DNA from: Mytilus edulis
Lineage: Eukaryota
Assembly (NCBI RefSeq): GCF_963676685.1
Contig: NC_092352.1
Span: 24,056,001-24,120,000, forward strand
DNA length: 64,000 nt
Direction of reading: 5' to 3'
Shown here: piece by piece, positions 1 to 64,000 of the stretch
How the letters are laid out: every line of letters starts with the position of its first letter
How positions within the stretch are numbered: position 1 is the first letter of the stretch
Made by a program: the position numbers and the translations under genes
Notes under the pieces: generated by a model
Databases searched by the model: none
The model's input: only the letters and a program-made list of their open reading frames with translations
What the model was told of the DNA's origin: nothing

Positions 1-454
1 GATTTTCTTCAAATGGTAATATCTATAGTAACGTGTTTAATTCATACAAATGTTTTCATTGGCTATTTGTGTTGGCTGATAGATGTATCAATTCGTGCCA
101 TTTTTAGCTCATCTGACCCAAAGGGTCAAGTGAGTATTTCTCATCACTTGAAGTCCGTCGTAATTGTCTGTTAACTTTTACAAAAATCTTATCTGAAACT
201 ACTGAGTCAAATATAACCAAGCTTGTCCACAACCATCATTAGGGTATCTAGTCCCAGGACCTGACATGCCAACCATCATAATTGCCATGCATGGTTGTAA
301 ATAGTACAGAAGGGCAAATTCAAGTTTTTTTTATTGTCTTAAAAATGCTATCGATAGAGAAATTATGGAAATTGCAGAAGTATTTAGGAGATATTGAACT
401 TAAAAATAGATTTTAACCATTTGTTTTTGTTTTTTTATTGCATTTTCCCCTTAA

Positions 455-727
455 GGTGGTACCTAACACTACAGGGAGATAACTCTGTAAGGTCAGCTAA
501 ACGTTTTAATTACGTTGTGTTGTAAAGGGAATATTAAGATTCTCAATGATGAAAATTGGTGTTTGTCAAACTGCTATATAACCAGTGTAATTTTTCTAAC
601 AAAACGGTTGGTTCAAAATTTTTGAAATTTTTATGTTTTTGTTGAAGGGTCAAAGTAAATACATTGTCAAAATTTTATGAAAATTAAACGAGCCAAGTTA
701 ATTTTAGTGAAAGTGTTGGGTACCACC
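455..727. mobile_element. Kolobok-type MITE
   Basis: 16-bp TIRs GGTGGTACCTAACACT / AGTGTTGGGTACCACC (1 mismatch), TTAA on both sides (451-454, 728-731), GG termini, no ORF. Confidence 0.75.
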
Positions 728-3574
728 TTAAGGAGGCTTAAGAAAAAAATCAGCAAAAATTGAAACATTTGCTTTTTCATTTCAAATTTTATTTATTACA
801 CTATTAGTGTTACTTTATGATATGGTTCAAAAATCAACCAAAAAAAAAACAATTCGTTTTGGCCCCAGAAGACTTTTTAAAATGTTTATATCATTGAAAA
901 TGCTCCAAATTATCATCCTTTGGTGAAAAAAATGCCATTTTTTGCATAAAAATTGCAATAACTTTTTTAACTCATGCACCAGTGACCTATATTTTTTTAT
1001 TATTGTTTTCAAATGAACTTTACTGAAACTAAACTATTGAAAAATTTAAGCAATTTCTGTAATTTAGTTCTTTTTTTATTTTGATTTTACCTTTTTTTCT
1101 CCTATTAGTTCAACAGAAAAAAAGTACTTTAACAGAAATACGTTCTTCTTTCAAATGAAGATTGTGAGCTTAAATGAACGGTGACCCCATATTTTTGTTT
1201 AATTTTTCTTTTAAGAATAGGATAAAGTTTATTTATAGAAAAGAAAAGGGAAATCCTATATTTAAAAAAAAATGATTTAGACCCGCTAGCCCCCTTATTA
1301 TAACAAAAGCTATAATAGAAGAGAAGCAAAAGGTACCAAAGAAAAATTTTAAAAGACCAACAGACAACCAATAGTGTATAAAACATGTTACACTAAAGAC
1401 GGACCCTATTACAAACTGGAGGTGATCTAGAAGGGTAGGCAGATCCTGCTTCACATATGACACCTGTATAGATGTAGAGAAAATTTAAATATAAAAAATG
1501 ATCTAGTTTCTGGTGTCAAAATTTATGAAACCTGAAACTATTAAATGTTTCTCAATGTTTGGGACAGAATTAGGTATGTGTTTATGTGAATCACTAACTT
1601 ATGCAAGACAGGCCCTACACCTGACAACCTCATATTTTTTTAGTTTCTTTGTTGATTTCATAGGTATAGGGAAACCATGAATTTAAATATCAATCAAAGT
1701 AAAAAATATCTTGTGGTCTGGTGTGTTTTTGTTGCATCAAAGAAAGTTTTCTTACGTTGACAATATTCTTGTTCACAAAATAAAACAAAATATTTTTTCG
1801 TATTATACTAAATTAACTACAGCAATCGAAAAATATTTGTGAAATTTTACAGATTTTTTAGATTACTACTGGTACGAGACAACACTATTTTTAACATTTG
1901 ACCTTTGTTTTTAATTTTGTTAAAGCATAAAATTTTAATTATCACATATATTTTGAAATTGTAATATAATCTAGAATGTAATGATATCTCATACATATTA
2001 AAGTTTTTATTTTAATATATGAAAGTATAATGCATAATACAACCACCCACATAAAAAAAAATAATTACCTTCCCTGGGGGAACATAGTATTTTCTGGAAC
2101 TGCCCTTAATGTTTTCTTGGGGGATAAAGTATTTTCTGGAGCAGCCCTTAATGTTTTAATATAAAAAAATATCTATTTCAAGTTGATAAACACAAAAAAA
2201 TCCTGTGATATAGTCTATATTACTCCAATCCAGGTTTTACCCTTGTTCTATGTGTATGTTACATACAAACGTATAAAAAAGAAAAGATGTGGTGTTAAGT
2301 TTGCCAATGAGACAATTCTCCACCAGAGACCTAATGATGTAGATGTTAATGATAAACCACAGATTGAAATGCCTACCTGCTCATTCTGGATATGACATGA
2401 AATTTCATTATTGAAACAAAAACAAATGTAGAGTTTAGTATGACGTCCATCATCACTGAACTAGTACATATTTTTGTTTAGGGACCACCTATTAAAAGCA
2501 CGCTTCAGGGCGCGGGATTTTCTTGTTGTATTGAAGACTCAGGTCATTTAAGAAGAAAATTGATAGAGGAAAGATACAGATATGCAAGAATTTAATATTT
2601 GAAATGCACTTAATATTTCTTTTGTATATGACCACCAAATTTTGGCTGTCATTATTATTTCTGCCATATAAACAAATATATCTTGTAAAATTTATTCATT
2701 AGAGGAAGCTAAAATAACAAATATCTAACCACATTAGGGGGTGCATATACACATAACTAAAAAAAAGGCTTATTTAGTCCAGTCAATCTAGCATAAATTT
2801 GACCCTAACCTGAAAGTAATTGCAACAGAAGATTTTTAAGGTTTAATCTTTAGCATTATACCCCAAATATACACAGAAAAAAGTCCCATAAAATCTTACT
2901 GGAGTAAGACTAAAAAAATCACCATATAAAATTCCTATGGAGATTTGCATTGAAAAGGGATATAACTCTTGCAAAAATGGCAGAAATATCAATAAAAATT
3001 GACACAAAATAATAATAATAACTTTGCCGCTTATATGAGACTCCCTTGTTTACCATCGTCATGTATGCTAATTATGATACGTAGTTTTGGTCGCACGCCT
3101 TTATGACGTCATTTACCAGATAGAAGGCGCGCCTGTATCCCTGCTCTATTAAAAGTGTCCAGAACTTTCATAATCGTCATTCTGTAGGATAGTATAGACA
3201 TAATTAATGTTCCGTAAGTACACAATCGTGATTGCCGTATGACCGAGGGAGAGTGACCATCCTTTTAGATTTTATTTTCCCAAATATTTCGCGCAGTATA
3301 AAATAAAACTTTTTCTCCTGTTTGCTCAACATGTGTTTGAAATTTCTATGCAGACATTTTTGTCGCGTAGTGATGGAAGTCGCATGACAGACTCGTCTGA
3401 AAACCGTATCCCGGAACTGGCCTATTGCACCTATTTAGCAAAACTAGCAGCGGAAATCTTCCAAGACTTTCTAAAGACTAAACAATTTATATTTTTATGA
3501 TTTGATACTATGCATGTTTTTCAACATAGGTAAATATATCTAGATATACACAAAAGTTCACAGTATTTATCAAA

Positions 3575-4655
3575 GAGTAAAATCACAAAAATACTGCACT
3601 TAGAGGAAGATCAATTGGGAAAGTCCATAATCACATGGCAAAATCAAATAACAAAACGCATCAAAAACGAATGGACAAAAACTGTCATATTCCTGACTTG
3701 GTACAGGCATTTTCAAATGTAGAAAATGGTGGATTAAACCTGGTTCTATAGCGCTAACCCTCTCACTTTAATGACAGTCTCATCAATTTCCGATATTTTT
3801 ACATTGATGCGTTAAATAAACAGACACAATAAATATAATAGTCAAAATATGGGTACATCAGTCATCATCGTTTAACAATTTTAAAAGGAACAATTTAACA
3901 GAACACAAAAACATCTACTATCTACGAACACATTTATTGATTTGAGTGTCTGACGTCAGAAAATTTTATACGTCATATAAATTTGTCGTTCAATGTACGT
4001 ACAAACAATTTTAAAATTTTCATGGGAATGTTAGCATACAGGGTTAAAAAATCAAAAGTATGTAAGAAAAAATTTAAGAAATAGACCGAGATTTAAACTA
4101 GTCCAAAAGTTATATATAGAATTTATAAGAATCCAAAAATAGTGAATTCCACTACGCGATTGAATGATTTTGACGTTTGTGGTTCAACGTATATTGTGAT
4201 TCATAATAGAAATATATCATAATGACATATAAATAGAACAATATCCTACTGACGGGATCTTTTAAAGTACAGAGTCACGTTATAAGAACAAAAGAAATAC
4301 AAAAAGTCGCAAATACAAAACAAACCACAAAAAAATGAAAGCCGATACAAACACATTGACGAGATGTATAAGTACCGAGCCACGTGAAACGGAAATCACA
4401 TGAAACCATTCAACAGTAAAAGTAATATTAATAATAGAACAAAGACAAATGAAAGAACTATAAACCACGTTGTTAAGATGATAAACAACATCAGTACGAA
4501 GAATCTATACATCAAGACCATCGTGTATTATTTGAGAAGTTGATACGGAATATTTATCAACAAGGTCTTGGTACCTTCCGATGAACTTTTTTTAGAAAAA
4601 GAACGAGACGTTCTTTGACATACCCCTGTTTCATCAACTTTCTACTCAGATAAAG
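3575..4655 (-). mobile_element. 3' end of Penelope-like (Naiad-type) retroelement: RT C-terminus plus long 3' UTR/pLTR
   Basis: Minus strand ~4652-4505 reads LSRKLMKQGYVKERLVLFLKKFIGRYQDLVDKYSVS, matching the C-termini of the PLE RT fragments at 15078-16016 and 34010-34306; the downstream sequence recurs at ~17495-17990, ~21500-22050 and ~25562-26310. Confidence 0.75.
3691..3766 (-). ncRNA. twister-ribozyme-like motif (circularly permuted)
   Basis: Minus strand GTGA-GA-GGG...TAA-TCC-AC-[CATTTTC/GAAAATG]-CCTG-TACCAAGT-CAGG-A follows the twister P2/P3/P4/L4 order. Confidence 0.5.
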
Positions 4656-7044
4656 TGTTTACTGAAAAAACATCATGTCTTGAAACGTCGCCATTCGACG
4701 TCATCTGTACTATTAAACGAGAAGACCTCATTTTGTGTGTCGCTTCTCTTCCTTCCACAATAAATTAATCATCATGCTTGTGTGTCCTATAGGTAACATG
4801 CATAGTCGCATTTGTCATCCATACTTATGATTATTCAGATTAAGTTTTTTTGGGAGAAAACGACATAAAAAGGCATCCGGATATTGTTTCCGTCATCTGA
4901 GTGACTTAAAGTCATACATAAGACTTCCGGTTTTAAACGCATGCACAAGTACATTGATAACCAATCTTATGATAGATAACAAAAATGAAAAATAAATAAG
5001 CCAATCAGAGCGTTCTCCATATCATAGTTTTCAGATCGCAAGAACCACAACAAGGTATACCTCCTTATAGAGGACAATTATTTTTCGCGTTTATCTACAT
5101 GTAAACTACGATTATACTTATATAATATATAGTGACTCTCTGTATTCTTTCTATTGTTTTCTATGATATGTTTACTATTTAAGGGGTCATATCAGTTGCA
5201 AATATATTAAAATAAGTAAAACATGTGGAAACAAGAATGTGTACATATTAAATGGTTGCCACATCGGCACTTTCATTTTCTATGGTCAGTGGACCGTAAA
5301 AATGGGGTGAAATCTTTAATTTGGCATTAAGATTAGAAAGATCACAGCATGGGGAACATATCTACTAAGTTTCGAGTTGATTGGACTTCAACTTTATCAA
5401 AAACTTAAACCTGATGCGGGACAGATGGACGGATGAACAAACGGACGCACAGACTAGAAAACATAATGCCCATAAATGGGGCGTACAAATTTATTTTTGA
5501 AAGTGAAAGAAGTGATTTGGCAAAAATGAAAGTAGGGTAGAAATTAGAGGGGACAGAACCTTTTTCGGGACATTAGGATCGGTTGTTTTTAAGCTCGGGA
5601 TTTCGGGATTGATCCTTACGGGATCCGGGAATTCTTTTTTCGAATTTCGGGATTTCGGGATATAAATCTCTTTAAATTCCGACTTCTGGATTTCATATTT
5701 TTAAGCCCGGGATTCCGGGATGAAGACCCAGCCGACCACCCCTCAAATTAGCCTTATAATCATTTATAAGTACAAGATTCAAATCCTACCATTGGCATGT
5801 TAATAGGGCTCTCGAAAGAAAAAATGTCCTAGAAGCATATTTTATCAGAATAATAATAGTCTATAAGCAGTTACATTTGTTTCATGTTTAAACCCCTGCA
5901 AAATTTTTAATTTAATTTGTCTTTCACGTAAAAATGCATTGTAGCAAAGGGGAAGAATAATTGAGGTCTTAGGCCAGAAACACGATAATAATCGAGTTTT
6001 ACAGAGAGGAAACAAATAACGGACTTTGGAAAAAGGGAGAGGGCTTTTGATACCTTTTATGAAATTCCCCTCACATAAAATCTTTTATAAAAAAATCCTC
6101 CTACAACAGTTTACAATCTGTAAATGCCCGCGATTTCGCGTATGTGTTCTAGTTAATATAAAAATAAAACCGAGAAAAAGAAACTCTCATGAACCACATC
6201 AACAAACGTAAACCGCTTAACAACAGGTTCCTGACTTTGGACAGGAACAAACAAATGCAGATGGTTTAAATTACATTGATATCGTTCCTTGGTTTGTTTG
6301 TTTTATTTTGGTTATATCTTTTGTAAGTTTACTTTCGATCTTCTGTTACTATTATTCTTTTCGAAAACACAGCTACTTTTACTTCTTTCGGATAAAACAG
6401 AGGCCCATAGCAAGATATTGTTTAACTTAGCATGGGAAGCCGTCAAGCCAATTTATAATGAAAAAACCGACATACATGAAATTTGTCAAATGTCTTTGGA
6501 TGATGACAAGAAAGATGATCTCATTGACGAAGAAGATAATATCCTAGCAATCCTTGGAGAGTTTGGAATTATTATTGAAACCGACAACAACTTATCATCG
6601 GCCTTCACAGTGGAAGACACAATAATGGCGTCCAATCTCCGTACGATAGTATCTTTGACAGTCTTTCACCTCCCTCTATCTTCCATCAATATATCACCAT
6701 TTCTACCATTTTGTGAGATTCTTCCAAAACCATCATCGACACTTTATCAGGAGTATTTGTTCATTCTTCTCTTATAACGACTCACACACCACCTTTTTCT
6801 TCTGCATCATCAATAACTTCTTCCGATATCCTGCCATCCTTAGTCTTCCACAAAGATATTTCAATCATCAACTTTTCCCACGATGCATCGCTCACTAGCG
6901 TGCCAGAAATTTGAGGTAATGGTATTGGAATTTACGCATGGGTGCAATTTGAGTACACCTTATAACAGAATCATTGATGGCTTGGAGGTCAGTTCAGACC
7001 AATTTTTTCTATGATTCCATATGGATTTAAGAAATAATTGATGT

Positions 7045-7179
7045 AAGCTATACTTTATTGGTTGTTTTAACATGGGTAGGCCTTATATTCTTGATTATTT
7101 TTGCCCGAGCGATAGTGAGGGCTAAAATAACACGAATATAATGCCTACCCATGTTAAAACAACATATAAAGTATAGCTT
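7045..7179. repeat. 135-bp foldback palindrome
   Basis: AAGCTATACTTTAT..GTTGTTTTAACATGGGTAGGC..TTATATTC is mirrored by GAATATAA..GCCTACCCATGTTAAAACAAC..ATAAAGTATAGCTT. Confidence 0.85.
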
Positions 7180-7812
7180 GTATCAAATATTTCGATTCTA
7201 ATTAGGACACTTAAAGTCATTTTTATGTCCGATGGTTAAGCGATTGTATAGGCTATTCCAGGAACCTCCCTTTTTTGTTTGTAAAGAAGCAAACAGCTGA
7301 CACTGTGATTTTTCAGAGAGAGGAGTTTTGGAACAGCCAGCATGAACGGTTGTCGTATCTAGGTCAAATATGTCAAACATTCCAGTCATAATAAATGAAT
7401 TAGTAACAACATGTGCATCATTTAAGAGTTTGGAAGAGTTTTCAGTTTATGAAATATATTAAATGCATGCTAATTTGATAAAATTCATTATTTTGCTTTA
7501 TTGGATTTAGAGCATGGGTTTATTCATCAAGCAAAAGAAGCACGTCATATTAGAATCAAAATTAGAGTGGTGAAACCATATAGTAAATAATGATACATCT
7601 ACAAAATAAACACATTATGAAAACATTTGTCCGAAGAATAAATAAACGTAGGTTAAAAAACTGTCAAAATATGTGTAATTTGGATACCCCCACGTTACTT
7701 TTTATCTATTGAAATAAACTTGATAGAAGTTAAGGTGGCTCGGCCCTTTAACACTGCGCACATTTTAACGCATGTTTTCAACGCCGAGCGCGTCCAATTG
7801 AATTCAGAAATC

Positions 7813-10800
7813 ATGGCTGACAGGGGTCGTCTCAATGGACGTTTTTGTTCAAAGTCAAAACAAAAGTTCTCAATCGCGGCAACAAATAAATACAATATAA
7901 AGAAAAACGAGATCGGGAAAACGGTTGGTGTTAGATTGTTAGACATCGATTATTTTCTATCCAATTCATTTTGGTACTTTCTGTGGAGAGCCAGTCTTCT
8001 TGCAAAATATTGTCGGAGAAATCAAACACAGAGCAGCATCCGAACTATTTTTGCGATGCAACGCTTGCGGGGAAGATTCTCCTGTCTACATCAAGATATC
8101 GGCACGAGAGAGTAAAAGTCAGGAAATCAAAAAATATGATATCAATACAAGAATAGTATAAGGTAAGTCTAGTTTGTGCCCTCTTTTATAAATGGAGTGA
8201 GATAAACTCCATAAAATAAATGGTTTTCCTCTCAACATGATTAATCTGCACCTGCTTATAATTCCACAAAGAAAAAAAAAAAAGAAAAAATCAAAACAGA
8301 AAAACAAAGATGCGTAAACAAAAGACACTATTATTAAATTTATTGTAACATCAATTTCATTCCGAGATCAAAACTGCTTTTTCTCTGGCCACTCTTCCAT
8401 CACACACAAGTCGGACTGCTTTCATCATACAAAATGCTTCACTCCTTACTCCAGAGTAATTGTCAAATATTAAAACAAAAATTCAGTTCATATTGATTTC
8501 ATGTTCAAAATGACCAGCTTGAACTCAACTTGACCGGTCGACCTTCCGATTTGTTTTTGTCATTAATTTTTTTTTGGCGGTCGTATAAAAACTTAACATT
8601 GACCAATGAAACTGAGGTACTTCAATTTCACAAAAAAAAAAAAAAAAACTACCTTGACTCTATATAGTTTGTGCCAAAAAAAATTGGCTAAAAATTTATA
8701 TTGCTGTTGTGGTCGAGTTTCCTGTCTTTCATTACTAAAAACAGTGCACTTACTAATCAACCTTCAGTTTTACATTCTTCAGATCCGTGAAATCGAGCCC
8801 AAGGTAAGATAGTATCTACCAGACAGATCCATACACTCATTCCATAAATCAATTAGCATAAAACACAAAAAGTTAACATTGACTAATGAACCATGAAAAT
8901 CAGGTCAAGATAAGATGATATCTGCCAGACAAACATGCACCTCACAATTATCTAATAGATTGAAAACAGCGGACCTTTTACTCTAAGTATTTAAAAGACA
9001 GACTAAAATACAATAAAATGCTCTGCAGGGTGCAGCTTGATACAACCGCAAAAGTTGAACTCTGAACAATTGGGGCCAGTAAGATACATTATACAAGCTT
9101 GATACATCTCTGAAATTATATTGTGACTTGACACAGCATAGGTTTCTGAGATAGTATGGAACCTTGTGGTACAATATCAAAAATATCCATACACTTATAC
9201 TAAAGTTATTGTCTGGAAATTAGGTGTCTGCATACAACACTGACGACAACGTGATACCATTATTCAAATGCAAATCTTTTTTGGCAGTCGTGTAAAAACT
9301 TAACATTGACCAATGAAACTGAGGTCAATGATAGTTGAAACCTGCCAGACTAACATGTTATCATTATAATCATTCCATACACCACATGTAATTGACCTCC
9401 GGCTTATTAAGTTTAAAAGTCAATAGACCATGACTGAGGGGATGGGGTTAACAAAATCTCCATATTATTTACTTACCAGTGGTTCCCCATACACTGACCT
9501 AATCAAAAACTAATACATGAAAAATAAGCAAAAATTTCAAAGTCAATAGCCCATGACTGAGGGGGCGGGTCATCCATGGTAATGAAATATGCCAATACTA
9601 ATACAACTGCATACCAAATATTTGACCTACCAATAGTGGTTCACCATAAACTAGACCTAATCACAAACCAATACATTGTTTGCACCGCTGTGGCCAACGC
9701 CGGAAACAGCATACCTTAGTCTCGCTTTTTGACCCTGTCAAGCAAGAGAAAAAAGTTATAAATATAAATATATAGCACAACATTATAAGCGACTAAAATA
9801 CATTTATATAAATACTAATAATTAAAGTCTTTGTTTGCACATTAAATTCCCTAAATTCTGTTTATGATTAAAATTGTCTTTTATCAGGTATGATCGATTG
9901 TGGACTTGGGTACGCACAAATAAACACCCTTCTAAGCCTAATGGATCTACCAACCATTGATAAAAAAACCTTGGCTTCCTACGAAGAAGTTGGTGATAAG
10001 CTGGAAAAATATACAGAAGAGATGTGCGATGCTTGCAAAGTTTAAAAAGCTATTCAAGATAAAATAGAAATAAAAGATTTTCGAAATATAGCTGTAAGCT
10101 ATAACATGGGATAGCAGAAAAGAGGACGAGCACACACCAGTCTTACAGGTACAACAAACAAAAAACCGGACATTATTTTAACTACCTTACAAGACATAAT
10201 ATTGTTTAAAAACACACAGTTGTGAACTGGTTAATCATTATTTGACGAAATTTTCTTTGATCTTTAGGACTGATAATTTCATTTCTCAGAAAAGTAGAGT
10301 GATATGAAAAATTATCTCTAGAAACTAAGGGTGCATGTGACTGTTATCATTGAAATTGACAAATTCGTCATAGGTAGAATAGCAGTAAACAGATTATAAT
10401 TGGTCATCTCAACTTAATTACTTTTCTCACTTTCGCCTTACCGGCTCTCAATCAAGCCCTCTAGTGAGGTTGTTAAAAAATTGTTTACCATTACACCGTA
10501 AATAAATCCCAACCTTTCTTTTTTTGGTATTGAGCCTTCTTGTAAAATTTCATATAGATACATTCTTTAAAACTGAAGTTATTATCCAGAAATCAAATAA
10601 GTCATAACAGACCTATAAAAGTGCATCATTTACATATTATTGATAAAAAATAACATTTAATACAAGTTGCATCATACAAAATCATACAATATTTATGAAA
10701 GTTAAAAATATTTGTCACTGGACAAAAAGTTTATCAACATTTCAATAAATTATTTAACAAATATACAATTATCTTTACAATTTACATCAAATTTAATATC

Positions 10801-12230
10801 CAATACAATTATAAAATATCTTTGTATAATACTTTCAGGAGTTGGCGTTATAGTAGGTGCAGCTACCAACAAAGTGCTTCATAACAACATTATGAACAAA
10901 GATTGCAGAAAATGCAAAAACACAAATGTAAAAAAACACAAATACCAAAGAAACCATGCTGGTTCTTCCAAAAGCACGGAAGCTGCTGCGGCAGTTACCA
11001 TGTTTAAAAGGTCAGAGCAAACGGGACTAAGTTACACATCCCTTATAGGAGATGATGACTCGACAACTCTATATCATGTCAGAAAAAATCTGCAGTACCA
11101 AATCACAAAGTGGAGTGATATCCAACACACCAAAAGGTCCCTTTATGGTCAACTATTGAATTTGAAAAAAAAAACAACACAACCAGTGTACTGATATGGT
11201 CGTTGCATATTTTAAAAGGCTTTTTACGCACACACTTTATCAGAATAAGGACAAACCAGAACAACTAGGATCGACATTCAGATCGATACCAGTGCACTGA
11301 TTTGGGGGTCATACTCAATGTGGAAATTGGTGCAAATATAGCATGCACACTACCACTTACAGACACACTGGTCTTCCAAGGGGAAAACCGTTATCGGACA
11401 ACCTTCTGAAAGACAAACTGACTTCCTTGTTTGACGTCAATGCTAATAATGCAGACAGGTAACATACATTTTTCATAAAAATCCAACTCTTTTGAAAACC
11501 ATACCTGTAGATAAAATTTATTATTCAAATCAATACAGAAAAATTGTATAATAATGCAATATTGAACTCGAGGCTTACTGCCATTGAGCACATAAAATTT
11601 GCACCACATGTAAAAACAATTTTTTGGACAACATTTAAGATTAAGATCCTATACAAATTAACATACACAGTATACAAAATTTACATGTAACAAAAACAGC
11701 TCACTGAGTTCCAGCTTTACTAAACAGTTTGCATACATAATATTAATGTTCTTATTTAATTGATTGATAGATGATCAACACCACTTTCAGCACTTTTGGC
11801 TATTTCGTGGCATTCATATCTAACTGGTTCTAGTGCGGTTAACAAACCATGACCTACTGCAGTGAAACTGATAATCCTAGTCAATAATGATTGTAGTGAA
11901 ATGCACCTGCCATGTGTAGGGTTCGAACTTATAACCTGTATTGGCAATGCTTATGAATTTCCAATACATGATGGCTTACTTATATTTATAATTGTATTAT
12001 AATTTTTCAGATTATCTCTTTTAGCTTCAAGCCAAAAAAATGAATCCATCAATTCAGTAATTGCCAAGAAAGCCCTAAAAAGCATGCATTTTGGTGGATC
12101 TAGATCCCTCAACTATAGAATGTCTGCGGCAGTAAGCAAACTCAACAATGGCAGTAAATACACAACAGAAGTCTTACAAAGACTTAATGTAACTATTGGT
12201 TCTAACACAGCTAAATATGTATGCAATATA
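7813..12230 (+). pseudogene. intron-containing Kolobok/Mutator-like DDE transposase pseudogene
   Basis: Exon-like blocks 7813-8162, 10839-11458 and 12011-~12230 with GT/AG boundaries; motifs CRKC, NHAGSSKSTE, YTSLIGDDDSTT, and NES.NS.IAKK...HFGGSRSLNYRM; frameshifts and stops. Confidence 0.65.
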
Positions 12231-13204
12231 GACATGCAGGAAAGGGAAACTTGATGCAGCCAGGAAAACAACCATTCCTTTTTACGCTTTCCTCCATAAT
12301 GACCCCTTTTGACGCCTCATTTACTATCTCAGATGAAGTAATCCGTGTCAGATTTTACCAAAGTTGTATCCAAAATAGGAAGTATAAATTTGTTAATAAA
12401 TGGTGTTAATTGTGTTGATGAAATAATTGTTTATTAACGTGAATTATAATTTTAAACTTGTTGTTTTCTTTTTTTTTAACGCCGTCGCCATTTTGACAAC
12501 TTTTCAAAGCAGCCGAAATCGAATTAAATACGATTTCTGTCATGAGTTATTAATAAAACTGTCAATTAAATGCACTTTCTTCATTTTGTACGATATAGTT
12601 TGAAGTGAAATGAGTGCTGGTAAGATTTTTTTAATTTCAAAAATGATGCAGATCAAGTCGATGCGAGTCCAAATTTAAAGCAACAAGAAAATTGCAATCA
12701 AATGCTCTATAAAACGTAATTGTGCTTAAAATAACATTTGGAATATCAGGAATTCATTTAAGAAATGAAAGATATGCAGTCGTGTCATACCGTTCTGTTT
12801 TCCGACACATTTTGGTCAAGAGGTTGATACCGTGTAAAATGTAAACATGTGAATTCTTTGGGGAATCCCTTTTCAGACTTCCGGCGACTACGCATCAACG
12901 AGTCATACAGTGGGCGGGAACATATAACTATTATCAACCAGAAAAAATAAACCTTTCATTGCATTTTTATGATATATCTTATGAAAATTGAATCATTTAA
13001 GCCTTAAAAAAAATTCTTGAAAAATTCTAAGTAAATAACCAGTTTTTAAACTTTTTCTTCTCGGACTTCAAACCCCGCCCACAACTCGGAATCAACAAAG
13101 TAGTACCCCACTTGCACCGCTTTTTTTGCATAAAAAAGACGAAATCCTTTTATTACCGTACTTTATTTCAATAAAAACATCCATACAGTATTCCGTGAAC
13201 TTCT

Positions 13205-13831
13205 ATGTTCATGATATATCATTTTTCCAACAAAAATACACAGCTTTTACTTTTGTGTACTTGGAGATTCATTTTGGGTAATAAAACATGGCCAACTGAA
13301 GAAATGGATATTTTCCTTTCTACCCAATCCTTGCAATTTTCGGGATTCGGATTATCAGATTTGGAGGACGAAAGTGAAAGTCCGGGTTCTTTTAGCCCAC
13401 CTAGTTCAGTGAGAACATCAGACTTATCATTTAATGAAGAATCTGATGGAGCTTCAGATCTTTCTGACAGAATCCCTGATTCCGATATTGAGGAATTGCC
13501 GGACAGTTATGGCGAGTTCGTTTCACAGCTAAGTGAAATACCTAGCAGCCAACTCACTAGTACATCTGATGAGGACTTTTGGTCAGAACAGCTGGAGGAT
13601 ATAGATATCCCAGATTTTAGTGAAATGACAGATCATGTGCACATGTTGCCATTGAACGCACAAGCTGTTGACCTTTTTCATTTGTTTTTGGAGAACGATT
13701 CTTTTCTAGCAGAGCAAACAAACCTGTATGCACAACAAACTTCCGAAAATGACCAGCATATGGAAGAGGTAAACAAAATATCATATAATCAAATATTGAG
13801 ATTTGTGTATGAGTTATGTCTCATAAATTAA
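13205..13831 (+). pseudogene. piggyBac transposase N-terminal fragment (PGBD-like)
   Basis: Acidic/Ser-rich N-terminus followed by IPDFSE...AVDLFHLFL...LAEQTNLYAQQ, typical of piggyBac transposases; no catalytic core. Confidence 0.65.
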
Positions 13832-14706
13832 ACTGTCCCCTATCAATCTCATCTTTTTCTTTAAAATCTTCTATGAACCTGGGAAAAAGGGATGGTGGGG
13901 AGTCGATGATGTCTTTTCTCTAAGTAGAGTTAGAGGGTTATGTTGATAATTTTGAGGCAAGTGCTGGTATTATAAGGGGTAAAATAATGTACTCGTATCT
14001 AAGACCTGGGGCGGATCCAGCCATTTATAAAATGGGGAGGGTGGGTTCAAACTACATGTCCTGATTCAGATGTATTAATCATCACTCGAAAAAATTAAAG
14101 GGTTCTGCTTTTTCAGGAATGAGTTCAGTATTTAATACTTTTATATGGTAAATATATTCTAAATGCGCACCATATTACACATTCACTACATGTTCTTTTT
14201 CTTATCTTATCTTATCTGAATCAATTTTTAATAAATGACTCAATTATAACGTTAATCATTTGATACCATTTCAGCAAAATTAGTACATGAGACCAAAGCA
14301 AAAACACTAAACGTTGTTTTCTGGAGTTTCTGCATGCTCTGCATTGCAATTATACTTTTGAGACGATCCCTCACATTCGCTTCACAGAAAAATTTTCTAA
14401 TATCAGGATATTAAGGACATGAAATGAGAAAAACTGTTATCTGAATGATATAATATATTGAGATGCACGCTATATATCATCAATTGCAACTTACAATTGG
14501 TAAATATGATGTAATTCCACTCTTCCCTGTCCATCCAACCTCATGCATGTAGATTCTTTGTGACGTAGAGAAATGGCGCGAATTAGTAAAGGGAGATAAC
14601 GAAAGAATAACAATGCAATACATAGTTAAAAAACACGTAATAAAATATTTCAAACGGATTATTAAAATATTTTTTCATTTTGAAAAAATAGGCAGAGCCA
14701 AATACA

Positions 14707-16016
14707 ATGAAAGTCCCAACTATGTATTGGCTTCCGAAGCTACACAAAACCCCTTACAAATATAGATTTATTTCGTCTTCAAGCCATTGTTCAACTACTA
14801 AATTGTCTATTCTTCTTACCAGCACACTTGGTACAATTAAAAACCTGATAATAAATTGTTCAAATAAGGCTTTCGAAAATAGTGGAATAAATTACTTTTG
14901 GAGTGTCAAGAACTCGTTGGAAGTACTTGATAAATTGCATGCTTATATTGGTGATTTTGAATCTGTTCAAAGTTTTGATTTTTCTACCCTGTATACCACA
15001 TTGCCTCACATTCTCATTAAGAAAAAAATCACACACCTAATTAAATGGGCATTCAAAAAATCAGAATGTGAATATATATGTTCAAACTCTCTTTTAGGTC
15101 ATTTTTTAGTAGCAATAAACAAAAAAATTATGTTAATTGGACATGCTTTGATACTATATATGCCCTTGAATTTTTACTAGATAACATTTTTGTTCGCTTT
15201 GGGGATTCCGTATATCGTCAGATTATCGGAATTCCAATGGGGACTAACTGTGCACCACTTATTGCGGACCTGTTTTTGTATTGTTATGAGTTACAATTTA
15301 TGACAAAAATAAGCAAAGACCCATCGAAACAACATCTGATAAACAAATTTAATAATACTTTTAGATATTTGGATGATATTTTGGCTCTCAATAATGACGA
15401 CTTCAGTATGTATATTAATGAAATTTATCCTGTTGAACTCACTTCAAATAAAGCTAATACTAACAATGACCACTGCCCTTTTCTCGATCTTGATATCTAT
15501 ATCACTAATGGAAAGCTGAATACTAAAATTTATGATAAAAGGGATGATTTTTCATTTCCTATCGTTAATTATCCGTTTTTAGATGGTGACGTTCCCTTGT
15601 CACCATATTACGGTGTTTATATATCTCAACTTGTACGATTCGCTCGTGTATGTAACAATGTTTTAGATTTTAACGAGAGAAATTTATGTATTACTGAAAA
15701 ATTATTACACCAGGGTTTTCGATATCACAAACTAGTCAAAACATTTACTAAATTTTATCATCGGTATAAAGACATCATTCGTAAATATAGCTCAACATGC
15801 AGACTTCTAATACGTTCAGGTATTTCACATCCAATTTTTTATGGAAATATTCTTTATAAAGCAAAAAGGTGTCAGTATTCACCTCAGAAACTTACAAAAC
15901 CTTTGAATAGACTTATTAAGAAGGGATATAATTACGATACTGTTGTCAAGTCATTAAAGATTGCATATTTTGGCGTTAATATTGAGTCACTGATAATGTC
16001 TTTGCATCGGAACTAA
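14707..16016 (+). pseudogene. PLE reverse transcriptase (frameshift near 15090)
   Basis: YWLPKLHK, FDFSTLYT, QIIGIPMGTNCAP, FRYLDDIL, FLDLDI, KIYDKRDDF. Confidence 0.9.
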
Positions 16017-16053
16017 ACACATTTATTCTAAAAACAGTTGTTGGCATGACACG

Positions 16054-16146
16054 GGTTATGTTCTTCTCATATATGTTATGATGGTATGATACTAAACCCC
16101 TAACGGGAAGGATTGTGCCTGATGTTCATATGATGAAATCATAATC
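16054..16146 (+). promoter_or_regulatory. SECIS element (type II)
   Basis: ATGA (16078-81), helix GGTATGAT/ATTGTGCC, unpaired AAA (16094-96), CCC/GGG mini-helix, TGAT (16120-23); lower helix TCATAT/ATATGA; about 40-60 nt after the RT stop. Confidence 0.8.
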
Positions 16147-16341
16147 TTTCAGTCAGTTTAATTGAAGTCTGGAGCTGGCATGTCAGTTAACTGCTAGTAG
16201 TCTGTTGTTATTTATGTATTATTGTCATTTTGTTTATTTTCTTTGGTTACATCTTCTGACATCAGACTCGGACTTCTCTTGAACTGAATTTTAATGTACG
16301 TATTGTTATGCGTTTACTTTTCTACATTGGTTAGAGGTATA

Positions 16342-16409
16342 GGGGGAGGGTTGAGATCTCACAAACATGTTTAACCCCGCCGCATTTTTGCGCCTGTCCC
16401 AAGTGAGGA
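16342..16409 (+). ncRNA. twister-ribozyme-like motif (best-formed P2)
   Basis: GGGG-GA-GGG...TAA-CCCC-GC-[CGCA/TGCG]-CCTG-T-CCC-AA-GT-GAGG-A; P2 and both pseudoknots can form; one P4 mismatch. Confidence 0.6.
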
Positions 16410-17290
16410 GCCTCTGGCCTTTGTTAGTCTTGTATTATTTTAATTTTAGTTTCTTGTGTACAATTTGGAAATTAGTATGGCGTTCATTATCACTTGACTA
16501 GTATATATTTGTTTAGGGGCCGGCTGAGGGACGCCTCCGGGTGCGGGAATTTCTCGCTACATTGAAGACCTGTTGGTGACCCTCTGCTGTTGTTTTTTAT
16601 TTGGTCTGGTTGTTGTCTCTTTGACACATTCCCCATTTCCATTCTCAATTTTATTATTTATGCTTAACACGTTTAAAAAAGTAATACGTAGATTTAATTA
16701 AGAAATAAAAGTATTAAGTGACATAAGGCCATATTTTCTACTAACACAAAATTTTGGGTACAAGGAGCTTTGTCGAGCTGAGGCTGAGCTGTACCATTTA
16801 AACAAAGCTGGATACCCCCATTTTTTTGGTGCCCAAAATGTTCCAAAAACCCATCAGTTTAACATAATCGTTTTTTTTTTAAATTCTACCGGGAAATTTC
16901 TGAGCAGTATTGGTTTGTTTGATAATTTTAGTAGAAATCAAACGTGAAAAATGGGACATTTTGAAGTATTTAAGGCTCATTAATATGCTATGCAAGAAAT
17001 AACTGTCCAAAAAAGTTGCTAGAATTTAAATATACATATTACTGAAGAAATTTGTCTATATCAGACAGTTACACTATTTTTCATATACGCTCTAGCACAC
17101 TCAATAGCAAGACACGATTATTTGCAAATAAGGCCCTAAAATACACTTTTCAAGGCACTCTATGGAAAAAACAAGCCTAATGACCCCCATTTTTCTCAAC
17201 ATTTTTGAATTCAGTATAAAAAATTCTACAAAATATGTGAAAATAAAAAAAAATCTACCGGGGGTCCTTATTGGGGTCAGCCACCTTAAA

Positions 17291-18058
17291 CCCTCTTGAT
17301 GCCAGTTGTTTTTTAAGGTTGTATTTCGTGTGCCAGAAAATACGTCACCTCGACGTCTCTGTTACATCAGATGTCCAACAATGACGTCATTCGATATATG
17401 ACGTCAAGCCAAAAATGACGTTAGATTTGTGATCCACTGAAGAAAAATACTGTTTAAAATCTTCCGTCTTTTATTTGAAAAAGATAACATAACTTCTGAT
17501 TTTTTAACCCTGTATACCAACGTTCTCCTTGTGAAATTATAAAATTGTTTTGAATAAACATTAAATGACACAATTTCTTCTTATGTGACGTTTACATTTT
17601 CTGACGTCAGACACGCGAAGCAATAAATGTGTATTTTAATTTGATAGATGCGTTTGTGCTTTTTAGTAAATGATTGTTTGTTTTAAGATTGTAACACAAT
17701 GTTGACTGCTGTACCCATATTTTGACTCTTTAATTTATTTACATGTCTGTTTTGTTCACGCATCGTTGTATTTATAACGGAATTTAATGATACTGTCGTA
17801 CAAGTGAGAGGTTTAGCGCTATAAAAACCAGGTTCAATCCACCATTTTCTACGTTTGAAAATGCCTGTACCAAGTCAAAAATGACAGTTATCCATTCCTT
17901 TGGTGTGTTTTGTCATTTGAATTTGCCATGTGATAAGGGACTTTCCAATTATATTTTCCTCGGAGTTCAGTATTTTTGTGATTTTACTTTATACAACAAG
18001 AGGAGAAGCTTGCTCAAATTTAAACATTGATATATGTCTCCCTCCGGCAGCAAGAGGG
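17291..18058. mobile_element. non-autonomous piggyBac-like element with nested PLE 3' fragment
   Basis: TIRs CCCTCTTGATGCC / GGCAGCAAGAGGG, flanked by T(T)AAA on the left and TTAA on the right. Confidence 0.6.
17804..17877 (+). ncRNA. twister-like motif, P4 damaged
   Basis: GTGA-GA-GGT...CAA-TCC-AC-P3-CCTG-TACCAAGT-CA. Confidence 0.4.
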
Positions 18059-18699
18059 TTAAGTGTGTATCTAGCCGGTTTTACCAGTATTTTTTAAAAA
18101 TAATATTCTCAAAAACATAACCAATAATAGAAATCTAGTCCGTTTAAATAGTTTTAAAAATAAGACCTATCATTCCAACACTTGAAAAACGACAATATAA
18201 TCCATTCCTTTATTTAATGTGTTGTGGCTTTTTACTTTGCCATTTGATTTCTCGACTTTCCGATTTGAATTATTCCTTGGGAGTCCAGTATTTTTGTGAT
18301 TTTATTTTTTTACTGTGAAAGTATGAACGTCTGATGTAGATTTAGCAAAAAAGTATAAACCAAATATTCATATAATTTGACGTATCAATGTCGTATGACG
18401 CGTTTTCATCCAAATGAAAGCCTTTAAAATATAGAAACACTAATTGCAGTTTGATGGTCTACACGGAAAAGTCCTTTCCGAGAAAAAAGCACTCAAAACA
18501 AAGAATACGTTCTAGAAATTATCACATATCACTTGATTCATTTTAGTTGTGTGATAAAGTCACGGGGGGTTAACTTCCTATTATTGGGTATACGGGGATG
18601 TGCCACAAATATGGGTCATAATTTTGCGAGATTTTATATAGAAATGACCCTCCTTTTTAATGACATCCTATATTAAAATGCATTAATATTGTCTTCATA

Positions 18700-19165
18700 T
18701 GTAACCCATACTTCAGCCAATACTTGCATCTCATATATCCCAGTGAACTTGAAATTAAGGATACTACTGATACTAGAAGGACTGCGTCATACCTTAATCT
18801 TTTCCTCAATATTGACGTAGATGGACGACTTCACACGAAAATCTATGACAAACGGGACGATTTCAACTTCCCAATTATCAATTTCCCATTTCTCAGCAGT
18901 AACATACCATCTGCCCCTTCGTATGGTGTTTACATATCACAATTGATACGTTATTCACGTGCTTACGTTATTCACGTGCTTGTTCACACTATACGGACTT
19001 CATATACAGGAGTGTGCTACTTACGCAGAAACTTCTCCAACAAAGCTATGAGGACAGATTAAAATTGACACTCCGTAAAATTTTATGGACACCATCACGA
19101 ATTGGTGGATCCATACGATGTGTGTTTAACCAAACTAGCTAAGGACATTTTTACCACATGGTAGA
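18700..19165 (+). pseudogene. PLE RT C-terminal fragment
   Basis: IYPSELEIKDTT, KIYDKRDDFNFPIINFPFLSSNIP, YGVYISQLIRY; frameshifted. Confidence 0.85.
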
Positions 19166-19993
19166 TTATGGTTTGTCATTATGTCGTCTAATCTTTTAAT
19201 TACCAAACGTGACTGTTTTGCTGAGTGTGAATTCGCATTACTATAAGACGTGTTACGGTACTTGTCTATCCCAAACTCATGTATTTAGTTTAAATGTTTA
19301 ATGTTATATTTGTAATTCTCATCGGATTTTGTCAGATGTGTTGACGTCTTTTCTATTATATTTATGTGTTATGGAAACAAAAATTAATCACCGCCGTCAT
19401 TTATTAGATATAATTTTGGTCAACATAATCTGTACGATAATTTAAGTTTGAAGTTGGATTCATAACAAACTGCACATATACATATTATAGTTAATTGCTA
19501 TTAATAAGTATTGCAATATGCATTGTGTTTAAATGCAATATCAGTATTTAGTTCTATTTTAATCTTTAATCAATCCTAATTCTATCTTACTTTTGAGATA
19601 TAGTTTTTCATATGTGACGTAATTTTTCTGCTGTTTCAGAAATTTCATATGTTCAAATTTTTAATGCCTTTTCACCGTCGTATGTGACGTCATTTTCATA
19701 ATTTACTGCGTTGAAGCCTGGACTGAGTCGGGTGTCTATTCTGTGTTGGTCATTCATTATGTATTCGTGTTTGTTTTATGTAATGAGTTAATACTTCAGT
19801 TTCATTATGTATATCTGTTATATTCATTTGATAAAATTTACTGTTTGCAATAGCATTAATTGTTCTAAATAATTAGGATGTTGTTATCCCAAGCATACAA
19901 ACTTAGCCATATTTGACACAACCTTTTTCAACTTTTGATCTTCAGTGCTGTACAACTTTGTACTTTTTTTCGCTTTCGATCTTTTATATCTTG

Positions 19994-20037
19994 GCGTCAC
20001 TGATGAGTCTTGTGTGGACGAGGCGCGTTTTTGGCGT
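19994..20037 (+). ncRNA. degenerate minimal type I hammerhead ribozyme
   Basis: GCGTCA-CTGATGA-GTCT/GGAC-GAGG (in place of GAAA)...TGGCGT. Confidence 0.55.
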
Positions 20038-20174
20038 ATTAAATTTTAAACCTGATGCTTTTTGTTATTCATTAATCATGTATTTCTTTGTCTAATACGT
20101 TTTCCTATTTATTGTATTGTAGTCCTGTAATATTATGTTGTCATTTCTATGTTATATTTAACATTGCCATTCAA

Positions 20175-20252
20175 GTGCGAGGTTTGGCATGCCACAAAAC
20201 CAGGTTCAACCCACCATTTCTTCCTTTAAAAATGTCCTGTACCAAGTCAGGA
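20175..20252 (+). ncRNA. twister-like motif
   Basis: GTGC-GA-GGT...CAA-CCC-AC-P3-CCTG-TACCAAGT-CAGG-A. Confidence 0.5.
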
Positions 20253-20827
20253 ATATGGCCATTTTTATTTTATAGTTCGTTTCTGTGTGTGTAACAATTT
20301 AACATTGCGTCGTTTGTTTTCTCTTATTTTTGAGTGTAAATTGACATTGCGATAAGACGTGTCACGGTACTTGTCTATCCCAAATTCATGTATTTGGTTT
20401 TGATGTTATATTTGTTATTCTCGTGGGATTTTGTCTGATGCTTGGTCCGTTTCTGTGTGTGTTAGTTACATTGTAGTGTTGTGTCGTTGTTCTCCTCTTA
20501 TATTTATGCGTTTCCGTCAGTTTTAGTTTGTTACCCCGATTTTGTTTTTTGTCCATGGATTTATGAGTTTGAACAGCGGTATACTACTGTTGCCTTTATT
20601 TACGTTCGATAACTGTATATTGATTTGGGGTATACATATCATATATAAATATGCTATTGAGAATCTTACATTATTAATGGTCAAGTATTATATTAAAATG
20701 AATCAATTCATTTGAAAGTTCACCTTTCAAATAAGTTCGAACCCCGAAAATTTGTCTGCTGATTTGATCTTCAATAACGATTTGACGTCAATGTTTAAGT
20801 ACACAAAAAAAGATCAATATTTCCAAT

Positions 20828-21093
20828 ATGGAGTTCGGAATTGAGTTTGGTGACAATGGTGAACCCATCCAAGCAGTTTTCATTGATGAAGATTGTATTT
20901 TATTTAAACTAAGACAAATAATTGTGGAAGATGGCTTAAATGTGCCGGATTTTTTTTATTTTGTTTCTAAGCAAGGCAATATTATTTCAAGGAAACAAGA
21001 AAAACGGTTAAAGGTGACGTCTGTCAGTGACAGCGAAAAAAAATTGTGGCTTTGGACTATCACTGCAGAGACAATGAAATACAATCTACTAAG
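20828..21093 (+). CDS. possible first coding exon of an unknown gene
   Basis: ATG-initiated 89-aa globular-looking ORF ending at a consensus donor AAG|GTAAGT; no downstream exons identified. Confidence 0.35.
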
Positions 21094-21499
21094 GTAAGTC
21101 AATGTTCACATCAAACAGTGGTACACCTGTTTTACCTGTTTACACTAATATACGTACGTCATATTGGCAGAAAATACAATATTTATTTGTGCGGCAGCGA
21201 GCTTTAGAAACACAAATATGGAATCGCTTTTTCATGTTTCGTACTTGAGCATTTTCTACATTTACTCTAGTCCGTATGTCAGTTTTTGGTGTTAATGATA
21301 TCGCGTCATATAGACGACGTCATTTTAACAGGTTTTCATACATAGGATAACCGAAGTTTAACGCCGGATAAAGAGTTAGAAGTTTAACGCCGGATAAAGA
21401 GTTGGAAAAGAAAATACCTTTAGAAATAACATTAACAGGCCTATTCTGCATAATTGCAAAAGTTTATGCCATTTTTGCAATACATCCCTGATATAAATT

Positions 21500-22050
21500 C
21501 TATATATAACTTTTGGACTAGTTTAAATCTCGGTCTACTTCTAAAACTTATTCTTACATACTTTTGATTATTTAACCCTGTATGCTAACATTGCCTATGT
21601 AACATTTTTAAATCGTTTGTATGCACATTGAACGACAAATTTATGTGACGTATATAATTTTCTGACGTAAGACACTCAAATCAATGAATGTGTTCGTAGA
21701 TAGTAGATGTTTTTGTGTTCTGTTAAATATTGTTCCTTTTAAAATTGTTATACGATGATGACTGATGTACCCATATGTTGACTATTTTATTAATTGTGTC
21801 TGTTTATTTAACGCATCAATGTAAATATAACGGAATTTGACGAGACTGTCATCAAAGTGAGAGGGTTAGCGCTATATAGAGCCAGGTTTAATCCACCATT
21901 TTCTACATTTGAAAATGCCTGTACCAAGTCAGGAATATGACAATTCTTGTCCATTCGTTTTTGATAGTTTTGTTATTTGAATTGGCCATGTGATTATGGA
22001 CTTTCCGAATTAATTTTCCTCTAAGTTCAGTATTTTTGTAATTTTACTTT
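21500..22050 (+). mobile_element. PLE 3' UTR/pLTR copy containing a twister-like motif (21857-21934)
   Basis: Closely similar to the reverse complement of 3575-4115. Confidence 0.75.
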
Positions 22051-24749
22051 TTATAAATATCATTTAAGGCACAATTGTTGAAGGTTTTTTAGTGACGGGT
22101 ATGCTTTATTTCAGTTTGGTTTTTTTTTTAACTCTGGCTTACATTGCTATTGGCAGGTCTCTTACTTAATTCTGTTATCGTTCATAGCGCAATTTGTAGG
22201 AAAATACATAAGTATTATAGCTGCGAGTATTTCTCCTGCAGAGAACTGAACAGTTTAAAGAGGGGGGCGTAGGGATCCTCATCCCGAAATCCCAGGCTTA
22301 AAAACATGAAATCCCGAGGTACCGAATTTAATCAAAAATAAAATCATGACATCCCAAAAGGATCAATCGCGAGCTGTAAAACACCCGATCCCGACGTTCC
22401 GAAAAAGTCCCTGCTCCCCTCTTTAAAGTCTAAAATTAATAATAGTACTATTGCTATAGTCATATTTTAATATCTTAATAGTATCAAACAGTCTCTTGTC
22501 TGTCCGTGAGGGTACTCAAATTGCAACTTTTCCAGGTTTTTTCACATACGTTTTTTATGATTCAGAGAAACAGTGTGTTCATTTTGTAAACGTAATCTAT
22601 CCTTGTTAATTAATGCTCACAAATTCAATTTCATATCTATCTTGAATCATTAAAAAAAATGGGTAAGAACCGACCACCAATAGAAAATGATTGTCACTTT
22701 AAACATTTAGAACAATTTGATACTAGTCTATGAAAAGTGTTCATATTTTAAATCAATATTACTGAATCCTGATTGCGTTCCCCCCCCCCCCTTTTTTCTA
22801 TGTCTTTTGACAACCTTTACTGTCTAAAGTCTAATTTTGTAATATCCTGTGACGTGGCTCGGTACTTGTACATCCCGCCTTAATGATTAAGCTATTGTCA
22901 TTTGTTTGTTTCTTAATTGATGACCCCTTTGTTTGTGTTAAGCTATTGTCATTTGTTTGTTTCTTAATTGATGACCCCTTTGTTTGTGTTAATATTGGTT
23001 AATGTTATATCAAAATGTTGACTACTGTACCTCCGTTTTTTGTATTTACTTATAAATTTTAGTTGCACACAAGAAATAAAGGCGAATTCCAAAGAAAATA
23101 CTACTGTGAAACTCCTTTAGTCAATGACAAAATCAAAAGCTCGAACGACTAAAACGTATGTATAACAACTAAAAACTCCCACTTATATGACAGTCGCGTA
23201 AAATTTCATTATATTGACAACTATGTGGTAACAAAACTTCCAGTTAAATAGGTATACAGTAGACAACCTTGTGTTATACTCTTTATTAACATTAAAACAT
23301 AAAAATATGTCGACAAAGAAAAACAAAAAGGCATATTGACAAAGCACATTAAAAGAAACGAGACAAGAATACTAAAAAGTACTATAGCACCCTGACCGGA
23401 TGTTCAAGTACAGAGCCACGTCAAATGGTTATTACCAAAAGATTAACATAGTTGTAGTTTTAAAAGACAATAAGAGAAAAAAATCATAATTTAACACGTT
23501 ATTGAGATATAAAATAAAACGTAAGTACCTACAGTCGCCGGCACGTAAAATTGGCACCATGATTTTTGTCGATTTTTTTTTTATTGTCAGTCGCATTTAC
23601 TCGAGATGTTTTTCAAATAGCGGAATAAAAATCCATTCCAAATATATAGAACTGTCCTACCTTTTATTGTGTTTGCACTGTATAATCCTGACCTTCTCAT
23701 TTTTCAAGATTATTTACATGGCCAAATTATCCGCCATCTTCGTTTCTATGAGGATCCTCTAGTTACATAGCATTCGTTACTTTCCGGCAATGTCCGAGTC
23801 ATTGATGTGATACAGTTTCCCGCGCTTTTTACATGTAAACAATAACACGAGTTGTGTAATCGACAAGACAGATGTTACCTGAATATGACCCGGTGAATGG
23901 ACAGAATGGTGTTATACACGATGAAAGAATACAATATAAAGGTAATGTATTAGAAAACAAACCAAAAATAAAAGCCGCAAACATATCCAATCACAACATC
24001 TGAAGAAGACGGAACTTAACATATTTCAGGGGTTATTGGGGCAAGAGAACATGCTTTTCGGAAAATACAGCCGTCCAACGTCATAAAAATATCAAACTAG
24101 GGAACATGGGAATAAGAAGTTGCTAAGCAGGAGTCAAAAAAGGGGGCGGGAGGTAGCGGTAGTCTTCGGAGTGCAGTAGGAGTCAGAATGGGAAAATGGC
24201 TATTTTACTGATTTTCATTTTTAAAAGAATAATGAAATATGCACAGAAAAAAATGAATACCTGTGTGAAATATCTGTTGAGATGTTTTCTGGTTAAAAAA
24301 AACCCAGACATTGATAGTATAAATGGAGCCTTCAAGTTCATGAAAATAGAAGATGATACAGAAACAGCAGAAACACACTTCATGTTTCAACATCAATTTG
24401 TGTAAATGTCAATACAACATAATTGCTACATATGAGTTCAACAAAAGCAAAGTACATGAATTAAAATGGACGCCACAGTTAATTCTGAATGGTTTATTTT
24501 GGAATTTCTGAGAAAAAAATGACACTTAAATTTCTTTTAATGTCGAATGGAAATGCTTACCATTCACAAGTAAACATTAATTCTTATTTATTTTCCATGT
24601 TGATCCTTTAATAATTGACTTTCATTTTTTTTTGTGGATAATATTCTTTTCATTGCATATATATTTACAGAATACCAAAGTCCACATTAATTACATCTCT
24701 TGCATTGAAATCTGCTCTATGCAGGTTCATTGTTACAACTTATAATTAT

Positions 24750-25054
24750 TGTTCATTGTTACAATGTATATGTATGTTCAAGAAAGATAAAAGGCCTATT
24801 TTGAAGTGTCTATTCATTGTTACAATGTACATTTATGTTTAAGAAAGGTAAAAGGGCTATTTTGAAGTGTCTATTCATTGTTACAATGTACATTTATGTT
24901 TAAGAAAGGTAAAAGGGCTATTTTGAAGTGTCTATTCATTGTTACAATGTACATTTATGTTTAAGAAAGGTAAAATGGCTATTTTGAAGTGTCTATTCAT
25001 TGTTACAATGTACATTTATGTTTAAGAAAGGTAAAAGGGCTATTTTGAAGTGTC
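24750..25054. repeat. 61-bp minisatellite, 5 copies
   Basis: Unit TATTCATTGTTACAATGTACATTTATGTTTAAGAAAGGTAAAAGGGCTATTTTGAAGTGTC. Confidence 0.95.
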
Positions 25055-25561
25055 TTAAAACAGGTTTTCGGTCATTATGAGCTCTAGTAATATTTGTTAA
25101 AAGTCTATCCGTTTAACAAAGATGTCAGTTTGTATACGTGTTTTATACTTGTTAGCTTGCAGATGTATTATTAACCACACAACACTCTTTTAGAATTTGT
25201 AGAATCATTAATATAATGTTGTTTATATATGCGATGTTAAGCAGCAGTTTATGGACAGTACACGTTCTGTCGTGATATAGTACCGACAACAAGCTATTAC
25301 ATGCCCCGCTGCTAAAGTTGCCGGTTTTTCAAAAAGTGGCTTAATCGTATATCGGAACGGCGCAATAATGCAAACAGATGACATGCAAGATAGTCGAAGA
25401 GATTTACAACAGACATTCGCAGCTGTGTGTCATCATACTGCATTGCCAGTTACAGATGTATATAAGGCCCTGACATTATAAAGTGTAAAACATGCAAACG
25501 ATAAATCTATGGACCTAAACACAAAACACATATATCTTATACATGTAGATTTCTACCTGTA

Positions 25562-26310
25562 AAAAGTAAAATCACAAAAAAACTGAACTTGAGGAAAATC
25601 AATCCATAATCAAATTACAAAACGCATCAAAAACGAATGGACAAGAACTGTCATATTCCCAACTTGGTACAGGCATTTTCAAATGTAGAAAATGGTGGAT
25701 TAAATCTGGTTTTAAAATGCTAACCCTCTCACTTCGATGACAGTCTCGTCAAGTTCCGTTTTATTTACATTGATGCGTTAACTAAACAGACACAATAAAT
25801 AAAATAGTCAAAATATGGGTACATCAGTCATCATCGTATAACAATTTTAAAAGAAACAAATTAACAGAACACAAAAACATCTATCTACAAACACATTCAT
25901 TGATTTGTGTGTCTGACGTCAGAAATTTTATACGTCACATAAATTTGTCGTTCAATGTACATACAAACAATTTTAAAATTTACATAGGCAATGTTAGCAT
26001 ATAGGGTTAAAAAAATCAAAAGTATGTCAGAATAAATTTCAGAAATATACCGAGATTGAAAATAGTCCAAAAGTTATATACAGAATATAAGAATCCACAA
26101 ATAGTTAATTCCACTACGCGATTGAATGATTTTGACGTTTATGGTTCAACGTATTTTGTAATTCACAATAGAAATACATCATATGACATAAAATAGGACA
26201 ATATTATACTGACGGGATCTTTTGAAGTACAGAGTCACGATATAAGAACCAAAGAACTACAAAAGGTCGCATATACAAAACACGCCACCATAAAATGAAA
26301 GACAATACAA
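25562..26310 (-). mobile_element. PLE 3' UTR/pLTR copy containing a degenerate twister-like motif (25657-25732)
   Basis: Same orientation as, and highly similar to, 3575-4350. Confidence 0.75.
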
Positions 26311-26962
26311 TCACATTATGAGCCCTGAAGTTGGGGAATTTCAAATATAAAAACAAGCATGTCTGAGAGTACTGCATGGCAACTATGCAAACACATTGTC
26401 CCGTACGTATACTGGTTAAGAATTCATTGTTCTGAAACAAAATTCTGACTTGCCTATAACTTGTCATGGTGTGAACTATATTTCAAATATAAAGTTAATA
26501 TACTCCTGCATGGCGAAGATAAATGTGGGAAAATAATTATTTAATTTTACAAGTCCAAGGACCATCACTCTGCGCACAATCATCAGACTGGAATATATAT
26601 CAAACTTATTCTGTAACTTGCCATGATTAAATGTGGAAAACTGATTTGCCTGACTGACGGAAGGACAGACAGACAGGCTAAGTGCAAACCTAAGTCCCCT
26701 TCGATTTCCTTGGAAGGGAACTACTTATTCTACTCTATACAGCAACAAACAACTCACTAAGTTCCATGATACTCTTGACTTTGAGGATACACACAGATAA
26801 TAAAGTAGGGTGGTTGATTTGATATGTTGTACTGGCATGTTTTTTGGTCATTTCTGTTACAAATGTATTAAACGTACTCAGCTTAATGTGTTCATCTTAT
26901 AATGTTGATTGCAAGAGTTGCTTGTAATTGACATATTGTCCTTTGTTGTTGGGATGTACCAT

Positions 26963-27120
26963 GTCCACTTGTATTTTTGTCCATCTGATGAGTTGGGCCC
27001 TTTTCAACTCATTGTATGTATGTGCCTGTCCCGAGTCAGGAGTCCACTTGTATTTTTGTCCATCTGATGAGTTGGGCCCTTTTCAACTCATTGTATGTAT
27101 GTGCCTGTCCCGAGTCAGGA
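26963..27120. repeat. 79-bp tandem duplication
   Basis: GTCCACTTGTATTTTTGTCCATCTGATGAG...CCTGTCCCGAGTCAGGA occurs twice. Confidence 0.9.
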
Positions 27121-27929
27121 TTAGGGGTTGTCGTTTTTTTATGTGTTGCATATTTTTTTTTCTTTTATTTTTTGCAATGTTTACTTAAATTAGGCCGTTA
27201 GTTTTCTCTTTGAATGTTTAACATTGTCATTTCGGGGCCTTTTATGGCCGACCATGCTGTATGAGATTGCTCATTGTTGAAGGCTGTACGGTGACATATT
27301 GTTGTTAATTTCTGTGTCATTTTTGTCTCATTGGGAATCATACCAAATCTTCTTTTTTTATATATTGTTACGCCATCTATCTATTTTTATATTGTTAAAG
27401 ACTGAATGTTGACTTTTTACTGCAGACTTGAGAGTAAAGCTAACACCTATTAATTTTTAATATTCTTTATGCTGAGTTTCTGTTTCATTCATATACATAT
27501 ATATATCACATCAACTGTTTCATGTTCAAACATTAAACATTATTATACCAGATTAAAAAATGAGACAATGTTTAAGTGTGAAATAGATTTTCCATTGTGG
27601 AAATTTTGAACATAGACAGCTTTCAGAATTGATGCACTTCTAATACGTTCTATTATGTGTTTTTTTTTTCATTTTCAGGTTAAGTCCCTTAATGCATTAA
27701 TGATCATAGTCAAAACTGATCCCCATCTTAACCTTCCTTTTTTTTTAACTTGCAAAATTCTTATGTATAGTTGAGACTTCTACATCATTTTATAGCTATA
27801 CATGCATCTCATAATCTATAGTCGTATAGATGTACATTAAAAAGCATTTTCAATAAAACAATACAACAGTGTATTTAAACAAAAAATATGATTTAATTAC
27901 GTAACATACATGATACAATATGCATGTGC

Positions 27930-27933
<4 letters not shown>

Positions 27934-28003
<70 letters not shown>
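27934..28003. repeat. (TA)n microsatellite
   Basis: About 35 TA units. Confidence 0.95.
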
Positions 28004-28008
<5 letters not shown>

Positions 28009-29081
28009 GAAACAACATGAACAACAAGCTTAGGGTTGACATCAAAAGATCGATGTAGGATAAAAAACTTAAATCAAATAGTTTGGGGGTGGGGGTCAAC
28101 ATTGCTGCAAGTTTTGTTTATCTAAAATCGATTTTACATATATCCCTATTGGTCAATCAATTTTTCCCAAATTAAGTTAAGAGGGGGGTGTGGGTGTCAG
28201 TGAAAAAACTATGTGAATTAAGTTTTTTATCCTTCATTGAACTTTTGATGTCGTCCCTTAACCCACATTAAAATTCAATTACATTTTATAAACACAGTTA
28301 AAAATAGATATCTTTAACATAAACATGATAAATGAACTGCATGTATTTACAAAATGTACAATCAGAATAAATATATATCACAGTTGGTGGAATTAACAGT
28401 ATATCACAGTTCTTGAAAATAAGGTATATAACATGTTAAAACTTTATCACAGATGTTGATTTCATGTATACAGGATTGGTTAATACCAATCACTCAACTA
28501 ACTGTCCAGAAACTGTTGTCAAAGAATCAGTAACTGAAGATTAAACAAAGGTATGTTAAGAAGGGCATCCTGACCTGTAAAGAAATATAGACAGTTCCCA
28601 TGTATAAAGCTGTATCAGTTCTGAAACTGCCAGTAAAATAGTTGCATGTACATGTACAAACACTTTCTTTAAAATAAATGATTGGAAATAACTGTTTGAC
28701 AGTAAATAAGTTTTAAAGTGCAAGTGTAGGGAGAAACATTTTTCTGTGGTAATTCAAATTAAAAATATTCTATTTTCCCACTGTCCACCACTAATCCAGT
28801 TATAGCCATCCAGTTTTTAATTTTTTTTTTAATTTTAATCGATGGCATTTTTTTTTAGGTTTTAAAAAGTTTCCAGTATTATAGATAGGAAATCACTTTT
28901 ATAGAAAAGATGGGAGTTTTTCTGTTTATCACATTTCTTACCATGCTTTAAATATTAAATTATTTTTTAACATTGCTATAAGTACAATGTATGTTTCATA
29001 AACCTACATTTAAAAATATCTTTTATAAATAAAAATTATGGGGTGTTCATGTTACTATTTTACTGGCATGAAAGAAAGACA

Positions 29082-30975
29082 TCACAGTTTCATCTCTTCC
29101 AGTGGCGAATTCAGTGGTTCACTGAGGTTCCGGTGGTTAAAAATTGAGAAGCAGCGAAGGCAGACATTCTTCGCAAGAGCAGGTTTTGTGCAACACCTGT
29201 TGTGTACCCACTGATCACAAGCATCACACTGAAACCAGGATATATACTTGTCCTTTTGAATAGGTTTAGGTGGGTCAATGCTACCACAGGTATTGCACAA
29301 AATCTCATCAGCATCATTGATGGTATCAGAGACGGTGTCCTCATAAGTCATTGTCATTTTCAACGTCATTCCCCTCCTCCAGCCTCTGAAAACATGTAAG
29401 GAATTGTCCTTTGGCTGTCTTGGCTGTCATCGTCCGTCATTTCAATCACCACTGGATCGACGTCTTCGTCTCTGCTGCCATCAAGTTTCCTGAGATTTTC
29501 CTCAAACTCCCTTTCCACGTAAGTCTCAAATTAAGCTCAGCGCTCCGCATTGATATGGGACTTGGCCTCCTCAAAAAGCTTGATAATGTCTTTTTTCTTG
29601 CAACTAGAATTTAATCTAGCTACATAGCCTTTTAAGTAAGACCAAACCATTTCGATGGGATTGAGCTCACAATGATAAGGAGGTGTGCGTAAAATCTCAT
29701 GGCAATTAGCTGATGCAAGGTCATCTATTATATACCTAGGTTGAGGCTATTTTTGCTTCACTAAATCAACCAGCTCGGCCTTTTTCATTTTCTTACTGAA
29801 AAAACTGTACAATGCTCTTCTCCAGCCATGCCGAGATCTCTGACTTGTTGCTGCTAGTGTCTGATACCCTTGAGTCAGAATCTAAGTGGCTGTGATACGG
29901 AGCATTGTCCATTATGATTACATACCGAGGAGGCAGTTTAGGGAGTAGTGTATTTCTGAACCACTCTGTAAAGTGCTCCTTATTCATCTCGTCATGATAA
30001 TCAGAACTGTTGGTTTTCGACTCAAATATAAGACCACATCCGGGGATTATGCCTTGTTGAGAGGAGCCAACATCTAAGATTATCAATCTAGTACCCTTGC
30101 CAGAAAGTACTTTCCGATGGGTACCTTTACAGTGGGGCTCAAAGACATGGACGTGCTGGGAACATCCAGCCAGCCATCAAGATGTATAGATGATGTCTTT
30201 CAATACTGAAATGTGTATTTAATGCAGATAAATATTTCATTACTTCAAGTTGTATAAGTGTTTCAGATTTTGGAATCAATGATTTTTATGTTGTTTGTGC
30301 TGTATTTAGACACCTAACAAGAAATTGGTTTGCATGCACACGTACAGAAATAGAGGTTTTTATGCAACGCCCCATATATAGGTTTGAATGAGCCTGTCTG
30401 TTTTCATGTTTGAATTGTTTTACAACAATTGTGATTCAGGAGCCTCTTATAGCTGAGTATGGGCTTTGCTCATTGATAAAGGCCGTACAGTTAATTTTTG
30501 TGTCATTCTGGTCTTTTATGGAGAGTTGTCTCATTGGCCCACATCTTCCTTTTTATATTCGAAAGTTTTTTTTCAATTTAGACTGGTGTGTATATATAAT
30601 TGATAATTAAGCATGTAAAAAGAGATGATTTAAGATGCATGTTCTACAAAGCAATGGATTAAGTCCAAACATAATGAATGAAATTAATTACCAAAACCCC
30701 AGTAAACGCACTGTTCTCGACACTGTTGATATGGAAACGTCAATGTCTTTCTTTTTCAGAGCTTGCTGCAGTCTTGGCATGGTCACTGACTGGGATTTCT
30801 TGTGCAGATCATAGATAGTCCTTCTCACCACACCTTTGTCGAAATCATCAAACTTCTGGTTTTTCTTGACGTTTTCTGGACAGCAGCCTTATGAACTGCC
30901 TTCACCACATCCTGCACAGCATCATCGCTGGCATCTGTATGGACATATCTTCTTAATGTAGTTGGTTTAATCCCT
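29082..30975 (-). pseudogene. IS630-Tc1-mariner transposase pseudogene (Sailor-like long DDxE spacing) with downstream PHD finger
   Basis: DYHDEMN, IIMDNAPYHS, LRTPPYHCELNPIEMVW; 253 nt between the second D and the E; then CNTC...WFQCDACDQWVHNRC. Confidence 0.75.
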
Positions 30976-33180
30976 AAAATTTCAATTGTCCATGTATTTC
31001 AGCATATAACATAAAAACGATAGAAAAACTTGTATATAATTGTATAGAGTGTATTCAAGGTGATTGGGGGCATGTATTTATCTTCTTGTTTGCATAATCA
31101 TAAAAAAATGTTCGAATTGCATAGCTTGACAATATATTTCAAGTTTTCTTATCCCCACTTAAAAAAATTATACATTTGCCCCAATTACATTGTTTGAAAT
31201 TTATCATTTTAATATACACGTAATTCATTTAAAATTACTATATTCGGTGTATGTGGAAGGATAGGAATGGAATTTATTTCCAATGGTACACATGACCCTT
31301 GCATCCTTTTCATGTTTAATTGTTGATGTGTATTTACAGTGAGCTGTAATACCTGTAAATGTTGCTGTTGATGCCTTGACCTCAAGATCCCAACGATTCA
31401 GGTCTCAAACAAAGTTTGTCTGCTTTGAAATCATAATTGTTGATTTTTTATGCAAATAATTTTATTTCTTAATAAGATTTTTTTTTTAAAGTTAATTTTA
31501 CCTGTTGCCTTCACTAATCTTTTAATTGGATTCTGTATTGACCATGTCTTATTTTTCTCCTTTTCTGTTAAAAAAACTGGAAAATTTTCCTTAATAGTTC
31601 TTTTGTCTGAAAAAAAACCCATGTACATATTACCAAAGGGGAGGTAATCCATAGTAAGAATGGGATGTGATTTTTCTACTTTATTCTTGTAAGTTCCAAT
31701 TTTAAAAATGCAGAGGCTTTGTTAAAATGACAGTGTACAAAGATTACATTATGTAGTTATGTATATAATTTATGTTATTGTGTAATGATTTTTGTATAAA
31801 TGTTTTCTTTCATTAACCAATTTTTAAGGTGTTTTTATAATTGCAAGACACTGACATACTGTATGGCTTTCTTAATCAACAATTATCATTTATACATTAT
31901 TGTTGTATAGTAGTATATAGAAGTTTTTGTTCTATTGTAGCTGTGAAATTGATTTAAGGTACCACATTTTTAGAAAAATTTAAATAATTTGAAAGATTTT
32001 TGCTTTAAGCACTTCTTGGTGATATTTATATTGTAATTTTGTGAGTATATAAATAATTGTATTATTCTGGTAGCTGTTAATACTTGCATAACCATCAGTC
32101 ATATTAGGCGGTCAGGATAATAACTTGTATTTCAATTGCTCTGAAATTGACCACAATGTTTAAAACAACAAGTAGAAGATTTGGATTCATTTTAGGGGTT
32201 ATAGGGCCAAAGTTTAGGATTAGAGGGCCAAAAACAAGCATTTTTATAGTTTCCAGATAATAATGTGTGTGTAATTGTATGGATCTCTCTAAAATTGTAC
32301 CAAAATGTTCCATTTAACAAAGAAGAGGCTCAGATGGAGTTTTTTGTTAATTGCTTAAAATATGTTGGAATTAGGGGCCAAAAAGAAGCATGTTGTTAGT
32401 TTCCAGACTTGCGTGTTTTAAGTTTTAAATAAATATGGAAACTCGTATCTTCTCAGTCAGTCTGTGTGTTTACTCTGCCTGCATGGTTGTTCAACACTTC
32501 GTACTTAATACATTAATCACACATCATACAATGATATACTTTATTTATCCACAAGCAAATGTGTGGGATTCTATCGGTATCTCGGCCTCATAGCAGGGAG
32601 GGTTCTAGTCCAAATAATTATGACGTCTGGGAAGGCTATTCTAAATGCTTGCTTTGACACCCTTCTGCGACTATGTAAGGCGTCAAAAAAAGATCTATCA
32701 AGACGTGATAGTTATTTGAACTAGTAGGTATAAAAAAAAGATGTGGTATGATTGCCAATAAGACAACTCTCCACAAGAGACCAAAATGACACAGTAATTA
32801 TCCATCAATGAGCAAGGCCCATACCGCATAGTCAGCTATAAAAGGCCCCGAAATGACAATGTAAAACAATTCAAACGAGAAAACAAACGGCCTTATTTAT
32901 ATAAAAGAAAAAGAACGAAAAATAAATGCGTGACACATAATTAAACGACAACAACTGAAATACAGGCTCCTGACTTGGGACAGTCACGTATACATAACAA
33001 CAACAAAAAGACACGAGGAACAGATTTGAGAGTACTCTCAGTTAATTGACTTTACTTAAAGTCACTTAACAACTATTAAGAAAATCATGCATCTAACATG
33101 CACTAAATGGGTTCATAATTTAGGTTGTCATATTTATTCACCGGCTCCATCAACAATCGTTTTTTCAGGACTGACACTTA

Positions 33181-33363
33181 AAAGAGGGACGAAAGATACC
33201 AAAGGGACAGTCAAACTCATAAATCTAAAATAAACTGACAACGCCAGGGCTAAAAATGAAAAAGACAAACAGACAAACAATAGTTCACATGACACAACAT
33301 AGAAAACTAAAGAATAAACAACAACACGAACCCCATCAAAAACTAGGGGTGATCTCAGGTGCT
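33181..33363 (-). repeat. inverted partial pLTR at the 5' side of a PLE insertion
   Basis: Reverse complement of 34427-34606. Confidence 0.85.
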
Positions 33364-34606
33364 TAAAGTTTCACTCATACATGCATCATTTTGAAATTCC
33401 AAAGATCTTTTAGAGTACATACAATCTAACTCTCTTTCATCTTGTAACAGTATTAAAACATTTGACTTTTCTACTCTTTACACAAGTATTCCACAATCCA
33501 AACTAAAAGACAAATTGAAAGAGTTGGTATTACTTGCTTCATAAAAAAGAATGGCCAACGTAGATACAAGTATCTTGTCTTAGGGAGGGATAAATCATAC
33601 TTTGTAAAGAATCACTCTGATTCAAACAACAAATTCTCTGAAACCGATATTATCAAGATGCTTGATTTCTTGATTGCCACATATTTGTAACGTTCGGAGG
33701 ACGTGTTTTTCAACAGACTGTCGGCATCCCATTGGGAACAAAATGTGCCCCTCTACTTGCCGACTTGTTTCTTTATTATTATGAGGCTGACTTCATGCAG
33801 GAACTTCTTAGGAAGAAAGATAAGAAGTTAGCAATATCCTTTAACTCTACTTTCCGCTATAAAGATGACGTTCTTTCACTAAACAATTCAAAATTTGGTG
33901 ACTATGTGGAACGCATCTATCCCATCGAATTGGAGATAAAGGATACTACAGATACAGTTAAGTCGGCTTCATATCTTGACTTGCATCTAGAAATTGAAAT
34001 GAGGGTCGGTTGGATGATTTCAGTTTTCTAATTGTGAACTTTCCATTTCCAAGTAGCAACATTCCAGCAGCACCTGCATACGAGGTATATATCTCCCAAT
34101 TGATACGATATTCCCGTGCTTGTATTTCCTATCATGATTTTCTTGATAGAGGGTTACTGCTCACAAGGAAGCTAATAAACCAAGAGTTCCAAATGGTGAA
34201 GTTGAAACCATCCCTTCGTAAATTTTACGGACGCCATCACGAGTTGGTTGACCGTTATAGAATAACCGTTTCACAAATGATATCGGATATGTTCCTTACG
34301 TCGTAGCTACAATCCCCTTCCCGTTCATGAATGTGACCTACCGAATTAGACTATTTACCGGATTTGTAATCACATAAGCAACACGACGGGTGCCACATGT
34401 GGAGCAGGATCTGCTTACCCTTCCGGAGCACCTGAGATCACCCCTAGTTTTTGGTGGGGTTCGTGTTGTTTATTGTTTAGTTTTCTATGTTGTGTCATGT
34501 GTACTATTGTTTTTCTGTTTGTCTTTTTCATTTTTAGCCATGGCGTTGTCAGTTTGTTTTAGATTTATGAGTTTAGCTGTACCTTTGGTATCTTTCGTCC
34601 CTCTTT
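33364..34606 (+). mobile_element. 5'-truncated PLE (RT pseudogene to 34306, plus pLTR)
   Basis: FDFSTLYTSIP, GIPLGTKCAPLLADLFL, FRYKDDVL, YLDLHL, ISQLIRYSRAC; frameshifts. Confidence 0.85.
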
Positions 34607-35870
34607 TTATACCCCACGCAACGAAGTTGCGGAGGGTATAGTGTTTTTGACCCGTCCGTCCGTCAGTCCTGTTTCTTGTCATCGCAACTCCTCTCAAACC
34701 ACACAACAGAATTTCACGAAACCTTTTCAGATAATAAGGACATACTATGTAGTTGTGCATATCGACGGGAAATTGCGATTCAATTTTTTTTCTAGGAGTT
34801 ACGCCCCTTTGAACTTATTTACTTTAATGTATTACTGCAACAGTTTGTCATCGCAACTCCTCTCAAACCACACAACAGAATTTCACGAAACCTTTTCAGA
34901 TAATAAGGACATACTATGTAGTTGTGCATATCGACGGGAAATTGCGATTCAATTTTTTTTCTAGGAGTTATGCCCCTTTGAACTTATTTACTTTAATGTA
35001 CTACTGCAACAGTTTGTCATCGCAACTCCTCTCAAACCACACAACAGAATTTCATGAAACTTTGTAGATAATAAGGACATACTATGTAGATGTGCATATC
35101 AACAGGAAATTACGGTTCAATTTTTTTCTAGGAGTTACGCCCCTTTGAACTTATTTACTTTAATGTATTACTGCAACAGTTTGTCATCGCAACTCCTCTC
35201 AAACCACACAACAGAATTTCACGAAACCTTTTCAGATAATAAGGACATACTATGTAGTTGTGCATATCGACGGGAAATTGCGATACAATTTTTTTTCTAG
35301 GAGTTACGCCCCTTTGAACTTATTTACTTTAATGTATTACTGCAACAGTTTGTCATCGCAACTCCTCTCAAACCACACAACAGAATTTCACGAAACCTTT
35401 TCAGATAATAAGGACATACTATGTAGTTGTGCATATCGACGGGAAATTGCGATTCAATTTTTTTTCTAGGAGTTATGCCCCTTTGAACTTATTTACTTTA
35501 ATGTACTACTGCAACAGTTTGTCATCGCAACTCCTCTCAAACCACACAACAGAATTTCATGAAACTTTGTAGATAATAAGGACATACTATGTAGATGTGC
35601 ATATCAACAGGAAATTACGGTTCAATTTTTTTCTAGGAGTTATGCCCCTTTGAACTTATTTGCTTCAATGTACTTCTGCAACAGTTTGTCATCTCAACTC
35701 CTATGAAAACACACAACAGAATTTCATGAAATTTTGTAGATAATAAGGACATACTATGTATATTGACAGGAAATTATTATTCAATATTTTTTCTTATACT
35801 TATTTAATTTCTCCAATGACAATGTGGGGACGTGGGGTATGTGAGCGTGCTCACTAAGGTTCTTTAATTT
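34604..35870 (+). mobile_element. Helentron-associated non-autonomous element (HINE/DINE-like) with internal satellite
   Basis: Subterminal IR ATACCCCACG (34609-18) / CGTGGGGTAT (35831-40), 5' hairpin CGCAACGAAGTTGCG, (GTCC)n tract, 3' hairpin GTGAGCGTGCTCAC, T-rich ends. Confidence 0.75.
34677..35790. repeat. ~168-bp tandem repeat, ~6.6 copies
   Basis: Unit begins TTGTCATCGCAACTCCTCTCAAACCACACAACAGAATTTC. Confidence 0.95.
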
Positions 35871-37846
35871 TTTGAATATTTCTGTTACGCCGGAATGAAC
35901 GTGTCTTCCGATGTACTTTTACTCAGAAAAAAATCAAGATTGCGAAAAAAACATTTGTCCGTGAGAAGTTCCAGATTTGTATATTCTAGCACACGATGTC
36001 AAATACATGGGGTTATTAAAATCTTTTAGTTTTCATTTCCAAAACAAACAAAAAATACGAAAACATAATTTTTTACCCTTGTAAAACAATAAAAACACAA
36101 TAAGTCCTGTGCTAAATAAACCTCAACAGTTCGGTCCCAAAAGAACACGTCATTTTAGGGAAACCCGATTAGTTCGCTGCCTAGCAATTTTGATAAAGCT
36201 TTAATATACGATATTTTAAATTTGTGTTTGAATGCACACAAGTGGTTCTAATATACTGTGTATTTGAACGGAAAACACACCATCATTAGCTGCGCCTGTT
36301 GTCCTGTTTAGTGTGGAGCTTTTTGAAAAAACCAAGAGTGGTACCGAAGCAAAATGAAACATTTTGCAAAGTTAGATCATCGGTGCCTTACGTGATCATA
36401 TAAACATAAACACTAATGACTTCTTTTCGTCTATTTGTCTCATTTTGTGTCACACTGTCTGCAAACAAAACGCGGACAAAAACCCGATAAGTCTGTTACC
36501 ATTCTACACCGTGATATTTTGATTTAGAGAATCGCCCCTTGTAATTTCTAATAGATGGCACAATTTTCTTTAAAGCAGACGTATAATTCAATGAAATGTA
36601 ACATATTAGTTTCACTGAATTTAAACCCCCGAACTACCTAAATAATGTTATAGGTTATAAAAGCGTTTACTATGCGCACATACAAAATGTACTTCTGTCA
36701 ACGCTTTTAAGTTTGAAGATGAACATAGTCTGCTGCTTTTGATATTGAATTTACATTATCAAAATCCAAAACTTATATTTTTAGTAATAAAAAATTATTT
36801 TGGAGATTTAAATGAAATTTCTAACAATTGTTAAATTTTTATAATGGTAAAAAAATCAGTTTTTGAATAAGTCATGAGACAAAATACATGTTTCTGTTTG
36901 CTATGTTGTAGCATTACTATGAGTGTATGCAATATTTAAAAAAATAAATCGGTGTCATGCTGTTTAAAAGTGTTGTTGCTGATTTCTTAGTACCTTGTGC
37001 CTGGAAATACATAGTCATCTGTAGTATTATTATTACATAAATCAAATTTACAAATATCATCATCTATAATTGTTTCCATTATACTTTTCAGTTTACCATG
37101 TTTACTAAGTAATTGTTTCAGTGCATGAATTTCGGATATTTTTAACAATAGCAAAATTTGAAAGATTGGTTCTATTCAAATTAATATAAATGTTTATTTC
37201 TGGATTAAAATTTTGAAGAAGGCACTACACAAGTATCTAAATTGATTCTTATAGCAACTTAAAGGACATAAAAACCAATTCAATATAGTTCTGAATCTTT
37301 TTAAATATTTTTTATCCCCCAAAAAAGGATCACTGCTTCAATAGTTATCAAAGGTAATAATATACCGGATCATCGCTTATTTTCTGTAACATATTGCAGT
37401 CCATAAGGAATCAATATTGCAATGTTTGCCTCTAAATTTGAGAAGAAAACATGTCATCTATTATATGAAGTCTTAGAATCTTCTTAAAATTTAAAAACAA
37501 AATGAATTTACATGGTAATTCCACATAATATCTTATAGTTGTAACAAATATCAATAGAATAATGCAAGTTTGGTACAGTCATTAATTTCTGGATGTTGGT
37601 ACATGATGTAATTTGGATGCATATTTTTTTTCAGATCGGCATCCAGATAAAATTTAATTAATATTTGTATGAAAAACTTTTTAAAGATAGATTATTTACT
37701 TTCACTTTCCTTATTAAATTATTGAGTGACGAAGTCGCATGTATTGACCAAAATGTTATAATATTAATTTATGCGACACTAAAGATTTCGTCTTGCTTAC
37801 TATTTGATTCGAGACTATTTATACTTGTCTATCCCAAATTCATGTA

Positions 37847-38064
37847 CTGTAAACCAACTTATTTTCGCGGATACTTTATTTCGCGTTTAGCCCTTTCGAT
37901 TCCATTTCGCGGTAATTTAAATTTGCGATTTTCTAACTAACTTCATGTAGTTAAATAAGGAAAGATGCAAGTTTTACATATTCGCGACGATTTAAATTCG
38001 CATTATTTTTCTACTTGCGAAAGTCGCGAAAATAAATCGCTCGCGAAATTTAGTTGGTTTACAG
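37847..38064. mobile_element. Tc1/mariner-type MITE
   Basis: TIR CTGTAAACCAACT/AGTTGGTTTACAG, TA TSD; the empty site CCCAAATTCATG|TA|TTTGG is seen in the paralog near 20380-20400. Confidence 0.85.
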
Positions 38065-38859
38065 TATTTGGTTTTGATGTTATATTTGTTTTTCTCGTGG
38101 GATTTTGTCTGATGCTTTGTCCGTTTCTGTGTGTGTTATATTGTAGTGTTGTGTCGTTGTTTTCCTCTTATATTTAATGCGTTTCCCTCAGTTTTAGTTT
38201 GTTACCCCGATTTTGTTTTTTTGTCCATGGATTTATGGGTTTGAACAGCGGTATACTACTGCCTTTATTTAGCTCGAATTTATTGCTGGTTAACAGGACT
38301 ACTATTTCTATAAACATTTAGTACTAATATATAATTGTTATTTAATGCCAAGACAATTTTAACAAGATTAATTAGTTGTTGTTTTATTATGGTCAATGGC
38401 TTATATTTCATGCATGTTCAAGGTGAAAACAAACATTAACAATACAATTCCATGGAATACTTTGTACATTCTTTTTTTTATTTCTGAATGTTTGACCATG
38501 ATGTTATTGACGCAATAATTTTTCATATCAGCATCCGAATACAAGTTTTATAAATATTTGCAACGAAGTTTCGTAATTTCCAAATGCCTTGCAGGGTATG
38601 GAGGAACCCATGACAAGTGTGCACCATACTAATTCTTTAGTTAAATTAAATGGTCATAACTTTTCCAATCACCAACCACAGATAACATGAAGTACCAATG
38701 TCAAATTTAAAAGGAAAATTTAGAACTGATTCTTTTTTTTTTTTTTTTTATCATAATGAAAGGTTGCAGCTAAGAAACTCCCTCTGCATTCAAAAACCAA
38801 TATACGAAAGCAACAGTAGTATACCGCTGTTCGGCTAAGAAAGACAACTAACTACCACC

Positions 38860-39916
38860 TTCAAAGGTGGTAATTAGTTTCGACAAACCCACATCGTATG
38901 GATCAACCAATTAGTGATGGAGTCCGTAAAATTTACGGAGTGTCATTTTTAATCTGTCCACCTCATAACTTTGTTGGAGCAGTTTGTGCGTTAGGAGCAT
39001 ACTACTGTATATGAAGTCCGCATCGTGTGAACATGCACGAGAATAACGTACCAATTGAGATATGTAAAACACCATACGATGGAACAGAATGTATGTTACT
39101 GCTGAGAAATGGGAAATTGATAATTTGGGAAGTTGAAATCGTCTCGTTTATCATAGATTTTCGTGTAAAGTCGTCCATCTGTGTCAATATTGAGGAAAAG
39201 ATCAAGGTATGAATCAGTCTTTCTACTATCAGTAGTATCCTTAATTTCAAGTTCACTGGGATATATGAGATGCAAGTATTTGCTGAAATATGGGTTATTC
39301 AATGATAGGACATCATCAATGTATTGGAAGATAAAATTAAAGAATTTCGCAAGGTGCTTTTTCTTTATGTCTTTTACATGTTTTAGAAGGTTCTGAATTA
39401 ATTATGACGCCCATCTTTTACTGTAGAAAGAACAGTACTTTAGAAAGATATTTAGTCGAACATTTTGATGATCCAGCTATGTAGCTTTCGTTATATGGAG
39501 TTTTCTGTAGTTTTGGTTTCCAGTATAATGATGGTAAATCCTCTTCGTTTTCTTTTATTGTAAAACCAAAAGAAAGATGAACATATTCGTGATTTTGTAA
39601 AATTTCGTCCTTGGTAAATGATGTTAACCAATATGAAGGATTAGCAGTAGTATATTTATTCCAAGCTCTGTTGTGAAACATTATGAATAATGATTTTTAC
39701 ACATGAAGACAATATTATTGGAGGCTTTATCTGCTGGAACAACGATATATTTGTCAGGCAAATAGGATAAAGCATCCACAACATCCGGATTCTTAAAAGG
39801 GTGAGTAACTATTGTGCTCATAGTACGTCGTAGTTTATGAATGCGCTTCTAAATGCATGATCGAATAACTTTGATCCATTCAGACAAAGTGTCTAGTTCT
39901 TGTTCGTATGGTTCGC
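38860..39916 (-). pseudogene. PLE RT fragment with internal deletion
   Basis: YIVVPADKASNNIVF, LPSLYWKPKLQKTPY, IYPSELEIKDTT, KIYDKRDDF. Confidence 0.85.
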
Positions 39917-42775
39917 ACTTTTTATTGTTAACTGTACAAAACGACGAGTCCTATTTGTTGTAATCCTAGCCAGGTTTCTGATGTCCCGGCTAGCGGGACA
40001 GGAGTATACACAGGATAACGGCGCTCCCGCAAAGAAAGTCTGAGATCCTGCATTTAAAAGTCGCAAGTCGTCCTATCGACGGGTCTAGCGGTCGGTATAA
40101 TCTGTTCAGCTGGTTTGCCTAGGTGTCAAGATCAGTGGATAAATATATGAAATCATCTTCGGCAAATTTGCTTCTTGTATTGTTCTCTGTTTTTGTTACA
40201 TGGCTAGCATAGGAATGGTCTGCTTCAAAAGATGCTCTATGTGTTGTTTCTTTTTTGTTTCAATTGAACTCTATCTTGAATAAATTTGGATATTTTTTTA
40301 ACATAGTTTGATGGAGAGAATCGCCCATTGTGATTTCTAATGGATGGCATAATTTTTTTATAGAAGACGTTTGGGTTTTGCTCGTTGTTGAAGGCCGTAC
40401 GGTGACCTATAGTTGTTAATTTCTGTGTCATGTTGGTCTCATTGGCAATCATACCACATCTCCTTTTTATTAATGACCTCAATTCTAATTAATATATTGT
40501 CTTGTATGTGATATAATTTTAGTTCATTTATAGGTTTTTGATTGTGACGTCCATTTTCTCTGAATTAGAACACAAATTTTAATTAGGGCCTATGTTGTGT
40601 CTTCTTGCTGTGCTGAAGACCTATCGGTGGCCTTCAGCTGTGTTCTGCTCTTTTATCAGGTTGTTGTCTCTTTGACATATTCCCCATTTCCATTCTCTAT
40701 TTTATTGCATACTAATTTTTTTAACTATTGATGTTAAAATTAGAAGATAAACCAATCATATTTTAAAGAAAAATCACAAAGAAGCACAATTAAAAGTAGA
40801 TGATAATTGACTGTATTGTGAAACTATAATAATATAATTACCATATGCCTTGGTGTGCAATTCAATTATTTGATCCTCATAATCACTCAATATATTCAGA
40901 CAATCCTCATTTTTTATTCATCTTTGAGCATAATTTTTAATGTGAACCTGTTGTTTCTTTGACATACTGTCATTGTAACGTAAATAAAGAAAACATATAA
41001 GCCTTATATTCAGAGTAGGAATAAAGGATTAAATGAGTGAAGGAGAAGGCATTGTTTCTAATACATTTCATTTGTAATGAGATTGATGATTTATCCTATG
41101 AAAGTAAATGAGCCAGAGATTCAGTTATTATTATTATATTCAAGTTATCTGATATTTGCTCTGGATTTTTTGCAAAATCTGCGTACACAAATTAAAACAG
41201 ACAATATGTCTAGTTTTTTTAATATTATTTGTAGTGTAAATATTGACATCTATTTGTTTTAGGTAAACTATCAAATGTAAAGCATTATTTAAGCAAAATG
41301 TGTAACAAAATTATGAAACTTTTTTCCAAAGTTCAGAGTTAATACTGGTACCGATGTGCTATGTGTTGTGGTAAAAAAAATTCAGCCAATTAAATTCATC
41401 AGTCACAAAGAAGACGACCCAATAGCACTTTCTTTACGTCATTCATGTTAACTGTTTCACTGTCATTCAAAACAAACATGTCTATGTCTTCTAGTCTTAC
41501 ATTTTCACAGTCTTGCAATACAGATGAAAGAACCCATTTTTCTTCGTTTAATGCACATTTGATATAATGTTTAATGCATCTCGGGTAAGTAAAGCGTCAT
41601 TCTCTTGAAATTCCCACTTGTTCAGTCTTCTTTTTTTCAGTTTTATTATTTCTTCCTCTAGTATGAATTTTTCTTTCTGTACAGTCAACACGTCATACTG
41701 CTTCCGTGATGGCATTTCTTGAAGTCCTCAATGGTTTCTTCTCGGGTTAAGGAGTACTAGTAAATATTGGCAAATAAATTACAGTTGCGGTTAAACATGT
41801 ATCAGAAATTGCAATGGCGGCAGTACATGTATCGGCATGGTGCTTTCAAACTCTGCATCATATAGCGTATATCTTCCACATTTCTTACGACTGGGATAAA
41901 AAAAAAATCTACATTTTGTCGACATTTATATTATATATCTGAATAGACATTGAGAGCATATATATATATTGTGACAAGTAACCCCCAGGGCATATATTTT
42001 TTTATTTTTATATTATGCTGTAAATATGTTATTTCCTTGTTATAGATAAGATATATGTTTTGAATTGTTAAGAATGTTATTTATTCTATATGAGTCCTAA
42101 GTTCCTATGATAATAGAACTAAAATATTTGTTTATTGTTCATTGAAGAGATATTTTCATAAAATAATCCAAGTCAGAATTGTTTTCATTTTTGCATAAAT
42201 TGTAAACATCAAGATTTTTGTTAAAATGACTTTCCATATATTTTTATGTTTACCTAGTCTTGGTAAATGCTTTAATAATTGTGTTGTGTATTGACTTGTA
42301 TCAACAAATGGATAGAACATGAGAAATATTGTGATATTTAGATTTTTGAGACTTGTTGTTATTTTGAGAAAGTTCCCGTACTTTTTCATCTGTAACTTTT
42401 TCGGGATCGACCCCACTTTAGACATACTTTCTGTCAATTTTGGACAATGACAGCCAAACTTACTTATATACACTCTTTTCGAAAGTCGAATTGAGTTTGA
42501 GAATTTACTTTTCCCCACTGAAGGTTATGCATTTTGCTTAAACTTGTCGATCTTCGTTTCTGTTACAGACAGCATGTATCGCTATCCGCCATTACTTCAG
42601 ATGAACGGCTAGCGATTTCATAGGTTGATTAAAAGAATAAAGTATTTTACCTTAATTTTTGTAGAAATTGTTATAGAAATGTTTTATTTTACGATTAATG
42701 TTAGAAAATGTAAAAGTTTATATTTTAATAACTTTGTATTCTTTGTCGATTCAACTTGTTAAAGAATGGAGCTTT

Positions 42776-42930
42776 TTGATTGGCTATTGGTTACTGTGCA
42801 CTGTGCAAGATGGGGCACTTAAGGGTATCGTGCATGCCCCTGTGCGGTACATTTGCACTGTCGTGCAGTGGCGGGTATTATATAACCTTTCGAAAACGCT
42901 GCACTGACGTCACTTTCACGCCATTTTATT
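42776..42930 (+). promoter_or_regulatory. putative LTR core promoter
   Basis: Two ATTGG (CCAAT) boxes ~42779-42790, TATATAA 42879-85, CRE TGACGTCA 42905-12 overlapping Inr-like TCACTTT (A at 42912), YY1-like CGCCATTTT 42919-27; same in the 3' LTR. Confidence 0.55.
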
Positions 42931-43303
42931 AGGGATTGAACCGCTGCCAAAATTTTATTAGAAAGTAAGGCCAATTTTTACGTTTAGAAACTTATTTATT
43001 TAACTAAATTTTCTTATTGGAAAAACGTAATTTTACAGAGATTTTAATGATAATTTCTAGAAGTTTATTTTCATTTCAAAAGTAACTTTTAAAGGCTGTT
43101 TTACGAATTTATGGTTCAAAATTTCATTGTTTTGGAATTGTAAAGTTTTGTTTAAGTACATTTTACCGGAAAGTTAGATTTTTCTATTTAAGAGTCCAAA
43201 GCCAATCAAACTATTTTTGCGTTTAAATTATAGACTGTGTTATAGGATTTTAAAGGTATATCTGAGAGTTCTTTGCTACACTTTTATTGTCCTCTATTTT
43301 ACA

Positions 43304-44342
43304 AGACATACGCTACTAGTAAAGTCTCTAGTACACTTGTCTACATTTACGCAAATTAAATATATTAGATAAGGTAATAGGGACACAAAACATACGCTAC
43401 TAGTAAAGTCTCTAGTACACTTGTTTTGTTTAAATAACTATAAATAGGGAGATTAGTTAAAAGACATACTCTACTAGTAAAGTCTCTAGTATTTTGTCGT
43501 GATTAAAATAATTGGAATAAGGATAAAGGGCTTACGCTACTAGTAAAGTTTCTAGTACATTTGTCCTGTTTAAATAACAGTTACTGTATAAATAGGGAGA
43601 TTAGTCAAAAGACATACACTACTAGTAAAGACTCTAGTATATTTGTCCTGTTAAAGTAATTAAGATAAGGATAAGGGTCTCAGGACTACACTGCTAGTAA
43701 AGTCTCTAGCAATTGTCTTGAAGTAAATAAGAAAACCAAGTTACAGATAAACACTATTTTGAGTAAACTTTGAGATAAATTAGATGGCATATGCTGCTAG
43801 TAAAGTCTCTAGCACAATTGTCATAATAGCTTAAATTTGTATAAACTGAGATTAATTGATTTTCTCTTCATAAATCTATTTGTACATTCATTTACAAGTA
43901 AATACTAAAACACCTTTAGATCTAAGGCATACGCTCTAGCACAGGGTCAGCTAGCACACTTGCCTCTAAATTTTGTACACCTGATAACGCTCTAGCACAG
44001 GGTCAGCTAGCACACTTTCTTGTGTACTAAAGTTATAACGTTTATAATAAAGAATTTAATACATTAAAAACCTTTTAGAACTTAGGCATACGCTCTAGCA
44101 CAGGGTCAGCTAGCACACTTGCCTCTAAATTTTGTACACTTGATAACGCTCTAGCACAGGGTCAGCTAGCACACTTTCTTGTGTATTAAACTGTTGAATA
44201 TTCTTATTGTCTATGTAACGTTACCAATTTAAACTTAGAAGTTAGGTACTCAGTTAAACCTTTAAGTGATATATATATACCTCAGATATACCTTGTTAAT
44301 ATTAGACATACGCTACTAGTAAAGTCTCTAGTACACTTGTCT
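43304..44342 (+). repeat. array of 12 conserved stem-loops in the 5' LTR
   Basis: Eight copies of type TACGCTACTAGTAAAGTCTCTAGTACACT and four of type ACGCTCTAGCACAGGGTCAGCTAGCACACT, each closed by its own complementary outer stem. Confidence 0.9.
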
Positions 44343-44742
44343 CTTTGTTATATGTAATATTTGCTACTGGTCTCATTGTTATATACCAGTGTCAGTGTAT
44401 CTGAAGAAAACCCTAGTCAAATAATAAACACACTATTGTTATTCATATTTTTATTGGTTAACGGTAGTCCTTTAATAGTCCATTATATATATTGAAAGTG
44501 ACCATAACATCAGGCCAATAATAAAGTATTGAACTTCAAAACGTATTTCCCTTTACTTTAGATTTTAACAAATCTAGCGAGACATAGAGTTTGCTTTTCC
44601 AGTTATTATATCTGGTTTATTGTGTCACCTCAGTTGGTTCTGATTTTGAGATTTAGTCTTGGGTCAAGGTCTTGTGTACGTTCATTGTTTGGGAGTTTGC
44701 TGACAACCTTATTTGCCATATAGCTCTTGCGCGCTACATTTT

Positions 44743-44760
44743 TGGCATCCTCGGTGGGAT
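44743..44760 (+). promoter_or_regulatory. primer binding site
   Basis: TGGCATCCTCGGTGGGAT, 4 nt after the LTR; complement of a tRNA 3' end with discriminator G; isoacceptor not identified (Arg or Asn possible). Confidence 0.85.
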
Positions 44761-44804
44761 CTGCTTGTCATTTGCGGATCCAGTGATACGAATATCTTTT
44801 AATT

Positions 44805-46487
44805 ATGGTAAAAAGGAAGAATCCAGCACTACCCAGACCAGGTGAAAGGAGCGAAATAGACACAGAGACGGATGCCATCGAGACTGACACAGATTGTAAT
44901 ATGTACACAGACTTTTCAGAGCCAGAAACTGACGACAGAGATGTTACAGTAATACCAAAAGTAAGCGTGATAAACTTGCCCAGCACTAGCTCTATACCAA
45001 TTAGTTCAGATATCAGACCAAGAAGAAGTTTGAGACTGTCCAGGAAGAGAGAAGTCCACACAGAGAGTGAGAGAGAAGAACCTGAAATGCAAAGTCATGG
45101 TGACACAGCTGGTGTTTATGGTATAATTAAAGGGGCATTTCAAGAAATGACCGGTCAATTGGTGACAGCAATCCAATCAGCATTCAAGGGTTTCCACAGT
45201 GATACCAAGTTAACTGAAAAGGGGGAGACTAGAAAAGCAAAGAAAAGACCAACAAAGTCCAAAAGTGACCCAGGCAGATTACATCCTGTGATGTCCAACT
45301 TTGCCATCCAGTCAGACAGTGATGATAGTTCAGATGAAAGCAGCTATGAAGATTCTATAGAAGGCAGTATAGATACATGTTACATAACAGAACCCAAAAG
45401 AAAACCTGCTATGTCTAGTAATGTTAAATTACCTGCTTATATAGGCAAAGAAAAATGGGAGGTGTACTACAATAGATTTGAAGCTGTTTCTAAACTGAGT
45501 CATTGGGACGACAACACCAAATTAGCAGAGCTACTTCCTCGTCTACAAGGAGAAGCAGGTGACTTTGCCTTTGATCAACTTGCCCAAAGAACATTATCAA
45601 GCTATACTAGATTAACCAAAGAGATACACAACAGATTTGGAACTTTCGAGACCAAGAAAAACTACAAAACATTGTTTAATAGACGAAACCAGAAATCTGA
45701 CGAGAAACCAGAGGCTTATGCAGCAGAGCTGAAACGGATTTATGACAAAGCTTACAAAAACAGAGATATGAAAATTAGGCAAGAGGACCTGTTACAAAGA
45801 TTTCTGATGGGACTTTCTGACCATGACAGTAGGGTCCATGTGGAGCTATGTAAAGAACCAAACACCATTGAAGAAGCAGTGCAAGAAGTTATCACTTTTA
45901 CTGAAGCTATAAGTCCACAAGAAGACCATACAGTAAGCAAATTTAAGAAGCAAGTTAGGCAGGTTAAGGGAAAACAGAAAACTTACAGTAAAAAGGGCAA
46001 AGACAAAGGAAAGAAACAAGATGACCAATCACTTAGTGAAGACAGTGACCAACCTAACCCTCCTAAACCAGGATTCACCACTGTAGATATTGAACAAATT
46101 AAAGATATAATAAAGCGAGTAAACCAGGAGCAAAGGAGAGATGAAAACATACAGAAACCAAATGGGTACCAGGGGAACTCCCATTTTAGCTCTTCACCAA
46201 ATTATGTACCAGATTCTAACAGTTACAATAGAAGAGAAAACATAAATACTGCAAATCCACCAAGTCAACAGGGGTATGGTAGTCAAGATACAAAGACAAA
46301 TTTTGCTTGTTATTATTGTGGCCAGCCAGGAAATTTTGCCAGGAACTGCTTTAGTAACCCAAAAAGACAACCCGACTTTAAAAGAAGCCAACCATGGAAT
46401 GAAGGAAGAACAAGGGAGGTTACTCCACCAACTCTAGATTTTAGGTCAGGGAAAACTGAGTCTTTCCCTGAAATAGCTTTAAACTAG
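44805..46487 (+). CDS. gag: Gag (560 aa)
   Basis: KLPAYIG..WEVYYNRFE, LQGEA, RNQKSDEKPEAYAAEL capsid-like region; zinc knuckle CYYCGQPGNFARNC (His replaced by Asn). Confidence 0.9.
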   Translation: MVKRKNPALPRPGERSEIDTETDAIETDTDCNMYTDFSEPETDDRDVTVIPKVSVINLPSTSSIPISSDIRPRRSLRLSRKREVHTESEREEPEMQSHGDTAGVYGIIKGAFQEMTGQLVTAIQSAFKGFHSDTKLTEKGETRKAKKRPTKSKSDPGRLHPVMSNFAIQSDSDDSSDESSYEDSIEGSIDTCYITEPKRKPAMSSNVKLPAYIGKEKWEVYYNRFEAVSKLSHWDDNTKLAELLPRLQGEAGDFAFDQLAQRTLSSYTRLTKEIHNRFGTFETKKNYKTLFNRRNQKSDEKPEAYAAELKRIYDKAYKNRDMKIRQEDLLQRFLMGLSDHDSRVHVELCKEPNTIEEAVQEVITFTEAISPQEDHTVSKFKKQVRQVKGKQKTYSKKGKDKGKKQDDQSLSEDSDQPNPPKPGFTTVDIEQIKDIIKRVNQEQRRDENIQKPNGYQGNSHFSSSPNYVPDSNSYNRRENINTANPPSQQGYGSQDTKTNFACYYCGQPGNFARNCFSNPKRQPDFKRSQPWNEGRTREVTPPTLDFRSGKTESFPEIALN

Positions 46488-46542
46488 AGAGGGTCAACTC
46501 CAATGACCAGGAGCTGACCCAGGGTTTTCAGGAGAAAGGTCA
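46478..46542 (+). promoter_or_regulatory. -1 programmed ribosomal frameshift signal
   Basis: T TTA AAC slippery heptamer directly before the gag stop, 6-nt spacer, stem GGGTCA-A-CTCC / GGAG-C-TGACCC; loop TGACC complementary to GGTCA at 46538-42; -1 frame is open into pol. Confidence 0.85.
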
Positions 46543-49500
46543 AATTTTGAGAGAGGAGAATAAAGAAGTGTTACTTAGCAGCAGTAGTTCAGTAGAGGTT
46601 TTTAGTAGAAATAAAAGTAGTTTTAATGAGGTTATTGATTTCTCACAGGGTGAGAATGAAAATTTATGTTCAAGCTGTGACGACAGCAGTGAACAAAACT
46701 TGATTAGTCCACAATTTATTGGACGTCAAGTACTCCGCAGCGAAGGAGTTTATATTGAGGGTCATGTGCAAGGCACTGAAGTGAATTTTACAGTTGATAC
46801 AGGGGCCTCTCGAACAGTGTTATCGAGAAGGGCTTTTCAACAAATACCATTTGCTAAAAGACCCCTCTTAAAGAAGTCAAATATGCTGGCTAGTGCCGAT
46901 GGCAAACCACTACATGAGTTAGGGAAAGCCATTTTTGACATCAAATTAGGAGATTTACCTTTTGAGATTGAAGTTGTAGTTGCAGAGATTGAGGACGAAG
47001 CCTTGTTGGGTCTTGATGTACTTATGAAGGCAGATTGTGGACCAGCTAATTTAAGATTAAGCGACGGGATTATGCTGCTAGGTGATACTTCCATTCCCTG
47101 TCAACAAATTGGCTTACCTGAAAGAGTAAGAAAAATTAGAGTAGCTGATAATTTTTCTATACCGCCCAGAAGTGAAATGCTTATAGATGTTTTTATAGAT
47201 AGATATGAAGATGACCAAATTTTAGGATCCTTTGATTTTGTTTTAGACCCCACTGAAGATATATTACAGAGATACCCCGTTGTTATGGCCCCTACTATAG
47301 TTAACATTGAAAAAGATGTAACCAGTTTAGTTAGAATATTAAAACCTTTTGATACAGAGTTTACTTTATATCAAGATACAGTTATTGGAGAAGCTGAAAG
47401 CTTGATAAAGGAACCAGAAATTTTAGTTTCATGCGAAGATAAAGCTGAAGTCAGTAATTTTTCAGTAGTTAGACGTATTAAATTAGGTGACCATAAACCA
47501 GTTCAGTGGGAAACCAACACGGGAATTATTAGGAACATTTCAAAGAAAGGGACTGCAGATGGTGGGAAAAGTGGTATTGTTCCTGATCACTTACAGGATT
47601 TATTTTTAGAATCTACTAAAGAACGTTCAGCAGAAGAATGTGATATTATTTGTAATTTATTAAATAAATTTTCAAATGCTTTTTCTAAAAATGACATGGA
47701 CCTTGGTTTAACTAATTTAACAGAACACTGTATAGAGACAGGGGATGCCAGACCAGTGAAGCAGCCACCATGAAGAGTACCTGTGGCCTATGCTAATGAG
47801 GAAAAGAAGTTGGTAGACCAGATGTTACAACAAGGGATTATCCAGAAATCGCACAGTCCATGGGCATCTCCACTGGTTTTGGTTGTGAAGAAGTCTGGTA
47901 AGCTGAGACCATGCTGCGATTTTCGCAGGCTAAACAAGCTAAGTCGGCTCGATAGTTATCCTATTCCACGCATACAGGACTGCCTGGATACTTTGAGTGG
48001 TTCTACCATTTTCAGTACTTTTGATTTGATCAGTGGTTTCAATCAAATCCCTGTAAAGAAAGAAGACATCCCTAAGACTTCATTCGTGACTAAGTATGGT
48101 CTATTTGAATACAAAACTCTCCCTTTTGGTCTTTGTAATGGGCCGTCCACCTGTCAAAGACTAATGGAATTAGTTTTAAACGGTTTACAGTGGCAAACTT
48201 GCCTAATTTACCTGGACGACATTATAGTCTTCTCCCCTAGTTTTGACCAGCATATTGAAAGACTAGAAGAGGTGCTCCTTAGAATTTTGGAGGCAGGGTT
48301 AAAGCTGAAACCAGAAAAATGCACTATGTTAAAGTCAGAAGTTGCATTTCTTGGTCATGTTGTATAATGGAAAAGGGGTTCAATTAAATCCAGATAACAT
48401 TGCCAAAATTTTAGCTTGGTCAGTGCCAACAAATGTAACTGAAGTCCGTCAATTAGTTGGGATGGGTAGCTATTATCGTCGTTTTATTAAAGATTTTTCT
48501 TCTCTTGTGAAGCCTCTAACAGAGCTCACTAAGAAGTCAAATGCATTTATCTGGTCGAATGAGTGCCAAAAATCTTTTGAACAACTTAAAGAAGTATTTA
48601 TGAGTCCAGAAATAATGGGATATCCTTTAGACAAGGGAGATTTTATATTAGATACGGATGCAAGTGATTTTGCCATTGGAGCAGTTTTGAGCCAAATTCA
48701 AGATGGAAGACCCAGAGTGATCGCTTATGGCAGTCGTACCTTAAATAAAGCTGAGTGCAATTATTGCGTGTCAGGACTGACCACCAGGCCTTGATATGGT
48801 TATTTAGCCTTAAAGAGCCTAAGGGCAGGATTGCCCGGTGGATTGAAATACTATCCGCTTTTGATTTTACTGTAGAATATAGACCAGGCCCCAAACATGG
48901 AAATGCAGATGCTATGTCACGATGCATAAACCCCCGTGAGTGTGATTGTCCCCAAACAGACCATATGGAATATTTGAAATGTGGTCCTTGTGCGAAATGC
49001 ACAAGAAGAGCTCGTGACATGGTGACTTCCATGATTTCCCCCCCCCCCCCTTTTATAGAAGAAAAGAAAGTTTTTAAAAGTCTTAATGTAGTAAAGACAA
49101 GGAAACAGACAGAGGAAGCTAATACTTGGACCATTTGGAAAACAGGACATACTATACCAGAGCTAAAGAAATTACAAGAGGAAGATGAAGCCATTGGCCA
49201 TATTTTTAAATGGAAAACAGATGGGAAGAGACCGCCATGGAGAGATGTGGAAAGTTTGAGTCCAGCTACCCGACATTATTGGCACCTTTGGGAATCCTTA
49301 TTTTTTAAAGAGAATTTACTCTTTAAAGAATTCTCTAAGCGAGATGAAACTGCTGACCAAATACAGTTTTTAACCCCACAGAAATTGAAACCTGAAATTT
49401 TAGCTCAAATGCATAATTCCATTACATCTGGGCATTTGGGAAGGAAAAAGACAAAGGCAAAGCTTTCCCAGAGATTTTATTGGTATGAGATGAGAGAGGA

Positions 49501-50494
49501 CATCACCATATGGTTAGCAAAGTGTGATATTTGCCAGGCAAATAAATCTCCAGTAAAAGGATACAGGGCCCCTTTAGGAAGTATGCCTACTGGTGGACCA
49601 TGGGATAGATTGGCTACTGATATTTTAGGCCCTCTTCCTGTCACACCAAGACATAATAAATATGTTTTAACGGTAACAGACCATTTTACAAAGTGGGTCG
49701 AGGTTTTTCCTGTACAGGACTCCACTGCTGTTACCTGTGCTTACTTGATTTTAAATGATGTTATATGTCGTTATGGTTGTCCACTTGCCTTACACTCTGA
49801 TCAAGGTCGCAACTATGAAAGTGATATTTTTCAAGAGCTGTGTTCTATGTTAGACATTAGAAAAACAAGAACCAGTGTAAGAAATCCAAAGGGTAATGGT
49901 CAAACATAGCGATTTAATCGTAGTTTACTGTCTATGATTAAATCTTATTTACAAGGTGAACAGACAGACTGGGATTTAAATCTTGGTTGTCTTGCAGGTG
50001 CTTACCGGTCTACTCCGAATGCATCTACAAGTCTTACTCCTAACTTGTTGATGTTAGGAAGGGAAATCAGGTTTCCAGTTGAGGTGATACAAGCAAAAGT
50101 TTCGGTTCAAGGTGAAGTCCAAGTAAATCCAGGCGATTTTGTCTGTGAATTAAGAGAGAGGTTGCAAAAGGCTCATAGTGTTGCCAGAAAACATTTATCA
50201 GCAAATGCTAAAAGGCGTAAAGATTACTATGACCAGAAAGTAAACTTTGTCATTTATAATATTTTTGATAAGGTTTGGTACTTAAACAAGACAAGGAAGG
50301 AAGGCATAAGTCCAAAACTTCAACCCTTATACTTGGGACCTTGCCTTATTACCAAAAAGTTGAATGAAATTAATTTTGAAATACAACTAGATGCTAAGGG
50401 AACCAGAAAGGTTATTAATCATAACAAGTTGAAACCTTACATTGGTGAAAACATACCCAAGTGGATGAAAATAGTTGAAAAACAAATTTCTTAA
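46478..50494 (+). pseudogene. pol: Pol (PR-RT-RNase H-IN), disrupted
   Basis: VDTGAS, YLDD, LDTDAS, HHCC, DILGP/SDQG; TGA at 47771-73, frameshift ~48362, deletion plus frameshift in RNase H ~48770, TAG at 49907-09 replacing the integrase catalytic Glu. Confidence 0.95.
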
Positions 50495-50883
50495 CTGTTG
50501 TTAATGGCCGGTTAAACTCCATTATCCTTTGTCTGTACTATACTTGAGTGATGAACTGAAAATTTAAAAATAAATTTTTGTAAATATCAGTAGAGATATC
50601 AAATATGAATTCATTATTTTTATGAATTCTTCCAAAGAAATCTAACTTGACAAGTTAGGGATCAAATTTATATTTTGCTTACCAATATGAAAATTGTTAA
50701 GTATTTAATTTTATTTTAAATAATATAAACTTGGTGTATGAAATTTTTATATACCGTTTAATAAGTATGTAATTATCTCCCCTGTATAAAGCTAAAATAA
50801 ACTTCAGATACACTGCCAGGTTATTTCTGGGACCAGACCTATTAAACTGGACAAGAGTTTTAAAGGTCCTATACTCTTTTTAG

Positions 50884-52140
50884 ATGAGTTTCCAGTATGA
50901 TGCCGCCAAGGCCAAGAGAAGGGCAACCATCTGTCTTCTCTGTACTGATTCTCCTGCTTATATGGGCCAGAAGCATAGAGTTGTAACACACATTTTGGTG
51001 AACCATGTGTCAGTTTCGAGAACACATTACTTCTGCACACTTTGCCAGTTTAGATGCACCAACATGGATACTCTGAAACAGCATGTGAACTTTCATAGGC
51101 CTCATCAGACATTGAAGGATAGCTTTTCAGCCTTGCCAGACAAGGACTACTTTCTTATCTCAGATTCACCTTACTTCCCGCAGGCAGGAAGAGATTTTAA
51201 ACTGTTGCCTAGGCAGAGACCCGGTTTGGGCACTACAATAGACCCAGTAGAATTGAGTTCAGGAAGCAGTACTGGTGGAGTATCGCCTCCCACTGTACCA
51301 ACATGTGTGATACCAGAACGACCAGTAGGAAGGGCCACTGTTTACATACCATCTTTTATGCCACCACCAGAACCAGTCCAGTTTGTAAATTACACTTCTC
51401 CATCTGATATTTCCTCATCTCTACCTCCACCTCCTTTCGACTTCAACCCAGGACACTGGTCATCACCCTCCATCCAAGCTTCACCACCCTTGCCAACAGA
51501 AACCAACATTGTTCAGGAAATAATACAGGAGAACCAGGCTGCCCTTGGGATGGACCTCCAGTACACAAACACCATAGATTTTTTTGATTTACCAGAATCG
51601 CCATTGGTATCCACACCAGAACTGGCCTCTCCAGTGAGGAACATCATTATGAGAGACAGAGAAATAGGGGAAGAGGAAAATTTGTTGCCCCAGCTGTTAG
51701 GTGATAGCAACCCACCTGTATCACCCTCAACAAACCATCCAGCCACGGAATGGAATGGTGTTCCTCTTAGTCAAGGTCCAGAACTTCATTCATCCTCATC
51801 CTCCTCTTCATCTTCATCATCATCTTCATCTGATTGCTCTGCTCTGGGAGAGGTGAAACAGTCAATATCCACTTTACTAGAGAACACTGCGGCAGAGCAT
51901 TCAAAGACCAGAGAAAGTATTGGCCAGTTGGGCACGGTTATTGAAAGTCTGGTGTCGCAGGTACAGGGTTTGAGATCAGTGGTAAGGGAGCAAGGGGATG
52001 AAATCAGGAGATTAAAGAACGATCGACCGAACACAACTACCATCGTAAACAGATCCAGAATTCAGCAAAGGCGCCGGACGCCGACACCCAGCAGACAGAG
52101 ATTTGGCCATCCACTTCCACCTGCAAAAAGAAGAAGATAA
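50884..52140 (+). CDS. ORF3: double C2H2 zinc-finger protein with Pro/Ser-rich region, coiled coil and basic/NLS tail (418 aa)
   Basis: CLLC-x15-H-x4-H and CTLC-x12-H-x3-H; heptad-like IGQLGTVIESLVSQVQGLRSVVREQGDEIRRL; RRRTPTPSRQR and PPAKRRR; no signal peptide or TM segment seen. Confidence 0.85.
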   Translation: MSFQYDAAKAKRRATICLLCTDSPAYMGQKHRVVTHILVNHVSVSRTHYFCTLCQFRCTNMDTLKQHVNFHRPHQTLKDSFSALPDKDYFLISDSPYFPQAGRDFKLLPRQRPGLGTTIDPVELSSGSSTGGVSPPTVPTCVIPERPVGRATVYIPSFMPPPEPVQFVNYTSPSDISSSLPPPPFDFNPGHWSSPSIQASPPLPTETNIVQEIIQENQAALGMDLQYTNTIDFFDLPESPLVSTPELASPVRNIIMRDREIGEEENLLPQLLGDSNPPVSPSTNHPATEWNGVPLSQGPELHSSSSSSSSSSSSSSDCSALGEVKQSISTLLENTAAEHSKTRESIGQLGTVIESLVSQVQGLRSVVREQGDEIRRLKNDRPNTTTIVNRSRIQQRRRTPTPSRQRFGHPLPPAKRRR

Positions 52141-52925
52141 ACTTGTTATATTTAGGGTATTATAAATTTTAGGTAAATATTTAGGGTAAAATGGTAGAAA
52201 ATCATGAAATCAATTTGAAATTATGTAAGGGAGAGTAAATTAAAAACATTTTTAAATGTTATCCAGCTAAATAATGGTTTTATTCAAGAGATTTTATAAG
52301 TATTGAAAAATTTTCAGAAATCAAGTTTATAATTGTTTAATTCAAATTGTTACACTTTTAAAAATAAAACATACCTTTCTGTTCAATCATTTTCTTTTAA
52401 ATTCATTAGATCAATAGCATTTCCTGTCATACTGAAAAATATAATTTTAGATTTAGCTATGTGTTACTTATAGCATGGTAAAGGGTCGATCATTTATTGT
52501 TGTGTATTTTAAACTGTATGTATTAAAGTAAAGTAATATGATATAGTTAATATTGTATTGGATAATGGTTGTGGATGTACCTAGTTAAATGGTGATACAT
52601 TATTAGAAAAGAAATTTTAGAAATTATTTTTACTGTTAAATTACTATAGTAAAGTAAAGAAATTATTACTTAACTCATGAGTTTCTTAAAGATACGTACC
52701 TTCACTTTGGAAAACGTCTCTGCTTTAATTTATTTATGACTAAACACTAGTCATAATTTGTTGAAGAAATATTTTGGTGACAATAAATATAAATTTTTGA
52801 TATTTACAAGATAAATATTTGGATGTAATAAATTTTGAAAAATGTGGAAAGCTTTTCAAAGGTGACACGATACAGGGAGAAGATGTTTTCTAGTCCGTCC
52901 AATTTGTGGGGACACAAATTTTAAC

Positions 52926-52937
52926 AGGGGGGTAAAA
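52926..52937 (+). promoter_or_regulatory. polypurine tract
   Basis: AGGGGGGTAAAA abutting the 3' LTR; preceded by hairpin AATTTGTG-GGGA-CACAAATT (52901-20). Confidence 0.8.
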
Positions 52938-55712
52938 TGTGACAAGTAACCCCCAGGGCATATATTTTTTTATTTTTATATTATGCTGTAAATATGTTAT
53001 TTCCTTGTTATAGATAAGATATATGTTTTGAATTGTTAATAATGTTATTTATTCTATATGAGTGCCAAGTTTCTATGATAATAGAACTAAAATATTTGTT
53101 TATTGTTCATTGAAGAGATATTTTCATAAAATAATCCAAGTCAGGAATGTTTTCATTTTTGCATAAATTGTAAACATCAAGATTTTTGTTAAAATGACTT
53201 TCCATATATTTTTATGTTTACCTAGTCATGGTAAATGCTTTAATAATTGTGTTGTGTATTGACTTGTATCAACAAATGGATAGAACATGAGAAATATTGT
53301 GATATTTAGATTTTTGAGACTTGTTGTTATTTTGAGAAAGTTCCCGTACTTTTTCATCTGTAACTTTTTCGGGACCGACCCCACTTTAGACATACTTTCT
53401 GTCAATTTTGGACAATGACAGCCAAACTTACTTATATACACTCTTTTCTAAAGTCGAATTGAATTTGAGAATTTACTTTTCCCCACTGAAGGTTATGCAT
53501 TTTGCTTAAACTTGTCGATCTTCGTTTCTGTTACAGACAGCATGTATCGCTATCCGCCATTACTTCAGATGAACGGCTAGCGATTTCATTGGTTGATTAA
53601 AAGAATAAAGTATTTTACCTTAATTTTTGTAGAAATTGTTATAGAAATGTTTTATTTTACGATTAATGTTAGAAAATGTAAAAGTTTATATTTTAATAAC
53701 TTTGTATTCTTTGTCGATTCAACTTGTTAAAGAATGGAGCTTTTTGATTGGCTATTGGTTACTGTGCACTGTGCAAGATGGGGCACTTAAGGGTATCGTG
53801 CATGCCCCTGTGCGGTACATTTGCACTGTCGTGCAGTGGCGGGTATTATATAACCTTTAGAAAACGCTGCACTGACGTCACTTTCACGCCATTTTATTAG
53901 GGATTGAACCGCTGCCAAAATTTTATTAGAAACTAAGGCCACTTTTTACGTTTAGAAACTTATTTATTTAACTAAATTTTCTTATTGGAAAAACGTAATT
54001 TTACAGAGATTTTAATGATAATTTCTAGAAGTTTATTTTCATTTCAAAAGTAACTTTTAAAGGCTGTTTTACGAATTTATGGTTCAAAATTTCATTGTTT
54101 TGGAATTGTAAAGTTTTGTTTAAGTACATTTTACCGGAAAGTTAGATTTTTCTATTTAAGAGTCCAAAGCCAATCAAACTATTTTTGCGTTTAAATTATA
54201 GACTGTGTTATAGGATTTTAAAGGTATATCTGAGAGTTCTTTGTTACACTTTTATTGTCCTCTATTTTACAAGACATACGCTACTAGTAAAGTCTCTAGT
54301 ACACTTGTCTACATTTACGCAAATTAAATATATTAGATAAGGTAATAGGGACACAAAACATACGCTACTAGTAAAGTCTCTAGTACACTTGTTTTGTTTA
54401 AATAACTATAAATAGGGAGATTAGTTAAAAGACATACTCTACTAGTAAAGTCTCTAGTATTTTGTCGTGATTAAAATAATTGGAATAAGGATAAAGGGCT
54501 TACGCTACTAGTAAAGTTTCTAGTACATTTGTCCTGTTTAAATAACAGTTACTGTATAAATAGGGAGATTAGTCAAAAGACATACACTACTAGTAAAGTC
54601 TCTAGTATATTTGTCCTGTTAAAGTAATTAAGATAAGGATAAGGGTCTCAGGACTACACTGCTAGTAAAGTCTCTAGCAATTGTCTTGAAGTAAATAAGA
54701 AAACCAAGTAACAGATAAACACTATTTTGAGTAAACTTTCAGATAAATTAGATGGCATATGCTGCTAGTAAAGTCTCTAGCACAATTGTCATAATAGCTT
54801 AAATTTGTATAAACTGAGATTAATTGATTTTCTCTTCATAAATCTATTTGTACATTCATTTACAAGTAAATACTAAAAAAAACCTTTAGATCTAAGGCAT
54901 ACGCTCTAGCACAGGGTCAGCTAGCACACTTGCCTCTAAATTTTGTACACCTGATAACGCTCTAGCACAGGGTCAGCTAGCACACTTTCTTGTGTACTAA
55001 AGTTATAACGTTTATAATAAAGAATTTAATACATTAAAAACCTTTTAGAACTTAGGCATACGCTCTAGCACAGGGTCAGCTAGCACACTTGCCTCTAAAT
55101 TTTGTACACTTGATAACGCTCTAGCACAGGGTCAGCTAGCACACTTTCTTGTGTATTAAACTGTTGAATATTCTTATTGTCTATGTAACGTTACCAATTT
55201 AAACTCAGAAGTTAGGTACTCAGTTAAACCTTTAAGTGATATATATATATATACCTCAGATATACCTTGTTAATATTAGACATACGCTACTAGTAAAGTC
55301 TCTAGTACACTTGTCTCTTTGTTATATGTAATATTTGCTACTGGTCTCATTGTTATATACCAGTGTCAGTGTATCTGAAGAAAACCCTAGTCAAATAATA
55401 AACACACTATTGTTATTCATATTTTTATTGGTTAACTGTAGTCCTTTAATAGTCCATTATATATATTGAAAGTGACCATAACATCAGGCCAATAATAAAG
55501 TATTGAACTTGAAAACGTATTTCCCTTTACTTTAGATTTTAACAAATCTAGCGAGACATAGAGTTTGCTTTTCCAGTCATTATATCTGGTTTATTGTGTC
55601 ACCTCAGTTGGTTCTGATTTTGAGATTTAGTCTTGGGTCAAGGTCTTGTGTACGTTCATTGTTTGGGAGTTTGCTGACAACCTTATTTGCCATATAGCTC
55701 TTGCGCGCTACA
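52938..55712 (+). repeat. 3' LTR (2775 bp)
   Basis: Direct repeat of 41970-44738. Confidence 0.97.
54272..55316 (+). repeat. array of 12 conserved stem-loops in the 3' LTR
   Basis: Copy of 43304-44342. Confidence 0.9.
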
Positions 55713-56605
55713 ATATATTTCCTCTTTTATACGGCATCGTATTTTTGAGACAATCTAGCGAGAAAATTTCGACGACAGCATATTTTTCTGTCAAAATCTC
55801 CTAGTACCGAAACCAAGATTATTTCTGAAAATAGATTTGTATAAACTATACATTTGTAAATAATTGTACATAAATAGGAAGGTCGATGGACCCGTCCACC
55901 GACCTATTTATCTTCTGACGTAACGGTAAAGAAGGGGGTAAATAAAAGGTTCTGTTTCGCGTCATTGAGGTCATTGTCCCAGAAATATTAAAATAAATGA
56001 TGACTAATGACTATTGACCGTCTGGATAACAATATTCATAGGTTTTGAAGAGGAACACTGTCAATCACCTTGTAAAATTCACAAGTTGTCAAGTTTCGTT
56101 TTTATGAAGGTCACCATTTTGAATCTTCGGCCTAAAAATGTATAAAGCATGAGTTCTAATTGTCATATATATAATAAAAAATCGCATAGACGAGATTTGA
56201 GATCAAGAGCCATGCTTTCCATTGATATGCAGTCTGCTTAAGGGTCAAATTATGATTGCAAGTTAATTTTTTTCGGGTAAATACTTAATATTGACGAAGA
56301 TAGTTAACTTCTGGAAATAGTTACAATGATAATTTATATTATGAACTTTAATTTTAATACAAAACAATGTTAAAAAATGTATCACCCGCCCAGTAATCAG
56401 CACTTCGGTGTTGACCTGAATATCAATTATGTGGTCAATTTTATAAATTTCCTGTTTACAAAACATATAATTATTCGAAAAACTAAGGATAGTTTTATCC
56501 CAGGTATAGATAACCTTAGCCGTATTTGGCACAACTTTTTGGAATATTGATCCTCAATGCTCTTCAACTTTGTACTTATTTGGCTTCACAAGTATTTCGA
56601 TATGA

Positions 56606-56649
56606 GCGTCACTGATGAGTCTTGTGTAGACGAAACGCGCATCTGGCGT
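56606..56649 (+). ncRNA. minimal type I hammerhead ribozyme
   Basis: Stem I GCGTCA/TGGCGT, CTGATGA, stem II GTCT/AGAC, GAAA, short near-palindromic stem III, ATC cleavage triplet (C56643); lies in a ~300-bp repeat (56380-56683). Confidence 0.8.
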
Positions 56650-58995
56650 ACTAAATTATAATCCTGGTACCTTTGATAACTATTAACCAGAAAACTAGCA
56701 CTGGTTGTTGAGAACGGCTGTCCTCATGATTTAAGCATGTAGAAACATTTAAAAACAAAACAAAAAATATAATACTGGACCAATAAAAGCATCATAGAAC
56801 AATTAAATAGTATTTGTATAATTATAGAGGGATCATAATTTGATTTAAAAAAAAGGGGCAGTCATCCCTTTCTGATACAAGTGTTGCAGTTTCTATGAAC
56901 AAATTATAGACAACTTCTCAAATAGTTCAATTACACTTCAAAAAGGTGTAATATATATCATTTTCGTTTTATGCTGAATATTATATAATACATCTATTTG
57001 TGCAATTTATTACCGTCCTATAACTTTTGAATGGCATGATCGACATTAATGATACTCGGTTAAATCGTTATCTATTACAAAAGAGGGACGAAAGATACCA
57101 GAACAAAGTCAAACTCATAAATCGAAAACAAACTGACAACGCCATGGCACCATTTGGAACTCTTGATTTAATAGCTTCCTTGTGAGCAGCAACCCTCTAT
57201 CAATACCTTCGGAAAGGCTTACATCAGAGTTCATATCTCAGCATATACTAATAAAATAAACGTGCACAGATCAGAATGCAACGAAAGGGTCACTGTGACA
57301 TAATGCATATTTTTTGGTGAATGTTTTTTCTATTAAGGTAAAATAAATATTAAACATTTTTAGTAAAAAATAATACATAAAATCAGACCACAAAGACCAT
57401 TGTTGAGATTGACAAAGTCCAAGAAGAAACAATTTCCAGTAAGAAGTATTAATGCCAATAATGGTGGTGGTAGTGACTAAATTTAGTAGCTTATATTACA
57501 TGAAGCAGATTTAGCTAGTACAGCATGTACTCTTCAACCTTTATATACAATAGCTTATGTACTTGTCTATCACAAACTCCATATACCAAAGTAACCAGCA
57601 CGATCTTAACAGCTCTTTATCTAAGCTTGTACATTTTAATGATGAAACACAACCTCGTTCGACAAACATTCATGATATATCATATGTGGATGAGAAAATA
57701 AATTATTCAAATGTTAGATCAGTGACTCTGTAATATTTATGGTAGAATCAGAAAAATAAGTACTCAAATAATGCTATCTGGTGTGTGCATTTTTTTATGA
57801 TTACGTGGTTAATTTTCATTTGTGGACTTTACACAGATACACAACAATGACTATAAAATGTAATTTTTCTGATATATACCAGGGTAAGTGATTAACTAAA
57901 AGAAAATAAACCAATTTACAAGATATAATATTTAATGAATTTTAAAATCAGCAAATCTTAGACATTTATGAAAAGAAAGGAAAAACTGAAAGTGTGAAAT
58001 TATTACTCGTATCAGAGTTAAGAAATGTTCAAGTGATGCTAGTTTGAATTTATAACAAGAATTAAGAAAAACTGATGAACATGAAAGTGAACACGAATTG
58101 GACAGTAAAGTTAGTAAAGTGAGTTTAATCTGTTGAATAACAAATAGTTAAAATCTAAGAAAGAACTGAAGAGAACTAAGACACGGGAAACATACTCGAG
58201 AGTACATCACAAAAGATTGATGCAAAAGTGAACGGCCATTTTTTGGCAAAACAAGTTTTGTAGTCAATTTTGCTATCGATGAATCTGACGGAATCTTAAA
58301 TGTTTATGAAGAGAAAAGTAGTCGTTGTTATAGTACAGAACTTAAGACTTGTATTTATGAACTTTTGCAAAGCAAATGTTAGTGCTTCTTAAATCCCGTC
58401 TGTAATAACATTTGTTTTATACTTGGTTAAGAGGACTCCAAATCAGCTTCCATCTAAATCTAGTTTTAGATTTAAATTTACAGCGCCTTAGCTTGGCTTA
58501 AAAACAGATAACTGATTTGTTTTTCTAGAGACAAGAATACGAATCATGTCACTGACGAGACTTCAAAATTTGGAAACTAATTTATAGAAAATGAGGCAGT
58601 CGATTCAAATGGCAATTTATGGTTTTAGGGTTGCGTGGAATAGAGACAAACCCTCAAAAGACATTTTAAAAGTTTTTAAAGGAATACATAGTTACATTAA
58701 TGACATAGGTGGTCAAGCAAACGATGCAAATTTAAGAGACATTTTGCATATCTGTGCAGAGCCACTACAGAGGTGAAATTTAATGTAAGAGTCATATCGA
58801 ACAGAACTACTACCCTTGATGTACACTAACTTTGAGTCTTTATTCTAGGGAAGAGAAAAGTACAATAGAAACATTGTACACTGTCCCTTTTTTTTTTGGC
58901 CTACACTCGTTTATTAATTAAGCTGCTGCAGCAAAGACTTCAATAGTTGAAGTTGACTCTAACAGTTAATTAAGTTTAATCTCTGTAGCGGCTCT

Positions 58996-59674
58996 ATGAA
59001 GGGTCGATGGAAATCAGTTGCTTACAAATAAACTCATCGTAGATACCAGGACAAAGATCTCGTATAGTATTTAAAAAAAAAAACCTTAATGTTAGGACAT
59101 CAGAAAGATATTTATGCAATTTGCTGTTCAATTATCACGCTGATATAAGGCATATAGGTGCATCGCTCGGATTAGATAAAATTGGACGTCGGTAAATATG
59201 GGTCAGTATGTCGGGTATGGAATGGCAGTATTTTATAGTTTTGGTTCAATTTATTAATAATTGGAGAAGCATGCCATTTGCTGTTATTATTCAAAGAGGG
59301 GGTAATGACATTAGGGACAAACCTTTCGGAGAATTACTCTATCATTTGAAATTTGACATAGCAATTCTCTTAAAGATGTTACCTGAAACTGCATAAGGGT
59401 GTTCCAGGTATTTTACCTTGATTTAAATGGAGGTCAACGAAACTACTAGACGGATAATACATGAGGAGATGCGCGTTCATATTTGCTGAAAATAGGAGGA
59501 TTCGTGATAAAACATACAGATTTTGAGGATAAACATGTAAGCCTTTTTAGTGCAGATGGGGTACATCTTTCCTTCATCGGCAATGAAATATTCCTAAATC
59601 AAATTCTATGTACTCTGGATTGTTTGGTTAATTTTAAATTTCCTCATTGTTTGGTTTTCCCATACAATGAATAA
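58996..59674 (+). pseudogene. tyrosine-recombinase retrotransposon (Ngaro/DIRS-like) remnant: YR C-terminus plus SGNH hydrolase
   Basis: GRWKSVAY at ~59002-59025, then IIQRGGNDI and FSADGVHLSFIGNEIFL. Confidence 0.6.
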
Positions 59675-62169
59675 ATTAGCTCCATATATTGTTTAAGTTT
59701 TTTAGTTTTTCATTAGAAATTGTAATTACGTTGATTGTATTGAATTTAACTTAGAGTTGATGTTATTTCAATTTGCTCAACTGGTTAATTTGGCCGAATT
59801 TAATTTATGCTGCCATGGATTACTCAGTTGCTCCTCGTATAACTTTGTTACTGCTCGATCGCCCTTCAGTAATTTAATCGTCATTAATCAAGTTTTGATT
59901 GACAGGTTGGTTGTGTTTCTTTAATGCCATTACAAATTTACAGCCAAATAAATCTTATTTTCTTTTAAGCTTTTGATTCATCGTTTATTTGTTAGATTCA
60001 TTACATCATGAGGTCAAACAATGAGAATACAAATTTAAACACTATAATAAAATTGAGAATGGAAATGGGGAATGTGTCATTTACATATTATCTAGGTTCC
60101 TTTTCAATCTATGTAAATAGTTTGCACTTAAAACTTGTCTTAGTGGATCCATTACTAAATCCCCTAAGGCCAACTAAACTTAAATCCAGCAGATGAAAAA
60201 AAGTGAGCTGTTGTTAGTAAGCATTAAATTATTAATTTGCATTTTATTGTCATTGTTAAATGGGATTCTGCAAGGACAACATGGAAAATAGAATATTAGA
60301 CCAATTTGATTTACCAATTGACACGGATGAAACATTTAAGGCAAAAGGCAGACATTATCTAGCATTAATAGCATCAAACTTTAAATCACACAATAAGGTA
60401 AAAAATATAAAACTTATTCAATTGGCAAAGGGGGAATGATGAAGTCTTAATCTTCGTTTCTGATAGTAGTATAAAATGATATTTGGAATATTTTAGTATT
60501 TGGTGGTCCATGAAAAAAATCTTCTTAAAAAATTAATTAAACATAACGAGGTAGATGAATGAAAAAAATGTGAAGATGAAATATTCGTAATTCTATACGC
60601 ACCTTACATGTATATCAATGAAAGATTAAATGATTTGAAGGAAAAAATATCATCAGCTAAAAGTGTAAATTTGACAATTAGTTTTGGTCTAACAGGCAAA
60701 TGAGAGCATTTATGGGGATAAGAGGGCATTTCATTCAAGACTGGACGGCTCATACTGTTATGATTTCATGTAAACGCTTTGGTTGAAAGCATACGGCAGA
60801 CAATATTCGTTACGAGTATGAGGAAACTCAATCGGTATTCGAAACTGCTGACAAGATTATGCTTCAAACATGGTGAATGCGTTTGAAACGCCTTTGCCAG
60901 GATTCGAGGATACAACAGATGATGGTAAATAGGTAATGATAAACCAGAAGATATTGATTGTGATGATGAAAACGAAGATAAATTCGAACATTTACCAAAA
61001 CATTGTGTTATGCGCATACACTACAACTGGTTATAAAGTATTGATAGTATTGATTAAAAGACTGTTCATCGCATATCTATAATACTAAAATAACGAGGTT
61101 CAATTTGTCAGCTGACATGGGGTAAAAACGACAAATCAAAGAATTCAACTTTTATATATAGCTAATATAGGACAATGGTGTTGATTAAAAAATTACACCA
61201 CTCCAGACCCAAAATGATCTCCCCATTACGCCAATTCATTTTCACCATCGTAGAAATGGAAGCCATTCTAGGGATAACGCGCTGCCAATTTTGCTCTTGA
61301 AAACCGATTAATTTATCCACATAGCACCATTACGATCCTTATATGTCAGTTGTATTTTGAAAGACAAATGTATCTACTAGCTAATGGACATCAGTTAATG
61401 ATCTTGTCTGCATTGATTCAACTTGAAACTATTGTCTGATCGGTTGTCAGGTGGAATTTTTGAAAATTCTTCAACATTTAAAAAATGTCTAATTAAATAT
61501 TTCGTGGAAGGGCAGACTAAACATTTTCAGTGGTTGAAGATTATAAACCCTAATTATCACACAAAAAATTATATTTTTTTCGAAGATATGCATTATCATC
61601 AACCAACTTAAAAGACTGTCGTCAAGTACTTTTAGTAAAAAAATATAGCTCTTCGAACACACTTACTCTGTTTTTGTGATTCATTAGATATGTATTTCAC
61701 TTGACCCATATATTTCATCTTTTCGTACTGTGATTTTTTTATGTTTTATAGTCAACCTGTAGCTTTGATATATAAAATGATAGAATCTGAAGCGAGATGA
61801 TAAATCAAATTATTTTGCTTTGAAGGTTTTAAAGACGAAATATACATCTAAACACGCCCTAACATAAAAAGGTGCACTCGAATTTCTCTTATCGATACAA
61901 ATGTTACCCATTTTTGGAAAAGAATGAAGGGCAGACACGAAAATTTGAACTAATAGATTGATACATTCTCCGTCCGTGGTAAAAAAAATTAAATCGGAGG
62001 TTATGCATTTTCTACATCCAACTTGATAGATACCCATGTCGTCGACTTGATATCTAATTGTTCTGCATTACTATTTAATAGATAAATTGAAAACTTATGC
62101 AAATGTTGTTTTTAAAATAAAACACTTCGTAATTGAGAAGAAAATTGTCGTTTTATTTGTTTCTATTAA

Positions 62170-62485
62170 GGTTCATCATAACCTTTTGGCTAAAATGGCC
62201 GTATTTACACCCCAAATTTTACTCTGAGTACAGACTAACCTATACACCTGCAACAGTTTTAACTACTTAGTTAATTTTTGCACCTTCTGCAGGAACGAAA
62301 AAAAATGGATAGCAAAATCTAGAAAAGTTTATAATTTTCTAAAAAAAACATAAGATGCATTTAAAATTTATATATCTAGTTCCTGCCATCCCTCAAAACT
62401 GTTGCAGGTGTATAGGTTAGTCTGTACTCAGAGTAAAATTTGGGCTGTAAATACGGCCATTTTAGCCAAAAGGTTATGATGAACC
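62170..62485. mobile_element. Kolobok-type MITE with ~90-bp TIRs
   Basis: TTAA|GGTTCATCATAACCTTTTGGC...GCCAAAAGGTTATGATGAACC|TTAA. Confidence 0.9.
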
Positions 62486-63678
62486 TTAAGGTTCTACTAA
62501 AGTCAAAATATAGGACACTGCATAACCATCAAAACTTTGCCTGTATTTTTCAAACTTAAATGAATATAGACCTGAATTATGGGAACATATGTTCATTTAA
62601 ATCAACTTGAAAGTTTATGTTGTGGCCAAACCGGTTTTTGGGGTGAACACTAAATTTTCCAAAAAATCTGGAGGCTTGCAAGATGACTTTATTCGTATAA
62701 AATTGGTATGAATGAATATGTATTTGTTTCCTATTGTAGTATTTTAATCAGTATGACTTTAAATGATGACAATACGAATACTGAAAATTAGACCTAAATT
62801 AAAATAAGGTGTATAGGTACAGTTATTTGTTCATTTATAACTAATACTGGACAATGCTGTTGATAAAAAATTACTCCATTCCATTAATAATTGATAAGTC
62901 GACGGTTTCAAACAGAAAGATTTTGAAAGTAGAGAAAACTGCATCTTGTAATCAGCGACAATAGCAATACTAAATATCCAGGCTGAAATTAGGCTTACAC
63001 ATAGTTATATACTTTAATTCAGTCACGGACCAGCGATTTCACGGGTGTGTTCTAGTGTGTACTGTTATTGCAAAAGCATAGAAAATTGACAATACTTTTA
63101 GATCAATTCATGCAAGTGGAATGTTAGGAAGTGAAAATAAGTTTAACAAGCTGCAAAATTACGAGAGTGAATTCCCAACTAGCAATGATCAAATCTATTT
63201 TGAAAATTTCAAAAAGGAAATTGGACAAAGTTGACAGTCCAGTTAAATTGTCAAGTTTATACGAACGGAACATTCTTTATGAATTAATCTTAATTCTTGA
63301 TCCATCCGAATACCATTGTTAGTACAAAACAATGTTAGTGCTAGTCCTATAATTTCTGAAACTCTTGGTCTAAAACACTAAGTGAATCAGCTGTCAAGTG
63401 TGTACTTAAATAAGATGATGACAACATTGAAGAGCTTAATTAGACCAGAGACTCGGTTTGAGGAGAACATGACTTCATTTTGGCTGCCATACTAGATCCA
63501 AGAATTAAATTTAGATGGAGTGAGCCTGAAACGGTTACTCCTTTTACATTATTACTAAAAAACACGACAAGTGATCTTGATTCACATCTAAATCATACTT
63601 TTTATCAAAACGATGGATGTTAACTGTAACGTCGCTACAGCGATATTAGTTATCAAAGGTACCAGGATTATAATTTAG

Positions 63679-63718
63679 TACGCGCGTTTCGTCTACATAA
63701 GACTCATCAGTGACGCTC
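63679..63718 (-). ncRNA. hammerhead ribozyme copy with deleted cleavage site/stem I
   Basis: Minus strand GAGCGTCACTGATGAGTCTTATGTAGACGAAACGCGCGTA; same repeat family as 56380-56683. Confidence 0.65.
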
Positions 63719-64000
63719 ATATCAAAATATTTATAAAGCCAAACAAGTACAAAGTTGAAGAGCATTGAAAATCCTAAATTCCCAAAAGTTGCTATGTTTA
63801 TTAAAAATGTTACACATGAACATTCAAAAACACGTGTGTATATATTATACACAACTACAGTGGTGATCACTTCTAACCTCGCATTAAATCTGTCAGGAGA
63901 ACGGTTCTATGACAGTATGTAGAACTGTCAGCCTGACACCTTTTAGACAGTTCTACCGAGAACCGGTCCTGGCAGTCCTACCCTAGAACAGTTTTAGACA

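What the first reader, a model, noticed from the sequence alone, without database searches (positions are those of the whole stretch)
16342..16409. Circularly permuted twister-ribozyme-like fold in the 3' ends of several Penelope-like families
Six copies from at least three sequence families (3691-3766 minus, 16342-409, 17804-877, 20175-252, 21857-934, 25657-732 minus) follow the order P2'-GA-T1'...(U/C)AA-P2-T2-P3-P4[U-T1-AA-T2']P4'-A. This is the twister core (compare CCGG-UCCCAAGC-CCGG-A) opened at P5. Covariation is visible: L4 CCC with GGG versus ACC with GGT; GC or AC with GT; and a variable but paired P3. The catalytic G and A positions are present. P1 is replaced by two short palindromes (GAGATCTC + AAACATGTTT; AGCGCT or GGCATGCC + AACCAGGTT), which could drive dimerisation. 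PLEs are known for hammerheads, and I do not know of twisters in them.
Basis: partly seen in the sequence, partly recalled or inferred. Interest (0 to 1): 0.75.

Follow-up and report, generated by a model that had tools for sequence, protein, structure and literature searches.

The report
Dimer-type twister ribozyme in Naiad retroelements
Several families of Naiad jumping genes, a group reported to lack the usual self-cutting hammerhead RNA, carry near their 3' end a conserved RNA motif with the core of a twister ribozyme, in which one stem is replaced by two palindromes that likely pair two copies together; the cutting itself is predicted, not tested.

Summary
The motif is real. All six copies have the type-P5 twister order and both catalytic positions, though each has at least one damaged helix or palindrome. 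Family A (16342) is a selenoprotein-coding Naiad Penelope-like element, with 2,829 exact copies of its 68-nt core in the genome. Family C and one family B variant also follow Naiad-like reverse transcriptases (RT). The fold lies on the sense strand after the RT in 21 of 44 unrelated Naiad loci (0 antisense, 0 of 75 coding controls, 0 of 440 shuffles), and 29 of 44 with a covariance model. P2, P4, T1 and T2 show two-sided changes. It is also in 6 of 45 published Naiad consensus ends that I read, from mussels, clams and a ctenophore. P1 is replaced by two palindromes whose sequence varies but whose symmetry is kept. Best reading: a twister variant that likely cleaves at U16372/A16373, aided by pairing of two copies, filling the role hammerheads hold in other Penelope-like elements. 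Against: no Rfam cut-off is reached, one RNA-seq run shows no ends at the cut, and cleavage is untested. Eight literature searches found no twister-Naiad link.

The parts
16330..16418 (+). Twister-like RNA, family A, with closing helix P5 (16330-16338 pairs with 16410-16418)
   Evidence: Sequence; P5, P3 and P4 form in the predicted minimum-energy fold; 68 bits with model R1
16342..16350 (+). P2' (16342-45), predicted general-base G16346, A16347, T1' (16348-50)
   Evidence: The same block of relative L198 aligns to the Rfam Twister-P5 consensus; G and A are invariant in 22 of 22 rows
16352..16361 (+). Palindrome 1, in place of the 3' strand of P1
   Evidence: Self-duplex -14.4 kcal/mol; 0 of 300 linker shuffles reach the two-palindrome score
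16363..16372 (+). Palindrome 2, ending at the base before the predicted cut
   Evidence: Self-duplex -8.8 kcal/mol
16372..16374 (+). Predicted cleavage site U16372/A16373 (predicted general acid A16373), then A16374
   Evidence: Position by homology to twister L1 (PMC5408937 passages); cleavage not tested
16375..16409 (+). P2 (16375-78), T2 (79-80), P3 (81-92), P4 (93-96), U97, T1 (98-400), AA, T2' (403-404), P4' (405-408), A409; this copy has a G.G mismatch at 16396/16405
16068..16132 (+). SECIS-like element 52 nt after the RT stop codon
   Evidence: Rfam SECIS_1 32.3 bits, below the 35-bit cut-off; long copies have in-frame TGA codons at four places
14692..16654 (+). 5'-truncated family A Naiad copy: RT in two frames (14692-15081, 15117-16013), 3' UTR, element end 282 nt after the predicted cut
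   Evidence: 98% identical to the 1008-aa ORF of L125; shared 3' end among genome copies
20175..20252 (+). Twister-like core, family C; predicted cut 20207/20208; C.C mismatch in P2
18685..20602 (+). Family C element: Naiad-like RT remnant (18685-19049), long 3' UTR, decayed hammerhead at about 19986-20030, then the twister-like core
   Evidence: Contiguous homology with RT-bearing genome copies such as L364, L370 and L371
21857..21934 (+). Twister-like core, family B1, inside a repeat of about 560 nt (21492-22052); A.G in T1; palindrome 2 damaged
3691..3766 (-). Twister-like core, family B1; A.G in T1, both palindromes intact
25657..25732 (-). Twister-like core, family B1, decayed (palindrome 1 lost)
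17804..17880 (+). Twister-like core, family B with GGT in T1'; P4' damaged
6217..6282 (-). Further partial or decayed copy (others at 32956-33053 minus, 26980-27053, 27059-27132)
   Evidence: 18-29 bits with model R1; core motif hits

Best explanation
The motif is a type-P5 twister-like RNA in the 3' UTR (pseudo-LTR) of Naiad Penelope-like elements, predicted to cut itself at U16372/A16373 and likely helped to do so when two copies pair through the two palindromes that replace stem P1. SHOWN: the fold and its two-sided changes, its fixed place and strand after the Naiad RT, the lack of a normal P1, and two palindromes of varying sequence. INFERRED from twister biochemistry: G16346 acts as base and A16373 as acid, giving 2',3'-cyclic phosphate and 5'-OH ends. 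INFERRED from anatomy: palindrome 1 pairs with palindrome 1 and palindrome 2 with palindrome 2 of a second copy. This puts a helix next to T1 and another next to the cut in both cores. A tandem pLTR-ORF-pLTR transcript holds two copies (3,396 nt apart in L129), so it would be cut into a unit-length RNA that could be circularised. Lone truncated copies inside host transcripts would mostly stay uncut. This is the job proposed for dimeric hammerheads in other Penelope-like elements.
For: Descriptor hits on the sense strand in 21 of 44 Naiad-RT loci with at least 500 nt of 3' flank; 0 antisense, 0 of 75 coding controls, 0 of 440 shuffles. Model R1 hits 32 of 76 loci, all sense, 10 of them new. The model has no pseudoknots, yet the T1 pairs nearest the AA hold in 8 of 8 new hits that parsed, including UCU/AGA in L176. 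On a sequence-only alignment of 22 rows: 86.7% of cells paired, 7 of 13 pairs with two-sided change, score 0.359 against 0.132 shuffled and at most 0.091 slid. Twister-P5 aligns over 58 of 58 positions on L198 (23 bits, E 0.003 in 116 nt). The fold is in six published Naiad consensus ends, including the ctenophore Naiad_Mley with T1 CGA/UCG. Palindromes were not required by the search, yet 16 of 16 tested relatives have two (13 at 0 of 300 shuffles, worst 9 of 300). Self-duplexes are -11.7 to -21.1 and -4.7 to -12.9 kcal/mol; monomer linker folds are 0 to -3.3. PLE hammerheads with palindromic loops likely cleave as dimers (PMC6765202). P1 and P2 imperfections are tolerated by twisters (PMC11662667).
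Against: No cleavage data. In one RNA-seq run (X24, about 6% read) there is no pile of read ends at the cut and depth runs through it. The library is mixed-strand and dominated by truncated copies, so this is weak; the same absence was reported for a PLE hammerhead that does cleave in vitro (PMC11167929). Rfam gathering scores are never reached. P1 is dispensable in twister (PMC5408937), so a monomer may cleave without pairing. The outer T1 pair is unpaired in 7 of 22 rows. Only 1 of 4 family A loci that reach the 5' end has an upstream pLTR copy. Genomic copies end 282 nt past the cut, so the cut does not make the inserted 3' end. The predicted family A monomer fold pairs T1' with the cut region in a competing helix. 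The shuffle control ignores relatedness, and 16 of its 22 rows were chosen by a pairing descriptor.
Confidence: 0.58

Rival explanations
1. It is an active twister that cleaves as a monomer, like the P1-less mini-twister. The palindromes pair two element RNAs for another purpose, such as building the RT-RNA particle or template switching.
For: Twister does not need P1 (PMC5408937; PMC11662667). Natural P1-defective twisters in Perere-3 are active (PMC8501958). P5 closes the core within one molecule.
Against: The palindromes sit exactly where the two P1 strands should be, the second ending at or next to the base before the cut. RNA reads run through the site without a dip, although at least 2,829 intact copies exist; a fast monomer cutter would be expected to leave a gap.
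Confidence: 0.22
2. It is a twister-derived fold that is catalytically slow or needs the Naiad protein, and mainly serves as a binding or RT-start signal.
For: The anole PLE hammerhead cleaves only with protein and is not needed for insertion in vitro (PMC11167929). Families B1 (A.G in T1) and C (C.C in P2) spread with imperfect cores. No read ends at the cut.
Against: The catalytic G and both As after the cut are invariant in 22 of 22 rows and present in the ctenophore consensus. These are the positions whose change lowers or abolishes activity (PMC11662667).
Confidence: 0.15
3. The motif acts as DNA (endonuclease or promoter sites, cruciforms), and the twister likeness is incidental.
For: Palindromes are common DNA protein-binding sites (general knowledge), and pLTRs hold promoters (PMC11167929).
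Against: The palindrome sequence changes freely while symmetry is kept. Two pseudoknots covary with G.U allowed. Hits are on the sense strand only.
Confidence: 0.05

Closest known systems
Type-P5 twister ribozyme (Rfam RF02684; class reviewed in PMC5408937)
   Same: Order P2'-GA-T1'...U^AA-P2-T2-(P3)-P4[U-T1-AA-T2']; termini in P5; conserved G, A, A; invariant last G-C pair of P4 (22 of 22); full-length sub-threshold alignment on L198.
   Different: No intramolecular P1; two palindromes instead. P2 is often 3 bp with a bulge. T2 is GC/GU, AC/GU or CC/GG. The outer T1 pair is variable. Below the Rfam cut-off; activity untested.
Minimal type-I hammerheads in pseudo-LTRs of canonical Penelope-like elements (Cervera and de la Pena 2014; Lunse et al. 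2017, as cited in PMC6765202 and PMC7761336)
   Same: Same place in the element (pLTR, not at the very end), palindromic segment, likely dimer-dependent cleavage in tandem copies.
   Different: An unrelated ribozyme class, and two palindromes rather than one. The host is the Naiad clade, in which canonical hammerheads were not found.
Twister T-variants of Perere-3/RTE non-LTR retrotransposons (PMC8501958)
   Same: Twister with defective P1 carried by a retrotransposon.
   Different: Those are drawn in P1-type order and lie at the 5' end, with the target-site duplication supplying P1. This one is P5-type, lies in the 3' UTR of a Penelope-like element, and has palindromes.
Naiad Penelope-like elements, including selenoprotein Naiads (PMC8557442)
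   Same: N-terminal GIY-YIG, KR-rich block, CxC, GxKY, DKA, C-terminal RT, 5' truncation, partial tandem, in-frame UGA plus SECIS.
   Different: The paper reports no canonical hammerhead and its main text never mentions twister. Its selenoprotein Naiads are from clams and spiders; family A here comes from a genome I infer to be a mussel.

Membership tests
Twister ribozyme | P2 and P4 helices, with the last G-C pair of P4 and the U...A in L4 | tested here: met
   P4 100% paired in 22 rows with 2 two-sided pairs; P2 inner pair seen as GC, UA, AU and CG; the second P2 pair is often bulged or mismatched. The 16342 copy itself has G.G at the last P4 pair.
Twister ribozyme | Pseudoknot T1 (L4 with L1) | tested here: met
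   Inner two pairs 22 of 22, with GC to AU in 2 rows; outer pair 15 of 22; UCU/AGA in held-out L176; CGA/UCG in Naiad_Mley
Twister ribozyme | Pseudoknot T2 (L2 with L4) | tested here: met
   GC/GU, AC/GU and CC/GG. 84% paired, where rows with a 3-nt P2 are out of register. Pairing was required by the descriptor; among held-out hits it is standard or wobble in 7 of 8 as parsed, and L204 pairs in the 3-nt register by eye.
Twister ribozyme | General-base G and general-acid A, plus the next A | tested here: met
   Invariant in 22 of 22 (required by the descriptor in 16 of them) and in 6 of 6 window copies
Twister ribozyme | P1 stem next to the cleavage site | tested here: not met
   The two linker halves barely pair (+0.4 to -4.4 kcal/mol in 16 relatives). 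P1 is conserved in the class but experimentally dispensable, so I call this a variant, not a standard member.
Twister ribozyme | Rfam twister model above gathering score | tested here: not met
   No hit in the window or genome (the control also rang nowhere); 13.3 bits to twister-P1 on L163; 23 of 37.6 bits to Twister-P5 on L198
Twister ribozyme | Site-specific self-cleavage at N^A | not testable with these tools
   RNA-seq ends gave no signal and cannot decide
Naiad PLE (family A) | N-terminal GIY-YIG endonuclease, C-terminal RT, no endonuclease after RT | tested here: met
   1008-aa frame in L125 and L127 with the IIY...YVGET motif near the start; it ends after the RT (motifs read by eye; Pfam gave no hit on the window's RT pieces)
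Naiad PLE (family A) | CxC, DKA, GxKF/Y and KR-rich block | tested here: met
   All four seen; defined in section 6 of PMC8557442
Naiad PLE (family A) | 5'-truncated copies and partial tandems forming pLTRs | tested here: met
   Shared 3' end with staggered 5' ends; a 965-nt upstream pLTR in L129, 1 of 4 loci that reach the 5' end
Naiad PLE (families B, C) | Motif downstream of a Naiad-like RT; N-terminal endonuclease | tested here: inconclusive
   C: contiguous with an RT about 45% identical to family A; endonuclease not examined. B: the GGT variant ends the Naiad_Mgal consensus and follows the RT of L207; B1 was not tied to an RT.
PLE minimal type-I hammerhead | CUGANGA...GAAA core at this motif | tested here: not met
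   Not in the motif. Family C has only a decayed core about 212 nt upstream; 0 of 12 canonical hammerheads with 400 nt of flank had a twister downstream.
Perere-3/RTE T-variant twister | At the 5' end of an APE-RT element | tested here: not met
   Lies 148-693 nt after the end of the RT match, on the sense strand

The most novel reading that the evidence does not exclude
Naiads evolved an obligate-dimer twister, in which two short intermolecular helices replace P1 and license cleavage only in tandem transcripts, sparing tens of thousands of host-embedded copies. The pLTR is a slot that different ribozyme classes fill interchangeably: hammerhead, this twister from ctenophores to bivalves, and a second uncatalogued two-palindrome RNA in oyster, hemichordate and hydrozoan Naiads that may be a new ribozyme class.
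Probability: 0.35. Interest if true: 0.85.

Novelty: new variant of a known kind. Interest (0 to 1): 0.72.

Why it matters
Craig et al. 2021 found no canonical hammerheads in Naiads and suggested hammerheads might merely parasitise Penelope-like elements. An unrelated ribozyme class in the same slot, with the same palindrome logic, argues that self-cleavage is part of the life cycle, and it can be tested with a 90-nt transcript. My searches found no natural dimer-dependent twister. The genome holds tens of thousands of pattern matches that Rfam misses. The slot also points to where further ribozyme classes may be found.

Tried and rejected
1) Rfam twister models: no hit in the whole window, in the genome with RF02684 (whose control also found nothing), or in narrow scans of 16320-16430 and 20155-20275. 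Only L163 (E 9) and L198 (E 0.003) gave sub-threshold hits, 2 of 4 narrow scans.
2) A first loose descriptor was not discriminating at two bad pairs: 10 distinct window places against about 9 per shuffle; at one bad pair, 1 against 1.1. It was not used as evidence.
3) RNA-seq run X24: no end pile at the cut in either lay. A joint from 16399 back to 16366 (14 reads) is not at the cut; I treat it as a likely genomic duplication. Contig runs X6 and X7 cannot show ends.
4) Viral contigs: 120 pattern loci, 0 pass the strict descriptor; the scan stopped at 27 of 64 parts. No prokaryote genome search was made.
5) Two-strand folding favoured dimers by 8.4-18.5 kcal/mol in 10 of 10 sequences, but the nested algorithm swaps whole helices and handles neither pseudoknots nor both palindromes at once. 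I give it little weight.
6) RT tree: quick tree only, as the careful search did not finish. It used 41 of 45 rows (L198, L227, L242 and L231 dropped for stops or length). Twister loci fall in both main branches, interleaved with loci that carry the second motif. No order of events is claimed.
7) Pfam did not recognise the Naiad RT fragments.
8) Rejected: an intramolecular P1 between the palindromes; hammerhead identity of the motif; chance.

Full report
OBSERVATION. The six copies are in the window in the order P5-P2'-GA-T1'-linker-N^AA-P2-T2-P3-P4[U-T1-AA-T2']-P4'-A-P5'. They fall into three families: A (16342), B (3691 minus, 17804, 21857, 25657 minus) and C (20175). Each copy has at least one flaw: G.G in P4 at 16342, broken P4 at 17804, A.G in T1 in three B copies, C.C in P2 at 20175, and a lost or damaged palindrome at 25657 and 21857. 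A core pattern matches 37,670 times in the 1.37-Gb genome, with family A partly counted twice, against 76 for the reversed pattern. The intact 68-nt family A core occurs exactly 2,829 times.

HOST ELEMENTS. Family A follows an RT frame (stop at 16016) and a SECIS-like fold at 16068-16132 (32.3 bits, cut-off 35). Copies share a 3' end near 16654 and have staggered 5' ends. Of 12 longer stretches, L125 and L127 hold a 1008-aa frame when TGA is read as selenocysteine at positions 61, 92, 103 and 528. The frame has an N-terminal GIY-YIG-like motif, a KR-rich block, CxC, GPKY and DKA, and ends after the RT. These are the diagnostic features of Naiad elements (PMC8557442 section 6). All 29 other RT-bearing loci have the paired P4. 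L129 is a partial tandem with the motif twice, 3,396 nt apart; it is 1 of 4 loci that reach the 5' end. Family C runs from a Naiad-like RT remnant (18685-19049) to 20602 and has a decayed hammerhead about 212 nt before the P4 core. The family B variant with GGT ends the published Naiad_Mgal consensus and follows the RT of L207. The B1 subfamily is a repeat of about 560 nt that I could not tie to an RT. From the Naiad_Mgal match I infer that the genome is a mytilid mussel.

CONSERVATION OUTSIDE THIS GENOME. An RT alignment fetched 80 Naiad-like loci from metagenome contigs (the best 80 of 510; hosts unknown). A stricter descriptor, which needs pairing but no palindromes, hit the sense strand in 21 of 44 loci with at least 500 nt of 3' flank (22 of all 80). 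It hit 0 antisense strands, 0 of 75 coding stretches and 0 of 440 shuffles. On a sequence-only alignment of 22 rows, 86.7% of cells pair, 7 of 13 pairs change on both sides, and the score is 0.359 against 0.132 for shuffles and at most 0.091 for slid partners. Caveats: 16 rows were picked for pairing, shuffles ignore kinship, rows with a 3-nt P2 are out of register, and the outer T1 pair fails in 7 rows. Model R1, which has no pseudoknots, hit 32 of 76 loci, all on the sense strand; 10 were new, raising the count to 29 of 44. I parsed 9 of the 10 (L207 is cut off) and 8 gave a parse. The inner T1 pairs hold in all 8, with UCU/AGA in L176 and UCC/GGA in L217; two parses (L242, L217) have a poor P2. 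In the supplement of PMC8557442 I read the last 350 nt or so of 45 of 54 Naiad consensi by eye. Six carry the fold: Mgal, Bpla, Mphi, Scon, Mmer and the ctenophore Mley. Mley has P2 GGUG/CACC, T1 CGA/UCG, T2 GC/GC, P4 CCAG/CUGG, no P3 and two palindromes. Motifs further upstream than that would have been missed.

RELATION TO TWISTER. Rfam does not call it: nothing in the window, the genome or two narrow window scans. Relative L198 aligns over all 58 positions of Twister-P5 at 23 bits (cut-off 37.6), which fixes the mapping of G16346, U16372/A16373 and the L4 loop. The class features given in PMC5408937 (two pseudoknots, conserved G and A, last G-C pair of P4) are met, except P1. PMC11662667 reports that P1, P2 and most P4 flaws are tolerated, while changes at the acid A, the next A or the base G are harmful, and a flaw at the fourth P4 pair lowers cleavage. 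The 16342 copy is therefore likely a weakened variant of an intact family.

THE PALINDROMES. All 16 relatives tested have two palindromes in the P1 position: 13 at 0 of 300 shuffles, one at 1 and two at 9. In the window, 4 of 6 copies score at most 2 of 300 and two are decayed (67 and 282 of 300). The sequences differ widely while symmetry is kept. Self-duplex energies are -11.7 to -21.1 and -4.7 to -12.9 kcal/mol, against 0 to -3.3 for a monomer linker hairpin and at best -4.4 for a P1-like pairing. They are too short to fold back stably, so pairing between two molecules is the simplest reading (inference).

MECHANISM. Most likely (0.58), the core folds within each molecule, two copies pair through both palindromes, and each cuts at N^AA. 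A tandem transcript would then be cut into a unit RNA holding the ORF and SECIS, which could be circularised, while lone copies stay largely uncut. This parallels the dimer model for PLE hammerheads (PMC6765202; PMC7761336). Insertions end 282 nt past the cut, so the cut does not set the inserted 3' end. This fits internal RT initiation, shown for another PLE (PMC11167929). Rivals: a monomer-active twister with palindromes for particle assembly (0.22), a slow or protein-dependent fold (0.15), a DNA signal (0.05). I put cleavage under some condition at about 0.8. Against: in run X24 reads cross the site with no end pile; the family A monomer is predicted to form a competing helix over T1' and the cut; tandems are a minority.

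NOVELTY. Eight full-text searches found no paper linking twister to Naiads or PLEs; 'twister' with 'Naiad' gave 0 papers. PMC8557442 states that Naiads lack canonical hammerheads and has no 'twister' in its main text. Twisters in retrotransposons are known at the 5' end of Perere-3/RTE elements. PMC11662667 surveyed bivalves, but its supplement could not be read, so these sequences may be among its candidates. Lunse et al. 2017 was not held and is cited through reviews. Subscription journals are mostly outside the library. What I saw of each paper: PMC8557442, passages, section 6 and supplement parts; PMC11662667, passages and sections 32 and 35; bioRxiv 10.64898/2026.07.22.740005, first fifth and passages; PMC6765202, PMC8501958, PMC5408937, PMC10085705, PMC11167929, PMC7761336 and PMC7229834, passages only. 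Three earlier unchecked notes of this scan report the same association in other genomes; they are not independent support.

VERDICT. A real, conserved, apparently unpublished twister variant in Naiad pseudo-LTRs. It is a new variant of a known kind; catalysis and dimer dependence are untested. Interest 0.72.

Noticed in passing
L210:1425-1475, L215, L216, L219; ten Naiad consensi in the PMC8557442 supplement (CGi, Sglo, Olur, Tgra, Pmar, Skow-1, Skow-2, Pfla-1, Pfla-2, Chem-2): A second conserved 3' UTR motif at the same place in other Naiads, again with palindromic segments and a conserved UGCUYAC stretch inside a GGGUG/CACC helix. It is not twister, and no Rfam ribozyme family matched L210. 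Found in 4 of 45 loci screened. A candidate further ribozyme.
   Followed up: partly
L223; arthropod, octopus, coral and ctenophore (Bfor) Naiad ends in the supplement: Hammerhead core halves in swapped order (GAAAC before CUGANGA) near the 3' end, read by eye; may be permuted hammerheads missed by type-I descriptors.
   Followed up: no
window 14692-16132; L125, L127: Family A is a young, high-copy selenoprotein-coding Naiad (four in-frame TGA plus a SECIS-like fold). PMC8557442 lists such elements only for clams and spiders.
   Followed up: partly
window 19986-20030: Decayed type-I hammerhead in family C, about 212 nt upstream of the twister core in 21 loci. None of 12 canonical hammerheads with full flank had a twister downstream. 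May record a ribozyme replacement; direction not tested.
   Followed up: partly
window 56603-56641 (+) and 63681-63719 (-): Two canonical minimal hammerheads at the ends of another short repeat family, with flanks that resemble the family C relic.
   Followed up: partly
window 21492-22052: Family B1 copies often start at the same place (11 of 29 other loci within 21492-21496), which suggests a non-autonomous element of about 560 nt with an A.G mismatch in T1.
   Followed up: partly
window 44787-52140: Interrupted LTR-retrotransposon-like ORFs with aspartyl protease, RNase H and integrase Pfam hits.
   Followed up: no
window 33666-34282 (+) and 38926-39770 (-): Further Naiad-like RT fragments (34-53% identity) with no twister hit nearby.
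   Followed up: no
window 26980-27132: Two tandem units of about 79 nt that keep only the 3' half of the twister core.
   Followed up: no

Follow-up and report, generated by a model that had tools for sequence, protein, structure and literature searches.

The element and its signals

The window, which is the whole 64-kb stretch of Mytilus edulis DNA analysed here, contains a young Ty3/Gypsy LTR retrotransposon (Metaviridae) belonging to what we call family A. It has paired LTRs, a target duplication, a primer-binding site, a polypurine tract and gag followed by protease, reverse transcriptase, RNase H and integrase. The LTRs begin with TG and end with CA, differ at 0.83% (23 mismatches over 2769 columns) and are flanked by a 4-bp duplication, ATAT. 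The locus comprises the following features.

41970..44738, plus strand: 5′ LTR, 2769 bp; predicted U3 ~940 bp, R ~1.6 kb and U5 ~0.2 kb, with R/U5 borders deduced from motifs, not from RNA mapping
42875..42916, plus strand: predicted core promoter (TATA, AAAACGC block, ACGTCA initiator-like site); the arrangement recurs in families A, B and C
42962..42970, plus strand: predicted major splice donor, ~55 nt past the predicted start
43306..44340, plus strand: array of 12 RNA stem-loops, in the order seven type A, four type B, one type A
44520..44530, plus strand: polyadenylation-signal block of the 5′ LTR, AATAAAGTATT, conserved in all of A, B and C, where it stops 170-220 nt short of the LTR end
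44743..44760, plus strand: primer-binding site, beginning TGG right behind the 5′ LTR; common to A, B and C
44805..46487, plus strand: gag, 560 aa, one zinc knuckle
46472..50494, plus strand: pol (PR-RT-RNase H-IN), with two stop codons and two changes of frame breaking this copy
50868..50883, plus strand: predicted splice acceptor (pyrimidine tract and TAG), abutting the ORF3 ATG
50884..52140, plus strand: ORF3, 418 aa
52121..52374, minus strand: candidate antisense intron (GT..AG)
52923..52937, plus strand: polypurine tract
52938..55712, plus strand: 3′ LTR, 2775 bp, with a second 12-unit array at ~54274-55314

The first-pass annotation described a single Gypsy element with LTRs of about 2.77 kb and 12 hairpins in each, downstream of the promoter. 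This description holds, with respect to the predicted promoter, and all 12 units fold locally into hairpins. It overlooked the stops and frame changes in pol and missed the acceptor immediately 5′ of the ORF3 ATG. The Pfam matches in pol are, in order, RVT_1, RT_RNaseH, Integrase_H2C2 and rve, while protease families are seen on close homologues. The integrase has no relative in IMG/VR. An earlier survey of mollusc LTR elements limited LTR length to 1500 bp, according to its methods section (PMC6238403), and long-LTR families would therefore be missed.

The LTRs of families A, B and C are barely alignable outside a few short blocks, yet their core-promoter layout is identical. The predicted donor (AAA/GTAAG, cut after AAA) lies at +56, +57 and +51 in A, B and C and is non-canonical in family I. 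In families A-C, the conserved donor and polyadenylation block flank the hairpins. By-eye inspection finds the acceptor and ATG signature in the own-genome ORF3 families displayed; among metagenome cases it occurs in 25 of 35, versus 29% of background ATGs.

No sense splice joint from the donor to ORF3 was seen in four runs, whose coverage is very low. In three raw-read RNA runs the matches are nearly all low-complexity and partial, and the start, poly(A) and sense-splice sites are unreadable. The candidate antisense intron was seen in a single contig, with a side of 30 letters, from a single run presumed to be RNA. Thirty loose letters 5′ of ORF3 in the contig run were rejected as an exon: the indel is also present in other genomic copies. 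A depletion of ATGs in the leader was dropped as well: it is marked in A (6 vs 22), cannot be seen in B (14 vs 19) and is in part explained by repeats.

The ORF3 protein

ORF3 comprises two C2H2-type fingers (aa 15-75), a Pro/Ser-rich middle, a coiled coil (~aa 321-381) and a basic, NLS-like end. Judged from its sequence, it belongs to an unnamed family of nuclear-type, non-env proteins built of two such fingers, a disordered middle, a coiled coil and a basic tail. Many Gypsy families of marine invertebrates have a member, placed behind the integrase and a splice-acceptor signature. Substitution rates indicate strong purifying selection: dN/dS is 0.06-0.10 in five of six within-family pairs and 0.43 in a near-identical copy. 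In diverged pairs, the fingers and the coiled coil are the most constrained parts. The earlier proposal of an intact, non-env ORF3 of nucleic-acid-binding type is in agreement with this open, selected reading frame. No hydrophobic segment or env anchor was found (maximal 19-residue hydropathy 0.95; none of 56 homologues above 1.8), and an env-bearing, errantivirus-like ORF3 is ruled out by a hydropathy too low for a transmembrane anchor.

The fingers are atypical. Finger 2 shows H-x6-H spacing in 51 of 56 homologues, five of which also fit x3-5, and the loop of finger 1 is longer. Both deviate from the classical Kruppel-type tandem (C-x2-4-C-x12-H-x3-5-H), which was rejected. The best structural matches of finger 2 (VIA) are RNA-binding fingers of the matrin/U1/JAZ type, all of them weak (Z 3.6-4.0, rmsd 1.6-3.4, 37-41 residues). 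The sequence profile of the fingers matches DNA-binding C2H2 proteins (CTCF, Ikaros). Pfam returned nothing above cut-off for 33 members, with zf-met weak in 5 of the 33; Foldseek gave no match for ORF3 at E<=0.001, and Atlas matches are unnamed clusters and mixed C2H2 families. A PxDLS-like motif, presumably of the CtBP type, is present in 9 of 56 homologues and an ILxQLL-like motif in 14 of 56, versus 0.4 in shuffled sequences. Together with the CTCF/Ikaros-type profile, the PxDLS-like motif fits a DNA or transcription role for ORF3. A loose pattern for leucine-rich export signals gave four weak matches in ORF3, none convincing.

The coiled coil is predicted to dimerise, in line with the oligomerisation proposed earlier. 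The homodimer model scores 0.52 against 0.00 for the best control. Of the solved animal pairs 7 of 16 attained the mark, as did none of 30 single chains, and the prediction may reflect memorisation by the model. Contact agreement between runs is at least 89% and pLDDT is 78.

Hairpin arrays across ORF3 families

Each LTR of the window element carries 12 CTAG-loop-CTAG units, eight of type A and four of type B. No such unit was found outside the LTRs in the 64-kb window, nor on the minus strand. Type A units have an inner stem of 6 bp and an outer stem of 4-8 bp; in type B the inner stem is 5 bp and the outer one is missing in two of four. The first seven units out-fold 100 of 100 dinucleotide shuffles (z −2.6), and AAAGT(C/T) words close a stem in 9 of 14 cases in the LTR versus 4 of 256 in the background. 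A search of 41900-45000 against Rfam had no hit at E<=1. Unit number varies from 5 to 22 within family A and from 1 to 3 in the sister families B and C. One 19-nt unit is identical in A and B LTRs that otherwise share few short blocks only. In families A-C each unit doubles as a direct repeat of a short half-site (spacing 11-15 bp), stems contain self-complementary words, and the unit free energies give the sense strand no advantage (29 vs 46 of 77).

Among 12 ORF3 families of the same genome, the 5′ untranslated RNA contains arrays of at least five hairpins in seven, one to three hairpins in two and none in three (G, Q and H, the LTR of H being covered only partly). Locus L181 showed no array either, and of 14 metagenome 5′ regions just two were flagged as having one. 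In A, B, C and I the arrays fall within the predicted R; in short-LTR families they occupy the interval between the primer-binding site and gag. The 12-unit CTAG array is family-specific, and the array principle is wider. What stands of the pairing claimed by the first-pass annotation is that most ORF3 families examined have arrays; the CTAG array itself is no fixed partner: the sisters carry 1-3 units, other families have different loops and often a position behind the primer-binding site, and three of the 12 show none.

Loops are constant within a family while stems vary (AAAGTC, AAGG(A/T), A(C/T)TGA, TGCATTTAG and GACTA). In family I, one loop sits on unrelated stems in 6 of 11 cases versus 3 of 458 in the background, and family S and locus L133 behave likewise. 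In these three, the arm sequences turn over entirely, yet the units still pair and keep their loop: among units selected for their stems, own arms form 65 of 66 pairs and mismatched arms 3.3 of 6. Across 27 distinct stems from eight families, the sense strand has 13 G-U and no A-C pairs, which indicates that the hairpins are RNA structures. Covarying stems, fixed loops and this G-U bias argue strongly that the array units are conserved as RNA structures 3′ of the predicted donor. In decayed family-I copies, stems are no better conserved than spacers (10.7% variant vs 7.9%), and within-family covariation was uninformative.

At locus L241 a C2H2 ORF3 is accompanied by a leader motif that is repeated but unfolded (z −0.7). 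Of four candidate ORF3-less controls, two have a C2H2 ORF after pol, one is covered too short and one is truly ORF3-less; in the latter, the single such family examined, the leader motif is repeated and unfolded (z +1.1). In one decayed copy of family D the array is gone along with the start of gag. An apparent hairpin in the E leader was discarded, as it sits in a deletion copy. A shared AACGT-type DNA motif was not among the top enriched 5-mers of the LTRs. The Gag knuckles of A, B and C are near-identical although their loops differ.

Possible roles of ORF3 and the arrays

We tentatively favour, with slightly less than even confidence, a switch resembling Rex or nematode CERV, in which ORF3, translated from a spliced message, attaches to the array as a dimer and determines what happens to unspliced RNA. 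One LTR promoter would give two RNAs. Splicing between the observed donor and acceptor signals, at a putative joint, would produce the mRNA of a nuclear dimeric zinc-finger protein. The unspliced RNA would retain, 3′ of the donor, the row of stem-loops with its family-specific loop, a structure backed by sequence comparison. ORF3 dimers could grip several loops at once and alter the fate of this RNA. Its likeliest fate, which taken singly we still consider unlikely, is that gag-pol/genomic RNA evades splicing, early polyadenylation in the 1.6-kb R or nuclear retention, as with Rex or CERV. That ORF3 instead acts from nascent RNA on transcription, in the manner of Tat, seems quite unlikely. Tandem duplication would change unit number, and avidity is probably tuned thereby. 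For the switch speak the selection on ORF3, the dimer prediction, the acceptor, donor and polyadenylation signals, the finger-2 spacing and its weak structural matches to RNA-binding fingers, the fixed loops on unrelated stems, the loops that differ despite near-identical Gag knuckles, the G-U bias and the CERV precedent. Against it count the ORF3 families without an array, L181 and most metagenome 5′ regions, the single ORF3-less control family, the 1-3 units of B and C, the DNA-binding-like profile, the PxDLS-like motif, the negative results for export signal and sense joint, the A-C free energies and the decayed family-I copies.

The arrays might instead be packaging or dimerisation signals for Gag, with ORF3 a separate regulator, whether activator, repressor or anti-silencing factor, that would bind to DNA or chromatin; this account is unlikely but the main rival. 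The interval between primer-binding site and gag, where short-LTR arrays sit, is the classic place of retroviral packaging signals; the self-complementary words in A-C stems, the likeness of ORF3 to DNA-binding C2H2 proteins, its PxDLS-like and ILxQLL-like motifs and the ORF3 families lacking arrays also fit. However, since the hairpins of A, B, C and I lie in the predicted R, the spliced ORF3 mRNA would have them in its 3′-terminal part too, making them a poor genome mark. Loops also differ between A, B and C despite their near-identical Gag knuckles, and the leader motif of the ORF3-less family does not fold. A neutral origin by template slippage at hairpins during reverse transcription is the most improbable account: unstable unit number and the decayed D-family copy agree with it, whereas the 19-nt unit shared by otherwise dissimilar LTRs does not, and fixed loops on unrelated stems need selection.

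We regard as improbable that hairpins recruit a host RNA-binding factor, following the logic of constitutive transport elements, or steer poly(A)-site choice alone, without contact to ORF3. Simple retroviruses do export unspliced RNA via host NXF1 on a structured element (PMC12789967, accessible text), and foamy viruses set 5′ versus 3′ polyadenylation by donor RNA structure upstream of the poly(A) signal, a layout like that of A-C (PMC3694450, accessible text), but a single factor should hold one loop and loops vary by family. Still less probable is that the units work as sites in double-stranded DNA (enhancer, insulator or VANC-type anti-silencing target) for ORF3 or host zinc-finger proteins, their fold being incidental. 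The direct half-site repeats of A-C and the unfolded motif of L241 would suit such sites, as would VANC targets, which the available text describes as tandem repeats varying among related elements (PMC5735166). The inconstant half-site spacing, the complete replacement of arms with pairing and loop kept in I, S and L133, and the G-U bias all argue against them.

The ORF3-array switch has partial parallels in known systems. Rex-, Rev- and Tat-type regulators bind RNA through arginine-rich regions. HTLV Rex/RexRE, HIV Rev/RRE, Tat/TAR and MMTV Rem/RmRE join a regulator made from spliced mRNA to a structured cis element located inside the LTR or close to it: TAR lies in R and RexRE in the 3′ LTR (PMC12789967). 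Those elements are single complex structures, whereas here, as far as sequence tells, small stem-loops with a family loop vary in count and accompany a zinc-finger protein. The assumption that typical Gypsy elements have only gag-pol, with or without env, overlooks CERV of C. elegans Cer1 (Gypsy/Ty3) and the ORF3s of bdelloid rotifers. CERV is a nuclear protein made from spliced mRNA and needed for export of unspliced RNA; like ORF3 it is a non-env Gypsy accessory protein, and it multimerises via a zipper and has a candidate zinc finger. Unlike ORF3, it shares exons with gag and has a C4-type loop and a G-like domain; the text covered reports no homologues outside nematodes and defines no RNA target (PMC10309623). 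ORF3 is encoded on its own downstream of pol and carries two C2H2-type fingers; the comparison of the two proteins is by description, not alignment. Rotifer ORF3s are likewise non-env genes after pol with a typically spliced message, but encode esterases, exonucleases or membrane proteins, and the word ‘zinc’ is absent from the main text (PMC5408684). Foamy virus LTRs also place the major donor 5′ of the poly(A) signal in both LTRs, so that 5′ polyadenylation needs suppression (PMC3694450, in part); here, at predicted positions, ~1.5 kb and a hairpin array lie in between. Arabidopsis VANC/VANDAL combines an element-encoded protein with tandem-repeat targets that differ between related families (PMC5735166, in part); these are DNA transposons with DNA motifs, whereas the conserved feature here appears to be RNA structure.

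Few LTR retrotransposons have a known export route for intron-containing RNA. In the papers open to searching, which included few subscription journals and not Repbase, we found no description of the ORF3 family or of such arrays. Whether or not ORF3 turns out to bind its array, both the protein family and the arrays with fixed loops on variable stems seem to be undescribed in those papers. Comparing cognate with non-cognate loops across families is a sharp test and may yield orthogonal RNA-tag/binder pairs. It is conceivable, if somewhat doubtful, that a large marine-invertebrate Gypsy branch consists of complex elements, each family having a spliced zinc-finger regulator and a matching private-loop array, co-diversified as switches for the fate of unspliced RNA. 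If true, each family would add an orthogonal zinc-finger/RNA-hairpin pair to a natural library, and Rev/Rex-like control would have arisen independently. The uncatalogued ORF3 family and its family-specific arrays would then mean that regulation in the style of complex retroviruses is common in invertebrate Gypsy elements.

The family-A element and its third gene

The element examined here is a Gypsy retrotransposon.
41970-55712: Gypsy element, family A, with paired LTRs, target duplication, primer-binding site and polypurine tract

The LTRs, 2769 and 2775 bp long, show 23 differences in 2769 columns, and a 4-bp duplication lies on both sides. Each LTR carries 12 CTAG-loop-CTAG units, eight of one loop type and four of the other, in agreement with the first-pass annotation of 12 hairpins in each LTR of about 2.77 kb. 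Such units occur nowhere else in the window and not on the minus strand. The frames of gag (560 aa) and of ORF3 (418 aa), a third gene located after pol, are open; pol of this copy keeps the Gypsy domain order, yet is interrupted. The closest proteins carry source names that indicate a Mytilus mussel as host. Other repeats and frames of the window are:
14692-16013: open frames resembling, by eye, a broken non-LTR reverse transcriptase
24752-25055: tandem array, 61 bp x 5
34676-35760: tandem array, 169 bp x 6.4

ORF3 proves to be a genuine gene under selection, and its family has no name. Its first 120 residues retrieve 240 representatives at E<=0.001, including some ordinary multi-finger proteins, and 58 matches in its own genome; integrase lies directly upstream in most of the 30 loci retrieved. 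A profile match follows 10 of the 15 closest metagenome integrase relatives; four of the other five have <330 nt of DNA downstream and the fifth has a finger ORF by pattern. Of six within-family pairs, five have a dN/dS of 0.06-0.10; one copy that is nearly identical gives 0.43.

The protein comprises two C2H2-type fingers (both modelled confidently, pLDDT 86), a middle part that is disordered, a coiled coil for which a parallel dimer is predicted with caveats (0.52 vs 0.00 for the best control) and a basic end. A KSxV-type basic tail ends many homologues (P0016-P0131; 14/56 vs 3.4 shuffled). Hydrophobic segments are absent from all 56 full-length-like homologues, so ORF3 is not env; the proposed intact non-env third ORF is thus upheld, being open and under selection, and the element is a Gypsy that does not bear env. 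Sequence comparison matches the finger profile to CTCF and Ikaros. The second finger is spaced H-x6-H in 51/56 homologues; its fold is nearest to RNA-binding matrin/U1/JAZ-type fingers, with Z only 3.6-4.0. By itself, the protein would be compatible with DNA or RNA binding.

Between 50884-52140 and loci L037/L038 and L009, synonymous divergence reaches 0.8-1.4 in ORF3 and, far below this, 0.13-0.17 in gag/pol (one pair with both), while flanking non-coding DNA is ~90% identical. This disparity, together with the similar flanks, suggests that lineages have exchanged ORF3 alleles.

Acceptor-led ORFs also follow pol in Gypsy families that are less closely related (RT 50-60% identical); their canonical C2H2 fingers, double or single, have no match to the A1 profile:
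L201:rc 2651-4380
L241:6077-6499
L242:6484-6900
L122-L179

Post-pol finger ORFs occur at 35 of 59 metagenome loci, compared with 5 antisense. Some records filed as genomes of bacterial symbionts contain Gypsy elements of the ORF3 clade (L181, L182; P0152, P0208, P0230, P0257, P0279), most likely as host contamination.

Hairpin arrays across families

The 12-unit array is family-specific, and the array principle is wider. By a strict pattern, LTRs hold 5-22 units in family A (some partial or decayed), whereas B has 1-3 and C has one; a 19-nt unit is identical between A and B. In L203 (G000:C4:52569500-52574500), a family-A LTR of ~3.5 kb with 22 units has grown by 142-bp dimers. A separate 48-nt tandem lies in the predicted R region of family C, with four units that fold weakly (L043:rc 3290-3460). 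An RT tree of 44 rows, three short rows omitted, joins A, B and C (91/80); their sister is family I (95/90). Family I bears 5-6 hairpins on unrelated 5-13-bp stems, every loop being AAGG(A/T), and its array folds at z -6.0. This word, picked after it had been seen, closes a stem in 6/11 cases vs 3/458 in background and 0/4 on the antisense strand.

In short-LTR ORF3 families, arrays lie after the primer-binding site:
Array units: T 16, V 11, U 7, D 7, F 9-12, S 8

T and U use one loop, and their stems differ by a compensatory change; A, T, U and F all contain a two-stem unit that has an internal loop. In a distant metagenome element, the loop GACTA occurs six times, on five stems. The sense-strand pairs in 27 distinct stems from eight families, non-independent within a family, comprise 137 Watson-Crick, 13 G-U, 0 A-C and 3 other. 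Fold z values run from -3.6 to -6.7 in five arrays, vs -0.6 and -1.0 in controls, and repeats inflate them.

Counting T/V, D/E and I/P as one each, 7 of 12 own-genome families with this ORF3 type have at least five units and two have 1-3; none was found in G, Q or H (H covered in part). ORF3 is decayed in the S and P copies examined. Arrays were also absent from L181, R and L242, and were flagged in just 2 of 14 metagenome 5′ regions. The proposed pairing is partly supported: arrays recur in most ORF3 families examined, but co-occurrence is incomplete and the CTAG 12-unit form is confined to its family.

Expression signals

A pyrimidine tract and YAG precede, by eye, the ORF3 ATG in the own-genome families shown, and the finger ORF at 25 of 35 metagenome loci vs 29% of background ATGs. 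Families A, B and C arrange their promoter alike, carry AAA|GTAAG as a donor-like site at +51 to +57, and place a poly(A) block 170-220 nt from where the LTR ends; outside these signals their LTRs share short blocks only. By these positions the hairpins fall in a long predicted R region, with the donor before them and the poly(A) block after. The family-I donor is non-canonical. From these conserved donor- and acceptor-type signals, we infer a spliced ORF3 mRNA. No sense splicing was confirmed in three nearly empty raw-read RNA runs, and a contig run guessed to be RNA (28/30 bins covered) gave GT..AG joints on the minus strand only. Its contigs link a strong minus-strand donor, located in the 3′ UTR, with two acceptors, one at the end of ORF3 and one within the LTR:
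52121-52374, minus strand: joint, one contig
44413-52374, minus strand: joint, one contig

This suggests a spliced antisense RNA spanning ORF3 and array; the region holds no long antisense ORF, and the short segment (52121-52374) is present in the genomic copies compared.

The possible reader of the arrays

The elements encode a non-env protein under selection, carry conserved signals of splice type, and have structured, loop-conserved arrays in 5′-untranslated RNA. We hypothesize a protein-RNA link, in which ORF3 mRNA would be spliced, its product would dimerise and bind the array loops, and binding would alter the outcome for element RNA. That ORF3 binds the array has a chance somewhat short of even; if it does, control of unspliced-RNA fate is somewhat likelier than transcriptional action.

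A packaging signal for Gag is less probable, at roughly one chance in four; the Gag knuckles of A, B and C, which are almost identical, argue for ORF3 as reader, without proving it. A host factor might instead read the hairpins; we consider this improbable, as loops private to each family argue, short of proof, for an element-encoded reader. Units acting as DNA sites appear slightly less probable still, and neutral arrays seem very improbable. Besides the families and loci that lack arrays, several results weigh against the ORF3 reading. The antisense strand is energetically favoured in 46/77 units of A-C. In decayed family-I copies loops are better kept (4.8% variant), but stems are not (10.7% vs 7.9% in spacers). 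L241 combines a finger ORF with a repeated leader motif without a fold. The one ORF3-less family examined also has a short, unfolded leader repeat (z +1.1), so the mere presence of such a repeat is not specific; in Drosophila Gypsy leaders, repeats are bound by host proteins.

The predicted layout of A-C, in which the donor precedes the poly(A) signal and R-region hairpins lie between the two, resembles that of foamy viruses (PMC3694450). By analogy, the closest working likenesses would be CERV, the nuclear accessory protein of the C. elegans element Cer1 (PMC10309623), and Rex/Rev (PMC12789967), and the system is a putative member of the export systems; its evolution resembles that of VANC/VANDAL, the Arabidopsis anti-silencing system (PMC5735166). 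Rotifer ORF3s are a different set (PMC5408684). The words ORF and zinc are absent from the main text available of mollusc and annelid surveys (PMC6238403, PMC8556966), and the portions consulted of PMC13524379, PMC12440569 and PMC2774666 describe neither ORF3 nor arrays. The literature searched gave no description of either, and Repbase entries may exist. The ORF3/array system, real and conserved, is probably an undescribed variant of complex-retroelement regulation with a putative protein-RNA link at its core, and it is directly testable.

Follow-up and report, generated by a model that had tools for sequence, protein, structure and literature searches.

Organization of the retrotransposon

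The analyzed window is a 64,000-nucleotide stretch of Mytilus edulis DNA, and all positions refer to it. A full-length Ty3/Gypsy LTR retrotransposon with TG...CA ends was located at 41970–55712. The element and all of its features described here are on the plus strand, and its family is referred to as family A. The paired TG..CA LTRs, the primer-binding site (PBS), the polypurine tract and the domain order PR-RT-RH-INT are those of Ty3/Gypsy (Metaviridae-like) elements. The element is inserted in a TA run, with ATATAT at both flanks, and the TSD length cannot be fixed. The 5' LTR (41970–44738, 2769 bp) and the 3' LTR (52938–55712, 2775 bp) are 98.96% identical, with 29 differing columns. The 5' LTR carries an array of 12 hairpin units at 43304–44342 and the 3' LTR a second copy of it at 54272–55316.

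The PBS at 44743–44760 is complementary to tRNA-Arg(TCT), and the polypurine tract lies at 52926–52937. A GGATCC-N-GTGATACG-like motif, a candidate priming or packaging element, was found 3' of the PBS at 44770–44790 and also in families B, D and E. The gag gene (44805–46487) encodes one CCHC-type knuckle near its end, the His of which is replaced by N in this copy; it shares 41–50% identity with the gag of families B, C and E and has no Pfam match. The pol gene (46472–50494), encoding protease, RT, RNase H and integrase, is divided here into five frames by stops and frameshifts. It is followed by an extra ORF of 418 aa at 50884–52140.

Two other tandem arrays of the window, at 34676–35760 (169-bp x6.4) and 24752–25055 (61-bp x5), are unrelated to the element. 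The genes of tRNA-Arg(TCT) and tRNA-Lys(TTT) form a long tandem array in the same genome (G000:C4:50.72-50.78 Mb, L219) with a period of ~585/629 bp.

Predicted promoter, R region and splice sites

The predicted promoter (42778–42916) comprises a double CCAAT (42778), a TATA (42876) and a CRE-like TGACGTCA that overlaps the Inr TCACTTT, placing the putative transcription start at about 42912. The order and spacing of TATA and Inr are alike in families A, B and C. The predicted splice donor (42960–42970, GT at 42965-66) is situated ~55 nt 3' of this start; its AAA/GTAAG is identically placed in families A, B and C, and the 3' LTR of the window copy has G>C there. The predicted poly(A) signal AATAAA (44520–44545) is 219 nt before the LTR end, and no other AATAAA can be aligned between the LTRs of families A and B. 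In all six families examined, an AATAAA was found 158–225 nt before the LTR end. As the TATA/Inr and the donor precede the array and the poly(A) signal succeeds it, the array is placed in the predicted R of ~1.63 kb, with its first unit ~390 nt past the predicted start.

The predicted splice acceptor, a pyrimidine tract with AG at 50870–50883, directly abuts the ATG of the extra ORF. The same arrangement was found in most families, and the extra ORF is therefore predicted to be expressed from a spliced message. None of the listed sequencing runs is on record as RNA; the array was partly covered by contigs of 4 of the 24, the RNA nature of which was guessed, and neither strand nor ends were readable there. 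Among the joints listed for the contigs of the four guessed-RNA runs, the donor–acceptor joint was absent. A contig of the guessed-RNA run X7 fuses 63 foreign letters to the acceptor AG (50882), as expected if a host exon were joined to the extra ORF by splicing; no source of these letters was found in the genome. A search of 59 loci and of the genome gave no match to a 30-nt loose end at the acceptor.

Architecture of the hairpin array

The units are situated at 43304-342, 43385-429, 43463-498, 43527-567, 43611-647, 43680-721, 43784-824, 43925-965, 43975-44027, 44084-124, 44134-186 and 44304-342. All 12 had been reported in the initial annotation, and each was present and folded on the plus strand into the outer and inner stems described there. 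Units 1–7 (43304–43824) are of type A, consisting of an outer stem, a C-R-Y bulge with one R-Y pair, a 6-bp stem and an 8-nt loop that starts with UAAAG. Units 8–11 (43925–44186) are of type B, with a 5-bp stem and a 9-nt loop, and were weakly matched by the covariance model (CM) with 17.8–18.1 bits. Unit 12 (44304–44342) is identical to unit 1. Thus, a 6-bp inner stem with an 8-nt loop is present in 8 of the 12 units, and the other 4 have the 5-bp stem and a different loop. Units 8-9 and 10-11 represent one 126-nt duplication with 94% identity; due to this duplication and the identity of units 1 and 12, the number of independent outer stems is ~9, not 12.

The outer stems change in sequence yet stay paired, as had been claimed, and every quoted pairing was found in the sequence (e.g. 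AGACA/TGTCT, TCAGGAC/GTCTTGA, GTACAC/GTGTAC). The reported inner-stem change from TACTAG/CTAGTA to TGCTAG/CTAGCA is likewise real: it is present in units 6 and 7 and in 11 insertions. The conservation of the apical loop held in part. The UAAAG start is constant, whereas UAAAGUCU is present in only 8 of the 12 units (6 exact in the 5' LTR), and the last three bases of the type-A loop vary even from insertion to insertion.

The folding of single units was only modest, with z values from -1.1 to -3.5 on the plus and from -0.2 to -2.7 on the minus strand. The number of type-A units per LTR ranged from 4 to 16 across 15 loci, and chimeric units occurred. Such an elastic unit number resembles the behaviour of repeated binding sites. 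A 24-nt degenerate core pattern had 80 matches in the genome, compared with 6 for the reversed control, and 78 of the 80 were in LTRs of this element group. A search of Rfam, which had been proposed as a check, gave no family match at the gathering score in the element or in the loci of five relatives; only chance-level rows (E 0.48–4.4) were obtained, none of them on the array.

Conservation of the pairing

The pairing of cognate and swapped outer arms was compared in 16 unit types out of three families. Cognate arms paired at -5.35 kcal/mol and swapped arms at -3.30 kcal/mol on average (permutation p=3e-5). The own partner was the best one in just 5 of the 16 rows, since many units share ancestry. 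The same comparison for the hairpins of families D and E is circular, as these hairpins were chosen by eye, and it was excluded as evidence.

Covariation over the aligned units and their homologs, another check proposed in the initial annotation, was present. The score was 0.377, which was reached by none of 500 shuffles, and the slid controls resulted in 0.06–0.15. It was computed from 14 MAFFT-aligned units and 31 distinct model-aligned hits; relatedness was ignored and the second alignment was fitted to the model. Double changes were detected at 4–5 of the 7 inner pairs, and the pair beside the bulge is G-C, A-U or G-U among units.

Variants were counted in the window and in the 17 of 20 fetched loci that were alignable to the LTR, and those found in at least two insertions were considered as shared. 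The inner stem and loop had 1 shared and 38 private variants, compared with 71:126 in the spacers (p=5e-6) and 58:201 in U3 (p=0.002). No shared variant was found at 96 inner-stem sites and one at 64 loop sites, while private variants (19 and 19) occurred at normal rates. In the outer stems and the internal loop, shared variants were not significantly depleted (16:43 vs 71:126, p=0.22). According to a unit-wise recount, 117 of 128 cores were fully paired, two stem variants each recurred in two insertions, and the variation was mostly restricted to the last three loop bases. Purifying selection acts on the inner stem and loop. Homogenisation among units could also contribute to the sparsity of core variants.

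The strand of the structure

The array had been described as a selected plus-strand RNA structure that behaves like a protein-binding site. The selected structure is supported by the above results and a protein-binding site is likely, whereas base pairing does not establish the plus strand. The earlier argument that G-U pairs favour sense RNA over a DNA cruciform turned out to be underpowered, as the stems have 7 G.U and 1–3 A.C oppositions on the plus strand (binomial p 0.07–0.34) and an unbiased LTR-wide scan resulted in 3 of each. The minus strand folded equally well or better in 8 of the 12 units, and the swapped-arm test was as strong on it (p=9e-5). On the minus strand, the conserved A.C/C.A oppositions within the internal loop become tandem G.U pairs. 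Moreover, RNA and single-stranded DNA cannot be told apart by G.U pairs. Only the context speaks for plus-strand RNA: the array lies in the predicted R and has one orientation in every family.

Hairpin arrays in related families

Families A–F have the tRNA-Arg PBS in common, with LTRs of 1.8–2.8 kb. Families B and C share 80% and 74% of the RT and 39% of the extra ORF sequence with family A. Of the 2769 nt of the family-A LTR, only 99 can be aligned to the LTR of family B and none to that of family C; families B and C retain 2–4 bulged hairpin units with double changes in the corresponding LTR zone. At E<0.001, the CM built from 14 units matched 34 sites in 442 kb, every one of them in an LTR of family A, B or C, the training units matching by construction.

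Families D, E and F bear hairpin arrays of their own. Family D has 7 clustered hairpins in 250 nt with AAGG(U/A) loops and varying stems. Its LTR contains 11 AAGG[AT] sites, of which the 7 clustered ones close stems of 4–12 WC pairs and the 4 others stems of 2. The R-like region of family E contains ~7 hairpins with AAAGG/GAGGU/GAGU in their loops, which resemble those of family D and include a UAAAGGUCU loop, and one loop of family E nearly equals that of family A. A purine-rich AAG(G) loop recurs across families A–E. The array of family F consists of GGUGC-N4-GCACC hairpins, with 59 pattern matches and 0 in the control, and its Gag is very different as well. The coding capacity of families E and F is restricted to gag and protease, without RT, integrase or the finger ORF; both are non-autonomous and recently mobile. 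An autonomous helper for family F was not found among 9 gag matches. Family E was located at G000:C2:85.08 Mb and C4:45.60 Mb (L233-L236), with LTRs of 1895–1925 bp, 99.9–100% identical, and a tRNA-Arg PBS. Family F was located at G000:C1:37.48 Mb (L237, L238) and in ~20 other places, with an LTR of 1773 bp (99.9%).

Nine LTRs of more distant families, 8 of them with a finger ORF, contained no CM hits. In a test for repeated loops, only one of these (L059) exceeded its shuffles and another (L041) equalled them; the test is weak because it missed 3 of the 6 LTRs of families A–D known to bear arrays. The region 2661–3646 of L059 has two GCUGCUG/CAGUGGC stems with AAGAAG loops, unlike the family-A sequence, and the region 3436–5455 of L041 has 21 hairpins compared with 9.9 in shuffles. 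In the RT tree of 21 rows, families A–D fell within one supported group of 8 together with two further families, the order inside being unresolved. Six short loci were recovered from metagenomes; one of them (L202) has an LTR-like end, and none contained a CM hit. A pattern scan of IMG/VR gave 121 stretches that were chance matches only, with 0 hits in the 80 searched with the CM; a locus with 3 matches (L085) was rejected as an array, being a coding repeat. All the array evidence comes from one genome.

The extra zinc-finger ORF

The extra ORF, which was missing from the initial annotation, as were the relatives, is a candidate ligand of the hairpin array and the likely partner of the binding site. 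It encodes two C2H2 fingers, a Pro/Ser middle, a coiled coil and an Arg/Lys-rich tail (12 of the last 40 residues), and bears an acidic-hydrophobic motif. A search of representative proteins resulted in 241 matches, with named relatives from Mytilus and Mactra. The C2H2 sets of both fingers were invariant in 82 aligned sequences, and the basic tail was found in 34 of 50 full-length relatives. The coiled-coil-type matches at residues 300–380 were sub-threshold. Many Gypsy families spread over the RT tree, including those with LTRs of 560–990 bp, have such a two-finger ORF behind an acceptor, and it occurs in other bivalves as well.

The structure was predicted with a pLDDT of 87. In the VIA-align comparison, finger 2, with the spacing C-x2-C-x12-H-x6-H, most resembled RNA-binding fingers of the matrin/U1C/JAZ type (7 of the top 12 rows, Z 3.0–4.0) and superposed on the SF3A2, TUT1, JAZ and U11 fingers with an rmsd of 1.6–3.7 A over 37–40 residues. 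Pfam zf-met was matched in 6 of 30 members at sub-threshold level (best E 0.005, below the curated cut-off). The two-finger domain as a whole had no significant match to solved structures. The best Foldseek rows, all non-significant, were DNA-binding C2H2 proteins, and Foldseek, a PDB sequence search and the ESM Atlas named no specific relative. As judged by these models, finger 2 appears weakly matrin/JAZ-like.

Discussion

The best explanation of the array, which we put forward with a confidence somewhat short of even, is an RNA response element circuit of the Rex/RexRE type, where the hairpins in the sense RNA would be bound by the zinc-finger protein of the element. The stem-loops in the predicted R would fold in the sense RNA, and a spliced message would give the zinc-finger protein. 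The loading of this protein on the repeated hairpins would shift the output to full-length genomic RNA, either through export or by suppressing splicing or the 5' poly(A) site, in the manner of Rex at the HTLV RexRE. The outer stems would need only to pair in order to present the site, the identity of which would be carried by the C-R-Y bulge, the stem top and the UAAAG loop start. Many units together with the coiled coil may permit cooperative loading. As the arrays of families E and F accompany only gag and protease, the finger protein must in such a circuit be supplied in trans, and the gag-only derivatives would use it in this way. Further points speak against a Rex-like circuit: both strands pair equally well, shared variants are not significantly depleted in the outer stems and internal loop, the 3' array would be present in spliced and unspliced RNA alike, and the modelled fold matches are weak (best Z 4.0), the best Foldseek rows being DNA-binding proteins.

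The distant finger-ORF families mostly lack arrays and the arrays of families E and F lack the ORF, and therefore binding by Gag, by a host protein or at the DNA level has to be considered as well. It is unlikely, though worth serious attention, that Gag, rather than the extra ORF, reads the hairpins as sense-RNA signals for packaging, dimerization or localisation. In families E and F, gag, protease and the array have been retained without the finger ORF, and both families moved recently (LTR pairs 99.9–100% identical), and in family F a very different Gag is paired with a different hairpin; purine-rich loops also suit the binding of zinc knuckles. On the other hand, the 3' copy puts the array in spliced messages too, which is poor for selective packaging. 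Packaging signals usually sit just 3' of the PBS, where families A, B, D and E have the separate conserved motif. A role of the signal as DNA is about equally doubtful, either as inverted half-sites for a dimeric finger protein (an activator or a VANC-like anti-silencer) or as minus-strand strong-stop hairpins aiding the transfer over the long R. The C2H2 fingers, coiled coil, acidic-hydrophobic motif and basic tail would also suit a transcription factor, and the minus strand folds equally well, with the tandem G.T in the internal loop. According to the available text of PMC5735166, the VANC targets are tandem repeats that differ among related transposons. However, binding to a duplex needs neither the complementary changes of the outer arms (p=3e-5) nor the T-A/C-G swaps of the stem, and strand transfer requires R-to-R identity alone, not loops common to units and families.

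The recruitment of a host RNA-binding protein with a CTE-like export, stability or anti-piRNA function appears rather improbable. It would be in line with the persistence of arrays without the finger ORF and with the purine-rich AAG(G) loop of families A–E, whereas three hairpin types within one host genome fit better with an element-specific partner. That the array is a neutral by-product, in which template switching multiplied a palindrome and homogenisation kept its copies alike, is very improbable and for the most part already refuted. The unit number of 4–16 and the chimeric units agree with such an origin; against it, the units persist with double changes in LTRs no longer alignable, and the cores are constant while the diverging outer arms remain paired. 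We can scarcely expect that the units individually act as small self-cleaving ribozymes or as precursors of small RNAs, even if ribozymes are known in retrozyme LTRs and mollusc repeats. Inspection of the units revealed neither a hammerhead nor a twister core, nor any complementarity of loops with bulges or with other loops that survives the variation; twelve cleavages in R would destroy the genome, and 40–50 nt is short for a miRNA precursor. Besides, a small-RNA-derived LTR of the Helenus/Ajax type, as described in the available text of PMC10886601, was rejected because the LTR has no tRNA/5S match.

Rex domains are laid out as basic and oligomerisation segments, and the extra ORF likewise holds an Arg-rich and an oligomerisation segment, as in Rex/Rev-type regulators, which bind their RNA directly and export it unspliced through CRM1. 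The RexRE is an LTR stem-loop bound by a spliced viral protein according to the available text of PMC12789967. The Rex-like circuit proposed here resembles HTLV/BLV Rex-RexRE, as well as MMTV Rem-RmRE, HERV-K Rec and HIV Rev-RRE in that it would combine structured RNA in the LTR or genome with a small regulator from a spliced, here predicted, message. It differs from Rex-RexRE in belonging to an env-less Ty3/Gypsy element and in having many separate 40–50-nt hairpins instead of one large fold; C2H2 fingers form the N-terminal part of the candidate protein, for which homology to Rex/Rev was not detected. In common with lentiviral TAR-Tat, there is a bulged hairpin with a conserved loop in the, here predicted, R. 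TAR is single and situated at the extreme 5' end, whereas 4–16 or more units, 12 in the window, start here ~390 nt past the predicted start, and a TAR-type element was thus rejected. Also, the predicted R of 1.6 kb exceeds the 15–250 nt given for retroviruses in the available text of PMC12789967. The VANC of Arabidopsis VANDAL elements, as described in PMC5735166, is similarly an extra protein encoded by a transposon with family-specific repeated non-coding motifs; it binds short DNA motifs and belongs to a DNA transposon, and here pairing is conserved and not sequence alone. With matrin/U1C/JAZ fingers, finger 2 shares the spacing and the superposition, at a Z of only 3–4. The mollusc Gypsy clades (C-clade, MolGy1-16) in the available text of PMC6238403 are of the same superfamily and host group, and neither an extra ORF nor a zinc finger nor any structure in the LTR is mentioned in that text. 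No description of the array or the extra ORF was found in the openly accessible papers searched; the supplements of PMC6238403 may list these families.

The hairpin array is real and selected, and apparently new to the literature. The extra zinc-finger accessory gene is widespread and apparently undescribed in the papers searched. The finger protein and the three natural hairpin types form a small, directly testable candidate protein-RNA pair for specificity studies, and should Gag or a host protein prove to be the ligand, the array is still a new structured RNA motif. The array also bears on the question of how transcripts are kept from ending in the 5' LTR when the poly(A) signal lies within a very long R. 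It is possible, though rather more doubtful than probable, that an env-less Gypsy lineage of bivalves independently evolved the circuit of complex retroviruses, with a spliced zinc-finger regulator, family-specific hairpin arrays in a 1.6-kb R, and gag-only parasites hijacking the regulator in trans. Switches composed of a protein and an RNA element, such as Tat/TAR, Rev/RRE and Rex/RexRE, are the mark of complex retroviruses; if the proposed circuit is true, such control would have arisen in Metaviridae too, in a plain retrotransposon.

Follow-up and report, generated by a model that had tools for sequence, protein, structure and literature searches.

A conserved zinc-finger third gene in the env position of a mussel Ty3/gypsy lineage, with a possible role in the fate of unspliced element RNA

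The window, i.e. the whole stretch of 64,000 nucleotides of Mytilus edulis DNA that was analysed, contains a Ty3/gypsy LTR retrotransposon at positions 41970–55712, of which the open reading frame under study, ORF3, is the third gene (Table 1). The assignment to Ty3/gypsy is based on paired LTRs with TG...CA ends, a target-site duplication, a primer-binding site and a polypurine tract, and on gag being followed by protease, RT, RNase H and integrase in this order. The two LTRs are 98.96% identical, indicating a young copy, although two in-frame stop codons and two shifts of frame interrupt its pol gene. The slippery heptamer at the gag end suggests programmed frameshifting, by which a –1 shift would lead from gag into pol, and polyadenylation at the predicted signal would give rise to an R region of about 1.6 kb. 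Outside the element, the window holds tandem arrays of ~169 bp units (34676–35763) and ~61 bp units (24691–25117), as well as two sets of dispersed repeats (3572–4357, 21492–22056 and 25605–26317; 18702–19137 and 38875–39297) that occur in both orientations, are 84–97% alike and are likely non-autonomous transposons.

Table 1. Features of the retrotransposon and of ORF3, in window coordinates
Feature	Position	Strand	Remarks
5' LTR	41970..44738	+	TGT...ACA ends, 2769 bp
Target-site duplication			ATAT flanking the element at both sides; seen in the sequence
TGCA[C/G] cluster, five words	42796..42868	+	directly 5' of the TATA box; candidate DNA sites
Predicted core promoter	42879..42916	+	TATATAA 42879–42885, initiator-like TCACTTT 42910–42916; order and spacing common to F2/F3 LTRs
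Predicted splice donor GAAA/GTAAGG, cut after GAAA	42960..42970	+	exon end 42964, ~55 nt, without ATG
Hairpin array, 12 copies	43298..44348	+	8 type A and 4 type B; again in 3' LTR
Predicted polyadenylation signal AATAAA	44520..44525	+	AATAAAGTATT context common to F1–F3, near LTR end
Primer-binding site	44743..44760	+	starts TGG; common to F2 and F3
gag	44805..46487	+	open; weak PNMA-like and CCHC matches
Slippery heptamer TTTAAAC	46478..46484	+	gag end
pol	46472..50494	+	protease, RT, RNase H and integrase matches
Predicted splice acceptor	50868..50883	+	pyrimidine tract and TAG abutting the ORF3 ATG
ORF3	50884..52140	+	418 aa; 390 nt 3' of integrase tail, 797 nt 5' of 3' LTR
Finger 1	50932..51006	+	C-x2-C-x15-H-x4-H
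Finger 2	51034..51213	+	C-x2-C-x12-H-x6-H, second helix, conserved extension to ~residue 110
Acidic Pro/Ser-rich middle	51214..51831	+	SPVR (aa 249), EENLLPQLL (aa 264–272), 14-Ser run
Predicted coiled coil	51844..52023	+	heptad segment ~aa 321–380; LRSVV motif at aa 363
Arg-rich tail and predicted NLS PPAKRRR	52051..52137	+	residues 381–418 29% Arg
Polypurine tract	52926..52932	+	seen in the sequence
3' LTR	52938..55712	+	second hairpin-array copy; donor GT lost here

A preliminary description of ORF3 had noted an uninterrupted frame in AT-rich surroundings, encoding two C2H2 fingers. Indeed, 418 open codons are expected by chance with a probability of only ~1e-14 at the window's composition, the GC content is 0.46 in 51001–52000 compared to 0.33 and 0.28 in the flanking bins, and the fingers are present as C17-C20-H36-H41 and C51-C54-H67-H74. 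The eight zinc ligands are kept in 96–99 rows of a 99-sequence alignment. As H74 is near-invariant (97 of 99 rows) while position 71 is mostly aromatic (Tyr 62, Phe 27, His 10), finger 2 is of the H-x6-H type, a reading that had been offered as an alternative and that turns out to be the right one. The linker between the fingers comprises nine residues in 90 of the 91 rows matching the two-finger pattern and is not TGEKP-like; on account of this linker and of the H-x6-H spacing in finger 2, we rejected a classical Krüppel-type C2H2 array. In the same alignment, basic residues are conserved at positions 11, 13, 30, 32, 39 and 57 and the domain reaches to about residue 110, while the recognition-helix positions of finger 2 vary freely.

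In a structure model (pLDDT 77), finger 2 has helices at residues 61–70 and 72–80. Foldseek searches of the PDB and BFVD with the finger domain returned nothing at E 0.001, the weak rows including the two-finger DNA binders HIM-8 and ZIM (E >1), and VIA-align gave a best Z of 5.1 and, for finger 2, of 3.5, all below the tool's trust level. The top structural row for finger 2, itself weak, was the DNA binder Kaiso (Z 3.5, rmsd 4.9, 51 aligned), while 11 of 30 rows, likewise weak, stem from RNA-protein complexes (spliceosome, pre-60S, TUT1, TUT4, JAZ; TUT1 with Z 2.8, rmsd 3.4 and 40 aligned, JAZ with Z 2.1). The matching chains in these complexes are probably matrin-type fingers. Matrin/JAZ-type structural matches stayed at Z ≤3.9 and the window protein scored 18.4 bits with zf-met, below the cut-off of 21.2. 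By sequence, the finger domain matches DNA-binding C2H2 proteins in the PDB, among them CTCF and Ikaros, and the ESM Atlas placed unnamed clusters on top (0.95–0.96), followed by generic C2H2 families. The structure searches thus establish neither a novel fold nor a known one.

Downstream of the fingers, composition and heptad scoring agree with the order that had been described, i.e. a Pro/Ser/acidic region, poly-Ser, a (predicted) coiled coil, an Arg-rich segment and PPAKRRR. Residues 111–300 are 17% Pro and 12% Ser with a net charge of –16. Among 54 long family members, 33 pass the heptad score (~1 expected from shuffles), and several short motifs recur, including an acidic LLxQLL-type motif (14 vs 0.1 expected) and an [LIV][KR]S-VV-type motif that lies close to the C-terminus and often follows KEN (13 vs 0.15 expected). 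KEN is found in 14 of the 54 tails (1.6 expected) and R-x-PY in 11 (2.3 expected), the tails being 14% Arg; S/T-P-x-K/R occurs in 27 long members (17 expected). LLxQLL resembles coactivator-binding motifs, which lends some support to the earlier reading of the acidic region as a possible activation domain, and KEN and R-x-PY may represent an APC/C degron and a transportin signal, respectively. The [LIV][KR]S-VV-type motif lies at aa 363 of ORF3 and in the tails of P0026, P0063, P0075, P0087, P0095 and P0123. A reading of the tail as an RS domain was rejected, as RS dipeptides occur in 8 of 54 members compared to 6.6 expected, as were Pfam coiled-coil matches (fibrinogen, NET2A), which fell below the cut-off. 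ORF3 contains no hydrophobic segment (maximum 19-residue hydropathy 0.95) and no furin site (R-x-K/R-R), and the 54 long relatives likewise lack any hydrophobic 19-mer above 1.6, bearing out the earlier statement that the product is not an envelope. That it is a nuclear zinc-finger protein holds for the zinc fingers, while basic motifs at the C-terminus are what predicts the nuclear location. For a canonical leucine-rich export signal, ORF3 yields a single weak match at aa 115–124 and nothing else.

The finger domain gave 59 matches among 88 candidates in the M. edulis genome. Nine families of elements in this genome carry ORF3 after integrase, namely F1, to which the window element belongs, F2–F8, whose RTs are 52–80% identical to that of the window element, and O2. 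With the window's integrase as the only query and 1.5 kb scanned, a same-strand integrase was detected upstream in 39 of 53 de-duplicated own-genome loci. It was likewise found in 17 of 21 metagenome loci; of the other four, three offer less than 640 nt of upstream sequence and the fourth contains part of gag. A place after integrase, part of what the preliminary description had proposed to check, is thus common to most of these loci. Two F3 copies of ORF3 (L015 and L016, at G000:C12:1104733 and 1115544) are identical and lie 10.8 kb apart, apparently in a tandem element sharing an LTR.

RT and finger-domain identities are correlated across ten elements (Spearman 0.52, Mantel p 0.004), and FastTree trees of RT and finger domain have the groups F1+F2, F3+F4, F6+F7+F8 and L124+L134 in common; F3+F4 was left open in an IQ-TREE RT tree made of elements collected in this analysis only. 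A profile search yielded 390 proteins at E 1e-10. The strict two-finger pattern fits 91 of the best 150 matches, many of the others being host multi-finger proteins. Pfam zf-met and zf-C2H2_jaz were each hit by only 8 of 99 members at E 0.01. Among 30 proteins looked up, those with a named source come from Mytilus, from Potamilus (a freshwater mussel), from Gigantopelta (a snail) and from bacterial bins. P0052, P0072 and P0154 are annotated in such bins (Ca. Thiodiazotropha, Sedimenticola), probably as animal DNA that was binned there. In viral contigs, 108 matches to the pattern were seen, none of which was confirmed. A snail protein combining the finger domain with a BTB/BACK-like part (P0047) looks like a gene-model fusion and was not counted as evidence.

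Compared to five diverged F1 copies, ORF3 shows dN/dS values of 0.06–0.09 overall, 0.04–0.15 per protein third and 0.08–0.15 in the acidic middle, and 0.11 compared to one closer copy. The values of 0.58 and 1.13 for the two closest copies, which are based on 14 and 9 changes, are expected because of decay after insertion. Changes common to at least two copies comprise 143 synonymous and 26 non-synonymous ones, and finger domains of the other families gave 0.02–0.22, except for two close pairs (0.62 and 0.76). Neither a dN/dS of about 1 across the family nor a host gene captured in this copy alone, the two outcomes that the preliminary description had set against its own reading, was thus encountered: ORF3 is under purifying selection and its homologues are element-borne. 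We conclude that a Ty3/gypsy lineage has long carried ORF3 as a conserved gene of its own, which was not captured from the host and does not evolve neutrally.

Zinc fingers at this position extend beyond the window's finger type. Eleven further elements were picked among the 150 integrase-tail matches listed, spread over identity and with long open frames favoured, and ten of them have a sense ORF after integrase with N-terminal C2H2 fingers; in O1, no finger ORF was found after integrase. While O2 carries the same finger domain as the window and O3 and O11 another finger pair, O4 and O6 bear a finger pair fused to TatD (E 1e-39 and 1e-41), in O5 and O7 the fingers are joined by a BTB domain of KCTD type (E 2e-16 and 3e-14), and O8–O10 have a finger pair, with an acidic tail in the two that were read further. 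In the gypsy third ORFs at L159:7046-8560 and L163:7183-8610, both on the minus strand, a finger pair is followed by a helical region and then by a complete TatD DNase domain. Those at L161:883-2082 and L165:1147-2217, both on the plus strand, start with fingers, continue with poly-Ser and KSV-type motifs and end in a BTB domain of KCTD type. Two other finger-pair types occupy the same position in L157:1630-3360 (+), L171:8499-9137 (+), L167, L168 and L170; in L157 and L171 the first finger has a wide His spacing and an acceptor precedes the ATG. The window's finger type lies on both sides of the best-supported split in the RT tree, so that its bearers are not shown to be one clade.

The same copies revealed an uneven divergence at silent sites. 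Between the window subfamily and older F1 copies, fourfold sites differ by 0.37–0.49 in ORF3 compared to 0.06–0.21 in gag/pol, and total divergence rises sharply at the ORF3 ATG and falls at its stop. Silent divergence in ORF3 amounts to 3–5 times that in gag/pol in the same copy pairs (window vs L005–L010; L051–L055; L112/L114/L093). F5 agrees (0.20–0.51 vs 0.07–0.10), as do two of three F7 pairs (0.17–0.23 vs 0/97 and 0/151); the excess is absent in F3, F4 and F6. Fourfold GC is higher in ORF3 than in pol in 12 of 15 elements. The changes are mostly transversions, which argues against editing. Recombinational exchange of an ORF3 cassette would explain the excess most simply, but it might also reflect constraint on gag-pol RNA, with which the fourfold GC values would agree, or escape from small RNAs.

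In 19 of 21 families, the ORF3 ATG is preceded at 0–9 nt by a pyrimidine tract and YAG, compared to 4.9% of other ATGs, the acceptor rule and the ATGs having been chosen after the sequences were seen. In the LTRs of F1–F3, the same order is found of TATA, initiator-like motif, GTAAG donor ~55 nt further on and a AATAAAGTATT signal near the end. Of 20 F1 LTR copies examined, 15 have the initiator-like motif, and 13 of these a GT[A/G]AG donor. With this arrangement, R is predicted to be long, and the first exon to be short, non-coding and joined to position 50884. Among the runs listed as containing the stretch, none is recorded as RNA. The spliced joint (42964 to 50884) was found in none of eight runs, six of which, available as contigs, are only guessed to be RNA; contigs from three runs, which may be DNA, cross the acceptor unspliced. 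Two raw RNA runs, sampled at about 6 and 18 in 100, contain hardly any element reads, nearly all of them on the poly-Ser repeat and from unrelated transcripts. A processed copy (exon 1 plus ORF3) was not detected among the 15 LTR loci with the initiator-like motif. Apparent joints or loose ends near 50770, 51949, 52023 and 52118 were rejected, as they are not GT-AG and the one near 50770 matches genomic variants.

Between donor and polyadenylation signal, the LTR carries an array of hairpin units, each built of an outer stem, an internal loop, an inner stem and a loop of 8–9 nt. An exact 22-mer from the array occurs 32 times in the genome, never more than about 3.3 kb from an F1 LTR promoter match (reversed control 0). 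In an automatic alignment of the 12 copies, some of them out of register, 83% of cells pair; its covariation score was reached by 8 of 500 shuffles and its count of doubly changed pairs by 120 of 500. Stems registered by hand for 23 copies from six families contain, on the plus strand, 193 Watson-Crick, 16 G-U, 3 A-C and 15 other pairs, counts that come from fitted patterns and related copies. Pairing in the stems is kept through double changes, and distinct pair types within F1 alone include three G-U vs one A-C. Folding of the minus strand is nearly as good (mean z –2.0 vs –1.6). Arrays were seen in six of eight families with the window's finger type and in one of five elements with other types (O4); none was found in F5 or O2, both of which have the window's finger type. 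By eye, two and three copies of a related hairpin motif were found in F2 and F3, respectively, while F6, F7 and F8 have different motifs of similar shape just 3' of the primer site and before gag. As these latter arrays lie between primer site and gag, they would be carried by unspliced RNA only. The F6 leader in L105 (reverse strand) has eight hairpins, and a duplicated block of LTR end and array brings these to 16. The region 3' of the primer site is the usual place of packaging signals, so that Gag may be a partner of these hairpins.

An element with strong splice signals flanking gag-pol needs a means of keeping and exporting unspliced RNA. With a confidence somewhat short of even, we suggest that ORF3 encodes a Rev/Rex/CERV-like protein, produced from spliced RNA, that binds the hairpins and promotes unspliced RNA. 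Such a switch would fit because the predicted protein has a finger of putative RNA-binding type, a segment that may multimerise and a tail rich in Arg, and lies next to repeated structured RNA in the intron leader; the conserved acceptor, the LTR donor with its hairpin array and the breadth of the family slightly favour a role at the RNA level over one at the DNA level. Against it count the lack of a spliced joint in the eight runs and of a canonical export signal, the weakness of all structural matches with Kaiso on top for finger 2, the DNA-binding C2H2 proteins among the PDB sequence matches, the distribution of arrays (none seen in F5 and O2, one in O4), their nearly equal folding on the minus strand and the possibility that Gag is their partner. 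The route would run as follows, all of its steps being inferred and none observed. The LTR promoter would fire near 42910, and default splicing would link the non-coding exon of ~55 nt ending at 42964 to 50884 and take out gag-pol together with the primer site, so that ORF3 mRNA is made first. The basic tail would take the protein into the nucleus, where the finger pair would bind internal-loop hairpins just 3' of the donor and the coiled coil (BTB in relatives) would multimerise on the array. Conserved short motifs would then recruit host RNA-processing or export factors, such that full-length RNA escapes splicing or retention and Gag and Pol are made.

Several other functions have to be weighed against this reading. 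ORF3 could be a transcriptional activator akin to Tas or Tax, whose finger pair, dimerised by the coiled coil, would recognise U3 DNA close to the TATA box or else the hairpin sequences as DNA palindromes, and whose acidic middle would recruit coactivators in a positive LTR feedback, leaving the hairpins as Gag packaging signals or host-factor sites. We regard this as the main rival, less probable than the Rev/Rex/CERV-like reading but close behind it. The architecture, in which fingers, an acidic Pro/Ser stretch, a coiled coil and a basic tail come together, the excess of LLxQLL-type motifs, the Kaiso row for finger 2, the weak HIM-8 and ZIM rows, and the lack of a clear export signal all point that way. 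In addition, TGCA[C/G] words cluster 5' of the TATA box in F1–F3, with 5, 3 and 4 matches within 150 nt compared to 1, 4 and 4 across the other 1.9–2.6 kb. However, the nine-residue non-TGEKP linker, the H-x6-H spacing and a finger-2 recognition helix that varies while basic residues elsewhere are kept are not what a DNA reader would lead one to expect, a pair of distinct stems in which double changes and G-U pairs occur suits RNA better than a DNA site, and export of unspliced RNA despite strong splice signals is left unaccounted for.

A part in counter-defence, in which the fingers would target element chromatin, element RNA or a host silencing protein and an exchangeable C-terminal module would neutralise silencing, appears improbable. 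It draws on the TatD nuclease and KCTD-type BTB fusions of other finger pairs, on nucleases carried by bdelloid ORF3s, as described in the available part of PMC5408684, and on the silent-site excess, which could mark a conflict with small RNAs; yet the window's family has neither an enzyme nor a ligase-adaptor domain, and selection on ORF3 is strongly purifying rather than diversifying. Still more doubtful is a cofactor of the particle or of integration, choosing RNA for packaging or, at a limited stage of the cell cycle, bringing the pre-integration complex into the nucleus. The F6–F8 arrays do lie where packaging signals usually do, and KEN and S/T-P-x-K/R motifs hint at cell-cycle control, but ORF3 has no membrane or capsid-like feature, and a separate spliced gene with nuclear signals would be unusual for such a role. 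Finally, an envelope remnant, a host gene captured in the window copy or a chance open frame has next to no probability: the env position and the annotation of pieces as host C2H2 genes in databases might suggest one of these, but hydropathy, position, co-descent and dN/dS rule them out.

Beyond the Rev/Rex/CERV-like reading of ORF3 itself, a more general and still more speculative scenario, to which we would give about one chance in four, is that an env-less invertebrate Ty3/gypsy lineage, broad and old, is in effect "complex". It would encode spliced finger regulators that read the element's own hairpin arrays, independently of retroviruses and CERV, with swapped effector modules (coiled coil, BTB, TatD nuclease) and silent-site renewal of one gene in response to small-RNA silencing. 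Self-encoded regulators and nuclear exit of intron-containing RNA are known for very few env-less LTR elements, CERV being a clear case, and natural pairs of finger and hairpin variants exist across the families, with the candidate RNA target beside the gene. The findings also bear on annotation: position is no ground for naming an ORF env, and many mollusc "C2H2 domain" genes in databases are transposon genes.

Finger 2 resembles the matrin/U1C/JAZ fingers (zf-met PF12874, zf-C2H2_jaz PF12171) in its C-x2-C-x12-H core, wide His spacing and second helix, the latter two being hallmarks of matrin/JAZ-type RNA-binding fingers. Families of this type have five residues between the histidines; finger 2 of ORF3 has six, and it packs together with finger 1 and the extension. 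We found no account of the ORF3 family in the literature, although supplements or Repbase may annotate such ORFs. The main texts of mollusc and polychaete LTR surveys contain "ORF" and "zinc" 0 times (PMC6238403, PMC8556966), and the accessible parts of PMC13524379 and PMC8220671 hold no description of it. ORF3 thus represents a real, old and undescribed accessory gene family, a large one whose named hosts include bivalves and one gastropod.

Third ORFs of bdelloid LTR retrotransposons likewise follow pol; they are typically expressed from spliced messages, as is predicted for ORF3, and carry exchangeable cargo including nucleases. As presented in the main text, in which "zinc" appears 0 times, they are of env-like, GDSL, DEDDy and coiled-coil or membrane types and are family-specific, whereas the mussel finger domain spans RT identities of 41–80% (PMC5408684, in part). 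With foamy virus Tas and HTLV-1 Tax, as portrayed in the available portions of PMC7828637 and PMC3185809, ORF3 shares origin from the 3' region, the predicted traits of a nuclear regulator, an acidic activation-like region and possible LTR feedback; no internal promoter was found in the mussel element, and the likeness is one of architecture. In HTLV-1 Rex/RXRE and HIV-1 Rev/RRE, described in the same partial source (PMC3185809), a regulatory gene in the 3' part of the genome is expressed by splicing, as predicted for ORF3, and an Arg-rich segment goes with a structured RNA element. The RXRE is located at the 3' end of all HTLV-1 transcripts, and the F1–F3 array, lying in R, would be on all transcripts as well. 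CRM1 is the route of Rev and Rex, in contrast to ORF3, which lacks a clear leucine-rich export signal, has zinc fingers and belongs to an element without env. The closest known case is CERV of the C. elegans element Cer1, a spliced nuclear protein encoded in the env position and needed for export of genomic RNA, which works by the logic proposed for ORF3 (PMC10309623, in part). According to that source, CERV has exons common to gag, H, M and G domains and a C4 loop, and no homologues beyond nematodes, whereas ORF3 has one predicted coding exon and two C2H2 fingers; the two are likened by logic, not by sequence.
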